Assembly (NCBI GenBank): GCA_030390025.1
Contig: CM059431.1
Span: forward strand, 109,122,001-109,186,000
Direction of reading: 5' to 3'
Length of the DNA: 64,000 nt
Source: Squalus acanthias
Taxonomy: Eukaryota
In this document: one piece after another, positions 1-64,000 of the stretch
Numbering within the stretch: the stretch's first letter is position 1
How the letters are laid out: every line of letters begins with the position of its first letter
Made by a program: the position numbers and the translations under genes
The notes under the pieces: generated by a model
What the model saw: the letters and a program-made list of their open reading frames with translations, nothing else
Told to the model about the DNA's origin: nothing
Database searches by the model: none

Positions 1-491
1 AGTGTTATGCTTCCATGGAACATAATTACTGTTTTTGATTAGAACCCCTCGACTCCACCGCCCCATCTGCTGTGATACTGAGCCGCACAAAAGCAGGTAG
101 GTGGCAGACTCAGCACCCTCTGCTGAGTTGTCTGATCTCAGTTGTGGCAGCAGCAGGGGTACGAACATACGGACAATGACAGACAGGAAAAGACCCTCTG
201 GCCCATCCAGCCTGCCCCACACAATTCACATCCATGCCCTACCCCACCCCCCAAACCATGTGCTCTCCTGGGAAAGGAGAAAAAAAAACTGGGAAAAAAA
301 TCTAGGCCAATTTGAGAGGAAAATTCCGCCCCCCCCCCCGGCAGGTGATTAAAACGAGTCCAGGTGATCACCCGGGAATGGGTAAGGGGGTAAAATCAAC
401 CAGGTTTCCCACTCCTGAAAGTGCACATGCGGACGTCAGATGAGGAAAGGATCATGCGCGACCCACAATCAGCCTGCCCATACTACTGTCC

Positions 492-957
492 AAAGAAAGA
501 AAGAAGCACTCGCATTTATAAAACACCTTTCACAACCTCAGGACGTCCCAATGCGTTGCACAGCCAATGAAGTACTTTTGAAGTGTAGTCACAGTTGTAA
601 GTTAGGAAACCTGGCAGCCAATTTGACCACAGCAAGTTCCCACAAACAACAATGTGATAATGACCAGATGTTTTAGTGATGTTGGCTGAGGGATAAATAG
701 TGGCCAGGACACCGGGGAGAACTCCCCTGCCATTCTTCGATTAGTGACGTGGAATCTTTTACATCCACCTGAGAGAGCAGACAGGACCTCGGTTTAACAT
801 CTCATCCGAAAGATGGCACCTCCGACAGTGCAGCACTCCCTCAGTACTGCACTGGAGTGTCAGCCTAGATTTCGTGCTCAAGTCTCTGGAGTGGGACTTG
901 AACCCACAACCTTCTGACTCAGAGGCGAGTATGCTACCCACTGAGCCACAGCTGACA
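492..957 (-). mobile_element. tRNA-headed Deu-domain-type SINE (SacSINE1-like)
   Basis: A box TGGCTCAGTGG and B box GGTTCAAGTCC, conserved core and (CTTT)n tail; near-identical to five other copies here. Family name is from recall. Confidence 0.85.
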
Positions 958-1370
958 CACAATTAAGTCCAGGCTCTCATATGAAGAATGGGCACTTGTA
1001 TGAGTTTACAAAGGCTGCTGACACCCATGGAACCATACCCAAGGATGAATTAGACCTTCAGGAGAGGATCAAGACAAGGAGAAGCACAAAAAACTCTTCT
1101 GTCTTCTACAGGAACCTATCCAGAGCACATGTCAGTTGTTTTAGCTCTCTGAATCAAGAACAGGCAGCCAGCGTCATATATTGCATTCAAAAAAAATGTC
1201 AGCATATTGTCACCATTTTCAGCCTTTGGTCACTGTAAAGAAATCCTATTTGCAATTGCCCCTGCTGTCACTAAGTAACCCAGTGTGTACCTCCACGGAT
1301 GTATGAGGTGCACAGCGCTTGTTTTTTTTTCCATAAATCCTTTTTTAAGGTGCTGAGAGAGTTCAATACA

Positions 1371-1545
1371 GCAACAACTTGCATTTATATAGCGCTTTTA
1401 ACCTCGTGAAACACCCCAAGGTGCTTCACAAATTATCAATCAAAATTTGACAATGAGCCGCTTAAGGAGACGTTCGGACAGGTGACCAAAAGCTCGGTCA
1501 AAGAGGTAGGTTTTATGCAGCGTCTTGAAGGAGGAGAGAGAGAGA
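1371..1545 (-). mobile_element. L2-clade 3' terminal fragment
   Basis: Reverse complement of the tail at 13380-13551. Confidence 0.7.
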
Positions 1546-1838
1546 GTGAGGTAGAGATGATGTCGCTTTTTTTTTTAGCATCGAACAGAAGCACCAGGTC
1601 TTCAGGATGTGGGACAGGCCCCACCCTCCCACGCACATTTCAGCTGAGGAGAAGATCCGCTCCTGGCACTCTGATTTACATATTGTATGTATGACACTGC
1701 CAATGAAAGGAGTCCTCACTAGATTAATTCCTTTGTAAGTGAGAGCTGAGTTAATAATGTTTTATTTTTCACTTCCGACCCAGTTTTTGTCAGTGCAGCC
1801 AGGGTTGTTGTGGAATCTTAATTTGTTATCTCCATCAG

Positions 1839-2284
1839 AGAAAGAAAGAAAGACTTGCATTTATATAGCGCCTTTCACGACCACCGGACGTCTCAAAGCA
1901 ATTTACAGCCAATGAAGTACTTTTGGAGTGTAGCCACTGTTGTAATGTGGGATACGCGGGTGCCAATTTGCGCATAGCAAGCTCCCACAAACAGCAATGT
2001 GATAATGACCAGATAATCTGTTTTTGAGGGATAAATATTGGCCAGGACACCTGCTCTTCTTCGAAATAGTGTCCTGGGATCTTTTACGTCCACCTGAGAG
2101 AGCAGGCAGGGCCTCGGTTTAATGTCTCATCTGAAAGACGACACCTCCAACGGTGCCGCACTCCCTCAGCACTGCACTGGAGTGTCAGCCTAACTTTATG
2201 TGCTCAAGTCCCTGGAGTGGGACTTGAACCCACAACCTTCTGACTCAGAGGCAAGGGTGCTACCCACTGAGCCACAGCTGACAC
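1839..2284 (-). mobile_element. Deu-domain-type SINE copy
   Basis: Same head, core and tail as 40113-40577, reverse orientation. Confidence 0.87.
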
Positions 2285-2623
2285 ATCTGGGTGAAAGAAA
2301 TTAATCTCTATCCCCCAGAAAACTGGCAGCCCCACCCCCGCCAACCCTCACTAGCGCTAACCTTATCAGGAAATTTCTTTTGATTGCACATACTATCATT
2401 TTCCTTTTCCTTTTCATGCCAGCACCCAAGGGGTTCTAGCCCTCATTTTACACTACCGCAAGCATTAATCAACTGACGGTGCACTATAAAAAGAATACAA
2501 ACAGAACAAACCAAAAAGATTGTCACCAAGTACAGAGCAGGTCTGCGTAGAGCTGGATGAGCAACAGTAAAATAATACAGAAGGAAATTCAGTGAATCAC
2601 GTTAAATATGTACATGTTACTGC

Positions 2624-2792
2624 CAATGTTCCCCCTAGTTTTTTTTTGGGGGGGGGGGGTGCGCGGCCCCTTTAAGAGGCTGCGCGGCCCGTACACGGTT
2701 TCGCACACGTGTGAAATTTAACATGGCAAAAGCTGGTCCCGGGCTGCGCGGGACTGACAGAGAGCTGCGCGGCCAGCTTAGAGGAAACGTTG
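2624..2792. mobile_element. hAT-type MITE
   Basis: TIRs CAATGTTCCCCCTA and TAGAGGAAACGTTG; exact 8-bp TSD GTTACTGC (2616-2623, 2793-2800). Confidence 0.85.
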
Positions 2793-4479
2793 GTTACTGC
2801 ATGACATGAGTTAATAATACTGATTGCCCAACGCACTTGCAAAGATGGATCTTAATGCTATCAGATCCAGCTTGTTGCGCAAGAAGGTGATAAATAGATT
2901 CAGGGTGTTTTGAGCTTTTAAATTTTCTTATTTGGAGTATAGGATTTTTCTTCCGTTTCAGGGATGGTAGATCTCGTCCATGTGTCAACACCCCGAGGTC
3001 AGCTATTGCTTGGGTTATAACTCCTGTTCCATCCCAACAATATGCACGAACCAAACGTCAGAAAGATATACCTTGCTGTATAAGGAAGCTATTTCCAATC
3101 CCACCCCAACTAGCCTTCTGCCAGTCTAGTGTAAGAGTAGGAAATGTCAATTAGTAAATTGTAGATAGGTCTGTGTTGTGGAATCAAACCCACTAGCAAA
3201 TGGGTTGCGATAGGCCAAAGTCATCAGTTGGTGAGAGCCAACCGCTGCCCATCGAGTTGGAGATGAACGACAGTGCGCTAACCCATTGAATTTAACGAGC
3301 CACTAATTCTCCAAAATCTTTAGGTGTCTGCTCCTCATTTTAACCCTATTATTCAACCTAACAAACCTTTCATTGTCCAAATTAATTTGATGCACCCTGA
3401 GCAGTGTGGACAGCAAAGTACACTTACTGTACAAAGAATGTGTACAACTGATCCCCATATATCCGTCACGTCTCTATAGGAGACCATGTACAGATGGTGT
3501 TTTGCTTTTTCATATCGGAAGGACGCAGTAATCTATTATATTATGTTATTGCAAAATAAGGTGGTTTTGCCACTATGTTCATCTGAGTTAGATTAAGTTG
3601 GGAAATTTAATACATCCATTTATCAGACTTTGTCACACACATTAATTCATACTGAATTAGGGTGGGATGGGGCTCGTGTGGAGCATAAACACCAGCATAG
3701 ACAGTTGGGCCAAATGGCCGGTTACTGTGCTGTAAATTCTACGTAATTCTATGTAATACTGTGGTCCAAACATGCAGCACTCCACTGTAGCAATTTGAAC
3801 ATCTAAAAGAAAACTAAGCCTCATGACAGAGATGTTCTTGTCGCATCTCTTGCTTCAGTCAAACTGCTCCAGATCAGATGGAAGGTAGGCAGTCAAGCAA
3901 ACGACAATTGAACTGAGAAGAAGAAGGCTGAGGCTTGGCTAAAAGCAAAGAATGTGACAATGGATCCTTTAACCTATATCTGATGACTGATTAATGTATT
4001 CTTGGTTCGTTGTGGTTTTCTTCCCAATAAACTGCCAGCAAACCGTAACTGAACTAAACCGTAAGACTGTCTGACCATGCTGCAATTGCACACAATAAGG
4101 ATAATGTTCCTAACCAAAACAATGCACTGTATTACATTTCTGTAAGGGGAGTTAAAAGTTAATCTATGGTCAGTAAAGTACTAACTGTAACAACAGGTGT
4201 TAGGCAAATGATTCTGTTGGTAACAGGAAGCCCAGTCAAACCAATCTGTTAAAACACTGTCTGATCATCTGTCCCACTTACAATAGCCCTCTATTTGCAA
4301 GTCATTATTGGTTACCGTAAGTGTAAGATCAAAATCCACAAACTGTTTGGAATGTAGAAGAGAGCTCTTTTTATATGAGTACAAGAAATGAACAAAGTGA
4401 CCTTTGCAAACAACGGATGGGATGGCTCTATCTGAATGCTGAGCGTGGGGGCTATTTGGCACCGAGTGATTGTGCTGGA

Positions 4480-4831
4480 GTCTCCATGAATTAAAGGTTG
4501 ATCTCCTGTGCACTGCTTCCAGCAACCCTGGAGAAAAATTATACGGGCACTTTCATTTTCTTTGAACAGTTTTATTTATTAGTTATAAAGTTGTTAGAGA
4601 TTGAGTCAGGGGGAGAGGGAAAAAGGTTGTTTGAACTACAGCCAAGAATCATCTAATCGGGTGATGGAGAGTCCGTTCACATTCCGATTGGTGCGGGAAG
4701 GCGGGGCGTCACGAGGATGGATGTGTCGGGTGGCCAATGGCGGGAATCCGGTGGTGGGGGGGCGGGGTTGGAGGCGGGAGGGTCATGTGACGATACCTGC
4801 GGGAATACGTCCAACCAGAGTTGGCAAGCCT
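4480..4831 (+). mobile_element. MITE, AGGGTTGCCAAC family (5' truncated)
   Basis: Ends AATACGTCCAACCAGAGTTGGCAAGCC like the other copies. Confidence 0.75.
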
Positions 4832-5379
4832 ACTGGTGATGCACCATGGCAACGCTGCTTGGATGGCCTGGAACTACTGGGGGGGGTTTAAGCAATGACG
4901 TTTTTTCTGACACCCTACTATCCCGGGATTACCAAACAACTTAACTATGCCATTTGTCTCACCCGACAGTACTTAACCCCGAGTAATATGCCACAGAAAT
5001 GCAATGCGTCTGATTTCAGCTGCTCTTCCTCCCACCCCCTCCGTTCAAATGTGAAAATGGTAAATATTGTCAGAGCAAGGAACATGAGAGCCTCACAGGG
5101 AGTGTCATCTGACAACTTTCCAGGAGGTTAGAAGCTGTTAGGTGGACATTTGTTGCAATCTCCTGGTTATCTTGAACCCACGTTGCTGCATTAATCCTGG
5201 CAGTGAGCGGCAGAATTGAATCATTGGACTTACTTTGGCCCAGCAATGCAGAGTCATGACCGAAAGTCAGAAATTAACACAACGATTGAACAAAGAATCA
5301 TTTTAGAAAAGGGTTTTAATGCTCATTAATACTCAAATTGCCTTACAAATTAATAAACTGTGCTACCTAAAAGAAACTG

Positions 5380-5905
5380 GAGCACTGCATTCATTTCTGG
5401 GCACCACACCTCAGGAAGGATATATTGGCCTTGGAGGGGGAGCAGCGCAGATTCACCAGAATGATATCGGGGCTCCAAGGGTTAAAATATGAGGACAGGC
5501 TGCATAGACTGGGCTTGTATTCCCTCTCGAGTATAGAAGATTAAAGGGTGATCTAACTGAAGCGTTTAAGATGATTAAAGTATTTGATAGGGTGGGAGAG
5601 TCCAGAACAAGGGGGCATAACCTTAAAATTAGAGCCAGGCCGTTCAGGGATGATGTCAGGTAGCACTTCTACATGCAAAGGGGAGTGGAAATCTGAAGCT
5701 TTCTTCCCCCAAAAAGCTGTTGAGGCTGGGGGTCAACTAAAAATGTCAAAACCAAGATTGATAGATTTTTGTTAGGCAAGGTTTTAAGGGTTACGGAACC
5801 AAGGCGGGTAGATGGAGTTCAGATACAGATCAGCCGTGATTTAATTGAATGGCGGAACAGACACGAGGGGCTGAATGGCCTCCTCCTGCTCCTATGTTCC
5901 TGTGA
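5380..5905 (+). mobile_element. CR1 3' fragment
   Basis: Decayed ORF2 C-terminus and CR1 3' UTR; similar to 28410-28945. Confidence 0.85.
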
Positions 5906-7339
5906 AACAAGATATTGTTTTCACTTATGAAAAGATAATCCAGCAACGTCAATCTGTATGATATGCTCATCCAGTAAGACTAGCTTCGCGGCAATCAAAG
6001 TTAGGGCTCTTTCTCCTGGGGCTTGCCTGTCACTTCAAACCTGTCTGCTTCAGTCACTTGACGTTTGGTTCCTGCTCTGGCTGCTAGGTTGAGCCCCATG
6101 TGGAAGCAAAGCTTTCCATCTCTGTGGGAGTTCAAATTAATCTCATCCGACTTCACCCTGCTCTCACCTCCGCATCTCCATACTTTGGCTGTGCGATATT
6201 AGTGACAAACACTTCAATGTGCTCTTGTGAAATGCATTTGTTCGCTACGTTGATGAAGCCATTAACCCAAGTTACTTTAAACTGGTTATAAGCTTAGTTA
6301 AAATAGCAGATGGAGGAATTTCAGACAAACGCATTTGTTGATATCACACAGTGCAATTTCAACCCTACGCGTGTCTCAAATTACAGGTCCAGCTGGACAA
6401 TCATGAAGCAACATTAAAGCAATTATGTAAAGAATTGATAATCTAGGTGATCATACTCCCCCAGCAGCCCGGTGTCTGTGCAGTGGACAATGGCTCAGTC
6501 TTCCCTCACTTCCTGGCAGCAGGGGTTGCATGAGATGGCAAATGGCCCATACAGCTCTGTCCTCCTTTTGAAAAACACGTGGGAAAGGGACAAATATCTG
6601 ACTTTGTGCTGCCAGCGGGGACGCTGGCCCACCGGGGGCGCGTCGGAAGTCACGGCGCACTCTGCACTTCCTTTTGTGACCACTTAAGACAATGGTCGAA
6701 AATTCGTGCACATCAAATTTTCAAAACGAGCTTTTGATGGATGAGAGGTCTATCAAAACCAGGAAAGCCAGAAAATGACCCGTCAAATGATTCTTTTTGT
6801 CGTTATTGTCGTTATATCACAGGATCATAGAATTTTACAGCACAAGAGGAGGCCGTTCAGCCTATTGTTCCTGCGCTGTCTTTCTGAAGGAGCTATCGAC
6901 TTAGCCCCAATCCCATGCTCTTGTCCCATACCCATGGCTTAGTGGTAGCATTCCTGCATCTGAGTCAGAAGGTGCAGGGTGCAGGATTGCCGACAATCCC
7001 AGTGATTAGAGACCGGAGCTCTGGCTCTGGTTGACATCTAGCGGGATACTCAGTTCCAGTGGATGTAAATGTCCCACCCCATCCCTCCATATGGGAGCCC
7101 ATAAACTCCTCCTCTCGTATAGGACTAACCGCCCTATTGACTGGTATATGGCCACGAAAGGAGCGCTCATGTTGTGGTCATTCAATGCGAAGGCATTGGG
7201 AAGAACAGCCACCATTTTCACTCATCTGTTAGGCTGCCAGGATCTTATGGACTGGATGGCAGGTTGTTTTGTGGGGAGATATGTGTTCCTGTTAATTTCC
7301 ATGATGATGGAGGATGGCTTTGTGGTGGATAAGCAACCA

Positions 7340-7778
7340 TCTGCCACGGCTCAGTAGTGTCACTCTCGCCTCTGAGTCAGAAGTTTGTGGGTTGAAATCC
7401 CACTCCAGAGACTTGAGCACAAAATCTGTGCTGACACTCCAGTGCAGTACTGAGGGAGTGCTGCACTGGCAGAGGTGCCGTCTTTCGGATGAGATGTTCA
7501 ACCGAGTCCCCGGCTGCCCTCTCAGGTGGACGTTAAAAGGCACTATTTCGAAGAAGCGCAAAGGACTTCTGGCCAATATTTATCGCTCAACCATCAATAA
7601 AACAGATTAGCTGGTCATTTAACTCATTGCTGTTTGTGGGACCTTACTGGACTCAAATTGGCTGCTGCGTCTCCTACAGTACTACAGTAAATACACTTCA
7701 AAAATGACTTAATTAGTTGTAAAGCTCTTTGGGACATCCTACGGTCGTGAAAGGCGCAATATAAGTGCAAGACTTTCT
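7340..7778 (+). mobile_element. Deu-domain-type SINE copy (more diverged)
   Basis: Same core (GCAGTACTGAGGGAGTGCTGCACTG...) and tail. Confidence 0.85.
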
Positions 7779-7939
7779 TATTGAATGTAAATGCAGATAA
7801 CCTCATGGGAGTTAAATGACCAACTAATTCCTGATACATTAGTGAAGAGACCAATAGATGTGTTTTTCCAGTAGTCTGGTGAGGAGTGGGCTTGGCAGTC
7901 TTCTGGTGGTGATTCACCAATTTATGCATTCATGAAAGG

Positions 7940-8420
7940 GACATAGGAACATAAGAATGCACAGGTCCATCAGACAGGTCCCCACAATACCCCTCTGCCA
8001 ATATTTTCACCGAGTAATAAATTCAACTCTCCTGAAGTTGCTGATAGAATCTCAGCCATTCCACTCTTTCACCACCCTCGACATAAAATAGTTAAATCTG
8101 AACTGTCTTTTTGCCTTCCCACTTCTAACACTGAGGCTATGTGATTCTGCTGTCGAATCTGTGACTATGTTAAATATTTACCTCCTTTAAGATCTCAAAT
8201 ACTTCAGTAAGATCGCTCTTGATCCTTCTCCTCTCCAGTGCAAACATTCTCAGCCCCAGCAGCCTCTCGTCGTATCTCAAGTGCCTAATCCTGGCTACAA
8301 ACTCGGTTGCCCTGTGCTGCACCCTTGCCAACGTTTGGCTATCTTTCTCATAATACGGTGACCAAAATCGTGCAGAGTACTCCGGGTGGGGCTGATCCTG
8401 GGCTCCGCACAAGCTCTGGA
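7940..8420 (-). mobile_element. Old degraded CR1 3' fragment
   Basis: ORF 8170-8412 reads PHPEYSARFWSPY...LERRRIKSDLTEVF. Confidence 0.7.
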
Positions 8421-8691
8421 ATTACTTCTTGAGATTTCTGCTCGATTCATCTTGCTGCACAGCCCGAGACCCTGTTTGATCTCTTTAGTGCTGCTGGAAA
8501 CTATACTGATGGCTTCAACAACCTATCCACCAGCACGCCCAATTCACCCTCCCGGTGTGAGAACATACAAATATTAAGAAAGCCGTGATCAATTGGGGCC
8601 GATTCCATGAGGACACAGGAGCTTACAGAGAGATTTGATAGAGGTATTTTAAAATTATGAAGCGACGCCACAGGGTAGATAGAAAGAGACT

Positions 8692-8794
8692 GGGCGTAAC
8701 TTTGAACGTCGGCTGGTCGGAAAACTGACGATATCAGATCGGCTGCCCGTTATAAAACCCCGCCCAATATTCCTTTCCCATGAAAGTTACCCCC
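8692..8794. mobile_element. 103-bp MITE, PIF/Harbinger-like
   Basis: TIRs GGGCGTAACTTT and AAAGTTACCCCC (11/12 match); 3-bp TSD ACT; interrupts a CR1 fragment. Confidence 0.75.
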
Positions 8795-8839
8795 ACTGCA
8801 TCCAGTGTTTGAGGGGGACTTACAATGAGGGGGCATAAA

Positions 8840-9372
8840 TAGAATCATAGAATCATAGAATGGTTACAGTACAGAAGGAGGCCATTCAGCCCGTCGAGCC
8901 TGTGCTGGCTCTCTGCAACAGCACTTCAGCTTGTCCCACTCCCCCGCCCTTTCCCCGTAGCCCTGCAAATTTTTTTCCTTCAGGTACTTATCCAATTCCC
9001 TTTTGAAAGCCTCGATTGAATCTGCCTCCACCACCCTTTCAGGCAGTGCATTCCAGATCATAACCACTCGCTGCGTAAAAAAGTTTTTCCTCATGTCGCC
9101 TTTAGTTCTTCTGCCAATCACCTTAAATCTGTGTCATCTGGTTCTCGGCCGTTCCGCCAATGGGAACAGTTTCTATCTCCTCTGTCTAGAACCCTCATGA
9201 TTTTGAACACCTCTATCAAATCTACTCTCAACCTTCTCTGCTCTAAGGAGAACAACCCTAGCTTCTCCAGTCTATCCACGTAACTGAAGTCCCTCATGAC
9301 TGGAACCAATCTTGTAAATCTTTTCTGCCCCCTCTCCAAGGCCTTCACATCCTTCCTGAAGTGCAGTGCCCA
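8840..9372 (-). mobile_element. CR1 3' fragment with (ATTCTATG)n tail, inserted in an older plus-strand CR1 fragment (about 8610-9600)
   Basis: ORFs 8864-9121 and 9118-9459 are CR1 C-terminal peptides; tail ATAGAATC repeats. Confidence 0.88.
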
Positions 9373-11054
9373 GATATGCACTAAATGAAACATATTTAAG
9401 ACAGAGACCAGGAGCATCTTTACCATAGTTAGTGATTGAAGCAGAGCCCATCTCAACATAGGTGTGACAGGTAGTTGAAGGAAAGGGAGATAAAGAGATT
9501 TAGGAACAGGGCGGGCACATAGGATTACTGTTCATGTGGAGGATAAACGTCAACATAGACTAGTTGGGCTGAACGTAATGTATGTAATTCGATATAATTC
9601 ATCAGCCCAGTTCCTTAATCCATCCAGATCCTTCATTATACGATCAACCTATTCCCTGTTGTTTGCACTCCCTCTCAGTCTGGTATCATCTTCAAACTTG
9701 GAGAGTTTTGTTTCTGTCCCCACTTCGAAGTTATTTCTGCACACAGTAAACAGCGGTGTCTCCAGCACTGATCCCTGAGCAACCACCTATTTACTTCCTC
9801 TGCTTCAGCGAAGTTTCAATCCACTTCAGGGGTGCTCCAGCAGTGCCACGCTTCCAACCTTGCTGACCAATCTCCTATGATCCTTATTGTAGGTAAAGCT
9901 TATAGCGCACTTTCACCGATACTATGGAGCATGGATAAGAACCACCACCACTGTGACGTGTGCACTGTGCTACAGTTTTAATATGTGGGATTCAGATTAA
10001 TTCTAGTGTGAACAAAATTATAGGCTTCTGAGACTCAACTCCAAATGAACCGCAAGTCTTATTCCTAAAAGCCCCGCTCAAGAAAAGATGGAATAAACCT
10101 TTGTTGATAAAAAAAAATAAGTAAACAGAGAAAAGGAAGCATACACTTACCTCAACAATTGTCCTCAGCTGCTAATTCCCCTTATAATGCAGGCAAACTT
10201 TGGGTGTAACAAACAAAAATAGTGATGTGTGTGTAAGGGGACATATTGCTAAGTGGTTCCGTGGGGCAGGATTGCAGTCGGTACTTTTTAATATAAAAAA
10301 GGGACAAGTCAGTCTGAATCTGAATTACACCAATTACAAGATTTTCAAATATCTGAATGCTTGCCTAGTTCAAAAAAATTGAAATTCAGACTTTGAGAGG
10401 TGGCTGCTTTGGAACTGAAGGGGAGATTTTGCACTTCAGTGCTCCTAGAAAGTACCAAGGGTGCATAAGGGCAACACGTTCATCACCCCGCTCCCACCCC
10501 CGCCCCGCCCCGCCACAGCCCATGATTTTTCAAACAGAAAATAAGCGGGTTGGGGGCGTACTGTTTCCTAATATGTACTCTTGGCGTGTGCGAGGAGCAC
10601 TGAAAAAGTAAATATCTCCTTAAATCGACAACGTGACTACAATATGATTGTGTCAGTGTATTTCTGAGCAACACAAAACCCTGTCTGGCATGACTCACTT
10701 GCCAGTGCTTAACACTGCCTGAGTGACTTCCTTGACAATACAATCAGCTGTACGCTTATAAGATTACATGAACGACATCGTCAGTGCAACATTCTTGCCA
10801 AAATAAATAGTGGTCATTTCCTGGTGTCATCTAAGCAGCACATTTAATTAAGTCTCTGCCACCATGCCAGTCATGGAATTATAAAAGGAAGAAGTGTGTT
10901 TTGAGGTCAAAGGTGTTGAGTTTTAGCCTCTTTCAGAACTTGGATTGTACTAGAACTTGTCCAACATTTACACAGGGTTCTATCCCACCCCAGTCAATCG
11001 GATCTTACAAATGCTCTGCTTCCCCCCCCCCTCACCCAACTCGAGTCAACAGTC

Positions 11055-11450
11055 CCAATGGCTCAGCAACTTTATCCGACGTGTAGCTGAACCATACAGA
11101 CCAGATAGGTCCCAGGTCCGACCATTGAGCTGTGATGAGTCAGCTGTTCAATACGATCAGGGTACCAGCAGTACCCATAGTGCCCGGATAAGGAAGGGGG
11201 GGGGGGGACAAATCAGTCAGGGTTCCCACTTCTGATGGCTATGTAGCTACTTCTGCTGGAAATACACATACGTAGATTGACTTTGGGCTCAGCTGTGATG
11301 CCCTCCACGGTCAAATATCGTACTGACGCTCACCATGAAGAATCGCACTTGATAATGGTCGCTTGGGTAAGGTACCAGAAGGAGCCTGGCACCCGTGCAA
11401 ATGTACATCAGCAACATGTCAACACCTTCACGCTAGGGAGGGGGCGGAAA
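11055..11450 (+). mobile_element. Old SINE-like repeat of a second family
   Basis: TGGCTCAG-type head; related degenerate pieces at about 100-160, 375-490, 965-1085, 13590-13720 and (reverse) 14700-15120. Confidence 0.5.
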
Positions 11451-11924
11451 GTAATTTGTCGAGAAAATTGTAAAGAAAACTCTTCCCTAGCTCCCTCAAT
11501 TGTCAAGCCATTAAAATAGATACTGTCGTGAGCACATTTTGTGGCAGTAACATTATTACCAGGGCTACTGAATTTTCCTACAATGTACTAGCAATACCAA
11601 TTGTTGATATCGGGCAATAAAGCTATCAGAATTATTTATACTGGTATTCCCCCATCTAGTCCAACAACAAACTATTTACAGGAATGCAGAGCCTGTAATC
11701 TTCAAAGCCATACTGTTTTAAGTCCAAAGCCTGACGTGGAGTGGGATAGGATAGGATAGGGAAGGAGGGAGGGGGTGGAATCGCTGTTTGAGCAGTGAGC
11801 TTTGCATTGCTGATGGCGAAAATTTTAACTAATTTGAAGAATCTTAGTCGTCTTACATTTATTAACGATTCCACATCATTCAACACCGAAGGTGTACTTC
11901 AAAAAAAAAACACACGCACTTATT

Positions 11925-12610
11925 GACCTGGAATTTCCTGGAACGCACTGACGCGAAAATTACGCTGGTTTTTACATCGATCTTAACGACGAGAACTTCC
12001 ACCCAAATTTCTGAATCGCATCAGCATTCGCCAGAAGGTAAAAACCAGTGTAAAGCACGCGGAAATCAACGGAAACAATCGGGTTATGAAAGTTAAAGTT
12101 TGAAGCCATCAAACCATCATTTGTGCACATTAAGCACAGCATGGTTAAGAAAATGCAATTGTGCAAGCTTTTCTCTTTTTAATGGCACGGATGCTGATGC
12201 CATAAAAAGCATTCAAAGATACAGAAAATCCAGTGCAGCTCTGCATAAGGAGAATATTTTTTTTTTAATTGCTCAAAAGAATCACTAAAAATCATCAAAA
12301 ATAGTGACTTCAGGTCCTGCTGCACTTTTGGGCATCAATTTACACCCATTTCAGAACTGGCGTAAATGCAGGAAAGTCGCGATCTCTGGGCTTTTTGCAA
12401 GACTGGCAGAGTTATGTTAATAAGCCAAGTGGGGTTTCAGTGGATGAAACTGGGGAGCAGTGCAAATGGTCGAAGCAATTCGTGCACAGTGGATGTTTCG
12501 GTGTAAAACCGGTGTAAATCAGTTACGCACAAATTTCCATGGGAAAAGAAGCGGCGCAACTCTGCTCTGACGCCGTAGTTTCTCTGAACCCTTCCAGGAA
12601 ATTCTGGGCC
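11925..12610. mobile_element. MITE-like TIR element 195 bp from the DACH1 exon donor
   Basis: TIRs GACCTGGAATTTCCTGGAA and TTCCAGGAAATTCTGGGCC. Confidence 0.72.
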
Positions 12611-12805
12611 TTTGTGTCCCATATACCAGTCCATTCAAATGGGATGAGTGGCAACTCTAAGTATTGTTCAGCAAAGCCTGTGCTAAATTGACATGTCACA
12701 GTATTTGCAAGAATTACCTTTTTGTTTGCTACAGATTATATTTCTTCTCTGATATTAGCACGTGTGGGACTTTTAATTCATAGCTTAATTTTTGAGGGAA
12801 CTCAC

Positions 12806-12970
12806 CAATACTGGAGTTCATGTCGCCATTTTCAGACTCTGTGCCGTGCTGGTTACTGTTACCGTGGAAGCTGTTCATGGCTTCTAGTTTGATCTTCTTT
12901 GCCTTCATGGCCTCTGCTATGGCAGCGTTGGTGGCTGCTGCCGCTGCTGCCGCTGCTGCTGCTGTGAGAC
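12806..12970 (-). CDS. DACH1: Internal coding exon of dachshund homolog 1 (equivalent to human exon 3); 165 bp, phase 1-1
   Basis: Translates (G)LTAAAAAAAAAATNAAIAEAMKAKKIKLEAMNSFHGNSNQHGTESENGDMNSSI(G), which I recognise as the vertebrate DACH1 segment after the DachBox-N; DACH2 lacks this poly-Ala tract as I recall it. Acceptor tctttatcag|G with a long pyrimidine tract and donor G|gtgagt, both on the minus strand. Confidence 0.93.
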
Positions 12971-13080
12971 CTGATAAAGAGGAGACAAGACAAGAAGAGA
13001 GACATGATGAGATAGGCAAACACTTCTACCATTAGTCTATGATGCTGCATTCTAAACTCCCTAAACTTCAGCTCATCCAT

Positions 13081-13551
13081 ATCCTAACTCATTCACCCAT
13101 CACCCCTGTGCTCGCTGACCTACATTGGCTCCCAGTCCAGCAACGCCTCGAATTGAAAATTCTCATCCTTGTTTTCAAATCCCTCCGTGGCCCTCGCCCC
13201 TCCCTATCTCTGTAACCTCCTCCAGCTCTAAAACCCTCCAAGATCTCTGCGTTCCTCCAATTCTGGCCTCTTGAGAATCCCCGATTTTAATCACCCCCAC
13301 CATTGGTGGCCGTGCCTTTAGCTGCCGAGGTCCTAATCTCTGCAATTCCCTCCTTAAACCTCTCCACCTCTCTCTCCTCCTTTAGGACGCTCCTTGAAAC
13401 CTACCTGTTTGACCAAGTTTTTGGTCATCTGTCCTAATATCTCCCTATGTGGCTCGGTGTCAAATTTTGCCTGATAACTGCTCTCGTGAAGCGCCTTGGG
13501 ACCTTTGTACTATGTTAAAGGCGCTATACAAATGCAAGTTGTTGTTGTTGT
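13081..13551 (+). mobile_element. L2-clade LINE 3' end
   Basis: Encodes PITPVLADLHWLPV, typical of the L2 ORF2 C-terminus; ends AAAGGCGCTATACAAATGCAA(GTT)n. Confidence 0.85.
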
Positions 13552-15174
13552 AATAATGTCCCTTCATAGTCAAGTAGTCAGTCGACACCCAACCTCAAGA
13601 TCACAAATGAAGAAGACCACTTGGGTGATGTATTGGAAGCCTGCCACCACCTGCTACGTTAACTCTAGGCATGAATCACTACCTTCAAGAAAAAAGGAGA
13701 GAAAAGGCAGGGAGAAGAGAATCGGAAGTTTGTCACAACTCATCCAAACCAATCAATGCATTTGTATGCACCTGAGACCCTTTCAGCAGTGAAGCCCTAC
13801 TTGTACGTTTGTCGTGAATTTGTATCCGAATTGAAGGAAGTGTCCAAGTATAACGCCGTGTGAAGTTTACTGCTCCATCTGTGTTTTTGCAATTGAAAGC
13901 TCCCACTGCCTGACTTTGTCATTTGCTTGGCCCAGGCTGTGAGTTTGGGGATTCACATCAGGCTGGTTATGGATGACAGATACAAATCTCCTGTTGTCAA
14001 GTAAGTTGGCGCATGCGTCAGGCAGCTAATGCAGTGCCTCTTTGCAGCCCTTGAGCTGAGTCCAGCTGTTATGATAAGCTGTGAGACAGCTTGGAAGATG
14101 TTAACGTTCCAAGTTCTCTTATGTTTCGAATTAGAAGTTAGAAGAATGGCCCATTAGCAAACCATGCTGACTATTGAGCGCTTTACAAAAACTCTCAGAT
14201 ATACACAAATATACAGCGGATTTTTTTATTACGTAACCTACAGTTGATGGTAATCTGATGATTGCTAGAGCTCATTTGAGCACTGACATCACTAGTGGTA
14301 AGATGAACCAATGGAATCAAGTAGAGCTCTATTATCTGACTTGGGGCTAATCATCAGAATGTAATGAGTCAGGGACATTTGGTTCATGAAGCTTGATCCT
14401 TCTAAAGAACATGTGCTATCCAACCTGATCATAGACACGGCACCACCCAGTTCATCTTCTGAGGAAAGGTTCTGCAAAGTTGCTTCCTGCTCCTCAAAGA
14501 TAAATCAAGCACAAGTCCAGAATGCCAATCTAAATTTGCATCTTACCGCATTATACTTTCTAGGGCAGTTGGCTTAACACTTCCATGTTCCGAGCAGCTT
14601 AGGACTGATCATGTTGCACACAACATTTAATTATCTCTGTCCACATATATTATAATAGGACTCTTCAATCCCATTGCTAATCAGGTATTTATATGCCCTT
14701 TTTTTCCCCTTCAAATTTCTCCCAGTCTCATCATGGTATTCACTGCTTGCTCGATAAAGGTTCATGGGTCCCAATCACTCTCTAATATCGCACCCCAAGT
14801 GGCCATTCTTCATATGGCATACCTTGACAGTGATTTCCAGCAGGTCAGTCAACACTGTGAGGGGTGGGGGGTCGGGGGGGTGGGGGGGGGTGGTGGGGGA
14901 TGGGGGGAGGAGTGTAGGGATTATAAAACAAGACCAATCTTGTCCGCACTTGAGGGTCACACTTCCAGCAGGATCATCAACACAGTGGTGATCGGGAGAA
15001 GGAAATCTGGCCTCTTTACATTTCCTAAGCTAGGGGCCTAATCGCAGCTCACTCACCATTACCCTGGCTCAGCAGCTGAGATAGTTTGGGACCCTCTTGG
15101 AGTCTATGGCTCGACTACTCACTGGGTAAACTTGCAAACTACACAGGATTAACTGCTTCAGCTGAGGGTCTAAG

Positions 15175-15369
15175 TGTTGCCAACTCTGGTTTGACATATT
15201 CCTGGAGGTTTTATCACATGACCTCCCACTGCCTCGCCCAGTCAAATAGCCATTTTCCCCCACATCGCCAATATTTTTATAACTAATAAACAAATGTAAA
15301 AAAAGACACATTTATTTTAGTGCCCCCATGATTTTTATCCAGGACAACGCTGGAGGGTTGTCAACCCTG
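15175..15369 (-). mobile_element. MITE, AGGGTTGCCAAC family (internally deleted)
   Basis: GTTGCCAACTCTGGTTTGAC...GGAGGGTTGTCAACCCT. Confidence 0.72.
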
Positions 15370-15943
15370 GATAGTCTTTTCCACATATCTACAATAAAAG
15401 GCCTTTGTGATACGCCACTACAACAACGCTCGTCTGATCACTTTAATCGCCACCATCTACGTAAATAAATGATGCAGGGTGCAACTGAACACGAATGTCT
15501 CGAAACATTTTATTAGCTGTACCCTCAGGCCATCACGGATTGCAACACCCTTTCAAAAATATTCAAGTTTCAGGTTTGGCTTTCAACACAAAAGTAGGTC
15601 TCTAACGTTCAAGTTCTAACATATACAATTTAATTTTAAAAAGCCGATGGCGGAGTTAAAGCTGCAGGGCTTCGCACTTTCCCTCCCCCTCCCCACCACC
15701 ACCCCCCCACCCCCCACCGTCCCCCCCACCCCCGCCACCACCATCTCCAAAGCAGAAATTGTGTTGCTGATGATCATGGTTGAAGAGCAGAGCCCAATGC
15801 GTAAAGTGGACAGTCCCTCTGTTAAAAAAGTAGAGGTCACTACATGGTCAGCAAAGCAAAGACTCTCTCAGCGGGTGAGGCCAACTGAGTGAAGAAAGCA
15901 CAAAAAAGGTTATACAGTCAGCATAACTGGTGGAGGTCTTCTT

Positions 15944-16323
15944 AGGGTTGTCTACCCTCCAGGAGTGCCCTGGAGTCTTCAGGAATTAAAGGTTAATCTC
16001 CAGGACACTGCTGCGAGCAACCCAAAAGGAAAATAATAGGGGCATTAAAAAAAGTTGTGTTTCTTTTAATACTCTTTGAACACTTTTGTTTATTGGTTAT
16101 TAAAATATCGGATGTGGGAGAAAAGTCTGTTTTACAAGTCAAGAATCATCCAATCAGGCAATGAAGTGTCCATTTGCTTTCCAATTGGCCGTGGGAAGGC
16201 TGTGAATCATAAGTATGGACGTGTTGGGCAACCAATGGCGGGAGTGTGGGGGCGGGGCGGTTGGAGGCGGGAGGTCATGTGATGACACCTCCAGGAATAC
16301 GTCCAACCAGAGTTGGCACCCCT
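15944..16323 (+). mobile_element. MITE family with AGGGTTGCCAAC-type TIRs
   Basis: Same internal sequence as about 4480-4831, 15175-15369, 27198-27582 and 45393-45765. Confidence 0.8.
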
Positions 16324-16999
16324 GGCTCTTTATCATACACCTGGCCATGATATGTCCGACTCAGAACTCTTGTACATTGTGAACTGGGGGGAAAAAAAAG
16401 AATTCTAACAGGGTTGCAATTTATCTCATAGAAAATTAATTAAAACTGCGCTGTGATATAATTTTACCATTATGATATAATACCCATGGAAAAATGTTTT
16501 CATTGATGATTCACTGCAGTTGTTGTCAGTAGGACTTCAGTAGCACATCATAGATGCATTTAAGGGGAAGCTCGAGGGAAGTACAGGAGGGAAAAATGAA
16601 TAGAAGGGTATGCTGATAGGGTAAGATGATGTAGGGTGGGAGGAGGCTCGTGTGGAGCATGAACACTGCCATAGACCAGCTGGGCCGAATGGCATGTTTC
16701 TATGCTGTAAATACTATGTAATGTCAGGTGTGTGAATTATCCATACAGTGGCGACTTGAACTGAAGAAAGCACCTGGCAAAACAGTTCGATTTTAAATGT
16801 CTATCCTTTCTTTTTGTGTGTGGAATATTTAAAGCTGGTGATGAATTGGAGGGGTGATTCCACGATCGATTGCTCCCAGCGAGGAACCGCACATGGCAGG
16901 GAGCACAGGTGGGGGTGATAGGTGGGCCCGCAGCCCCCAATTGCCCTGAGATTAATGAATGGCTGTCCCAATCTCCGGTCCCTCTACGCTGGGAGCACC

Positions 17000-17622
17000 C
17001 GGGGGTTGGAGTATAAAAGCAGGGAAGTCCTGCTGCAACTGTACAGGGTATTGGTGAGACCACACCTTGAGTACTGTGTACAGTTTTGGTCTCCTTATTT
17101 AAGGAAGGATATACTTGCATTGGAGGCAGTTCAGAGACGATTCACTAGGTTAATTCCAGAGATGAGGGGGTTGACTTATGAGGAAAGTTTGAGCAGGCTG
17201 GGCCTATACTCATTGGAATTTAGAAGAATGAGAGATGATCTTATTGAAACATATAAGATACTGAGGGGGTTCAACAAGGTAGATGCAGAGAGGATGTTTC
17301 CCCTCGTGGGGAAATCTAGAACTCGGGGGCATAGTTTCAGAATAAAGGGTCGCCCTTTTAGAACTGATACGAGGAGGAATTTCTTCTCTCAGAGGGTCGT
17401 AAATCTGTGGAATTCTCTGCCGCAGAGAGCCATGGAGGCTGGGTCATTAAATACATTTAAGTTGGAGATAGAGAGATTTTTGCAAGATAAGGGAGTGAAG
17501 GGTTATGGGGAGCGGGCGGGGAAGTGGCTTTGAGCCCAAGATCAGCCATGATCTTATTGAATGGCGGAGCAGGCTCAAGGGGCCAAGTGGCCTATTCCTG
17601 CTCCTATTTCTTATGTTCTTAT
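17000..17622 (+). mobile_element. CR1 3' fragment with open C-terminal ORF2 segment
   Basis: RGLEYKSREVLLQLYRVLVRPHLEYCVQFW...WNSLP followed by the CR1 3' UTR. Confidence 0.92.
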
Positions 17623-18540
17623 AACGTAGACTCAGCACGTCAAAAATGTCATTCAAGAAACATATTGCACAAACATTAAAGAAAATCAGCTTAGCTATAC
17701 TTTTTCCTGCAGCGTCTCGGTGCCGATTCTCAACTAACCTTTGTGATAATCACGTGACGGTGTTGTAAATTGGGCAATCTTGAAATCAGATGAGCAGCCA
17801 ACAAATCACTTCTTTATTTTCTGAACCTACTTGGGTTGGGGTGGGGGGGGTTAAAGAAAAGTAATTCAGGGCTGCTGTGCCCTTTAATGAACGAGCCTCT
17901 ACTCTCGTGCAAATCAGGATGCGCAGTTAAAGAAGGAGAAATGTGGCCAAGAACTGGAAAGCAGAGATAGATGTCTCCTCTTATTAACTGACATCTCACA
18001 GAAGTCGAGCAAGATCTTCTAAGAAACTATTTATTGGATAACGTCTGGCATTCTGACTCCTGTTTATTCAGAGAGGCGAGCAGTTTTATAAATATCTCAT
18101 CACTCAGCCATCGCACACATTTCGGCGACATGACTCCGGAGGTGCGATTAGCAATACGAATGTAGCTTGGTGGGGGGAGGGGGAGCAACAAACATGTGGC
18201 ATTAATACGCAGCCCTAGTTTCTAAACATCTGATAGGCAGATGGTGTGAAGCTGATTTTCCAGCTGAGGAGAAGGGGCACATCATTTAAAAGCTTGTTTG
18301 CATTCTAACAGATAAACGCAGAAAACAGCAGCACGCAATAGGTCATTTACACACCGTGTCGGCAACTGGTGACGCACTCTGGAAGTGACACGTAGCATGG
18401 CATTGATCTCGTTTCTCCCCATGAATATCAATTTCTGCACTTCGATCAAGGAATTACATTAGTCGCATTTCAGCAGAATAAAGAGTGGGAGGCATTTACA
18501 GTCAAAGAATTTGTTGATATCTCAGCAACATTATGGGAAA

Positions 18541-18999
18541 AAAAAGAAAGACTTGCTTTTCTACAGCGCCTTTTACAACCTACAGACGTCACAAAGCGCT
18601 TTACAGCCAATGAATCACTCTTGAAGTGTAGTCACTGTTGTAATGTAGGAAACCCAGCAGCCAATTTGCGCACAGCAAGCTCCCACGAACAGCAATGTGA
18701 TAATGGCCAGGTAATCTGTTTTACTGGTGATGTTGATTGAGGGATAAATATTGTGCCAGGACACCGGGGATAACTCCCCTTGCTCCTTTTGGATCTTTTA
18801 CGTCCACCCGAGAGAGCAGACGGGGCCTAGGTTTAACGTCTCATCCAAAACTCGGCACCTCTGACAGTGCAGCACTCCCTCAGTACTAGAATGGAGTGTC
18901 AGCCGAGATTTTTGTGCTCAAGTCTCTGGAGTGGGACTATCAACCAACAACTTTCTGACTCAGAGGCCAGAGTGCTACCAACTGAACCACGGCTGACAC
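18541..18999 (-). mobile_element. Deu-domain-type SINE copy
   Basis: Same family, reverse orientation. Confidence 0.85.
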
Positions 19000-19126
19000 A
19001 ATTATGGCATCTCTTATTCTTTTCCAGATCTGTAGGGGCCGTTCATAAGTAAGAGCTTTGGTGAACTGGTGGCACAATACACCAATCGGCCGTATGATGG
19101 ATTGAAACTATAAGAATTCACGTCTG

Positions 19127-19317
19127 GAACATAGGAACAGGAGGATGCCATTCAGCCCTTCGAGCCTGTTCCGCCATTCAGTTAGATCACGGCTGATCTG
19201 TGTCTTAACTCCATCTACCCACCTTGGTTCCGTAACCCTTAATACACTTGCCTAACAAAAATTTATCAATCTCATTTTTGAAACTTTCCATTGACCCTCA
19301 GCTTCAACAGCTTTTGC
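19127..19317 (-). mobile_element. Short CR1 3' end
   Basis: Reverse complement of the ends at 5710-5905 and 28755-28945. Confidence 0.8.
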
Positions 19318-19431
19318 GCCCTCTTTCAAATAACCATCCAAATCATCAGTTGATAGCAGTGATGTCAGCACCAAACACCAACTTCATCTGCGCTCGCAAT
19401 GCAATGAGCACCTGAACCATCCCCATTTTAC

Positions 19432-21089
19432 ATAATAACATAAGAAATAGAAGCAGAGTAGGCCATTTGGCCCCTCGAGCCAATCAATAAGATCATGGCT
19501 GATCTTCTACCTCATCTCCACTTTCCTCCACTATCCCAAATTCCTTGATTCCCTTAATATTCAAAAATCTATCCATCTCTGTCTTGAATATACTCAACGA
19601 CTGAGCCTCCACAGCCCTCTGGGGTAGAGAATTCGAAAGATTCACCACCCTCTGAGTGAAGAAATTTCTCCTCATCTCAGTCTTAAATGGCCAAACCCTT
19701 ATTCTGAGACTGTGCCCCTGGTTCTAGACTCCCCAGCCAGGAGAAACATCCTCCCTGCATCTACTCTGTCAAGCTCTGTAAGAATTTTGTATGTTTCAAT
19801 GAGATCACCTCTCATTCTTCTAAACGCTCAAGAATATAGGCCTAGTCTACTCAATCTCTCCTCATAGGACAATCCCCCCATCCCAGGAACCAGTCTGGTG
19901 AACCTTTGTTGCACTCCCTCTACGGCAAGTATATCCTTCCTTAGGTAAGGAGACCAAAACTGTACACAATACTCCAGGTGTGGTCTCACCAGGGCCCTAT
20001 ATAATTGCAGTGAGACGTCTTTACTCTTATACTCAAATCCTCTTGTAATAAAGGCCAACATTGCATTTACTTTCCTAATTGCTTGCTGTACCTGCATGTT
20101 AACTTTCAGTGATTCTTGTACAAGGACACCCAGGTCCCTCTGAACACCAACATTTCCCAATCTCTCATCATTTCTCCACATTATATTCCATTTGCCATGT
20201 TCTTGCCCACTCACATAGCCTGTCTATATCCCCTTGAAGCCTCCTTGCATCCTCCTCACAACTTACATTCCCACCCAGCTTTGTATCATCAGCAAACTTG
20301 GATATATTACATTTGGTCCCCTCATCCAAATCATTGATGTAGATTGTGAATAGCTGAGGTCCAAGCACTGATCCTTGCGGTACCCCACTAGTTACAGCCT
20401 GCCAACCTGAAAATGACCCGTTTATTCTTACTCTCTGTTTTCGGTCCATTAACCAATCCTCAATCCATGCTAGTATATTACTCCCAATCCCATGAGCCCT
20501 AATTTTGTTTAATAACCTCTTGTGTGGCACCTTATCGAATGCCTTCTGAAAATCCAAATACACCACATCCACTGGTCCCTCCTTGTCTATTCTACTAGTT
20601 ACAACCTCACAAAACTCTAACAGATTTGTCAAACACGATTTCCCTTTCATAAATCCATGTTGACTCTGCCCAATCCTATTATTATTTTCTATGTGCCCTA
20701 TTACCACGTCCTTAATAATAGATTCTAGCATTTTCCCTACTACTGATGTCAGGCTAACTGGTCTGTAGTTCCCCATTTTCTCTCTCCTTCCTTTCTAAAA
20801 TAGTGGGGTTACATTTGCTGTCTTCCAATCTGCGGGAACTGCTTTAGAATCTACGGAATTTTGGAAAATGACAACCAATGCATCCACTATCTCTATAGCC
20901 ACCTCTTTCAAAACCCTAGGATGTAGGCCATCAGGTCCAGGGAATTTATCGCCTTTCAGTCTCATTAATTTACCTGTACTATTTTTTTACTAATACTAAT
21001 TTCTTTCAGTTCCTCATTCTCGCTAGAGCCTTGGTTCTCCACTATTTCCGGGAAGGTTTTTGCATCTTCTTCTGTGAAGACAGTCACAA
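19432..21089 (-). mobile_element. Older decayed CR1 LINE, 3' part (RT, C-terminus, 3' UTR)
   Basis: ORFs 20168-20776 and 19828-20214 carry RT motifs (FADDTKL, GVPQGS) with a frameshift and deletion; it is interrupted near 21090. Confidence 0.92.
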
Positions 21090-21782
21090 TAGCCGGAATT
21101 TTGCCAGCGCTCAGGGGGCCGGTTTGGAGGTGGGACATCTGGCAAAATCGCAAAGATTGACAGTGGGCAGGGAACCTGCTGTCAACCCGCCTCCAATCAA
21201 TCTTCCCAAGTGTCGGGTCCCCGATCTGCGCATGGACCCGACATCTAGTGGCGGGAAGAGGATTATAGCCACTTAACTGCCTGTTAAAGATTGTTAACAG
21301 GCAGTTAACAGGCTCTTTTGCAATTTTGACACTTCTACTTCGGGCTTCCCGACGTCCGGACACCACGCCAGGTAAGTGTGGCGTGTTGTGAGTCTGCTGT
21401 AATGTTTCTGCATTGATGACAGCTGCAGAAGTGGTGTGAAGGATCCAATGGTGCACTGGTGAGTTTCAGAGGTAAGAAAATGTTGGGAAATTCATTTTTA
21501 ATGCATTTACACTTTTCTGTAGGTAACATTGGGAGAACCTCTCTCACCAGTGACAGATCGCTTCTGTAACCTCACCTGCAGCTGCCATCTGTTCTAGCCT
21601 AAGGAGGGAGTCACTAGAGAGCCTGGGTGCAAGAACTCACCTGTGAACAGTCATTGTCAGTGTTTGCAGCACCTCAATGCTGTCAAACACTGAGAAATGA
21701 GCTGTCAAAGAAAAATAGTGCGTGGTCCAGTTAAGAAAACCGGCAGATGATGCCTCATCAAATGACGTCATCTGACCGGCTT

Positions 21783-24700
21783 ACATAGATACATAGATAC
21801 ATAGAAGATAGGAGCAGGAGTAGGCCATCCGGCCCTTCGAGCCTGCTCCGCCATTTAATGAGATCATGGCTGATCCTTCAATTCAGTATCCCGTCCCCGC
21901 CTTCTCTCCGTAACCCTTAACCCCTTTTGCCTGTAGAAATATATCTAATTCCCTCTTAAATATATTTAATGAGCTGGCGTACACTGCCCTCTGTGGCAAT
22001 GAGTTCCACAGGTTCACCACTCTCTGAGTGAAGAAATTCCCCCTCATTTCTGTCCTAAATGGTTTAGCCCTTATCCTTAAATTATGTCCTCTAGTTCTGT
22101 TCTCACCCGCCAAGGGAAACATTCCTTCTGCATCTAATCTGTCTAGACCTGTCAGAATTTTATACACTTCTATGAGGTCCCCTCTCAATCTTCTAAACTC
22201 CAGTGTGTACATCCCTAAACTACATAGTCTCTCCTCATAGGTCAATCCCGCCATTCCTGGTATCAGCCTGGTGAATCGCCGCTGCACCCCCTCCATGGCA
22301 AGAACATCTTTCCTCAGATGAGGCGACCAAAACTGTACACAGTACTCGAGGTGTGGTCTCACCAGTGCCCTGTACAGCTGCAGCAAGGTATCCCTGTTCC
22401 TGTATTCCAACCCTTTTGCTATGAAGGCCAGCATACCGTTTGCCTTCTTGACCGCCTGTTGCACCTGCATGCTCGCCTTCAGTGACTGGTGTACAAGAAC
22501 ACCCAGGTCTCTCTGTACTTCCCCCTCTCCCAATTTATTGCCATTTAAATAATAATTTGCCCTCCCGTTCCTGCACCCAAGGTGGATAACTTCGCACTTG
22601 TCCACATTATAGTGCATCTGCCATTTATCCGCCCAATCACCCAGTCTGTCCAAATCGCTCTGGAGCTTCCTGGTCTCCTCCTCTGAGCCCACCCCCCCTC
22701 CTAGTTTAGTGTCGTCTGCAAATTTGGAAATGCTGCATTCGACTCCCTGATCCAGGTCATTAATATAAATTGTGAACAGCTGGGGACCCAGGACAGATCC
22801 CTGTGGTACCCCACTTGTTACTGCCTGCCATTCAGAAAATGAGCCGTTTATTCCAACTCTCTGTTTTCTATCTGACAGCCAGTTCTCTATCCACGTCAAT
22901 ACTTTCCCCTTTATCCCATGAGCTTCAATTTTCCATGCTAATCTTTTATGTGGGACCTTATCGAAGGCCTTTTGGAAGTCCAGGTACACCACATCTACTG
23001 GCTCTCCCCCATCTATTTTACCAGTTACTCCCTCAAAAAATTCCAATAGATTAGTCAAGCACGATTTACCCTTTGTAAATCCATGTTGACTCTGTCCTAT
23101 CCTGTCCCCATTTGCTAAGTGCTCGGCTATTTCATCCTTAATGATGGACTCCAGCATTTTGCCCACAACTGATGTAAGGCTTACAGGTCTGTAATTACCT
23201 GCTTTTTCCCTACCCCCCTTTTTGAATAGTGGGGTAACGTTAGCTACCCTCCAATCCATGGGCACTGTTCCCGAGTCTAATGAATTCTGAAAAATCATGC
23301 TTAGTGCATCCGCTATCTCTAGGGCCACCTCCTTCAGTACCCTAGGATGCATGTTATCAGGCCCTGGGGATTTGTCCGCCTTCAATCCCTTTAGCTTCCT
23401 TAACACCATATCCTTAGAGATATTGATTTGCGTCAGTTCCTCCTTTGCCAATGTCCCTATTTTTCCCGATATCCCAGGGAGGTTTTTTGTGTCTTCCTTC
23501 GTAAAGACTGACCCAAAGTATGCATTTAGTTGGTCTGCCATTTCCTTATTTCCCATTATATATTCCCCCGTATCTGACTGCAATGGACCAACTTTGGTTT
23601 TCACCAGTCTTTTCCTCTTGATATACTTATAAAAGCTTTTGGAGTTAGTTTTTATATTTTCCGCCAGCTTGCTTTCGTAAGCTATTTTGCCCTTCTTGAT
23701 TAAGCCCTTTGCCCTCCTTTGCTCTATCTTAAACTGTTCCCAATCTTCCGCTCTGGCGCGTTTTTTGGCTATTTTATACGCCCTATCTTTGGATTTTATG
23801 CTGTCTCTAATTTCCCCTGTTATCCACGGTTGAGTCACCTTTTTAGATTTCCTTTTATGCCAGATTGGTATAAACAATTTTTGCAATTTTGTCATTCTAT
23901 CTTTAAATGCTTGCCATTGTTTATCTACCTCCAGTCCTCCCAGGAACGTTGTCCAATCAGACCTACTCAGTTCCCGTCTAATGGCATCATAATTCCCCTT
24001 GTTTAAATTCAGGACCTGAGTCTCTGAGTCAATTTCTTCGCTCTCCATTTCGAGTGAGAAATCGATCATGTTATGATCGCTCTGACCCAAGGGTCCCCGT
24101 ACAACAAGATTACTAATTAGTCCCTTCTCATTGCACAGTACCCAGTCCAATATAGCCTGTTCCCGAGTTGGTTCCTCGACATATTGATCCAGATAACCAT
24201 CCCTTAAACACTCAAGGAATTCCTCCTCCTCATTATTTTTACTGATTAGGCTAGTCCAATCTATATGTAAGTTAAAGTCACCTATGATGACAGCTGTGCT
24301 CTTATTGCACGCTTCTCTAATTTCCCTCGTGATGCCCTCCCCAACCTCTATTTTACTATTTGGAGGCCTATATACCACTCCTATTAATGTTTTTCGCCCC
24401 TCGCTATTTCTTAGCTCCACCCATATAGATTCTGTATTAACTGAGTTAATATCCTTCCTTTCAATTGCATTTATCCCCTCTTTTACCAGCAATGCTACCC
24501 CTCCTCCCTTTCTTTTTTGTCGGTCCTTCCTAAATACTGAATACCCCTGTATGTTAAGCTCCCAGCCCTGCTCACCCTGCAACCATGTTTCCGTAATCCC
24601 AATTAGATCATAATTATTAACCTCTATTTCCACAGCTAATTCATCTACCTTGTTCCTGATGCTTCTCGCATTAAGGTATAAAACCCTCAGGCTTTTTTTA

Positions 24701-24902
24701 TGCTCACATTTTTTATGAATTAGTTTGGCCCTTTGTTTTTTGTTCCTCTCCTTTTTACCATTTATTTCTGTCTGCCTTTCACTTTCCTCTATTTCACTAC
24801 ATGGGTTTCTAGCCCCCTGCCATACTAGTTTAAATGCTCCCGAACTGCTTTATCAAAATTTACCCCGAGAACTTCAGTTCCATCTTTGCACATCTTGCAC
24901 AT
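21783..24902 (-). mobile_element. Young 5'-truncated CR1 LINE: ORF1 C-terminal stub, complete ORF2, 3' UTR and (ATCTATGT)n tail
   Basis: Uninterrupted ORF2; ORF1 stub reads CKDGTEVLGVNFDKAVREHLN*; octamer tail at about 21783-21806; candidate 3-bp TSD CTT (21780-21782, 24903-24905). Confidence 0.95.
21883..24849 (-). CDS. CR1 ORF2: APE endonuclease plus reverse transcriptase (stop-to-stop frame 988 codons; the ORF track starts it at a GTG at 24633)
   Basis: APE motifs YLNARSI, GITETW, GDFN, SDHN; RT motifs NYRPVSLTS, QHGF, YLDFQKAFDKVPH, GVPQGSVLGP, FADDTKL; CR1 C-terminus RPHLEYCVQFW and WNSLP. Confidence 0.95.
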   Translation of the reverse strand, partial: SSSGAFKLVWQGARNPCSEIEESERQTEINGKKERNKKQRAKLIHKKCEHKKSLRVLYLNARSIRNKVDELAVEIEVNNYDLIGITETWLQGEQGWELNIQGYSVFRKDRQKRKGGGVALLVKEGINAIERKDINSVNTESIWVELRNSEGRKTLIGVVYRPPNSKIEVGEGITREIREACNKSTAVIIGDFNLHIDWTSLISKNNEEEEFLECLRDGYLDQYVEEPTREQAILDWVLCNEKGLISNLVVRGPLGQSDHNMIDFSLEMESEEIDSETQVLNLNKGNYDAIRRELSRSDWTTFLGGLEVDKQWQAFKDRMTKLQKLFIPIWHKRKSKKVTQPWITGEIRDSIKSKDRAYKIAKKRARAEDWEQFKIEQRRAKGLIKKGKIAYESKLAENIKTNSKSFYKYIKRKRLVKTKVGPLQSDTGEYIMGNKEMADQLNAYFGSVFTKEDTKNLPGISGKIGTLAKEELTQINISKDMVLRKLKGLKADKSPGPDNMHPRVLKEVALEIADALSMIFQNSLDSGTVPMDWRVANVTPLFKKGGREKAGNYRPVSLTSVVGKMLESIIKDEIAEHLANGDRIGQSQHGFTKGKSCLTNLLEFFEGVTGKIDGGEPVDVVYLDFQKAFDKVPHKRLAWKIEAHGIKGKVLTWIENWLSDRKQRVGINGSFSEWQAVTSGVPQGSVLGPQLFTIYINDLDQGVECSISKFADDTKLGGGVGSEEETRKLQSDLDRLGDWADKWQMHYNVDKCEVIHLGCRNGRANYYLNGNKLGEGEVQRDLGVLVHQSLKASMQVQQAVKKANGMLAFIAKGLEYRNRDTLLQLYRALVRPHLEYCVQFWSPHLRKDVLAMEGVQRRFTRLIPGMAGLTYEERLCSLGMYTLEFRRLRGDLIEVYKILTGLDRLDAEGMFPLAGENRTRGHNLRIRAKPFRTEMRGNFFTQRVVNLWNSLPQRAVYASSLNIFKRELDIFLQAKGVKGYGEKAGTGY

Positions 24903-24991
24903 CTTCTTAATCGGCCGGCAAGCCCGCAGTGCGGGAACCCGGAAACCAGCTGGCCCGCTCCCAAGCCGCATCGATCGATAAAATTGCGGCC

Positions 24992-25183
24992 TATGTATTT
25001 GTTTAATTTCTTTGCCATTTCCTTATTCCTCATTATAATTTCTTCTGTCTCAGCCTATAAGGGACCCACATTTACTTTCGCTAATCTTTTTCTTTTTACA
25101 TACCTATAGAAGCTTTTACAGTCTGTTTTTTTGTCTCTCGCTAGTTTACTCTCATATTCTATTTTCCCTTTCTTTATCAATTT
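24992..25183 (-). mobile_element. 5' continuation of the older CR1 split by the nested insertions
   Basis: Resumes CR1 ORF2 where 21089 breaks off; collinear with 23520-23705 of the young copy. Confidence 0.85.
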
Positions 25184-26179
25184 ACCTCAGCCATTCCTTG
25201 GGGGGGGAAAAATGGACTTTCTGTGATTTCTGCATCCCCCCCCCCCTCCCCATCCCCCAACTCCAGACACTGCCATCTACAATGAGTTAAATATAGTTAA
25301 AAGTACACTAGGTTCCACAGTACAACAGGAAACACTGTCTGAAAAGAAGTAAGCATTGGCACCTGTGCAAAATCTATAAAACAGTGCGGGAGAAGTAAAT
25401 AAAGCAGGTACCAGTTGGGTTTAAATTAACCAGTGTCTGCAAATCCTTTGATCAATTAGTGCAAAAGCAGGTCAAGGAAAAAGCGCAATTAGAATTTCTC
25501 CTTTTGGAAGAAAATTTCTGACTAAAATGCTCAACTTCTCACAAGCAACTGTGGCAATCTTAGTTTTCTGTTTGATAACTGTATGCAGTTAATATGTTCA
25601 TACCATGAACCTGACCCATAGGCCCACTGGATCAGATAGGAATTGAGGCTACTTGAAACTGGCCAACGCTCCTTGACATGAGTCCACTATATTGCCCAAT
25701 TGTCAAATATTCTGCCTCAGCTGCAGTTGGTAAACTCTTACAGGTTGATCTAAAGAGAATTAAAAACAATTGAAAGGCTGCGATTCAGGCCTTGGACGAG
25801 GCTCCTGCTAAAAGCAGGTAGCGGGCCTACTTAACCTGCAGAAGTCATGGGCCAATGGCGTCATCGGTACTGCGATGTAATGTTAATGTCGAGGTTAGCG
25901 GGAGTACCGCACTGTCTTCTGCCCGGTAGCAGAAACACGGCAGGAGGAGCCAACTGGCCAGAAGAGGCTAATGTAAGTATTAAAAACTTCCTTCTCTTTG
26001 GACTTCATTGTGGACCAGGAGGAGCAAGAATGCTCCCCATGGGTCACCAGCTGCGGCCTCCTGCGGCCAAATTCCCGTTCATGCCCGTTGGCCATGTAGT
26101 CAATCTGGCCAGGTGTCGAGCGGGAGTCCGGAAAGTCTTATTTAAATGAGGCAGGGCTTCTTATCTATGTAGGTTAGAT

Positions 26180-26625
26180 TGAATCATAGAATCATAACAG
26201 CACAGTAGGAAGCCATTCGGCCCATCGAGCCTGTGCCAGCTCTCTGCAAGAGCACTTCAGCTAGTCCCAAGCCCCCGCCCTTTCTCCGTAGCCCTGCAAT
26301 TTTTTTTCCTTCAGGTACTTATCTAATTCCCTTTTGAAAGCCACAATTGAATCTGCCTCCACCACTATTTCAGTCAGTGCATTCCAGATCATAACCACTC
26401 GCTGCATAAAAAGTTTTTCCTCATGTCGCCTTTGGATCTTCTGCCAATCACCTTAAATCTGTGTCCTCTGGTTCTCGACCCTTCCGCCAATAGGAACAGT
26501 TTCTCTCTATCTACTCTGTCTTGATCCATCATGATTTTGAACACCTCTATCAAATCTCCTCTCAACCTTCTCTGCTCTAAGGAGAACAACCCCAGCTTCT
26601 CCAGTCTATCCACGTAACTGAAGTA
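26180..26625 (-). mobile_element. CR1 3' fragment
   Basis: Near-identical to 8840-9290. Confidence 0.88.
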
Positions 26626-27197
26626 ATATTGAACTGAAGTTCGGCTTTGAAATCAAACATTGGATGCCACCTTTTTCCTCGAGACCATCAGGGGAGCATT
26701 TGATTAGATGTTTTCATTCTCTCTTTTCTCCATCGTCCCTTTTTGATTCCTTGACTTCTGTTTTTGTTAAATTATTTCCCCATCTAATTCCATTTTCCGT
26801 AGCATTTATCCTACTTTACTTCCTATTTTCTTTTAATGTGCGTTACTTCTATGACTTCGTTACTCCTTTAATTTCTTGATTTCGCTCCTTCCTCATGTCT
26901 GGTTCAATTTTAGTTTTGATCGGGAGAAAAAACTTTACCCTGTTTGCCTCGAGGCCAAAAATTCAGTTGTGTCATGTTTCACAGTGTAAAACGCGTTTCG
27001 CTTGGAGGCAAATGTTTTTAAGCTATTGTGCTCCCTCCATTAACCACAACCTGCCTTGTTTGCAGTGTGTCTCTAATGGCGGAGCCTGATTTTATGCAGC
27101 ACCAAAGCATCGCCAAATCAATGTTATTGTTTGCAGTTGCTGTGCCATGGCTGCCGCAGCCTCATTTTAAGGGGCTTCTGCTCCGCGTTTCCACCAC

Positions 27198-27582
27198 GGT
27201 TGCCATCTCTGGTTGGACATATTCCTGGAGGTTTCATCACGTGACCTCCTGCCTCCGACTGTCCCGCCCCCACATTCATGCCATTGGTCACCCAACATGT
27301 CCCTCCTATTGGTGCACTGCCTTCCCACGGCCAATCGGAAAGCGAACAGACTCTTCCTTACCCAATTGGATGATTCTTAACTGTCAGTCAAAACAGCCTT
27401 TTTTTTTCCACATCCAATAGTTTTCTAACTAGTAAACAAAAGTGTTCAAAGAAAAAAAAATGTAAAAATACAATTTTCTATTGCCTCTCTGATATTTCTC
27501 CTGGGTTGCTCCAAGCGGTGTCCTGGAGGTTAATCTTTAATTCCTGGAGACTTCGGGGCAATCCTGGAGAGTTGCCAACCCT
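27198..27582 (-). mobile_element. MITE, AGGGTTGCCAAC family
   Basis: Reverse complement of 45393-45765. Confidence 0.8.
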
Positions 27583-27659
27583 ATGCTGAAAGTATGATCA
27601 TGTCAAAATCAGGGTCACAGGAAGTGATTTCTACACTCAACCCTGTCAGCACACCTCTG

Positions 27660-27862
27660 AGACAAGACCAGAAAATGTTGGAAACACACAGCGGGTCAGC
27701 AACTGCATCTGTGGAGAGAACGGACACGCTAGCGTTTCAGGTGCCGACTCAGACTTCAAAACCTCAAACCCGTTTTGAGGAAGGGTTCGCGCTCAAGACT
27801 GGTTGTTCCAGCGTTTTCTCTTTTTGTCTCAGATTTCCAGCATCTGCAGCTTTTTGTTTTTA
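27660..27862. mobile_element. Degraded Penelope pLTR relic
   Basis: Both ends resemble 55735-55966 (ATGTTGGAAACAC...GCATCTGTGGAGAGA; TTCCAGCGTTTTCT...AGATTTCCAGCATCTGCAG). Confidence 0.6.
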
Positions 27863-28409
27863 GTTTAGCCCCAAACCTCAGAGTATGTCCGATGGCAAAT
27901 AAGTGACTGACAATCACGGTAAACCTGCCCACAAAAGGTTTGAAAAGAAGCAAGATGACATTGACAATATTTTTGCTGACGTACATTCTTTTTTCAAACA
28001 AAGTGCTACTCTCAATCAACCTTAGCTATCTACCTGTGAGAAATTCTCTCAGGTTTTGTATTCAACTAACTACAGTGCAAAAGTATCAATAACAGGAGTG
28101 CCTTAATATAAATGCCCTGTTTTTTAATGTTTGAGAAACGGTGCATCAGGTGTACGTGAAAGGTCCTAAACACTGACCACCCTACCTCCAGGACGATCAC
28201 ATTTGGTTAATGGGCCTCCAAAGCCAGATTTACTCCATCTCTTAAAGGAAGAAAGTTATGACGGTGGAACGGGAGACGCCCTGAGGAAATTCATCCCCCG
28301 TGTTGGGCAACTGCTTACTCCACCCATTTTACACCGGTTTTACACCAACGTCTGCACCAATGGAATACACAGGGGTGATATTTATGCTACGGCTGTAAAA
28401 AGCTTTGGT

Positions 28410-28945
28410 TAGACTGTGTCGGGGTACTGCACTCAGTTCTGGACACCGCACCTCAGGAAGGATATTGCTCTTGGAGACGGTGCAGCAGAGTTTCACCTGG
28501 GCTAAAAGTGTTAAATTATGAGGACAGGTTGCATAGGCTCGGCTTGTATTCCCTCAAGTATAGATGATTAAGGGGTGATATAATTGAGGTGTTAAAGGAT
28601 TTGATTTGGTAGATGGAGAGAAACTTTTTCCTTCAACGGGGGAGTCCAGAACATGGGGGCATAACCGTAAAATTAGAGCCAGGCCGTTCAGGAGCGATGT
28701 CAGGAGGCACGTCTTCACACAAAGGGTAGTGGAAATCTGGAACTCTCTCCCCCAAAAAGCTGTTGAGGCTGAGGGTCAATTGAAAATTTCAAAACTGAGA
28801 TTGCTAGAATTTAGTTAGCCAAGGGTATTAAGGGTTACTGAAGCAAGGTGGGTAGATGGAGTTGAGATACAGATCAGCCGAGATCTAACTGAATGGCGGA
28901 ACAAGCTTGAGGGGCTGAATGGCCTACTCCTGTTCCTATGTTCCA
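28410..28945 (+). mobile_element. CR1 3' fragment
   Basis: ORF 28606-28818 (FTQRVVEIWNSLP) and CR1 3' UTR. Confidence 0.85.
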
Positions 28946-31417
28946 ATGGGAATGCAAATGAGTAGATCCAGGAAACTTGTGTGTAACTCCCACTAGAGGA
29001 CACCAGTGAGTGCACTTCTTTTTAAAAGAGGCAACAGCAGTGAAACTCGAAGAAATTCTAGGCCAAAGTGTCTTGTGGCTGCAGAATGGCACAGTTGTAC
29101 CAAATACTGAAACATTGACATGCCCCCTCTCCCCTCACCATTTAGTGGTAGAATACAAGTTTAAAGTCCCAGTCTGCTAAGTTGCTGGTAGCCAGGATTG
29201 TGTGTGTGTGTATAGGGGGCAGGGCGGGGGGGGGGGGGGGGTTGAAATGCTGATCAGAGAACAAAGAGAGGTGCTACATCACCAGGACACTGTTGTATGC
29301 CTCCTGACAGCCTGACTCAGGAGGGACCTAGCTCATATCCTAGGCACTTATCATGCACTCAACTTCTTAACTGTAGGAGGCGCTCAACCTGGAGAAACCA
29401 AAGGGGGGAGAAAACCAATTGGGAAAAGCGTGGACAGCAACAGGCCCTCAAAAAAGCAAAAAAGATAGGCTTGTTGCCGGAAATTGTAAATTCAATGCAA
29501 CGTATAAAGAACAAGAGATCAGTTTTGTTCCAAGTGTAAGAGATAGCATGTCTAACTATTACAGTGCTAAAAGGTTCACATTTCAGGGGATTAAAAGTTA
29601 AATCATGTAGACAGTAACAATTCATATACCTTGACTCTATTGTTAAAGGACAAAGAACTACTTCTCCGCCCTGTGAATCTCTTGGGAAACTAGCAGCCTG
29701 CTCACCCTGCTGATTGCAGCATTTTGTTTTACAAACAATTTATCTGCTCAAATTTTTTTTTTTATGTCTCGCCCCCCGCCCGCCTCCCATTTCTCTCTCA
29801 CTCACACACACACACACACACACATCCTGACCCACCTGGCATCAAAGCGCAGTTAGGCAGCCAAGAAATATCAATAGCTAGTATTAGATTTCAGTCCATG
29901 TACTGGTAGGAAAACTAATTTCAGGATACAAGCACCCTTCACAAAATCCGTGGAGGAGATCAAAGCAGTGTGGGTGCCCTTGTTAAAAACGGTACAAAAA
30001 TGAATGTTCGTCTTTTGGCGATTTGAATACACCTCGCTGGACAAACACGTTTAAGTGCAATTTATTTTCTTTTCCAAATCACTCTGTCGCTGTTTCTCAA
30101 TTGCTGCAGGCAACCACCTGGATTATTCACTTAATGTCCAACCTCAGGCCAAGCCAAAACAGCCTCACACGATTGTCTCACCTAACTTATTAATGGGGCA
30201 CCAGCTCTGCGAGGGGTCAAAGGTTTTGTTTTAGTAAGTATTATCTTACAAGAAATTTTTTTTGCTCAAAATGGAGAAGAAAAACAGCCAAGAGGCTGAT
30301 AATAAACGAACTTTTATTGCCTGAGGCTCTGAGCCAGTTAATACACTTTCATTGACGGTTTCTTTCAACTGTTGCTGGACAAGGAGAAAAGAAATCTTAA
30401 ATTACACCCATGTTCAATCCTTAAAACTGACATTGCATTTCATCTCATACCTCCAGCCAAGGAAAAAGACAAAAGACTAATTGTCTTTTGGTTCTTTATT
30501 TTGTATGAAACAATGCAGACTTCTGGAGCTGATGGGAAACCACCTTAGATATGGAGGTGACATTCAGTTGGAGAGAAATCGAACAGGTGCAAATGCTCAC
30601 TGTATCTTTCAGATTCAGTGACTATTTCTTACAATTATAAGCAGAAGTCTTCTTCCCAGATCCAATAAGTCACTTATTCAGGGAAATACTATCGGGCATA
30701 CAGACGCAAAACTGACCAGTCCAACTATCTGCTCCATTGTAAAGCAAGCAGTGTTGCAAATGATGCACTTTGGTGCTTTTCAGCCGTGGTCTCCTGTATC
30801 CACTTGTATTACACTTATGATGCCATTTTTATAGATCTTTAAGAGCCCACATTACCTTTGTAAATTTATGACTCAACTCCAATTCTACAAGAATCTGGCA
30901 AATTCACAAGTAAACATGAACCCCCATCTGTGTCTACTATTGTACAAACAGGTTAGCCGGCATGATCCAGATGGCTTGGCCCTCCCCAATACGGACATCA
31001 GGCTCACAGCCTGCCCAATGTCCACCTGAAGTCAAAATCGCCCCTTAACATTACAACAGTGACTCCACTTCAAAAAGTGCTTCATTGGCTGTAAAGCGCT
31101 TTGAGACGTCCGGTGGTCGTGAAAGGCGCTATATAAATGCAAGTCTTTCTTTTAACATCCACAGCCATTTGGCTTGTGTTTAAATGGATCAAACAGGTGT
31201 ACACTACCGCAAGACTGCGAAACATCTTTTCCCGATACACTACCAGCAATCAGGCTGATGTACACTGTCAGCAAACAAATATACAACAACTACTTGCATT
31301 TATAGAACACCTTTACTGTAGAAAAAAATCCCAAGGCATTTCACAGAAACGGAATCAATCAAAAATCGACACCGAGTCAAAGTACACCTTGGCTCACACA
31401 CCTGTATGCAAATACCT

Positions 31418-31855
31418 GTGCCAGCCTTGGCTCAGTTGGTAGCACTCTTGTCTCAGAGCCAGAAGGTTGTGAGTTCAAGCCCCTCTCCAGAGACTTGAGC
31501 ACATAATCCAGGCTGACACTCCCTCCGCTGCATTGTCAGAGGTGCTGTCTTTCGGATGAAAAGTTAAACCTCTCTGGTGGACATCAAAGATTCCACGGCA
31601 CTATTTTGAAGAAGAGCAGGGGAGTTATCCCCGGTATCCTGGCCAATACTTATCCCTCAACCAACATCACTAAAACAGATTACCTGGTCATTATCACATT
31701 GCTGGTTTTGGGACCTTGCTGTGCGCAAATTGGCTGCCGCGTTTCCCCACATTACAACAGTGAATACACTTCAAAAGTGCTTCATTGCTGTAAAGCACCA
31801 CCTTGAGACATCCTGAGGTTGTGAAAGGTGCTATAAAAATGCAAATCTTACTTTC
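31418..31855 (+). mobile_element. Deu-domain-type SINE copy with internal deletions
   Basis: Same head and tail; a separate tail-only fragment lies at about 31048-31152. Confidence 0.85.
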
Positions 31856-32989
31856 TGTGCTTGGATGAAATTTTGGCATTGGTTGTTTCATCAAAGTCAG
31901 GTGCACAGAGAGATTTCGCCCAAATGCATTAACCAGTTGTCTACAAATAGCGCACGGAACAAGTTGTATCCCTTTGGGTCTCAGTTGTGTTCCACACTTC
32001 ACTCCTCTGCCTTTTTAAGCCCTCACAAAAAAAGGAAATAAAGAAACAATGGCAGCGCGGGTGGGGGGAGTACATCAAAGGGAAAAGCTTCCTCTGTTAA
32101 TTACATTGGTCGCACAGGAACAGACAAGTAACCATTATGACTTTGCCCGTGGGAAAAACATAATACATGGAGGGATTCCACCCCCCACCCCACCCCATGC
32201 TTCACAACTAATCAAAAAATTATGAAAAATATAAACCAGAAAGTGAAATAGATCATAAAATACAGTTTATATAGAGACAAATTTAACCCTACATGCCTGG
32301 CGGAAGTCAGGTGGGGGGTCAGTTCAAATCGGCAACAACCCCCTTCATTTCTGCGGTCTTCTATTCTAACCTGTTTTTCTGAGCAGGCAGCAAGGACACC
32401 CTTTGAATATGCAAATCGGGGCCAATGATGTAATTGGGACACCCAATGCAATTTTAATTGGAGGCTTTCCCACCAGGTGAAGCCAGCAAGAAGGTTGAGC
32501 TAAGGCCACAAGAGGCCCAAACAATTTTTTTTTTTTTAACTTTTTTTTAATTAACTTTCCTTGTGGGACAAGGAGGCGCCTCCCCTACCCTGGACTGCTC
32601 TCCCGCAAGACCCTCCTGAAACTCCCTCTGGGGATTTGCCCGAGTGCCGGCAATTGGTCCTGACCTCCTGCCACTTCCCGCCAGCTAAAACCCCTCTGTC
32701 ATCACACTGCCGAAGTCAGAGGGGTTTGGCACTCGCCTCAACCCCCTGCCCATAATATATGTCTTAACCCCTATTGAAAGCCAGTCTTTTTATTAAAACT
32801 ACAGTAAGTAGGTCTGAACTGTTTGTCAGTCACACCTTTGCACAGTTAGAGGACAATAACAATGCGCATGAAGGCGTGACTTACACACCAACTTTCCAAG
32901 AGTGTAAAAATGGAAATTGAAGTAAAATAAAAAAACAACTTAATCTGTTCAATTGGAGATTGAGTACAAAAGGAACTCCACCCCTGCCA

Positions 32990-33320
32990 TCACCTGCGCA
33001 CCGTGGCTGCAGTGTGTGCTATCTACAGGATGCACTGCAGAAACTCGCCAAGCCTTCAGTGGAAGCAGCTCCCAAACCCATGGCCTCCACCACTTAGAAG
33101 GTGGCACATGGGAGCACCATCATCTCCAAGTTCCCCTCCAAGTCACACACCATCCTGACTTAGAAGTATATCGCCGATCCTTCATCGTCGCTGGGTCAAA
33201 ATCCTGGAACTCCCTCACTAACAGCACTGTGGGAACACCATCACCACACGGACTGCAGCGGTTCAAGAAGAAGGCCCACCACCACCTTCTCAAGGGCAAT
33301 TAGGGATGGACGCATGCCAA
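32990..33320 (+). mobile_element. Non-LTR retrotransposon 3' end, clade uncertain
   Basis: YRRSFIVAGSKSWNSL...FKKKAHHHLL; second copy at 38925-39230. Confidence 0.75.
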
Positions 33321-33624
33321 GAATTAAGAAGGACATACTGCAGGGGTGTACTTGTAGTTTAATAGTACTCCTCGCAGAAATATTACTGCTCCTACACAAG
33401 AATAGAAGCTCCAATATTTCAAAGTTAGAAAGAAGCCTGCCGGATGTCTGGTAAGTCAAGTTTCCTAACCAGATGGACCTGCCCAGGTGTGATATGCGGT
33501 GGGTCTGTGGTCAACCTTCACAATACTGGGTCTGGTGCTCTTCCTGAACATTGATGCCAGCACTCCAACCTGATTGAAAAGCTCTGTAGGAATGAGAAAA
33601 CTTTTTTGTTTTAAAAAAAATAGT

Positions 33625-34437
33625 GGCCCCGATATTCACGGGGAGGCAGGGAGGGTGTGGGGGAGCACGGTAGCAGGGGGAATCCCCGCGAGGCCGGGGA
33701 CGTGGAGATCCTGCTGAAGTTAACGGCAGGACCTCATTCAAATTTTACAATGGTTACAGCACAGAAGGAGGCCATTCAGCCCATCGAGCCCGTGCCAGCT
33801 CTCTGTAAGAGCACTTCAGCTAGTCCCACTCCCCCGCCAGGCAGCCGGCTTGATTATATATTGACAGGCTGGCCGGCTGTTGGGGTGGGTGGGGAAGGCC
33901 GTTGGGAACGGTCCCCAGCAATCGGGAGGTAGAGATCGGGGATTGGGATCGGGGCTTGGTGGGGGGGTGAGGGAGAGACAAGCACGGCAATGGCAATGAC
34001 GGAGGGAGAGATCAGGGTTGGAGGCGGGTGGGGGGAGGTCGTCGATCGTGGCAACGAGGACAGGCAGAAGGCTTCCTTGAGAGGCCGGGGTGGGGGCGGG
34101 GAAGCACTCCTGCTCCTCCTGGCACACAAGGAGTGCCATAAAATTGACTAACCTGCTGGAGCCAGCAACCCTCGCCTCCTTTTCGCTGCCAGGTTTCCCG
34201 AGCCCTGGGAAATCCGGCTGGCAGCTGTTAAAAATTTTAATCAGGCTACCTTCTGCATGGTGGGCACCTGATTTAAATATGATAATGAGGTGCCACGCCT
34301 CTCCACGATGGGACACCCGCGCACCATAAAATTGGCGGCAGGCGCGTACGCGGTGGGTTGCGGATGCGTTCCCCGATATTTAATTTTTTAATACCTCTCT
34401 CCTGCCCGTTGTGGCGGGTGGAGGTATTATTGAGGCC
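33625..34437. mobile_element. GC-rich TIR element containing a short CR1 3' end (about 33745-33838)
   Basis: Ends GGCCCCGATATT and TATTATTGAGGCC; carries the CCAGGAGGAGCAGGAGTGC motif shared with 26010, 38665 and 56627. Confidence 0.65.
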
Positions 34438-35039
34438 GGTGTTTATTTTTCGGGCTAAAAATAATTTTTTTCCCTCTTGCCCACAGTAAGAATGTCTATA
34501 ACAATGGCAATTTCCTACTTTTATAAAACCCCATATACCGCCACCTCACAAGTTACCAGCTGCCCTGCTATTACTAATAATGTAACCATAAATGACCGTG
34601 GTTTGCAACAAAAATAGCTGCCAAAATCTCTGAATGAATTGCAAATGACTGAGCTTGCATTATCTCAAAGCGGCTCATTGTGCAATAGGAGGTTCAATGG
34701 TAATACTGCAGATTGGTTGACATTTTGATTTTGCAAAGTAGATGGTGCAATAATGTGTTAAATAGCACTAATGTATGTTATGTGCTGCTAGACTCTATAA
34801 TTCACAGCAGGCACTGTAGCAGTACAAGGAATGAACAATCAGAGGGCAGGTCATCTCCAGGCTGCTCATGTGAAGTTCCTAGCAGAGTGACATTGATGGA
34901 GAGGTTTGGGAGGAGATCACCTCTCTCCCTGAGAAGGCGAGGGGCTGAAGCCTGATACCAGGAGATCTGAATATGAACTAAAAAAAATAACTCAAAGATA
35001 GTTTATTCAAAAGAATCTAAATTGGTACCCATTAATACA

Positions 35040-35822
35040 GTATACGGCACCTTCCCTTGCAAGCGCAGGAGATGCAACACTTACCCTTTTACCTCCTCCC
35101 TTCCCACTGTCCAGGGCCTCAAATACTCCTTCCAGGTGAAACAGCGATTTACTTGTATTTCTTGCAATTTGGTACACTGTATTCGCTGCTCACGATGTGG
35201 TCTCCACTACATTGGGGAGACCAAACGCAGATTGGAAGACTGCTTTGCGGACACCTCCGTTCAGTCCGCAAGCGTGACCCCGAGCTTCCGGTCGCCTGCC
35301 ATTTTAATTCTCCGCTCCACTCCCACTCTGACCTCTCCGTCCTTGGCCTCTTACACTGTTCCAATGAAGCTCAACGTAAGCTCGAGGAACAGCACCTCAA
35401 CTTTCTATTAGGCACTTTACAGCCTTCTGGACTCAACATCGAGTTCAACAATTTCAGACCATAACCTTTGCCCCTATTTTTTCAAGACAGCAGCTGCTGA
35501 TGTTTCTGCCATTCCCATTTACACCTCTTCTAGACCCATCTTTTGTTTCTTTACTTGTCCCATTACCATCTCCTTTTGCTTTGTACAATCATACCTTTTG
35601 TCATTTAATCACTCCTACCTTCCACCCTATCACAGACCTCTTCTTTTGTTCTTTCCTCCCCTTCCCCCTTTCCCTGTCTCTGCATTTGCTTAAAATCTGT
35701 TACATCTCTAACTTTTTCTAGTTCTGACGAAAGGTCATCGACCTGAAACGTTAACACTGTTTCTCTCTCCGCAGATGCTGCCTCACCTGCTGAGCATTTC
35801 CAGCAGTTTCTGTTTTTTATTT
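35040..35822 (+). mobile_element. Penelope-like element 3' part: frameshifted GIY-YIG endonuclease, pyrimidine-rich UTR, pLTR with hammerhead
   Basis: NLVHCIRCSRCGLHYIGETKRRL / HLRSV...PVACHFNS...GTLQPSGLN is the PLE GIY-YIG pattern. Confidence 0.9.
35721..35755 (+). ncRNA. Minimal type I hammerhead ribozyme motif in a Penelope pLTR
   Basis: GTT CTGACGA A AGGTC atc GACCT GAAA CG TT AAC: core boxes, perfect 5-bp stem II, palindromic stem III, short stem I. Confidence 0.75.
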
Positions 35823-35994
35823 CTAGAAGGATATGTTGATAGGGTTAGATGAAGTAGTGTGGGAGGAGGCGCATGTGGAGCATAAACACTGGCATAGACC
35901 AGTTGGGCCGAATGGCCTGTTCCTGTGCTGTAAATTCCATGTTACGGCTTTGTGGGTGGTGTGATATTGAACCAGACAAATCTGAAAAGATTGT

Positions 35995-36624
35995 GGGCTA
36001 CAAATCGAGTAGCAGGCGCCCTGGAAAAATTAGCAACCCCGCGCCGGAACTTGAGTGGTTGCGCCCCAAGAGGGAAGCAGGGCGCCGCGGTATTGCAGGC
36101 CTTCCTCCCCTTCTTAAAGGGGAGGGGCCTTGCGCAGCCCGACCCAGGGCCCAGCTGGGCCCCCGGGGATCGGGAGTGCCGGCAGAAGAGCCCGGCACTC
36201 AAGAGAAGTGCCGGGCTCTTGGAGTGCAGCCGGCACTCCGCGGGGGGGGCCGTTCAGGAGGCCGGGGACGGGAGCGCAGGCAGGTGCTGGCAGGCGGCCA
36301 GCAACAAAAATGGCCGCCCCACACCTCGCCTTTAAATTGCGCCTCCCCGGCCGCAGGTAGGCCCCCCTGACCCCGTCGAACATAGCGTCCGGCAGTAAGT
36401 CAGGGGCCGCACCCGAAGATTGCAGCCGGGGCGCAAACAGGGCGCTGCGCACGGCGATGATGTCATCGGCAGCGGCGCAGCGCCATGGGGCACTACCGGT
36501 TATCGCCGCCGCCAACCTCCCGCTGAATTTCACGGAAGGCGTGGGTGGCACCGCGCCAGGGCGCTAGTTGCTTTGCGCCCCGTTAGCGCTAATGAGAGGC
36601 GCAAAGCAACCCAATTTTTCCCCC
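35995..36624. mobile_element. CpG-rich TIR element, PIF/Harbinger-like
   Basis: Sharp GC boundaries, imperfect G-rich TIRs, 3-bp TSD TGT. Confidence 0.65.
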
Positions 36625-38924
36625 TGTATGTTCTATTCCTGATGTGTGCTAAATTAGCCAATCTCAATTAAGGTTAAGTGAAGGCATTGCAACTGGACTT
36701 GCACTGTGGAGGGGAAAAGACAGGGGATAATTCCACACTCCAGATCATTATCTAGTGACCCCTGATGAAAGCATTTCGCTATGGATGTCAAGTGAGAATG
36801 CAGTTGGCCTCGGGTATTAATGCACTCATTATCAACTATTGCCCTGACAGTGCCCAGGCTAAAACATGAAAAATGACTACCTGGGTGAGGCACCGGTGGA
36901 CCTCTTGCACCCATGAAGTAGCACGAGTCATGACCTTGAGGAGAAAAAAAGTGACAATGTCAGAGAGGAGAAATATACATGCATAGAAATAAAATTCAAA
37001 GCAAGTTTAGTCTGGTTGAAACGTCAACAGAAGCATACGTGCCTTAAAACCACTGCATGCTATACACTCCCAATCTGAGATAGTTGCTCTTGTCCAGATT
37101 GCTTTGCTCAGGAATTGGACAGGCTTATTGCCCTGACCTGCTAGTAGGGTAAGCCTCGTTGGCAACTACAGTGTGCTTGCTCGTGAATGCAGCTACATCA
37201 GCAGATTCAACTTTCCTTGCCCTCCTTGGAGCACCTTCCCTGCCCGGAATGTGGAAAATGTGTCGCTACTGATTTAACTGCTAACACAAAAAAATGATTT
37301 GGTTGCTGCTCTTGAATCGGCCATATTTGTAGTTAAAGTACCTGATTCAAATTCCTGTTGCTCTGCGGAGCTGCTGTGACTCACAGAAAGGCTCTAAATC
37401 ACTGGAAATTTGAAGCTGCTGAACTTAATGCGCACACAGCCACTGATATCTCCCTGGGAGGTCCCTCTTTCCTCGATGCTGCCTCTATCCGAACTTCAAG
37501 CCATTGGGAAGCTAATCTATGAATGTTAATAGCGGTTCTCAGAATCTATTTTCATGTACTCAGTGTGTTGGTTTTGAGGCTGCAGTATAAATGAATGGAA
37601 AGGCCAGTGGGCTGACTACATGCGTGAAGCAGGTATGTGTACAATGTGATTCAGCCCGATTCCCCTAAGGTTTCCCGTAACTCAATGCCTATGTGATATA
37701 TATTCTTCTCACACTTGATTTAACTTTTCTTACTGTTAAATCAAGGGCATTCTGAACAATAGTAGCGATGGAATGACGTGGGTGAAAGGTGATCCCAACA
37801 AAGACTAGTACTGGAGTATTAGGAATCATCAAGGAGTATTTAAGTTCCTTAGTGTCCATTTAGTCTTACAATATTGATGATAAATACATTAATATCTTGT
37901 ATTGAGTTCTAAACAAAAGTATAGTTTCCTGGAAAGTTTGTGGCTCTTCAGGTTTTTAATCATAACACAGAAAAATTATCCAACCTTTTCAAGATTTATT
38001 TTTGCCCAAGAGTCTTGGGAGGGTGGGGGCGGGGTGCTAAAATTAGACTTTCATGATAGCGAATAGTCATCCCATTTTACACCCCACCCAATTTTGTTTT
38101 TAATTGTCAATGTTAAAGGAAATTGAGTGGGCTGTAAAACGGACTGCCAATTTGCCAACCCCCGCTTTGCACTCCTGATGAAGTCGAATTTCACCCCCCT
38201 TGGTTTCCCAGTCCATATTATTCTGTTTCTACGAATAAAGTTGGAGGTGGATGAACTAGTTAAGCGGGAATTGTCATATCATCCTAACTGTACTAAAGGA
38301 AAAATATCCTTTCACTTATTGGTGTATCTCAGTCACAAAGGGGCCGATTTCAACTTATCCCAACTGGTGCAAACGGAGCGACGATACGGTTAAAATGGCA
38401 GTGCAGCACTTACTGCCCTGTTCGCGTCTCCGTTGCAGCCACCGCCATTTTGAAAGGGGCCTACCCTTGGGCGGCCAATACGCCTGCCCTTTTCAGGCGG
38501 TAGACCCATTTTAATATGCAAACTGGGGACCTATGCTGTACTTGGACCCCATGCCATTTTAGGAGGGAACTGGTCGGAGCATGCGCCGTGCACGCTCTGA
38601 TCGGTTCCACAGGCAATAGAGCCGAAGAGGCCCAGCAAAGGTAAGTTTGAAATGAGTTTTGTGCGGCCAGGAGGAGCAGGAGTAATGGTATTATAGAGAC
38701 ACGAGAAGCTCATTAAGTTCTGTGGATGCAACCTGCTCAGTGCATTTTTGCAACATATGAATGACTTTCTTCTGTTGCCACTCTGCAGGGTGACATCGAG
38801 TGAGCTGTCGTGACTAGTTCTTCCTAATCAATGAGGAGGCATCCATAGCAAAGGTTTTTAGATCTATCTTCAGGAGCTTTGAAACACCAGCCAATGAATG
38901 AGACTTTAAAAAATATATATATAT

Positions 38925-39230
38925 TATTCATTTGTGGGATGTGGGCGTCGCTGGCAAGCCCAGCATTTATTGCCCATCCCGAGTTGCCCTTGAGAAGGTG
39001 GAGGTGAGCCGCCTTCTTGAACTGCTGCAGTCCGTGTGGTGAAGGTACTCCCGCAGTGCTGTTAGGGAGGGAGTTCCAGGATTTTGACCCAGCAACGATG
39101 AAGGATCGGCGATATACTTCCAATTCAGGATGGTGTGTGACTTGGAGGGGAACTTGGAGGTGGTGGTGTTCCCAAGCGCCTACTGCCCTTGTTCTTCTAG
39201 GTGCTGGAGGTTACGGGATTGGGAGGTGCC
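38925..39230 (-). mobile_element. Non-LTR retrotransposon 3' end, same family as 32990-33320
   Basis: ORF 38824-39123 shares the peptide. Confidence 0.75.
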
Positions 39231-40112
39231 CATTATGCAACGGTTTACACAGAAAAGGAAACAAAATTGTGGAAATGTGACGCCAAAACACTGATTGAAA
39301 TCCTGAAATCCAATGGAATAAAAAGGAATTTGGCAGATTCAGTCACCTTGTAGCAATGGCCTTGGTCATTGCAGGGTTGTTTTTTCAGTCGTATGTTTTA
39401 TTTTTTGAGCTGTCACCTTTTTAAGAGCTGTGTCAGCTATTCTGAAGCTGTTTGTCAGCTTTACTGAGCTGAGGAAGTAGACACGCATGACATCTCCATT
39501 TCTGACATGTTAGGCTTACATGACAGTTTAGTTTAAAAAGAAACTGCCCATTAAAGCAATGAAGGTAGTTAAGCTGTTTGGCTTTGTTTGAGGATGAACA
39601 CTTACATAAATTATGGAAAGTAGACCACTTTGCGATTGTTTAATGTGGGATAAATAAAACACACATCAGGGGAAGATTTTCCGTGTTCGCTCTACGTGTT
39701 TTTATGATTTGGCTGCAAATGGTAAATAGAGAAGACCCTGGTAGAGCCTGGAAGCAGCGAAAATCAGAAATTTGTGTGGGTCAGAGAACTATCCCGGTTT
39801 TCCGATCGTTATCGTGAATTTGGGTGCAGGCTCGGGAAAATCTCCAAGAGAGAAATCTAGCTGAACAGCTCAGATGAGGCCATAAGCCATTGCAGTGAAA
39901 TGGAAATGCTTCAAATCCATCATCTGAACTGTACGATTAGATCATTGCCAGTAGACTCCAGAATGCCTGATATTTTTATTCTAGAACATGGAGCTGGGAA
40001 GGGCATAACTGTTCTGGTTCAGTTTTGGCTGGAAACAGGAGTCAAAGTAAAAATGGAAAACCACGATGATCCAAAACAGTGTCCTCTTTGATGGATTAAT
40101 GATTACAATGAA

Positions 40113-40577
40113 GTGTCAGCCCTGGCTCAGTGGGTAGCACACTCGCCTCTGAGTCAGAAGGTTGTGGGTTCAAGTCCCACTCCAGAGACTTGAGCACATA
40201 AAGCTAGGCTGACACTCCCAGTGCCAGTGCTGAGGGAGCGCTGCACTGTCGGAGGTGCCGTCTTTCGGATGAGACGTTAAACCGAGGCCCCGTCTGCTCG
40301 CTCAGGTGAACGTAAAAGATCCCGTGGCGCTATTTCGAAGAAGAGCAGGGGGAGTTATCCCCGGTGTCCTGGCCAATATTTATCCCTCAATCAACATAAA
40401 AACAACAGATTATCTGGTCATTATCACATTGCTGTTTGTGGGACCTTGCTGTGCGCAATTTGGCTGCCGTGTTTCCCACATTACAACAGTAACTCCACTT
40501 CAAAAAGTTGGTTGTAAAGTGCTTTGAGACGTCCAGTGGTCGTGAAAGGCGCTATATAACTGCAAGTCTTTCTTTCT
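40113..40577 (+). mobile_element. Full-length Deu-domain-type SINE
   Basis: A box 40123-40133, B box 40167-40177, CpG-rich core, tail GAAAGGCGCTATATAACTGCAAGTCTTTCTTTC. Confidence 0.9.
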
Positions 40578-42049
40578 TTAGTTACTGAAAATTTACCAAA
40601 TTCTGGGTAGATTTATAGTCAGTGGTTGGAAACTCTATATTTTAACAGTCAGTTCCTGTTATGTACTGTTGATTTGATGGGGTGGTTTTAGTCAGTCTCA
40701 GGGTACATATTGCTGATGTTTGTGGCTGTCAGCATAGTCTTAATCAACCAGCATACTTCATATTTGACATGCAATGATGTCCACACCAAAGTATTCATGA
40801 TTGCAATGTCATTAACACAAGTAGTAATCTGTCTGGGAAAACTATGAACAATATGCAGATATTGCAGAGATAACAGAAGCGAATCGCAACTGTTATTTGA
40901 CACCACACCTGTTTCATAAATCATGCTACATCAAACTTATCGGAGAAGACTGGATCCTTTTACAAAGGTCTGTCGTGGCACTTTAATTTCCTATACATTT
41001 GTATAGCAGCCAGCAGAAATGAATTGTGGCTCTGCTGTTAGTATTTGATGTTGACTGTGCTCGGTAAATCACTGGGCTCTCAGATTTCTGTAATCCATTG
41101 TCAGATTCATTCAGGGACATGATCAGACAAATAGGGTTAAAAGACAGCTGCAAGTCCTGCCTTTGGAGCTGCACTCATTCAAAGTTCCACACATCATATA
41201 TTCCCCCACACCATATCGCATGAAGTCCCCCAACCTGCATCTTCTCGTGACCAAAATTTAGTGCTGCATTTTATTTGCAAGACCCGGACAGTGCGCGTGC
41301 ATGAATTTAAAAATCGCACAATCGCCTGCGCAAATCACCTGTCAGACTTTAATACGGAAAACGCATCGAAAGAAAGGGGAAACTAAATGCATCTTCAATC
41401 ACAAAAAAGTGTTCTAAATCAACTATAAATTGTAGCTTTTTAAATAGAAATGGTTACCCAGTCAGGTTATGTTGATGGATCAGTTGGTAAGGTCAGCCTT
41501 AAATAGAGAGCCCAAAAGTTTCTGGGTTCAATTGCTGACCTTAGCAGATCTTATTCAGACAGGCCAGATCTGAACCAGCTTTTTGCCAGCACATCATCAT
41601 TCACTAAAACAAAGGAAAGAGGTAATTTTATTTAACCAAAACTTGCACTTATCAGGGTATTTACCACTTAAGACCTTTATTGGTAAGTTAAAATGAATGC
41701 TGTTAACGTTGGGCAAAAATGGGATCTGCAATGGAGCATTTTCCCAATTCAGCCAACACTAAGCATTGGCTGATCAAGTATAACACAGTTCTCTTTACTG
41801 TGCTCCAGCAAAGTCTTCTAACCCTCATTTCAAAAGAGAAACTCCAACTTTACCACTTCACATGCCAGCCATCCCTACTAGGAATGGAATTGAAACCGTC
41901 CAACCTCATTTCACAAAGATATTTAACTATCACAGAAGAATGCAGTTCGTCTGCCTTGGTTTGAATATGTAATCAGCTGGTAGAACATATCAGATCCTCC
42001 GTATTTTCATTGTCTCAATATTTGAATTACATTCTCCAGTTTCTAAAGG

Positions 42050-42880
42050 TTTACTGCCTCTGTTCCAAATTGATAACCCTACATCTTATGCTGATCCCAT
42101 TTTGTTCAATCCATTCTGGCCTCCCATCTCATCATTCCACAACCTCACACAGACATCTGTTACAAGCCCACTAACTCCCACAACTACTTAGGTTTCTTCC
42201 TAGCCCATTCTCTGTAAAGACTCCATCCTTTTTTATAAACCAACCAGTGCCTTTTATCTCTGTCATACCCCATTCTAATATCTCCACTTTCCACACCAGA
42301 GGTTCTGAAATGTTCTCCTTTTTCCTCAGCTGACGTTTCCCCTTGGCTGAAGTGCTTGACCATATCTGATCTATTTCCCATACATCAGCTTTCAATCCCT
42401 CTCTCTCCTCTCAGCAACAATAGAGTCCACCTTCCAACCCACTAGTCTCGGTATTCAGAAGATCATTTTCCACCGTTCTACCAAGCAAATCTTCCCCTCA
42501 TTTCCCCTCTCTCTCTACTTTCAAAAAGGACCATTCCCCTCAGGTTCATTCTTCTATCACCTCGACTTTCTACTGCTCTTCCCCTGTCACTTTTCCATGC
42601 AATTATAGCATTCATTCATCTCTTCCTACACCATTGTCCAAGGCCGCAAACACTTCTGCCATGTGACACAGTAATTTATGTGTACTTCTTCCAACCTATT
42701 TGCTGCTCACATTGGGAACACCAAATACAGATTGAATGACCACTTTGCCAAACACCTCCATCTTACTTGCAAGAATGATCCTGACCTCACTGTGACTCAC
42801 TAAGTCAACTCTGCCTCTTCATTTCCACTTGGACCTATCCATCTTTAGCTCCCTAAACTGTCCAATCAAGCTCCAATAGT
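42050..42880 (+). mobile_element. Highly degraded Penelope-like RT/GIY-YIG remnant
   Basis: YKPTNSHNYL-type motif near 42160; 42590-42880 resembles 35050-35380. Confidence 0.65.
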
Positions 42881-43189
42881 GAGGGTAATTTTCTGAGTGT
42901 CAACCGGTAGTGGGAGACCTCACCCGCCACCAGCGTGTACTTGAAAATGAGTCCAATATCTCATCTTTCTCCTGAGTGCTCTGCAGCCCTGTCAAAACAT
43001 GGACCTTTGTAACATCAGGCTTTAGCTATCTCCCATTTTCTTAAGAGTCAGCGGGTGCTAGGGATGTGCGACGAGTGTGTTAGCATGGAGGCGGGGTTGG
43101 GGGGAGTTGGCAGATTGACGTAATGGTTGTAGACACTTTATCAGAACACAGTTCTGACAGGGGATCTACAGCTGGCATGTTACAAAGTA

Positions 43190-43615
43190 TTACAATGTAT
43201 TTGTAGCACAGAAACAGGCCATTCGGCCCAACAGGTCCATGCCAGTGTTTATGCTCCACATGAGCCTCCTCCTACACCTATTCATCCACCCTCATCAACA
43301 TATCCTTCTATTCCTTTCTCCCTCATGCGCTTATCTAGCTTCCCATTGAATGCATCTCTACTATTTGCCTCAACTACTCCCTGTGGTAGCGAGTTCCACA
43401 TTCTCAACACTCTCTGGGTAAAGAAGTTTCCCCTGAATTCCTTATTGGAATCATTACTGACTATTTCATATTTATGGCCTCTAGTTTTAGTCTCCCCTGC
43501 AAGTGGAAACATCTTCTCTGCATCTGCCCTAACAAACCCTTTCCTAATCTTGAAGACCTCCATCAGGTCACCCCTCAATCTTCTCTTTTCGAGAGGAATG
43601 AGCCCCAGCCTGTTG
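43190..43615 (-). mobile_element. CR1 3' fragment
   Basis: ORF 43282-43578 (RGDLMEVFK...WNSLP). Short 3' ends of the same subfamily occur at about 3660-3755, 16550-16722, 35825-35942 and 53510-53680. Confidence 0.87.
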
Positions 43616-44305
43616 ACCTCTCTAATCTCATTTAGAGTCCTTGGAGGCCTTGTTGTACATTTCGAGCATTTTCGGTTTTTATTTCCGAACTTTCCCCATT
43701 TTCTTTCTTCTTTGAGCTGTTTTTGTACAGGGAAAAACTCAACGCAAGTACAAAATGGTCAACATAAAAACACAATGCAAAGCTGAGTAAACCCTCATCA
43801 TAACATTAACAGGAATATAGTTGGCAGTGTTTTGTGACTTATAACCTTAGTTAAACCCCTTCATGAGATCGCCAGCCTGTAATCACTTTTTGGTACCCAC
43901 TATTATACATATCATAACTCATTAGCTCTAAAGTGCAGCTCTGCAAATACCAGAATAAGTTATTAGGAGCTCTATTTGTTTTAAAAACTAATCTTCTCCC
44001 CTGTCTCATTTGGTCTTATTAAAATCAGTGGGAGACTGCCTCCCAGACTAATTGGCAGGAACAGCATTTCACTTGTTTTGATGGCATCAGGTCTATTGGA
44101 ACTCCTGGGATTTTAAACGCAGATTGTCTTCAATGAATAAAAGTCACCTCATTATTTTTAAGGAGGCAAACTACAGCAAAGTTTTAGCCAAGGAAAGTAA
44201 AGGCCAACACCCAGACTACTTCTGAAGCACCAAAACAATTGTTATTTCCTGGTGTAGTGGAGAAAAAGGACATAAACTTGAATCTACCAGTCAAAATCAG
44301 CCCAA

Positions 44306-44805
44306 CCTCGGCTGCCCGCGTCCTAACTCACACCAAGTCCCATTCACCCATCGCCCCTGTGCTCGCTGACCTGCATTGGCTCCCAGTTGAGCAAAGTGCC
44401 AATTTTAAAATTCTCATCCTTGTTTTCAAAACCCTCCATGGCCTCGCCTCTGCCTATCTCTGTCACCTCCTCCAGCCCTACAACCCTCCGAGATCTCTGC
44501 GCTCTTCCAATTCTGGCCTCTTGCGCATCCCCCAATTTTCATTGCTCCACCGTTGGTGGCCGTGCCTTGAGCTGCCTCGGCCCTAAGCTCTGGAATTCCC
44601 TGCCTAAACCTCTCTGCTTCACTACCTCTGTCTCCTCCCTTAAGACACTCCTTAAAACCTACCTCTTTGACCAAGCGTTGTCACCTGTCCTAATATCTCA
44701 TGCGGCAGGGTGTCAAAATTTGTTTGATAATACTCCTGTGAATCAGCGTGGGACGTTTAACTGTGTTAAAGGCGCTATATAAATGGATGTTGTTGTTGCT
44801 GTTGT
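44306..44805 (+). mobile_element. L2-clade LINE 3' end
   Basis: ARVLTHTKSHSPIAPVLADLHWLPV and KLWNSLP in the ORF track; (GTT)n tail. Confidence 0.87.
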
Positions 44806-45392
44806 CAAGGCTCGTAGAAGGGCACTCACCTTCTTCAAGATTCAGCAATCCAAAGTAAGCCATCTAGTGCTGATTAAAAATTAAACTTCCCTGATCTTAA
44901 ATCATTAAATCAAAGGAGACAAGAAGGAGTTTGAGCAGGAGGAGATGTCATTAAAGACGATCAAATAACAGCCTGCTCCTTTTCACTGAGGGAGGTACAA
45001 AATGACTAAGTACTTAAAATAACAACAAAATGCTCTAAAGTGTATTGTGAGGCAGAAGTACAGCTTACTCAAGACACGTTTCAACAACACCTGCGAATAT
45101 TTAACTGGAACTGGGATTAAGTAATCACCTGCCTTCAACAACCATTTGTTCAGGCTTATTGCGATGATTTGTAATGGGAAACCAAACCGCATTTGCATCC
45201 ATTTGTTTTAAGCAAGCAAGCAATTTTTTTTTTGTTTTTTTGCTTGGCTTGTATTGTCTGTTCATGTCCAACTGTATTCTGTTTCATAACATTGGTACTA
45301 ACAATAAAATATTGGAAAAACGAGTACTGAATATAAATATATAAAGGCGGTATTATTGCAGCCTTGGGCACAACGATGTGAGTAAAGGCATC

Positions 45393-45765
45393 GGGTTGCC
45401 AACCCTCCAGGATTGCCCTGGAGTCTTCAGGAATTGAAGATTAATCTCCTGGACACTGCTGCGAGCAACCCAGGAGAAAAATCACAGGGGCATTAAAAAT
45501 TGTGGGTTTTTTCAAATTTTCTTTGAGCACTTTAGTTTACTAGTTATAAAAATATCAGACATGGGGGAGAAAGGCTGTTTGACTGACAGTCAAGATCATC
45601 CAATCGAGCAATGAAGAATCTATTGGCTTTCCGATTGGTGTGGGAAGGCGGTGCTCCGTGAGTATGGGCGTGTTGGGCGACCAATGGCGGGAGTGTGGGG
45701 GCAGGGCGGCTGGAGGCAGGAGGTCTCCAGCTCCAGGAATGCGTCCAACCAGAGTTGGCAAAGCC
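45393..45765 (+). mobile_element. MITE, AGGGTTGCCAAC family
   Basis: GGGTTGCCAACCCTCCAGG...CCAGAGTTGGCAAAGCC. Confidence 0.8.
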
Positions 45766-47659
45766 TACATGTGACGTTGCCAATTATCACTATTTCCCGC
45801 TATTCCATTATCTGTGGGCAACAGACAGTCACAAACGACAGATGACAACAACAAACTAGACGCTGATGTTCAAATTCCAGGATTAAGGCCTGTGAGGAGC
45901 ATGGTGAAGTAAATGATAGTGACGCTAGGGCAAGGGAAAAGGACAGCGATTTTTCCCGATAGTTAAACAGATCCGCAGGTAGCAAAAAGTGCCAAGAATC
46001 ATTAGTGACTGTATTAAATCAGTTTTCTGCTGGTCCCAAGGGTATCTTCTTGCTCACTCTTACACTCAGGGCAATAGCTTTCCGGTAGGCTTACAGTGCA
46101 CATTTCAGAAGGATTGTTAGGTTGTGCACGCTGTTGGAACAGAAATCATTTTGCAGAATTTACGTTGTGCTGCAATTATGGTCTGACATGCTACGCATAA
46201 GTGACGCAGAGATCCACAACCAGGGAACAGGTGTTGGGAGACTTCATCATAATTTCTGTCTATGGATTTTAATCACTGCGGTATAACAATGGCAACTTCT
46301 CGTGATTGATTTGAGTCATTCGCAGCTGATGGTTGAACAGCAAATGTTCTACTATTGTTCCTTGTATTTTCAGCTATTTATTGTTATAAATAACTCTCGG
46401 GGAGGCTAACCATTTGCTAGTTTATTTTCCAAAAGATTTGTCCTTAAAATAGTAATTAGTAGTGACACTGTGCATTAGTCAGCTGTTAATACAATTAGCA
46501 ATAATTCAAAAGTAATAGTACACTTAACTATATTGTCTTTTGCTGAATTCTTTCATCCATAGAGGTCTTATGGCTCCCCTCTGAATGCAAAGCTGAAATC
46601 AATTTATACAGTATTGTCTTCCTTAGTGTGTAACTATTTTCCACTGTTCAAATAAGCTTATTTGTAGTATAGACAGGTACTTTGAAACTGCAGTAGTCAT
46701 CCAAAAAGTAATCAATGCCTTATCACTAATCTCCCCACTGTACCGGAGGGGACCCTTTGTTACTATGAATATGATAGCTGGAAAGGAAAAATAAAGAATA
46801 TATAAAAATTAAAAATGCTACTTGTTAAAAAATCTCCAACAACAATTAAAACCTGAAGAAATGAGACTATAATAGTTCATTTTCAGTGCCAGAGTGGTTG
46901 ATTGGCAGTAATTAACACTCATCACATCATTAAAGGGTACTCAGACATGAAATGGACAAGGCTTAACTTTCTCTGATGAGTTTAGTTCGTGTCGACCACG
47001 CAAATACAGCAACTTCACCGTTCAATGCATTTCAATGGTGAGGCAGGCAGCGAAATGCCATTTACGTGAAGCTATCAGTGGAGCAATGCGTCTCGGACAG
47101 CAACTTTTGGATATTTCAGTTTAACCACGCATCTGCCCCTCACCTGAAGTTCATGTACCATTTGCGCATAAATAATGGTGACGCCATTAGCCTCGCCATT
47201 ATTTTGATAGCATATTATGGCCCAATAATTTACCCTACATTCTTATTGTCGTTCCAATGAGAGTCGTTTTCACCTAATCCCGTAACATCAACATTATTCC
47301 CAGTACATCTCCATTTGAAGTTGTAGAAAGAGACCGGTATTTGGGCGCCATCATACAATGGGCAGCAAGTGGCATTCATAGTTTCCAAATTTTACTAAAT
47401 AGCTATTAATTGATTAAATTTAAAGAAGTAATAACTCAATTCTTTTTCAGTGCCATAAGCTCCAAATAGCAAAGCAGGCTAATCACATTCACCCGTACAA
47501 ATCAATACTCTCCCAAATCTCAGAAATGATCAGCTCAACTATTCCTACAAAGGGAATAATTTTTGGCAGATCTGCACACTCATCAACAAATATACATCAC
47601 ATTTTTAAACACATATCGGAATCCATTTCTGCTAAACATTCGTCACCGACCTTTTCCAC

Positions 47660-48030
47660 TGGAGCAGAGTAGACTATGAGGAGATTTAATGGAAGTTTTT
47701 TAAGATTATGAAGGGTTTTGATTGAGTGAATAGAGAATGGCTATTTCCTCTGGTTAGGCAGACATTAATGAGCGGTCATTAAGTTAACATCATCACTAAG
47801 AGAGTGAGGAAGAAAATTCTTCATACAGAGGGTTGTTGGAGCTTGGAATATTTTACCACAATGAGTGGCTGAGGCAGAGACCATTGCATCTTTTAATGGA
47901 ATAAAACTGAATAAATATTTGAAGCAGAGGATGATATGGGGAGAGAACGGGGCAGTGGGATCAGTTTTGGATTGAGCTAACACAGATGTGATGGGCTGAA
48001 TGGCCTCCTTCTGTGCTGTAAATTTCTATG
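47660..48030 (+). mobile_element. Degraded CR1 3' fragment
   Basis: Decayed LEQ.RL.GDL.EVFK coding pattern and 3' UTR. Confidence 0.7.
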
Positions 48031-49185
48031 GATCGAAATGGAGAGACGATGGTGGTGACTATGGGGGTGCAAAACAGGCAGTCGAGGATCAGCCGTTTGT
48101 TGTACTACCCGCCCAATTTTCCTTTTCATGGGGGTCAAAGGTGAATTGCACCCCCTACGGAACAAACTAGCTGCCATTTATTAAAAGGGTTCTCCTCTTC
48201 TAGCAACTATCCCTAAAATGGTGGCTTGCCGCAAATAGCTTCTGTTGTGAAGCAGAATCCAGTCAGATTGCCAATGACCGGTCACAGAAGAATGAAAATC
48301 ATTTCTGGGACCCGAGCAATGCTGACAGATTTTTACTTCATAAATGCAGCTTGCTGTAGGGAATTAAAATAAACAAAATAAAATAAAATCAATCTTACAG
48401 TGAGTGAAGTTTTGATGTATAAGTGCTGGCAGCTCACATTGCCCAAAGCGCAAAAATCAGTTTTGCCATTTGATAATTTGCTCGATTCACTGCACTGCCC
48501 CATGTAGGGCAGTTTATGCCTGATTTATGTTTAATTGAGTCACCTGCTCAATGTTAAGGAGGGTCGCAGTCAGACAGACGGGATATAACTGTTTAAGCAG
48601 GATGCTTTGGGCATTTCCTGAATAAACACAAAGGCATCTTACAGCAATGCATATACGTGACACCACTGCAAACCCAACGCTGGATATGCCCACCTAATTT
48701 ACGGGCTTGCGCAGATAACAGCAAAAGATAAAAATCCAATTTTAATCAATGCAAAAATACTCATACTTTTTTTTTAAATGTCAACCGACATCTTGTCATG
48801 ACCTTTGGAAACTTCTCCCCGCCAATTCTCTGACTGAGTTTCATTCATAAAGAGAACGATTGAAACAGACATTGTTGCTTGAGATTTCTGACTTGCAAGT
48901 CAATTTTTTTTTGCTTTAAAACACATCTTATTGTGCCCTCCAACACAATGGCAAACCCGCAGCAGTCTTTTCAATGATTATTTTACTCAGTTTAAAGGAG
49001 CCATGCAAATATTAACATGCTTCTCAAGACCCTCTGAAATTACTTGCGCATTCTCGGGGCCTGGAGCATGTACTGACGCAGTCCGATGGACCCCATCCAT
49101 TCTATATTCTGACAGTGTCAGCTTGCAAAATTAAAATGGTGTTATCATTGCAGAAAATGTGTCTGATTATTGTACAGTGGGGCAC

Positions 49186-52100
49186 ATGTGAACAAATTCC
49201 CCTGTGGGACGGTGATGTGAACAAATTCCCCTGTGGGACGGAGATGTGAACAAATTCTCCTGTGGGACAGAAAGTGAACAAATTCACCTGTGGGACGGAG
49301 ATGTGAACAAATTCCCCTGTGGGACAGAAAGTGAACAAATTCACCTGTGGGACGGAGATTTGAACAAATTCACCTGTGGGACAGAAAGTGAACAAATTCT
49401 CCTGTGGGATGGAGATGTGAACAAATTCACCTGTGGGACGGTGATGTGAACAAATTCCCCTGTGGGACGGTGATGTGAATAAATTCCCCTGTGGGACGGT
49501 GATGTGAACAAATTCTCCTGTGGGACAGAAAGTGAACAAATTCTCCTGTGGGACGGAGATGTGAACAAATTCCCCTGTGGGACAGAAAGTGAACAAATTC
49601 CCCTGTGGGACGGAGATGTGAACAAATTCACCTGTGGGACGGAGATGTGAACAAATTCACCTGTGGGACGGAGATGTGAACAAATTCACCTGTGGGACGG
49701 AGATGTGAACAAATTCACCTGTGGGACGGAGATGTGAACAAATTCACCTGTGGGACAGAAAGTGAACAAATTCACCTGTGGGACGGTGATGTGAACAAAT
49801 TCTCCTGTGGGACAGAAAGTGAACAAATTCACCTGTGGGACGGAGATGTGAAGAAATTCCCCTGTGGGACAGAAAGTGAACAAATTCCCCTGTGGGACGG
49901 TGATGTGAACAAATTCACCTGTGGGACAGAAAGTGAACAAATTCACCTGTGGGACAGAAAGTGAACAAATTCCCCTGTGGGACGGAGATGTGAATAAATT
50001 CACCTGTGGGACGGAGATGTGAACAAATTCTCCTGTGGGACGGAGATGTGAACAAATTCTCCTGTGGGACGGTGATGTGAATAAATTCACCTGTGGGACG
50101 GAGATGTGAACAAATTCTCCTGTGGGACGGAGATGTGAACAAATTCACCTGTGGGACGGAGATGTGAACAAATTCTCCTGTGGGACGGAGATGTGAACAA
50201 ATTCTCCTGTGGGACAGAAAGTGAACAAATTCCCCTGTGGGACGGAGATGTGAACAAATTCACCTGTGGGACGGAAAGTGAACAAATTCACCTGTGGGAC
50301 GGAGATGTGAACAAATTCACCTGTGGGACGGAGATGTGAACAAATTCACCTGTGGGACGGAGATGTGAACAAATTCTCCTGTGGGACGGAGATGTGAACA
50401 AATTCCCTTGTGGGACAGAGATGTGAACAAATTCACCTGTGGGACAGAGATGTGAACAAATTCACCTGTGGGACAGAAAGTGAATAAATTCACCTGTGGG
50501 ACGGTGATGTGAACAAATTCTCCTGTGGGACAGAGATGTGAACAAATTCCCTTGTGGGACAGAGATGTGAACAAATTCACCTGTGGGACAGAAAGTGAAT
50601 AAATTCACCTGTGGGACGGTGATGTGAACAAATTCACCTGTGGGATGGTGATGTGAACAAATTCACCTGTGGGACAGAAAGTGAATAAATTCACCTGTGG
50701 GACGGAGATGTGAACAAATTCAATTGTGGGACGGAGATGTGAACAAATTCCCCTGTGGGACGGAGATGTGAACAAATTCAATTGTGGGACGGGGATGTGA
50801 ATAAATTCACCTGTGGGACGGAAAGTGAACAAATTCACCTGTGGGACGGAGATGTGAACAAATTCACCTGTGGGACGGAAAGTGAACAAATTCCCCTGTG
50901 GGACGGTGATGTGAACAAATTCACCTGTGGGACGGGGATGTGAATAAATTCACCTGTGGGACGGAGATGTGAACAAATTCACCTGTGGGACGGAAAGTGA
51001 ACAAATTCTCCTGTGGGACGGAAAGTGAACAAATTCTCCTGTGGGACAGAAAGTGAACAAATTCTCCTGTGGGACGGAGATGTGAACAAATTCTCCTGTG
51101 GGACAGAAAGTGAACAAATTCACCTGTGGGACAGAAAGTGAACAAATTCACCTGTGGGACAGAAAGTGAACAAATTCACCTGTGGGACAGAAAGTGAACA
51201 AATTCTCCTGTGGGACGGTGATGTGAACAAATTCTCCTGTGGGACAGAGATGTGAACAAATTCTCCTGTGGGACAGAGATGTGAACAAATTCTCCTGTGG
51301 GACAGAAAGTGAACAAATTCCCCTGTGGGACAGAAAGTGAACAAATTCACCTGTGGGACAGAAAGTGAACAAATTCTCCTGTGGGACAGAAAGTGAACAA
51401 ATTCCCCTGTGGGACGGTGATGTGAACAAATTCTCCTGTGGGACAGAAAGTGAACAAATTCACCTGTGGGACAGAAAGTGAACAAATTCACCTGTGGGAC
51501 GGAGATGTGAACAAATTCACCTGTGGGACAGAAAGTGAACAAATTCCCCTGTGGGACGGAGATGTGAACAAATTCACCTGTGGGACGGAGATGTGAACAA
51601 ATTCACCGGTGGGACGGAGATGTGAACAAATTCACCTGTGGGACGGAGATGTGAACAAATTCACCTGTGGGACGGAGATGTGAACAAATTCACCTGTGGG
51701 ACAGAAAGTGAATAAATTCACCTGTGGGACGGAGATGTGAACAAATTCACCTGTGGGATGGTGATGTGAACAAATTCCCCTGTGGGACGGAGATGTGAAC
51801 AAATTCACCTGTGGGACGGAGATGTGAACAAATTCAATTGTGGGACGGTGATGTGAACAAATTCACCTGTGGGACGGAGATGTGAATAAATTCACCTGTG
51901 GGACGGGGATGTGAATAAATTCACCTGTGGGACGGGGATGTGAACAAATTCACCTGTGGGACGGGGATGTGAATAAATTCACCTGTGGGACGGGGATGTG
52001 AATAAATTCACCTGTGGGACGGGGATGTGAATAAATTCACCTGTGGGACGGGGATGTGAATAAATTCACCTGTGGGACGGAGATGTGAACAAATTCACCT

Positions 52101-52760
52101 GTGGGACGGGGATGTGAATAAATTCACCTGTGGGACGGAGATGTGAATAAATTCACCTGTGGGACGGGGATGTGAATAAATTCACCTGTGGGACGGAGAT
52201 GTTAAAAAATTCACCTGTGGGACGGTGATGTGAACAAATTCACCTGTGGGACGGAGATGTGAATAAATTCACCTGTGGGACGGTGATGTGAACAAATTCA
52301 CCTGTGGGACGGGGATGTGAATAAATTCACCTGTGGGACGGGGATGTGAATAAATTCACCTGTGGGACGGGGATGTGAATAAATTCACCTGTGGGACGGG
52401 GATGTGAATAAATTCACCTGTGGGACGGAGATGTGAACAAATTCACCTGTGGGACGGAGATGTGAACAAATTCACCTGTGGGACAGAGATGTGAACAAAT
52501 TCACCTGTGGGACGGTGATGTGAACAAATTCACCTGTGGGACAGAGATGTGAACAAATTCACCTGTGGGACGGGGATGTGAATAAATTCACCTGTGGGAC
52601 GGTGATGTGAACAAATTCACCTGTGGGACGGAGATGTGAATAAATTCACCTGTGGGACGGGGATGTGAATAAATTCACCTGTGGGACGGGGATGTGAATA
52701 AATTCACCTGTGGGACGGAGATGTGAATAAATTCACCTGTGGGACGGTGATGTGAAGAAA
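49186..52760. repeat. 28/29-bp minisatellite, about 120-125 units
   Basis: Units GATGTGAACAAATTCACCTGTGGGACGGA (29) and AAAGTGAACAAATTCACCTGTGGGACAG (28) head to tail with point variants and no spacers. Confidence 0.98.
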
Positions 52761-54239
52761 TGCAGTCCAGACTGATGGAGCAAATGTTCTCTTTGTCTGA
52801 TGACTGCTAGGGTCCTACGTGAATTGATCTTCTGCAGTTTCATTGTAGTTCCTAATGTGCATGGGCCGACAGCCCAAAACTGCTCGTAATTTAGCCCAGA
52901 TTGGCATTCCGACTCGGAGTATTGACACACTGGCGCAGTAAAGCATTCATTTCCGCTGTTGTGGTTTAGGAAATTTGTTGGGGAAGCGAAGAGAGAGCTT
53001 TGCATCAGGCTGTCCTGTTCCTGATCTGCGAGTGCTTGATGCTGATAGAGGATGCCTCAAATGAGAAGCATCCCCAGCACTAATATCCCTCACCCTGATG
53101 AGTGCAAAATATATTTTCAAGTATTTTTTTTAAAGAGAAAATATTTCAGAAAAAATACAGAAATCTGGTGAGATGGAGACAGAGACCTCAGGGACTCCCA
53201 TTAATCTGCTTGGAGATCCCTAGGGCCAGGGGCACCAGTTTGAAAACCTATGATTAACCTGTAATAGAAAGTGGAAATGCAAGTGCTGTATACTTATACT
53301 GCTATTGGTAAAGCTTAGACTGTTCTAAGCTGTAATTGCTTATCTCCGTTTCCCTCTCCAGTCACCAAAATGCTTAAACAGTTTATTGCTTGTGCTTTGG
53401 ATGCACTTCTCAAATGGAGTATTTTCTCCTTTAAGAGTCTTTTTGATGCTATCCCATTAGATCCTCATTAATACAACACTGACAGGCCATTCAGGCTTTA
53501 AGTTTGGAAAGTAAGATGCACTTAACAGGAATCTAGATAAGTGCATGAGGGAGAAAGAAATAGAAGGATATGCTGATAGGGTGAGATGAAGTAGTGTGGG
53601 AGGAGGCTCGTGTGGAGCATAAACACCGGCATGGACCAGTTGGGCCGAATGGCCTGTTTCTGTGCTGTAAATTCGATATAATTGATTCTTTGCCAAGCAG
53701 TTATGCAAGATTCACAGTGGTTCTATCCTGTTAAAGAAAGACAACCACCCACCCGACCCCCCACCTCCTAACAAACATAGAAGATACCCAATGATTGAAA
53801 CTAAATAAATGTATGTACAAAATCCCATATAATGATATTGAACAACATTTATTGCAAGGCATTCATATTTCATATTTCATTTAAAGTGGTTGTCTTACTC
53901 TGGTAAAGTCCTTGTCATTGAGAAATATTTCAAATTGAATGAAGGTATGATTGGCTACCCTTCGCTATTCTGTTGCCCGCTGAATGGTGGTGCTGCAATA
54001 TATTAGCTCATCCGATTTAATAAAGATACCAAGCTTTGGAAGTCCTGTCCATGTCTCGGCTAATTCCAATGTGGCATCTATCACGGCAGCTTTACAGTCG
54101 AGTTTTCACAATAGTCTGGCCATTCTAAGGACTGAGCCTGGTCCAAAATTCTGTTGTGCAGTGACACTGTCCTTTTAAGCATAATTTTGCAAAGTTAGAT
54201 AGTGAAAAGCAATGGTCAGTCAGCCAAACAATCCTCAGC

Positions 54240-54430
54240 TTGGTTGAATCATTGAATATATTCAAGGCGGAGATTGACAGATTCTTGAAAAACAGGGGAG
54301 TCAAGGGTTATGGGGAGTGGGCAGGAAAGTGGAGTCGAGGCCAAGGTCAGATCAGCCATGATCTTATTGAATGGCGGAGCAGGCTCGAGGGGCCGAATGG
54401 CCTACTCCTGCTCCTACGTCTTATGTTCTT
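54240..54430 (+). mobile_element. Short CR1 3' end
   Basis: SLNIFKAEIDRFL...GYGE plus 3' UTR matching 17445-17622. Confidence 0.85.
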
Positions 54431-54571
54431 ATTGGTTAGACTCGACTTCCACCCTCACCTCTGCCTCTACTTGCTCAATTTGCACAATTGCTTCTGCACT
54501 GTGGCACCCTGACATAGTTAATAAGTGCACAGTGGACTCTTCCATTTCGGCAGCCATTTTTAACCCATACA

Positions 54572-54900
54572 TGGTTCAAGCCTCCTTGAAAAAGTGCAAC
54601 ATCCCCACCAACACCTGGGAATCCCTGGCCCAAGACCGCACAAAGTGGAGGAGAAGCATCCGGGAAGGCGCCAAACAGCTCGAGTCTCTTCACCGGGAGC
54701 AAGCGGAAGCCAAGCACAAACAGCGCAAGGAGCGCACGTCAACCCAAGCACCCCACCCACCCGCCCCTTCAACCACCATCTGCCCCACCTGTGACAGAGA
54801 CTGTAGGTCCCGCATTGGACTCATCAGTCACCTGAGAACTCATTTTTAGTGTGGAAGCAAGTCATCCTCGGTTCCAAGGGACTGCCTAAGAAGAAGAAGA
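54572..54900 (+). mobile_element. RTE-clade LINE 3' end
   Basis: SLKKCNIPTNTWESLAQDRTKWR and a C-terminal C2H2-like motif CPTCDRDCRSRIGLISHLRTH; (AAG)n tail. Confidence 0.85.
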
Positions 54901-55734
54901 TACATGGGTACAATGAAGATTTGAAGCACGGTTGTGCCAATTCTTTTTTCCTGATCTGACAATTCAGGATAGCTTTTTATTCAATTATTGTTTAATATTT
55001 AAATAAAAAATGATTGATATATGACAAGCATAGTCAGTTGTACGGCAGTTTCACTGAAGGACAAAACCAGCAAGCTAATTATTGCCTGGCCTCGGTCACA
55101 TCCTATTCAAATATTTGCTGGATGCGTTTACTTATATTTTATAAACTGTCCATCAGAAGTCTGAGGAGTTTCAGGGAACTCAGAAAGACTGGAAGCAATT
55201 GCATGGAATGGTCAGTTTATTAATGGTGTCAAGACATCTGTTGTTAATTCAATATTGTTAAACATAATTGAGCAAATGTATCCTTGCCAAAAAGAGACAT
55301 TTTTGTGTAAGCTTTCAAAATAATATATAATTATAGTTTGTTTCGTAACTGAAGCACGAGGGACAATATTTACTGCAGCTAACATTGGTTGGCAATGACG
55401 AAGGATAAGAAAGGACACGACTTATCTGGCGCATCAAACTCGATCTTTCCAAAAAGCCATGCATAATTTGACTCATCAGGCATTCTATTCAACAAATGTA
55501 ATCTCCCGAGGAAAAGATCTGCAAACTTTTTTCTCTAACTGCTAAAAGATCGTCAACCAAACTGTCATGTACCAACCTACAGACACTCCCCATATTGACA
55601 GAGCCTATGGTGTGGATTGGCCAGTATGATGCCAGGGCTGGGGAACGATAGTTCTGAGGAGATACTTGAGATACTGGGATTATTTTCGACGGAGCAGAGA
55701 AGGCAAAGAAGAAATTGAATAGAGGATTTTAAAA

Positions 55735-55966
55735 GCAAAATACTGCGGATGTTGGCAATCTGAAATAAAAACTGAAAATGCCGGGAAACGCTCAGCAGGT
55801 CCGGCAGCCTCTGTGGAGAGAGAAACAGAGTCAACATTTCAGGTCGATGACCCTTCATCAGAACTGGATGAACCTTTCGACCTGAAACGTTGACTCTGTT
55901 TCTCTCTCCACAGATGCTGCCTGACCTGCTGAGTATTTCCAGCATTTTCTATTTTTATTTATTAGG
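55735..55966 (-). mobile_element. Compact Penelope-type inverted-pLTR insertion
   Basis: Inverted arms matching 35720-35822; 11-bp TSD GGATTTTAAAA (55724-55734, 55967-55977). Confidence 0.85.
55829..55865 (-). ncRNA. Hammerhead ribozyme motif (stem III palindrome mutated)
   Basis: Minus strand AGTT CTGATGA AG GGTC atc GACC T GAAA TG TT GACT. Confidence 0.6.
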
Positions 55967-56666
55967 GGATTTTAAAATCCTGAAGCGTTTTGATAAGAGT
56001 GAATAAGGAATGACTATTTCCTCTGGTTTGGGAGGCAGTGATGAGGGGACCACAATATAAAATGAACACTCTGACAGTGAGGAGAGGGCTGAGGAGAAAT
56101 CTCTTTCTGCAGAGAGCTGTTAGAGCCTGGAGTGCTTTGACACAGGGCGTGGTTGAGGCAGAGACCATTGTAGCTTTTAACTGAGGAGTAGACAAATATT
56201 TTCAACCAGAGGAAGAAACTGTGGGGGTGAATCTCCTTGGAAGTTCTCCCACTCTGCCATCATAGATTCACTAGAAGTGCAGTGGAAACTATGGGCTGAA
56301 TCTTAACTCCCAAAAACGAGCGGGTTGGGGTCGGGTCAGAAATTGAAATGCAAAAAAAACTGAAACAGGAACCCAACCCGCCTCAAACCCACCCACTTCC
56401 AGTTTTAACAGAGGTGGGACGAGCGACCAATCCGCTCGCGGGAAGCATGTTGGTCATTTAAATATTATAATGAAATATTATAATGAGGTACCTGCCTTCA
56501 TTTTAACAGTCATTCTATTTTTAACTCATGTCGGCCGGATCTCCCTGACCTCAGGAAACCCAGCAGGTGAAAGGAGGCGGGAAGGGTTGAATCCATGAGG
56601 GAAGTGCCTTTACAGCACTGATTGTGGGCCAGGAGGAGAAGGAGCGTTTCCTCCAGGCCCAACAAG

Positions 56667-59600
56667 CCCCCCGACCACCATCAGACACCCCCCCGACCAC
56701 CATCAGACCCCCCCGACCCCCATCAGACCCGCCCCGACCACCATCGGACCCCCCCCGACCACCATCGACCCCCCCCGACCACCATCGACCCCCCCCCGAC
56801 CACCATCGATCTCCCCCGACCACCATCTGACCCCCCTGACCACCATCGACCCCCCCCCCGACCACCATCGATCTCCCCCGACCACCATCTGACCCCCCTG
56901 ACCACCATCTGACCCCCCCCGCCGACCACCATCGACCTCCCCCGACCACCATCGGACCCCCCCTGACCACCATCTGACCCCCCCGACCACCAGCGACCCC
57001 CCCCGACCACCATCAACCTCCCCCGACCACCATCGGACCCCCCCGACCACCATCGACCCCCCCCCCCCCCGACCACCATCGACCTCCCCCGACCACCATC
57101 GGACCCCACCGACCACCATCAGATCCCCCCCTGACCACCATCGGACCCCCCCTGACCACCATCTGACCCCCCCCGACCACCATCGATCCCCACGACCACC
57201 ATCGACCCCCCCCGACCACCATCGGATCACCCCCCGACCACCATCGATCCCCCCGACCACCATCGGACCCCCCCGACCACCATCGACCCCCCCGACCACC
57301 ATCGATCCCCCCGACCACCATCGGACCCCCCCGACCACCATCGACCCCCCCGACCACCATCGACCCCCCTGACCACCATCTGACCCCCCCCGACCACCAT
57401 CGACCCCCCCCTGACCACCATCGACCCCCCCCGACCACCATCGACCCCCCGCTGACCACCATCGACCCCCCCCTGACCACCATCTGACCCCCCCCGAACA
57501 CCATCGACCCCCCTGACCACCATCTGACCCCCCCCAACCACCATCGACCCCCCTGACCACCATCTGACCCCCCCCCGACCACCATCGGACCCCCCGACCA
57601 CCATCAGACACCCCCCCGACCACCATCGGACCCCCCCGAACACCATCTGACCCCCCCCGACCACCATCGACCCCCCTGACCACCATCTGACCCCCCCCAA
57701 CCACCATCGACCCCCCTGACCACCATCTGACCCCCCCCCCGACCACCATCGGACCCCCCCGACCACCATCAGACACCCCCCCGACCACCATCGGACCCCC
57801 CCGAACACCATCGGACCCCCCGACCACCATCGACCCCACTGACCAACATCTGACCCCCCCCAACCACCATCGACCCCCCTGACCACCATCTGACCCCCCC
57901 CGACCACCATCAGACCCCCCCGACCACCATCGGACCCCCCCGACCACCATCGACCCCCCTGACCACCATCTGACCCCCCCCCAACCACCATCGACCCCCC
58001 CCGACCACCATCGACCTCCCCCGACCACCATCGGACCCCCCGACCACCATCAACCCCCCCGACCACCATCGACCCCCCTGACCACATTCGAATCCCCCCC
58101 CGACCACCATCTGACCCCCCCGACCACCATCGGCCCCCCGACCACCATCAGACCCCCCCGACCACCATCAGACCCCCCCGACCACCATCGGCCCCCCGAC
58201 CACCATCAGACCCCCCCGACCACCATCAGACCCCACGACCACCATCGACCCCCCGACCACCATCGACCCACCCGACCACCATCGGCCCCCCGACCACCAT
58301 CGGACCCCCCCCGACCATCATCAGACCCCCCCGACCACCATCAGACCCCACGACCACCATCGACCCCCCGACCACCATCGACCCCCCCGACCACCATCGG
58401 CCCCCCGACCACCATCGACCCCCCCCGACCACCATCAGACCCCCCCGACCACCATCGGCCCCCCGACCACCATCGACCCCCCCCGACCACCATCAGACCC
58501 CCCCGACCACCATCGACCCCCCCGACCATCATCAGACCCCCCCGACCATCATCAGACCCCCCCGACCATCATCAGACCCCCCCGACCACCATCGACCCCC
58601 CCGACCACCATCGACATCCCCCGACCACCATCGACCCCCCCGACCAACATCAGACCCCCCCCGACCACCATCAGACCCCCCGACCACCATCGACCCCCCC
58701 CGACCACCATCGACCCCCCCGACCACCATCGACCCCCCCGACCACCATCAGACCCCCCCCCCGACCACCATCGATCCCCCCGACCACCATCAGACCCCCC
58801 CCCGACCACCATCAGACCCCCCGACCACCATCAGACCCCCCCGACCACCATCAGACCCCCCCCCCGACCACCATTGACCCCCCCGACCACCATCAGACCC
58901 CCGACCACCATCGGACCCCCCGACCACCATCAGACCCCCCCCGACCACCATCGACCCCCCCGACCACCATCAGACCCCCCCCCGACCACCATCGACCCCC
59001 CCGACCGCCATCAGACCCCCCCCCGACCACCATCAGACCCCCCGACCACCATCGACCCCCCCGACCACCATCAGACCCCCCGACCACCATCGACCCCCCC
59101 GACCACCATCGACCCCCCGATACCATCGACCCCTCCGACCACCATCGGACCCCCCCGACCACCATCGACCCCCCCGACCACCATCGACCCCCCCGACCAC
59201 CATCGACCCCCCAACCACCATCAGACCCCACGACCACCATCGACCCCCCGACCACCATCGACCCCCCCGACCACCATCGACCCCCCGACCACCATCGACC
59301 CCCCCCCCCGACCACCATCAGACCCCCCCCGACCACCATCAGACCTCCCGACCACCATCGGACCCCCCCGATACCATCGACACCCCCCCGACCACCATCG
59401 GACCCCCCCGATACCATCGACCCCCCCCGACCACCATCGGACCCCCCCGATACCATCGACCCCCCCCGACCACCATCGACCCCCCCCCGACCACCATCGG
59501 ACCCCCCCGATACCATTGACCACCCCCGACCACCATCGACCCCCCCCCGACCACCATCAGACCCCCCCGATACCATCGACCCCCCCCGACCACCATCGAC

Positions 59601-62600
59601 CCCCCCCCCCCGACCACCATCAGACCCCCCGACCACCATCAGACCCCCCCGACCACCATCGGACCCCCCGACCACCATCAGACCCCCCCCCCGACCACCA
59701 TCGACCCCCCCGACCACCATCAGACCCCCCGACCACCATCGACCCCCCCCCGACCACCATCAGACCCCCCGACCACCATCAGACCCCCGACCACCATCGG
59801 ACCCCCCGACCACCATCAGACCCCCCCCGACCACCATCGACCCCCCCGACCACCATCAGACCCCCCCCCGACCACCATCGACCCCCCCGACCGCCATCAG
59901 ACCCCCCCCCGACCACCATCAGACCCCCCGACCACCATCGACCCCCCCGACCACCATCAGACCCCCCGACCACCATCGACCCCCCCGACCACCATCGACC
60001 CCCCGATACCATCGACCCCCCCGACCACCATCGACCCCCCCCCGACCACCATCAGACCCCCCGACCACCATCAGACCCCCCGACCATCATTGACCCCCCC
60101 GACCACCATCAGACCCCCCGACCACCATCAGACCCCCCGACCACCATCGACCCCCCCCCCCCCGACCACCATCGACCCCCCGACCACCATCAGACCCCCC
60201 GACCACCATCGGACCCCCCGACCACCATCGGACCCCCCGACCACCATCGGACCCCCCGACCACCATCGACCCCCCCCCCCCGACCACCACCGGACCCCCC
60301 CGATACCATCGACCCCCCCCCGACCACCATCGGAACCCCCCGATACCATCGACCCCCCCCCGACCACCATCAGACCCCACGACCACCATCGGCCCCCCGA
60401 CCACCATCGACCCCCGACCACCATCGGCCCCCCGACCACCATCGACCCCCCCCGACCACCATCAGACCCCCCCGACCACCATCGACCCCCCCCCGACCAC
60501 CATCGACCCCCCCAACCACCATCGGCCCCCCGACCACCATCGACCCCCCCGACCACCATCAGACCCCCCCGACCATCATCAGACCCCCCCGACCACCATC
60601 GACCCCCCCCGACCACCATCGACATCCCCCGACCACCATCGACCCCCCCGACCAACATCAGACCCCCCCCGACCACCATCAGACCCCCCCGACCACCATC
60701 AGACCCCCCGACCACCATCGACCCCCCCCGACCACCATCGACCCCCCCGACCACCATCAGACCCCCCGACCACCATCGACCCCCCCCCGACCACCATCGA
60801 CCCCCCGACCAACATCAGACCCCCCCGACCACCATCAGACCCCCCGACCACCATCAGACCCCCCCGACCACCATCAGACCCCCCCCCGACCACCATCAGA
60901 CCCCCCGACCACCATCAGACCCCCCCGACCACCATCAGACCCCCCCCCGACCACCATTGACCCCCCCGACCACCATCAGACCCCCGACCACCATCGGACC
61001 CCCCGACCACCATCAGACCCCCCCCGACCACCATCGACCCCCCCGACCACCATCAGACCCCCCCCCGACCACCATCGACCCCCCCGACCGCCATCAGACC
61101 CCCCCCCGACCACCATCAGACCCCCCGACCACCATCGACCCCCCCGACCACCATCAGACCCCCCGACCACCATCGACCCCCCCGACCACCATCGACCCCC
61201 CGATACCATCGACCCCTCCGACCACCATCGGACCCCCCCGACCACCATCGACCCCCCCGACCAACATCAGACCCCCCCGACCACCATCGACCCCCCGACC
61301 ACCATCGACCCCCCCCCCCGACCACCATCAGACCCCCCCCGACCACCATCAGACCCCCCGACCACCATCGGACCCCCCCGATACCATCGACACCCCCCGA
61401 CCACCATCGGACCCCCCCGATACCATCGACCCCCCCCCCGACCACCATCGGACCCCCCCCCGACCACCACCGGACCCCCCCGATACCATCGACCCCCCCC
61501 CGACCACCATCGGACCCCCCGATACCATCGACCCCCCCCGACCACCATCGACCCCCCCCCGACCACCATCGGACCCCCCCCGATACCATCGACCCCCCCC
61601 GACCACCATCGACCCCCCCCCGACCACCATCAGACCCCCCCCGATACCATCGACCCCCCCCGACCACCATCGACCCCCCCCGACCACCATCGGACCCCCC
61701 CCGATACCATCGACCCCCCCCGACCACCATCGACCCCCCCCCGACCACCATCAGACCCCCCGACCACCATCAGACCCCCCCGACCACCATCGGACCCCCC
61801 GACCACCATCAGACCCCCCCCCGACCACCATCGACCCCCCCGACCACCATCAGACCCCCCGACCACCATCGACCCCCCCCCGACCACCATCAGACCCCCC
61901 GACCACCATCAGACCCCCCGACCACCATCAGACCCCCCGACCACCATCAGACCCCCCGACCACCATCAGACCCCCCGACCACCATCGACCCCCCCCCGAC
62001 CACCATCAGACCCCCCGACCACCATCAGACCCCCCGACCACCATCAGACCCCCCGACCACCATCGACCCCCCCCCGACCACCATCAGACCCCCCGACCAC
62101 CATCAGACCCCCCGACCACCATCGACCCCCCCCCCGACCACCATCAGACCCCCCGACCACCATCAGACCTCCCGACCACCATCAGACCCCCCGACCATCA
62201 TTGACCCCCCCGACCACCATCAGACCCCCCCGACCACCATCGACCCCCCGACCACCATCAGACCCCCCGACCACCATCGGACCCCCCGACCACCATCGAC
62301 CCCCCCGACCACCATCAGACCCCCCGACCATCATTGACCCCCCCGACCACCATCAGACCCCCCCGACCACCATCAGACCCCCCGACCACCATCGGACCCC
62401 CCGACCACCATCGACCCCCCCGACCACCATCAGACCCCCCGACCACCATCGGACCCCCCGACCACCATCGGACCCCCCGACCACCATCAGACCCCCCGAC
62501 CACCATCAGACCCCCCCGATACCATCGACACCCCCCGACCACCATCGGACCCCCCCGATACCATCGACCCCCCCCCCCGACCACCATCGACCCCCCCCCC

Positions 62601-63117
62601 CCCCGACCACCATCGGACCCCCCCCCCCCGACCACCACCGGACCCCCCCGATACCATCGACCCCCCCCCGACCACCATCGGACCCCCCCGATACCATCGA
62701 CCCCCCCCGACCACCATCGACCCCCCCCCGACCACCATCAGACCCCACCGATACCATCGACCCCCCCGACCACCATCAGACCCCACGACCACCATCGACC
62801 CCCCCGACCCCCATCGATCCCCCCGACCACCATCGACCCCCCCGACCACCATCGACACCCCCAACCACCATCGACCCCCCGACCACCATCAGACCCCCCC
62901 GACCACCATCGACCCCCCCGACCACCATCGGACCCCCCGACCTCCATCAGACTCCCCCCGACCACCATCAGACCCCCCCGACCACCATCGGACCCCCCCC
63001 CGACCACCATCAGACCCCACGACCACCATCAAACCCCCCGACCACCATTGACCCACCGACCACCATCGGACCCCCCCGACCACCATCGGACCCCCCCGAC
63101 CACCATCAGAACCCCCA
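56667..63117. repeat. C-rich minisatellite (Cn GACCACCATC[A/G/T/-]GA), about 20-bp unit, roughly 300 units
   Basis: Directly visible tandem array with variable C-run length. Confidence 0.98.
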
Positions 63118-63527
63118 CTGAGTGATCGTTCCCCACTCCCCAACCTGCGATCGGACCTCTGCGATCGGGACCCTCCCCCACGATCAGGAACCACCCCCCC
63201 ACAATCAGGACCCTCCCCCGTGCTCGGGACCTGCCTCCGCGATCGGGACTCTCCATCCCACCCCCCGCACTCGCTCACTCCCCCACTACACTGACCTCCT
63301 CTCGTAGGCTGTGGCCTTGTTAAATCCAGACCTATGTTACAAAGTTACAGTGGCAAAGCAGAAGGTCCAAAGAAATTAACTCCCATTGCTATGGAGAAAT
63401 AGTGGAGCAGTCGGATAAATTTTGAGTTGCTCTGACGTAAGAGTTGGCACCAACATGTCAGGGTAGAAATTGAAAAAAATGAGAAGTCGCACAACACCAG
63501 GTTATAGTCCAACAGTTTTATTTGAAA

Positions 63528-63565
63528 TCACAAGCTTTCGGAGCTGCTGCCCCTTCATCAGGTGA
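63528..63565 (-). ncRNA. Minimal hammerhead ribozyme motif
   Basis: Minus strand TCAC CTGATGA A GGGGC agca GCTCC GAAA GC TT GTGA. Confidence 0.8.
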
Positions 63566-63762
63566 AGTGAAGGAATACGAATCGGCAAAGCATATATAGA
63601 CAGATGTCTTTGATGTGGTGCCTTCCTGGCTGACCTGATTGTTTCTCTGCCGAGGTGTGATGAAAGGCAGTCAGAAAGATTAACTGTAGTTGTCTGACAT
63701 TGTACGCTACACAGGCATTGTTCTCTGTCTATATATGCTTTGCCGATTCGTATTCCTTCACT

Positions 63763-63800
63763 TCACCTGACGAAGGGACAGCAGCTCCGAAAGCTTGTGA
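63763..63800 (+). ncRNA. Minimal hammerhead ribozyme motif
   Basis: TCAC CTGACGA A GGGAC agca GCTCC GAAA GC TT GTGA; one stem II mismatch. Confidence 0.75.
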
Positions 63801-64000
63801 TTTCAAATAAAACTGTTGGACTATAACCTGGTGTTGTGCGACTTCTCACTTTTGTCCACCCCAGTCCAACACCGGCATCTCCGCATCATAGAAATTGAAA
63901 TGCATTTTGCCCATTTGTCGGGCCTAAAACGGGCGCAAGGCCTACCAATTTAGCAGTGGGGCGGCCCGCAAGCAATCTGTACAGGGGTTGGTCCCACCGC

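Follow-up and report, generated by a model that had tools for sequence, protein, structure and literature searches.

In Rous sarcoma virus, the slippery sequence A_AAU_UUA at the gag-pol junction is followed directly by the gag UAG codon; the coronavirus frameshift site depends on a three-stem pseudoknot, and its 0-frame stop codon is not adjacent. Among LINEs, Bombyx SART1 was reportedly described by Kojima and colleagues in 2005 as coupling its two ORFs through a UAAUG stop-start, with ORF2 at -1 and overlapping the ORF1 stop. For TRE5-A and TRE3-A, APE-type LINEs of Dictyostelium discoideum, ORF2 is stated to require a -1 frameshift (PMC5911963). In human LINE-1, ORF2 is described as being translated in very small amounts by unconventional, AUG-independent termination/reinitiation (Atkins et al. 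2016, PMC5009743), a mechanism which the same review calls unknown.

Here, we analyzed a CR1-clade LINE in a 64,000-nucleotide stretch of Squalus acanthias DNA (hereafter, the window). In this lineage, ORF1 ends with TTTAAAC and an adjoining stop codon, which, judging from sequence comparisons, probably constitute a programmed -1 frameshift site giving an ORF1-ORF2 fusion (probability of about 0.68). Like TRE5-A and TRE3-A as outlined in PMC5911963, the element has two ORFs, the second encoding an endonuclease and a reverse transcriptase; unlike it, the two Dictyostelium elements reside in an amoeba, belong to another LINE clade, lack an esterase ORF1 and end in an oligo-A tail. The resemblance to retroviral gag-pol, especially that of Rous sarcoma virus, lies in a heptamer forming the last two sense codons, an adjoining stop and a polymerase fusion made by a minority of ribosomes (proposed in the case of CR1), whereas a stem-loop or pseudoknot follows the retroviral sites and Gag precedes them, in place of which CR1 has no structure that we could find and an esterase-type ORF1p. 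The coronavirus ORF1a/1b heptamer, as given in PMC8499926, is identical to that of CR1 (U_UUA_AAC); the two have only the heptamer in common and no homology. Human LINE-1 shares with CR1 a bicistronic RNA and an ORF2 that does not need its own AUG, but differs in having an inter-ORF spacer, no heptamer, no fixed frame relation and separate, unfused products. The literature searched, which did not include Haas 1997, Kajikawa 1997 and Kapitonov and Jurka 2003, yielded no account of CR1 using programmed frameshifting; the accessible portions of PMC13343379, PMC4120745, PMC4255032 and PMC1947958 contain none.

The CR1 copy in the window and its family

The window carries the following features of the element, all on the minus strand:

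21782..24893, minus strand: CR1 LINE copy of family A, 5'-truncated, with ORF1 tail, junction, complete ORF2, 3' UTR and octamer tail (defined by genome matches, tblastn and the 3' end)
24828..24893, minus strand: ORF1 remnant, the final 22 codons of a 315-aa esterase-type ORF1 (tblastn: ORF1 residues 294-315, 95% identity)
24850..24852, minus strand: TAA closing the -1 (ORF2) frame, 22 nt ahead of the ORF1 stop (read from the sequence)
24828..24834, minus strand: slippery heptamer T_TTA_AAC in ORF1 phase (read from the sequence)
24825..24827, minus strand: TAG, the ORF1 stop, adjoining the heptamer (read from the sequence; TAA in the other five subfamilies)
24813..24817, minus strand: GGGGG run, its first G 10 nt past the last base of the heptamer (after TAG and TATGGCA)
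24676..24834, minus strand: -1-frame linker of 53 codons with 0 stops and 0 Met, running from the heptamer up to the endonuclease domain
21883..24849, minus strand: ORF2 frame from stop to stop, 988 aa, intact (stop at 21885-21883)
24073..24672, minus strand: apurinic-type endonuclease domain, ORF2 residues 60-259 (PF03372, 38.6 bits; PF14529, 39.7 bits)
22582..23214, minus strand: reverse transcriptase domain, ORF2 residues 546-756 (PF00078, 110.2 bits)
21782..21805, minus strand: 3' tail of three TCTATGTA octamers, without poly-A

Octamer 3' tails define CR1, in which 5' truncation is frequent. In ORF2, the apurinic-type endonuclease is followed by the reverse transcriptase (PF03372, PF14529, PF00078), and ORF1 of full-length copies matches Pfam Lipase_GDSL_2 (PF13472; 45.7 bits), in line with the esterase (SGNH/GDSL)-type ORF1 given for canonical vertebrate CR1 in PMC13343379. 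By its domain order, ORF1 type and tail, the element is assigned to the CR1 clade, agreeing with CR1 in each of the features checked.

The minus-strand junction in the window reads ...CGG GAG CAT TTA AAC TAG. The sequence-only reading had placed TTTAAAC at 24834-24828, in X_XXY_YYZ phase with ORF1 and followed by TAG, and had described a -1 frame (TTT AAA CTA GTA TGG...) open to 21883, with a TAA a few codons upstream and no in-frame ATG before SDHNM, at the end of the endonuclease; all of these observations were confirmed, the frame being open from 24849 (988 aa) and the TAA lying at 24852-24850. The first Met of ORF2 in the window copy is residue 260, where the Pfam endonuclease match (60-259) ends. 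Because the TAA at 24850-24852 closes the -1 frame, any change of frame is confined to the 22-nt stretch that holds the heptamer. Downstream of it, the other two frames of the linker carry 5 and 9 stops, versus 0 in the -1 frame. The earlier proposal that ORF1 ends at the heptamer held for full-length copies elsewhere in the genome, in which ORF1 has 315 aa, but not for the window itself: its ORF1-phase open frame spans 65 codons, all but the final 22 of which (24893-24828) are unrelated flank. Thus, lacking ORF1, the window copy is unable to make an ORF1-ORF2 fusion; it is a dead 5'-truncated insertion that merely preserves the signal.

Family A is young and abundant, with 1941 candidates in the genome. 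All 40 scored places were 100% identical over the junction, this figure being rounded, with some places differing by one base, and 39 scored places other than the window match its positions 24892-24640 at 100% (rounded) and diverge upstream of the truncation point. Upstream sequence continues into ORF1 in 21 of 29 other family A loci, the remaining 8 being 5'-truncated. Among the 6 copies of the family examined, the 315-aa ORF1 is complete in 4 (L003, L005, L016 and L025), where it ends at the heptamer site, and the first Met of ORF2 is codon 260 in all 6.

Conservation of the junction heptamer

Across six divergent CR1 subfamilies (A-F) of the shark genome, ORF1 ends were located purely by protein homology, a procedure unbiased for the motif. 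TTTAAAC lay directly ahead of the first in-frame stop at 77 of the 85 ends so located, and the count was 47 of 55 for loci retrieved by means of other species' proteins as queries. Each of the 8 exceptions is a single, decayed copy (indels, TTTGAAC), and sibling copies of its family have the site. All six subfamilies follow the pattern NN-T TTA AAC TAR, preceded by a codon CAT, GGT or GCT, with ORF2 at -1. The sequence-only reading had asked for the heptamer and its phase to be compared among copies: both are kept in all six subfamilies and in metagenome CR1-like contigs. The stop always adjoins the heptamer, an arrangement that is not required by frameshifting and is compatible with a termination-dependent mechanism. 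A -1-frame stop is found at the equivalent place in families C, E and F, with an overlap of 25 nt.

The surroundings of the heptamer have diverged considerably. Amino acid identity among the six subfamilies is 53-73% in the C-terminal half of ORF1 and 45-80% in the endonuclease domain; in the flanking 66 nt, pairwise identity is 30-83% (median 50%), and the majority-base frequency at third codon positions is 0.53. Shark subfamilies share ancestry, and their agreement therefore represents conservation rather than six independent draws. Similarly, the twelve sequences of our junction alignment were chosen by the motif itself, so that the invariance of the heptamer among them is by construction; it is the count over protein-located ends that is unbiased. 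The sole other element conserved around the junction is a run of five G, which begins 7-10 nt past the heptamer in the wider alignment; in the six subfamilies it follows the stop after 7-8 nt.

In-phase canonical heptamers occur at only 5 of 1891 other codon positions in the six ORF1 bodies, and the 10-mer TTTAAACTAR is present twice in the 64-kb window versus 0.24 expected. The second occurrence, TTTAAACTAA (39528-39537), is a chance match without CR1 context. From these frequencies, a chance origin of the heptamer at the ORF1 end appears unlikely.

The motif might instead be kept for another reason, such as the C-terminal Leu-Asn of ORF1p or an RNA or DNA signal; alternatively, polymerase slippage might bring the two frames together in the RNA. 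A Leu-Asn C-terminus is indeed found in all 36 ORF1 homologues with an intact C-terminus (32/32 elasmobranch-like and 4/4 amniote-like, including Alligator mississippiensis), and the residue preceding it is encodable by a U-ending codon in 35 of the 36. However, UUA accounts for 0.169 of Leu codons and AAC for 0.416 of Asn codons, and both are fixed together with the preceding wobble U, which would not be expected if only the Leu-Asn residues were under selection. As for slippage, a long G run just ahead of the heptamer in B and C could slip during transcription, but it is missing in A, D and E, and no insertion, deletion or splice joint reaches 2% in the raw RNA-seq reads across the junction. 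Hence the two frames stay separate in the RNA, and RNA-level frame repair was rejected; we regard this whole group of explanations as highly improbable. The junction reads map in either orientation and carry several fixed differences from L003, and thus represent RNA of a close relative or subfamily rather than sense-strand expression of the window copy.

The heptamer extends beyond this genome. In metagenome contigs carrying a P0109-like ORF1, TTTAAAC with a stop was found at 8 loci from unrelated metagenomes, and ORF2 lies at -1 in loci L090, L095, L097 and L148. Two ray gene models (P0112 and P0032) read ...GG-FKL-..QGAG over the junction, hence TTT AAA CTN there. One ray gene model containing the junction carries the name hydroxyacid oxidase 2. 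Teleost ORF1 homologues, compared at the protein level, have the Leu-Asn terminus in 0 of 34 cases. A scan of genome contigs was uninformative for CR1, its sole matches being bacterial SGNH hydrolases (22-29% identity). A search for long single ORF1-ORF2 proteins gave 4 matches, all of them gene models, which we did not count as evidence of a real fusion protein. In a sister group of esterase-ORF1 LINEs, ORF2 lies in frame behind a single TGA-C (14 loci). The frame relation in both groups, -1 in CR1 and in frame behind TGA-C in its sister, matches a one-step recoding signal, and would be expected for a fusion and not needed for reinitiation.

Start codons, RNA structure and other routes to ORF2

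In the five intact families (A, F, C, B and E), the -1-frame linker from the heptamer to the endonuclease is open over 46-70 codons; its length varies and its sequence is poorly conserved, while the other two frames carry 3-13 stops. No in-frame AUG is conserved in the linker: A and B have none, and C, E and F have theirs at different places. Families A and B are young and have many intact copies; no in-frame AUG occurs in them from the junction to inside the endonuclease domain, and for these two the earlier statement that none precedes that domain holds.

These linkers bear on whether ORF2 is translated independently, through internal entry, leaky scanning or initiation at a near-cognate codon, either within the linker or where the endonuclease begins, with the heptamer as a passenger. 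The linker Met of C, E and F would fit such a start, as would a CTG that A, F and C have just ahead of the endonuclease domain. However, for the same conserved Leu, before LNARS, family B uses TTG and families D and E use CTA; as the codon varies, there is no conserved CUG start, and we rejected this candidate. Independent initiation would not need the linker to be open in -1 from the heptamer onwards in five intact, drifting families, and leaves the conservation of the heptamer at the nucleotide level unexplained, all of which makes it quite improbable.

Under termination-reinitiation, ribosomes that have completed ORF1 would remain bound to the RNA and resume translation in the -1 frame, at the stop or close to it and whether or not an AUG is present, with TTTAAAC-stop-G5 acting as a retention or restart signal. 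L1-type reinitiation, which the sequence-only reading had named as a contrast, remains the main rival, albeit a rather unlikely one. Some lineages do have an AUG a few bases from the stop: in three metagenome loci, an ORF2-frame AUG lies 0-6 nt past it (TAG GT ATG in L090, TAG CT ATG in L095 and C TAA TGG in L148), the last forming a UAAUG overlap. The overlap of L148 (AAC TAA TGG) resembles that of SART1, whereas in shark families A-F the stop is not overlapped by an AUG. Such a restart codon, overlapping the stop or within a few bases of it, was seen in these three loci only; an AUG is absent near the stop in A and B, and its position is not conserved elsewhere. Reinitiation is further consistent with the stop always directly adjoining the conserved block, and L1 ORF2 is thought to start independently of its AUG, according to PMC5009743. 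Yet reinitiation leaves an exact canonical in-phase heptamer, rare elsewhere in the ORF1 bodies, unexplained and gives no reason for ORF2 being constantly at -1, and the in-frame TGA-C of the sister group fits readthrough instead.

RNA structure also bears on the choice, since the failure to find a frameshift-stimulating fold in the ten lineages analyzed favors reinitiation. Minimum free energy folds of 100-128 nt past the heptamer in these lineages yielded no stimulatory structure that was shared or significant; over 100 nt, z-scores ranged from -2.30 to +1.18, with 9 of the 10 lineages folding like shuffled sequences. The exception, L090, folds from 27 nt downstream. No shared nested structure begins near the site in the ten lineages; a stimulatory hairpin or pseudoknot would be expected 5-9 nt past the heptamer. 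The fold of the 100 nt downstream that had been suggested earlier thus provided no stimulatory RNA structure, and, judged by eye, the weak UAUGG/CCAUG stem noticed at that stage is not retained in other families. A G-quadruplex, possible by eye in B and C and not in A, was rejected as a general stimulator.

The predicted fusion and its significance

The initial proposal that this CR1 lineage makes an ORF1-ORF2 fusion by programmed frameshifting is supported by the sequence comparisons, none of which contradicted it. ORF2 is likely made by ribosomes slipping one base, because it sits at -1, often without a start codon. A minority of ribosomes would slip one base back on U_UUA_AAC rather than terminate, and so enter ORF2. 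The Leu-tRNA and Asn-tRNA would re-pair from UUA AAC to UUU AAA, with CUA being read next. In such a tandem slip, UUA and AAC are read before the ribosome shifts, so that the predicted junction peptide is ...EHLN-LVWQG... rather than the FKLVW read originally. The product would be a Gag-Pol-like fusion of about 1296 aa (315 + 981). Efficiency would be low, given that no RNA structure was found downstream, and stimulation may come solely from the G5 run and from the adjacent stop being decoded slowly. Low output would be appropriate for a LINE, in which ORF1p is needed in quantity and ORF2p in very small amounts.

A broader reading can be offered only tentatively. CR1, the dominant retrotransposon of most non-mammalian vertebrates, might make its enzyme as a Gag-Pol-like fusion by means of an ancient, structure-free -1 signal (U_UUA_AAC, stop, G5 run) predating the split between sharks and amniotes. 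A trans-acting factor, perhaps ORF1p, might dock at the G5 run and set the ORF1p:ORF2p ratio. Esterase-ORF1 LINEs might then all be recoding elements, with a -1 slip in CR1 and UGA readthrough in the invertebrate sister lineage, mirroring the two retroviral strategies.

CR1-group elements are reported to account for 22-34% of the genomes of sharks and rays and to be the main retrotransposon of many vertebrates (PMC13343379). For annotation, ORF2 in these elements would have no start codon of its own, and gene predictors fuse or mislabel it. The junction is also a candidate natural eukaryotic -1 frameshift signal without obvious RNA structure, usable for mechanistic study. How ORF2 is translated from a bicistronic LINE RNA is a long-standing question, to which a conserved canonical slip site would give a simple answer for the CR1 clade. 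The site would set a fixed, low ORF2:ORF1 ratio, and the predicted fusion would physically link ORF2p with ORF1p and its RNA, a form of cis-preference.

The ORF1/ORF2 junction in the window and its parent family

The minus strand of the window reads ...CGG GAG CAT TTA AAC TAG TAT GGC AGG GGG CTA G... at the junction between ORF1 and ORF2 of the CR1 LINE. This confirmed the observation on which the sequence-only reading was built, and the heptamer, the stop, the open -1 frame, the upstream TAA and the first Met of ORF2 (residue 260, in SDHNM) were all found, every coordinate that it gave being right.

Features of the CR1 copy and further CR1 fragments in the window
24852-24850, minus strand: TAA closing the -1 frame just upstream
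24849 to the stop at 21885-21883, minus strand: ORF2, -1 frame (TTT AAA CTA GTA TGG), open for 988 codons
24834-24828, minus strand: TTTAAAC heptamer (window sequence)
24827-24825, minus strand: TAG, stop codon of ORF1 (window sequence)
ORF2 residues 60-259: apurinic-type endonuclease
ORF2 residues 546-756: reverse transcriptase
21805-21782, minus strand: three TCTATGTA octamers, which with a short 3'UTR form the 3' end
5377-5789, 8058-9783, 16943-17521, 19535-21100, 24980-25156, 26270-26622, 28425-28770, 43300-43608 and others: further CR1 fragments

The window copy belongs to a very young CR1 family and was inserted in 5'-truncated form (about 24893 to 21782). It is devoid of a real ORF1: between its two stops the ORF1-phase frame spans only 65 codons, and the last 22 ORF1 codons are kept. 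A search of the 3.7 Gb genome with 351 nt around the junction yielded 1941 candidates; 40 were scored, one of them the window itself, and the remaining 39 match it identically over window positions 24892-24640 and not upstream of 24892. Besides the window, 29 loci were retrieved; 21 of them have an upstream sequence in common, and the 5' truncation of the remaining 8 lies elsewhere. Four of six copies examined (L003, L005, L016 and L025) encode a complete 315-aa ORF1 (MAVELGPVSC...REHLN) terminating precisely at the heptamer and TAG; it carries cysteine pairs in its N-terminal region, and a match to Pfam PF13472 (45.7 bits) identifies a GDSL/SGNH esterase domain. Since full-length copies elsewhere carry a complete ORF1, the window copy lost its own by 5' truncation.

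An older CR1 ORF2 fragment (24980-25156) adjoins the insertion point. The flank at the truncation point (minus strand, 24894-24915) ends in ...ATGTGCAAGATG, immediately preceding the TGTGCAAAGATG of the element, whose first bases it nearly duplicates; this near-duplicate may be microhomology used in 5' end joining. At least a dozen fragments of other CR1 subfamilies, with 30-73% amino acid identity to the window ORF2, are present in the window, nearly all of them 3' parts, as expected of 5'-truncated LINE insertions. A second TTTAAACTAA at 39528-39537 (minus strand), with neither ORF1 context nor G run, was rejected as another junction and considered a chance match. Elsewhere in the genome, a family A copy truncated within ORF1 (L020:1-1000) is an insertion into another retroelement, the ORF1 frame continuing upstream into unrelated reverse-transcriptase-like sequence (…YIDDCIGA…).

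Conservation of the heptamer

Because near-identical copies of one young family say nothing on selection, other subfamilies were sought in the same genome using ORF1 proteins of other species as queries (including 20 additional places), and ORF1 ends were placed by tblastn alone, the motif being unused. ORF1 ends could be placed in 85 of the 86 loci, and TTTAAAC was found directly before the first in-frame stop in 77 of the 85, or in 47 of 55 once the 30 loci fetched by the junction DNA itself were set aside. The site is missing from 8 single, decayed copies, with G-run indels (L045, L047, L050, L076), a premature stop (L051), a rearrangement (L046) or TTTGAAC (L058, L077), and other members of the same families keep the site.

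Junctions of the six CR1 subfamilies (A, family of the window copy)
A: gag caT TTA AAC TAG tatggcaggggg
B: ggg ggT TTA AAC TAA tttgtcaggggg
C: ggg ggT TTA AAC TAA cttggcaggggg
D: agg gcT TTA AAC TAA ataagggggggg
E: agg gcT TTA AAC TAA attttgggggc
F: gag ggT TTA AAC TAA aatggcaggggg

Compared with family A, the other subfamilies show 53-73% protein identity in the C-terminal half of ORF1 and 45-80% in the endonuclease domain. In a gapless comparison of twelve representatives, pairwise identity over the 66 nt before the heptamer was 30-83% (median 50%), and the majority frequency at third codon positions was 0.53. Nine bases, TTTAAACTA, are invariant in these representatives, which were themselves chosen by the motif; the unbiased count is that of the tblastn-placed ORF1 ends. 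Aligned across copies and the six subfamilies, as the sequence-only reading had proposed, the junctions keep both heptamer and phase. Every intact copy has its ORF2 at -1. Upstream of the ORF1 stop, a stop codon interrupts this frame at a distance of 22 nt in A, C, E and F and of 118 nt in B, so that the frame change is confined to a short stretch containing the heptamer.

In the six families, UUA accounts for 0.169 of Leu codons, AAC for 0.416 of Asn codons and T for 0.236 of third positions, and of the 1891 other codon positions in ORF1 only 5 carry a canonical heptamer in phase. Given that neighbouring synonymous sites are close to saturation while three synonymous choices stay fixed, selection on a Leu-Asn C-terminus alone would not maintain them. 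Among ORF1 homologues with the C-terminus present, the Leu-Asn end was found in 32/32 elasmobranch-like sequences (sawshark, smooth-hound, zebra shark, devil ray, stingrays, skate and electric ray among those named), 4/4 amniote-like (two from Alligator mississippiensis) and 0/34 teleost-like sequences. The preceding residue varies (G, D, T, A, S, C, Y, one E), and a U-ending codon could encode it in 35/36. Two stingray NCBI gene models read ...GG-FKL-..QGAG... over the junction, indicating the same TTT AAA CTN string there. Among host-derived LINE fragments in metagenome contigs, TTTAAAC followed by TAG or TAA and then (A)AGGGGGAAGGGGA was present in 8 loci, with ORF2 at -1 in L090, L095, L097 and L148; about six further loci are mutated remnants.

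Public annotations absorb CR1 ORFs (P0112, P0032, P0012). In a stingray, the model that bears the name hydroxyacid oxidase 2 isoform X1 spans esterase, junction (as GG-FKL) and endonuclease. A protein labelled Pseudomonas aeruginosa SGNH/GDSL hydrolase, with 56% identity to the shark CR1 ORF1 and a GLN end, probably stems from host DNA within a bacterial assembly.

The route to ORF2

Between the heptamer and the endonuclease motif (L/F)NARS, the -1 frame is stop-free for 46-70 codons in A, F, C, B and E, and the other two frames contain 3-13 stops. This linker varies in length and is poorly conserved past its first residues. Met is absent from it in A and B and, in C, E and F, occupies positions that are not homologous. 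Immediately ahead of the endonuclease domain, the conserved Leu has CTG, TTG or CTA as its codon, which excludes a conserved CUG start. Raw RNA-seq reads from two runs (X20, X21; junction depth about 30-60 per orientation) showed neither insertions, deletions nor joints at the junction at a threshold of 2%; the two frames therefore stay separate at the RNA level. The heptamer and stop are unchanged in the reads, and nearby positions differ.

The junction reads occur in both orientations. Relative to L003 (1300-1900), a family A copy, they carry eight fixed differences (e.g., 1452, 1507, 1520, 1534, 1590), none in the heptamer or stop; the copies that are transcribed belong to a close relative or to a subfamily that differs slightly.

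Frameshifting by -1 on X_XXY_YYZ is classical in retroviruses, LTR retrotransposons and coronaviruses, and a tandem -1 slip on U_UUA_AAC would be the simplest route using all conserved features. The product would be a fusion of about 1296 aa with the junction ...EHLN-LVWQG...; the sequence-only reading had placed ORF2 correctly at -1, and its junction peptide FKLVW should be replaced by this one. Its proposal that programmed -1 frameshifting yields an ORF1-ORF2 fusion is supported by strong comparative evidence, and we consider such frameshifting to be probably the main route to ORF2 (about 0.68).

Folding of the 100 nt after the heptamer, another check proposed there, revealed no RNA structure and no shared helix starting near the site in ten lineages (z-scores -0.39, -0.34, -1.30, 0.29, -0.47, 0.72, -2.30, 1.18, 0.24 and 0.94). 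Downstream, conservation is limited to a run of at least 5 G beginning 7-10 nt after the heptamer. The stop, always adjacent to the heptamer, may provide a pause letting the tRNAs slip, and in Rous sarcoma virus, too, a stop follows directly on the heptamer. This adjacency is equally what termination-reinitiation would need, whereby the ribosome ends ORF1 at the stop and restarts nearby in the -1 frame. Such a restart has to be taken as a real rival because an ORF2-frame AUG lies 0-6 nt after the stop in some lineages (TAG GT ATG in L090; TAG CT ATG in L095; C TAA TGG, a UAAUG stop-start overlap, in L148), CR1-like copies that retain the conserved TTTAAAC and stop beside the ATG. However, it would leave both the canonical in-phase heptamer as a conserved block and the constant -1 position of ORF2 unexplained, and we regard it as unlikely to be what gives ORF2.

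Proposed recoding in CR1 and a related LINE group

In parts of the review by Atkins et al. (PMC5009743), HeT-A gag is the sole entry for non-LTR elements, and L1 ORF2 is said to be translated by initiation of an unknown type. According to another review, on elements that target Pol III genes (PMC5911963), ORF2 of TRE5-A and TRE3-A in Dictyostelium depends on a -1 frameshift. We found no description of CR1 frameshifting in the literature, early chicken and turtle CR1 papers lying outside the search: a 2026 CR1-group survey (PMC13343379) does not mention frameshift, overlap, slippery, start codon or reinitiation, the ORF1 study by Metcalfe and Casane mentions neither overlap nor stop codon, and two other papers use 'frameshift' for mutations only. 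Since the heptamer site passes the sequence-level tests of a -1 frameshift site, stimulatory structure excepted, the comparison supports its classification as a putative -1 frameshift site with an unusual structure-less, stop-adjacent layout.

A second group of LINEs with an esterase ORF1 (about 30-37% identity to the shark ORF1) was found in metagenome contigs, with ORF2 in the ORF1 frame and one TGA followed by C between them (TGA CTA C, TGA CCA T) in 14 loci (L107, L111, L115, L116, L117, L120, L125, L130, L135, L140, L141, L142, L147 and L162). Such an arrangement resembles programmed UGA readthrough, which would yield an ORF1-ORF2 fusion. In each of the two groups, ORF1 and ORF2 stand in the frame relation that matches a single recoding step, a match that a fusion needs and reinitiation does not. 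Judged by reading frames, one step would thus fit each group: readthrough in the TGA-C elements and a -1 slip in those with the heptamer.

Follow-up and report, generated by a model that had tools for sequence, protein, structure and literature searches.

The minisatellite in intron 2 of DACH1 in this genome is best read as a locus-specific neutral repeat that grew from a chance splice-like 29-nt piece of the intron and is nearly inert in splicing, a reading to which we give a probability of about 0.68. The window, the whole stretch of 64,000 nt analysed here (G000:C7:109122001-109186000, within a 3.71-Gb assembly), holds one coding exon that we found (12806-12970, minus strand), and its 54-aa peptide matches dachshund homolog 1-like proteins of sharks at 100% identity. 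The remaining DACH1 exons, mapped with a full-length shark homologue, lie on the same strand from 109,397,054 to 108,906,450. The coding exons are spread across about 490 kb and intron 2 measures 73,014 nt. Since exon 2 is outside the window, the array is placed in intron 2, near its middle, the distance being 33,223 nt from the donor of exon 2 and 36,215 nt to exon 3. The features concerned, in window positions, are:

12806..12970, minus strand: DACH1 exon 3, 165 nt, phase 1, with the true acceptor of intron 2
12971..64000, minus strand: the portion of DACH1 intron 2 that falls in the window (complete intron G000:C7:109134971-109207984)
49186..52761, minus strand: minisatellite of 123 whole 29- or 28-nt units with partial units at either end, sense to DACH1, in intron 2
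51866..52761, minus strand: 5' block in transcript direction, junctions 1-31, all AG/GT (coordinates from the unit string)
52732..52761, minus strand: first partial unit and first CAG/GT junction (between 52737 and 52736), where the flank contigs of two relatives end
52762..53480, minus strand: single-copy sequence upstream of the array, with orthologues in organisms B and C

TRF describes the array at 49186-52761 with a period of 29, 124.4 copies and 92% matches. On the minus strand the 123 whole units are 29 nt long in 91 cases and 28 nt in 32, and they fall into 33 types; the two types named in the first-pass annotation are the first and third commonest (21 and 11 of 123). AGGT occurs at the unit borders, where it directly joins an acceptor AG to GT. 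Among the 124 junctions we found CAG/GTGAAT 79 times, CAG/GAGAAT 22, CAG/GGGAAT 17, CAA/TTGAAT 3, CAA/GGGAAT 2 and CCG/GTGAAT once. These counts bear out the earlier description of tandem acceptor-donor-like units on the DACH1 sense strand, the gene and strand being fixed by the exon 3 peptide, and the CAG/GAGAAT and CAG/GGGAAT units do retain the acceptor and lose the donor, as had been noted. AG/GT is gone from 45 of the 124 junctions (GT alone lost in 39, both in 5, AG alone in 1), and the 3.6-kb array carries 80 GT donors and 118 AG acceptors. In transcript order, AG/GT is retained in 31 of 31 junctions in the first quarter and then in 15, 19 and 14 of 31. The AG/GT positions are unprotected, with 5 of 15 variant alleles on those 4 of 29 unit positions (excess P 0.045, post hoc). 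A TTTAT variant is present in 28 units, many of them among the first 31 junctions. Unit positions 2 and 18 have two common variant alleles each, the allele sets are complementary (T/A/G and A/T/C), and both positions sit in the arms of a short inverted repeat, where template switching could yield such alleles. Compensatory pairing of these positions was ruled out, the alleles showing no covariation within or between units. A search of 46000-57000 against Rfam gave no matches.

The repeat is single-locus in this assembly, which has no other copies among which the strand bias first proposed could show. A 22-mer searched at up to 2 mismatches returned 124 matches, all on one strand and equal in number to the junctions, and the 100 matches listed are inside the array; a second pattern gave 8 isolated 2-mismatch matches elsewhere, against 11 control matches. 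With head-to-tail units of 10-100 bp, interspersed variants and one locus, the array is a single-locus minisatellite and a candidate VNTR, differing copy number being hinted at between species by depth (below).

Four public runs (of 21 listed) were aligned to a target made of the flank upstream and the first 83 nt of the repeat. The flank in organisms B and C is represented by one contig each, differing at 45 letters and gapped at 11 in some 740 nt (~6% diverged), and these contigs stop 27-30 nt into the first unit, the pattern to be expected at a border between unique and repeated sequence. Judging from the contigs, B and C hold at least the first unit and its junction at the orthologous place, which implies nothing on array length. 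Their loose-end consensus carries the unit onward with CAG/GTGA. The variants listed for B and C at unit positions 9, 18 and 20 are common to the window; the listed rows include no 28-nt deletion, and among the variants listed (at least 5%, 85% likeness filter; 6 rows and 193 loose ends not shown) none falls at the T of GT. By simple arithmetic, the chance of an identical consensus over 29 nt is about 0.17 when divergence is 6%, and the identity shows no constraint. The first junction is kept in B and C, but the flank itself is 94% identical, and the same class of site lost AG/GT in 45 of 124 window junctions. Summed repeat-bin depth in B and C was 1.3-1.6 x 10^5 against flank depths of 23.5 and 18.7; this depth is not a copy number and, once overlap inflation of 2- to 8-fold is allowed for, translates to some 1,700-7,900 units, an order-of-magnitude hint. 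It suggests thousands of units in these relatives, at a genomic location that depth does not fix. Organism D (X9) also contains the repeat; none of its contigs aligned to the flank, a gap that is not evidence of absence. Taken together, we show that the array originated in DACH1 intron 2, is old enough to be common to relatives, was homogenised in blocks and lost GT in this lineage.

The run X17 is guessed to be RNA (1 of 5 such runs) and matches the flank at 168 of 168 nt. It gave 23 contigs on that target; 3 of them aligned only in part, and the 6 loose ends of these 3 all lie at 52998-53110 and none at the repeat. As contigs drop rare forms, this speaks neither for nor against use of the sites. 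Its summed repeat depth of 400-1,200, against 3.4 on one flank contig, corresponds to 73-291 units and spans the background expectation of 124, while the top contig depth was 217, about three times the prediction from the commonest 31-mer (23 copies). Many contigs pile up at 52998-53110, where the loose ends resemble by eye a family of 67-nt tandem repeats found at L088:1914-2532 and L084:2487-2847. Most units of that family carry CAG/GTACAG; in L088 the repeat is sense to a myosin gene, and the acceptor is absent.

The splice-like signals were compared with real sites of the same genome. DACH1, its C6 paralogue and four myosin loci supplied 34 acceptors and 35 donors, from which position matrices were built; all 69 boundaries, placed by protein alignment, carried AG or GT, and the real sites were scored leave-one-out. 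The paralogue (G000:C6:108.5-108.8 Mb; L057, L072, L074, L070, L062, L073, L071, L068, L069) has exon boundaries identical to those of DACH1 and served only as a supply of real splice sites. On these matrices, which are small and ignore dependencies between positions, the acceptor and donor of the array are both mid-range. The commonest array acceptor outranks 14 of the 34 real acceptors, the acceptor of the 28-nt unit 23 and the weakest 2, and the array donor outranks 16 of the 35 real donors. As the first-pass annotation had it, the donor is one mismatch from the consensus, and that mismatch is at +5. A G at +5 is absent in 12 of 35 real donors, and its absence together with G at +3, as in the array, occurs in only one. 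Exon 2 reads CAG/GTAATG at its boundary. Because it ends in CAG, a splice from exon 2 to a unit would rebuild CAG/GTGAAT, the 9-mer already at the unit junctions; this rebuilt donor scores 8.9 bits against 9.7 for the true exon 2 donor, which also lacks the +5 G.

Neither 2 supplementary files of PMC10809524 nor 8 of PMC8797253 gave a MaxEnt value for the array 9-mer. The nearest tabulated 9-mers score 3.56 (one change from the array donor) and 8.55 (two changes) (PMC8797253 supplements), and in a literature search the only match to the 9-mer was a primer (PMC9239746, partial text). In another donor, a +5 G>A change lowered exon inclusion from 80% to 4% though MaxEnt fell only to 7.79 (same source and extent). 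On the acceptor side, the branch-point-like TTCAC and the pyrimidine tract that had been described are present. However, the tract is C-rich, with pyrimidines at 0.70-0.80 and T at 0.25-0.45 in the 20 nt before AG, against a median T of 0.5 in real acceptors, and its longest T run is 2-3. The A of TTCAC is at -17/-16, while the TTTAT variant places it at -21. Branch points have a core window of -18 to -35 and a wider range of 10-60 nt (PMC5378181, partial text). The TTCAC A thus lies just beyond the core window yet inside the wider range, and the TTTAT A lies within the core.

How often such a unit arises by chance was estimated in several ways. Circular mononucleotide shuffles of the main unit equalled it on both scores in 12 of 50,000 cases (0.00024), and dinucleotide-preserving circular shuffles did so in 33 of 30,000, or in 65 of 30,000 on the summed score. 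When 40,083 intronic 29-mers were treated as tandemly duplicated, none was equal on both scores and 14 were on the sum, while 98 attained the 10th percentile of real sites on both. The unit is thus a rare one, at roughly 1 in 500 to 1 in 4,000, the thresholds having been chosen after it was seen. Lone AGGT sites equal to the array on both scores numbered 0 of 237 on the sense and 2 of 195 on the antisense strand in 53.8 kb of the window, and on the summed score 1 and 4, respectively; a looser class gave 4 sense and 5 antisense sites in 40.1 kb. Lone sites of array quality show no sense-strand enrichment within the window, to which these counts apply. TRF (period at least 10, at least 4 copies) found 2 arrays, both of one family, in 97,884 nt from 30 non-redundant loci. 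Scaled up, in a very rough extrapolation, this would give of the order of 10^4-10^5 arrays and some to tens of such intronic arrays by chance. The absence of any other sense-strand site equal to the array on both scores in 53.8 kb counts against the neutral reading, as do the mid-range scores, the rebuilt donor close to that of exon 2 and the intron setting, which is like that of recursive introns. The B and C runs, with no listed variant at the T of GT, and the weak but used human dual-specific sites point the same way, and the masking by stems described next is a folding prediction.

Each unit contains GUGAA and its complement UUCAC. Stems between these motifs, within and between units, appeared in the minimum-energy folds of all 4 stretches folded (z 0.06 to -4.5, near 0 in one of the 4). 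Under local folding, the predicted chance that donor positions +1 to +5 are unpaired had a median of 0.0005 over the 80 array donors, a value as low as which was reached by 2 of 35 real donors, and the branch A was predicted open with a median of 0.25. The GUGAA/UUCAC stem is thus predicted to hide the array donor.

The neutral reading can be put as a series of steps. The seed would have been a 29-nt piece of intron 2 that held a fair acceptor followed by a weak donor, and it may have grown by slippage and unequal exchange, with slippage aided by the inverted repeat of the unit. Near-silence in splicing would follow from GUGAA/UUCAC pairing within and between units that covers +1 to +5 of the donor, from a donor with G at +3 and without G at +5, and from single units too short for exon or intron definition; size limits for exons and introns exceed 28 or 29 nt. 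A splice from unit to unit, or from exon 2 to a unit, would rebuild CAG/GTGAAT within a stretch that is in any case spliced out. Stray exons would mostly shift the frame or bring a stop and be degraded. The array may be tolerated because its sites are masked and any use regenerates an identical junction. Amphioxus mirage repeats, which bear AG/GT signals without disturbing splicing (PMC3087553, partial text), count in favour. A splicing function of the array is not supported, and chance resemblance, the fallback of the first-pass annotation, is the best-supported reading.

That annotation had also proposed a recursive-splicing zone, and the resemblance and the setting do fit. Known recursive introns are over 51 kb, rank first or second and belong to genes over 294 kb (PMC8797253), and the array sits in a second intron of 73,014 nt in a gene with a coding span of about 490 kb. 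Exon 2 might be spliced stochastically to one of the 118 acceptors and from there, or from the identical donor of a later unit, to exon 3, with splicing inside the array as well, so that the intron would come out in two pieces of about 33 and 36 kb in a measurable fraction of transcripts; such use need not be under selection. Both signals are mid-range, the array is mid-intron and exon 2 ends in CAG. The polymerase meets 31 intact junctions first, many with the TTTAT A at -21 inside the usual branch window, and many weak sites could sum. In humans, dual-specific AGGT sites are used despite being weaker than single ones (PMC10809524, partial text). However, the donor lacks the +5 G that is present in 20 of 20 mouse recursive sites, whose rebuilt donors score 8.31-11.81 by MaxEnt and whose tract T is at least 0.55 in 15 of 20 (PMC8797253 supplements 3 and 4), while the T content of the array tract is in the range of only the lowest 5 of those 20. 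GTGAA is outside the ten recursive motifs listed in the part of 10.1101/2024.12.11.627982 available, which also reports that recursive splicing is not raised in a giant lungfish genome, and fixed-site recursive splicing is rare in mouse brain (PMC8797253). With predicted masking and AG/GT lost at 45 of 124 junctions added, we consider a recursive zone unlikely. A bolder form, which we regard as improbable, is a self-excising satellite, whose units would be both acceptor and donor and which would remove itself piecewise, having grown to tens or hundreds of kb in DACH1 intron 2 of the relatives. The cost of its length would be low, as each splice at such a unit rebuilds the junction. If true, a vertebrate intron would here draw its ratchet points from its own satellite, a class missed by pipelines that filter repeats.

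The nascent repeat could instead bind U1 and U2AF without splicing and so slow or tune the removal of intron 2, more strongly in the relatives if their copies sit in that intron. The 80 GT and 118 AG within 3.6 kb, the depth hint of far more units in B and C, a donor-rich chicken tandem repeat that gathers spliceosome parts on nascent RNA (10.64898/2026.03.19.712899, partial text) and the ABCA7 VNTR, in which a donor opens the unit and array length tracks exon skipping (PMC5954066, partial text), all speak for it. However, the array has no donor excess of the kind described in that chicken repeat sponge, and the decoy proposed earlier loses ground on this count; it measures 3.6 kb against 160 kb and lies 33-36 kb from either exon, while the ABCA7 repeat abuts its exon. 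The predicted stems should reduce U1 binding, and T-poor tracts, such as that of the array, suit U2AF poorly. A decoy is thus also a reading of low probability. The cryptic exons first suggested, taken as repeat-derived exons, poison or peptide-adding, that tune DACH1 dose, would have 706 acceptor-donor pairs of up to 300 nt at their disposal, of which 657 shift the frame or carry a stop and 49 are in frame without a stop. Predicted insertions between exons 2 and 3 occur in 10 of 97 scored homologues, but none of the 10 resembles a translation of the repeat (by eye), and one from a shark maps weakly to 17707-17757, 31 kb from the array. At 28 and 29 nt the units follow no reading-frame logic, AG/GT is decaying, and dose-tuning exons seem to us highly improbable. 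The weak match itself (17707-17757, minus strand; 9 of 17 residues, E 0.039, with a stop) is to a predicted exon of a bamboo shark DACH1 isoform (P0014).

Other elements were seen in the window. A second array of 6.4 kb lies at 56667-63116 (19-nt unit, 325 copies by TRF); its DACH1 sense strand is rich in G, in runs of 5-8 G, and could form G-quadruplexes or R-loops, and its 7 AGGT sites have poor scores. An unbroken frame of 988 aa (21883-24849, minus strand, sense to DACH1) shows endonuclease- and reverse-transcriptase-like motifs and is presumably a CR1/L2-type LINE, with related fragments at 19828-20794 (minus) and 16922-17533 (plus). A short element at 55750-55945, whose halves look by eye like inverted repeats, is probably a dispersed repeat.

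The literature searched on DACH1 recursive splicing, splice-site repeats and shark satellites listed no description of the array repeat, subscription journals being outside the search. DACH1 is absent from the main text of 10.64898/2026.09.10.750672, whose supplementary 3,022 human sites could name it. Intronic minisatellites with splice-like units are already known and the array adds one; what is new is that it starts at the same place in two relatives, for which sequencing depth points to units in the thousands. The array, if neutral, is of little importance. The locus is nevertheless a convenient natural experiment, with one orthologous place, ~124 copies here and a crude hint of thousands somewhere in two relatives, and the GT-less variants inside the array are natural internal controls. 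One lariat pipeline drops sites in simple repeats (PMC10156609, partial text), so that recursive splicing within repeats is a blind spot, testable at this locus.

Vertebrate recursive splice sites, reportedly the subject of Sibley et al. 2015, share with the array AG/GT after a pyrimidine tract, a long second intron, a very long gene and a rebuilt CAG/GT. They are single, conserved, T-rich and nearly all GTAAG, whereas the array has 79 weak tandem copies, a C-rich tract and predicted masking, and its rebuilt CAG/GTGAAT lacks the +5 G of their strong rebuilt donors. The chicken LL2R repeat is likewise transcribed, tandem and dense in predicted splice sites, but has 446-bp units over 160 kb, a threefold donor excess (80 GT vs 118 AG in the array), its own transcription unit and observed snRNP recruitment (10.64898/2026.03.19.712899, partial text). 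The VNTR in ABCA7 intron 18 is intronic too, with a similar unit (25 bp), a donor per unit and variant units; it includes the true exon 18 donor and no acceptor, the donor of its second unit is used at about 2%, and its length effects were measured (PMC5954066, partial text). Amphioxus mirages resemble the array in their tandem AG/GT units, some of which lose signals, apparently with no effect on normal splicing, but they copy a true exon-intron boundary beside the exon (PMC3087553, partial text), whereas the array is >33 kb from any exon. A mirage origin was rejected, as the unit matches none of 38 DACH1/DACH2 boundaries (best local score 19, with 3 of 200 shuffles as good). In polyubiquitin UBC and 77 human repeat-multiple introns, AGGT also stands at unit borders and any donor could join any later acceptor and rebuild the junction; however, UBC units are of 228 nt, coding and frame-preserving, with use seen by RT-PCR (PMC10809524, partial text), while the 28/29-nt units of the array are deep intronic, outside the mature transcript and without whole in-frame units. 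If functional, the array would act like the tandem dual-specific sites of UBC or like a ratchet point.
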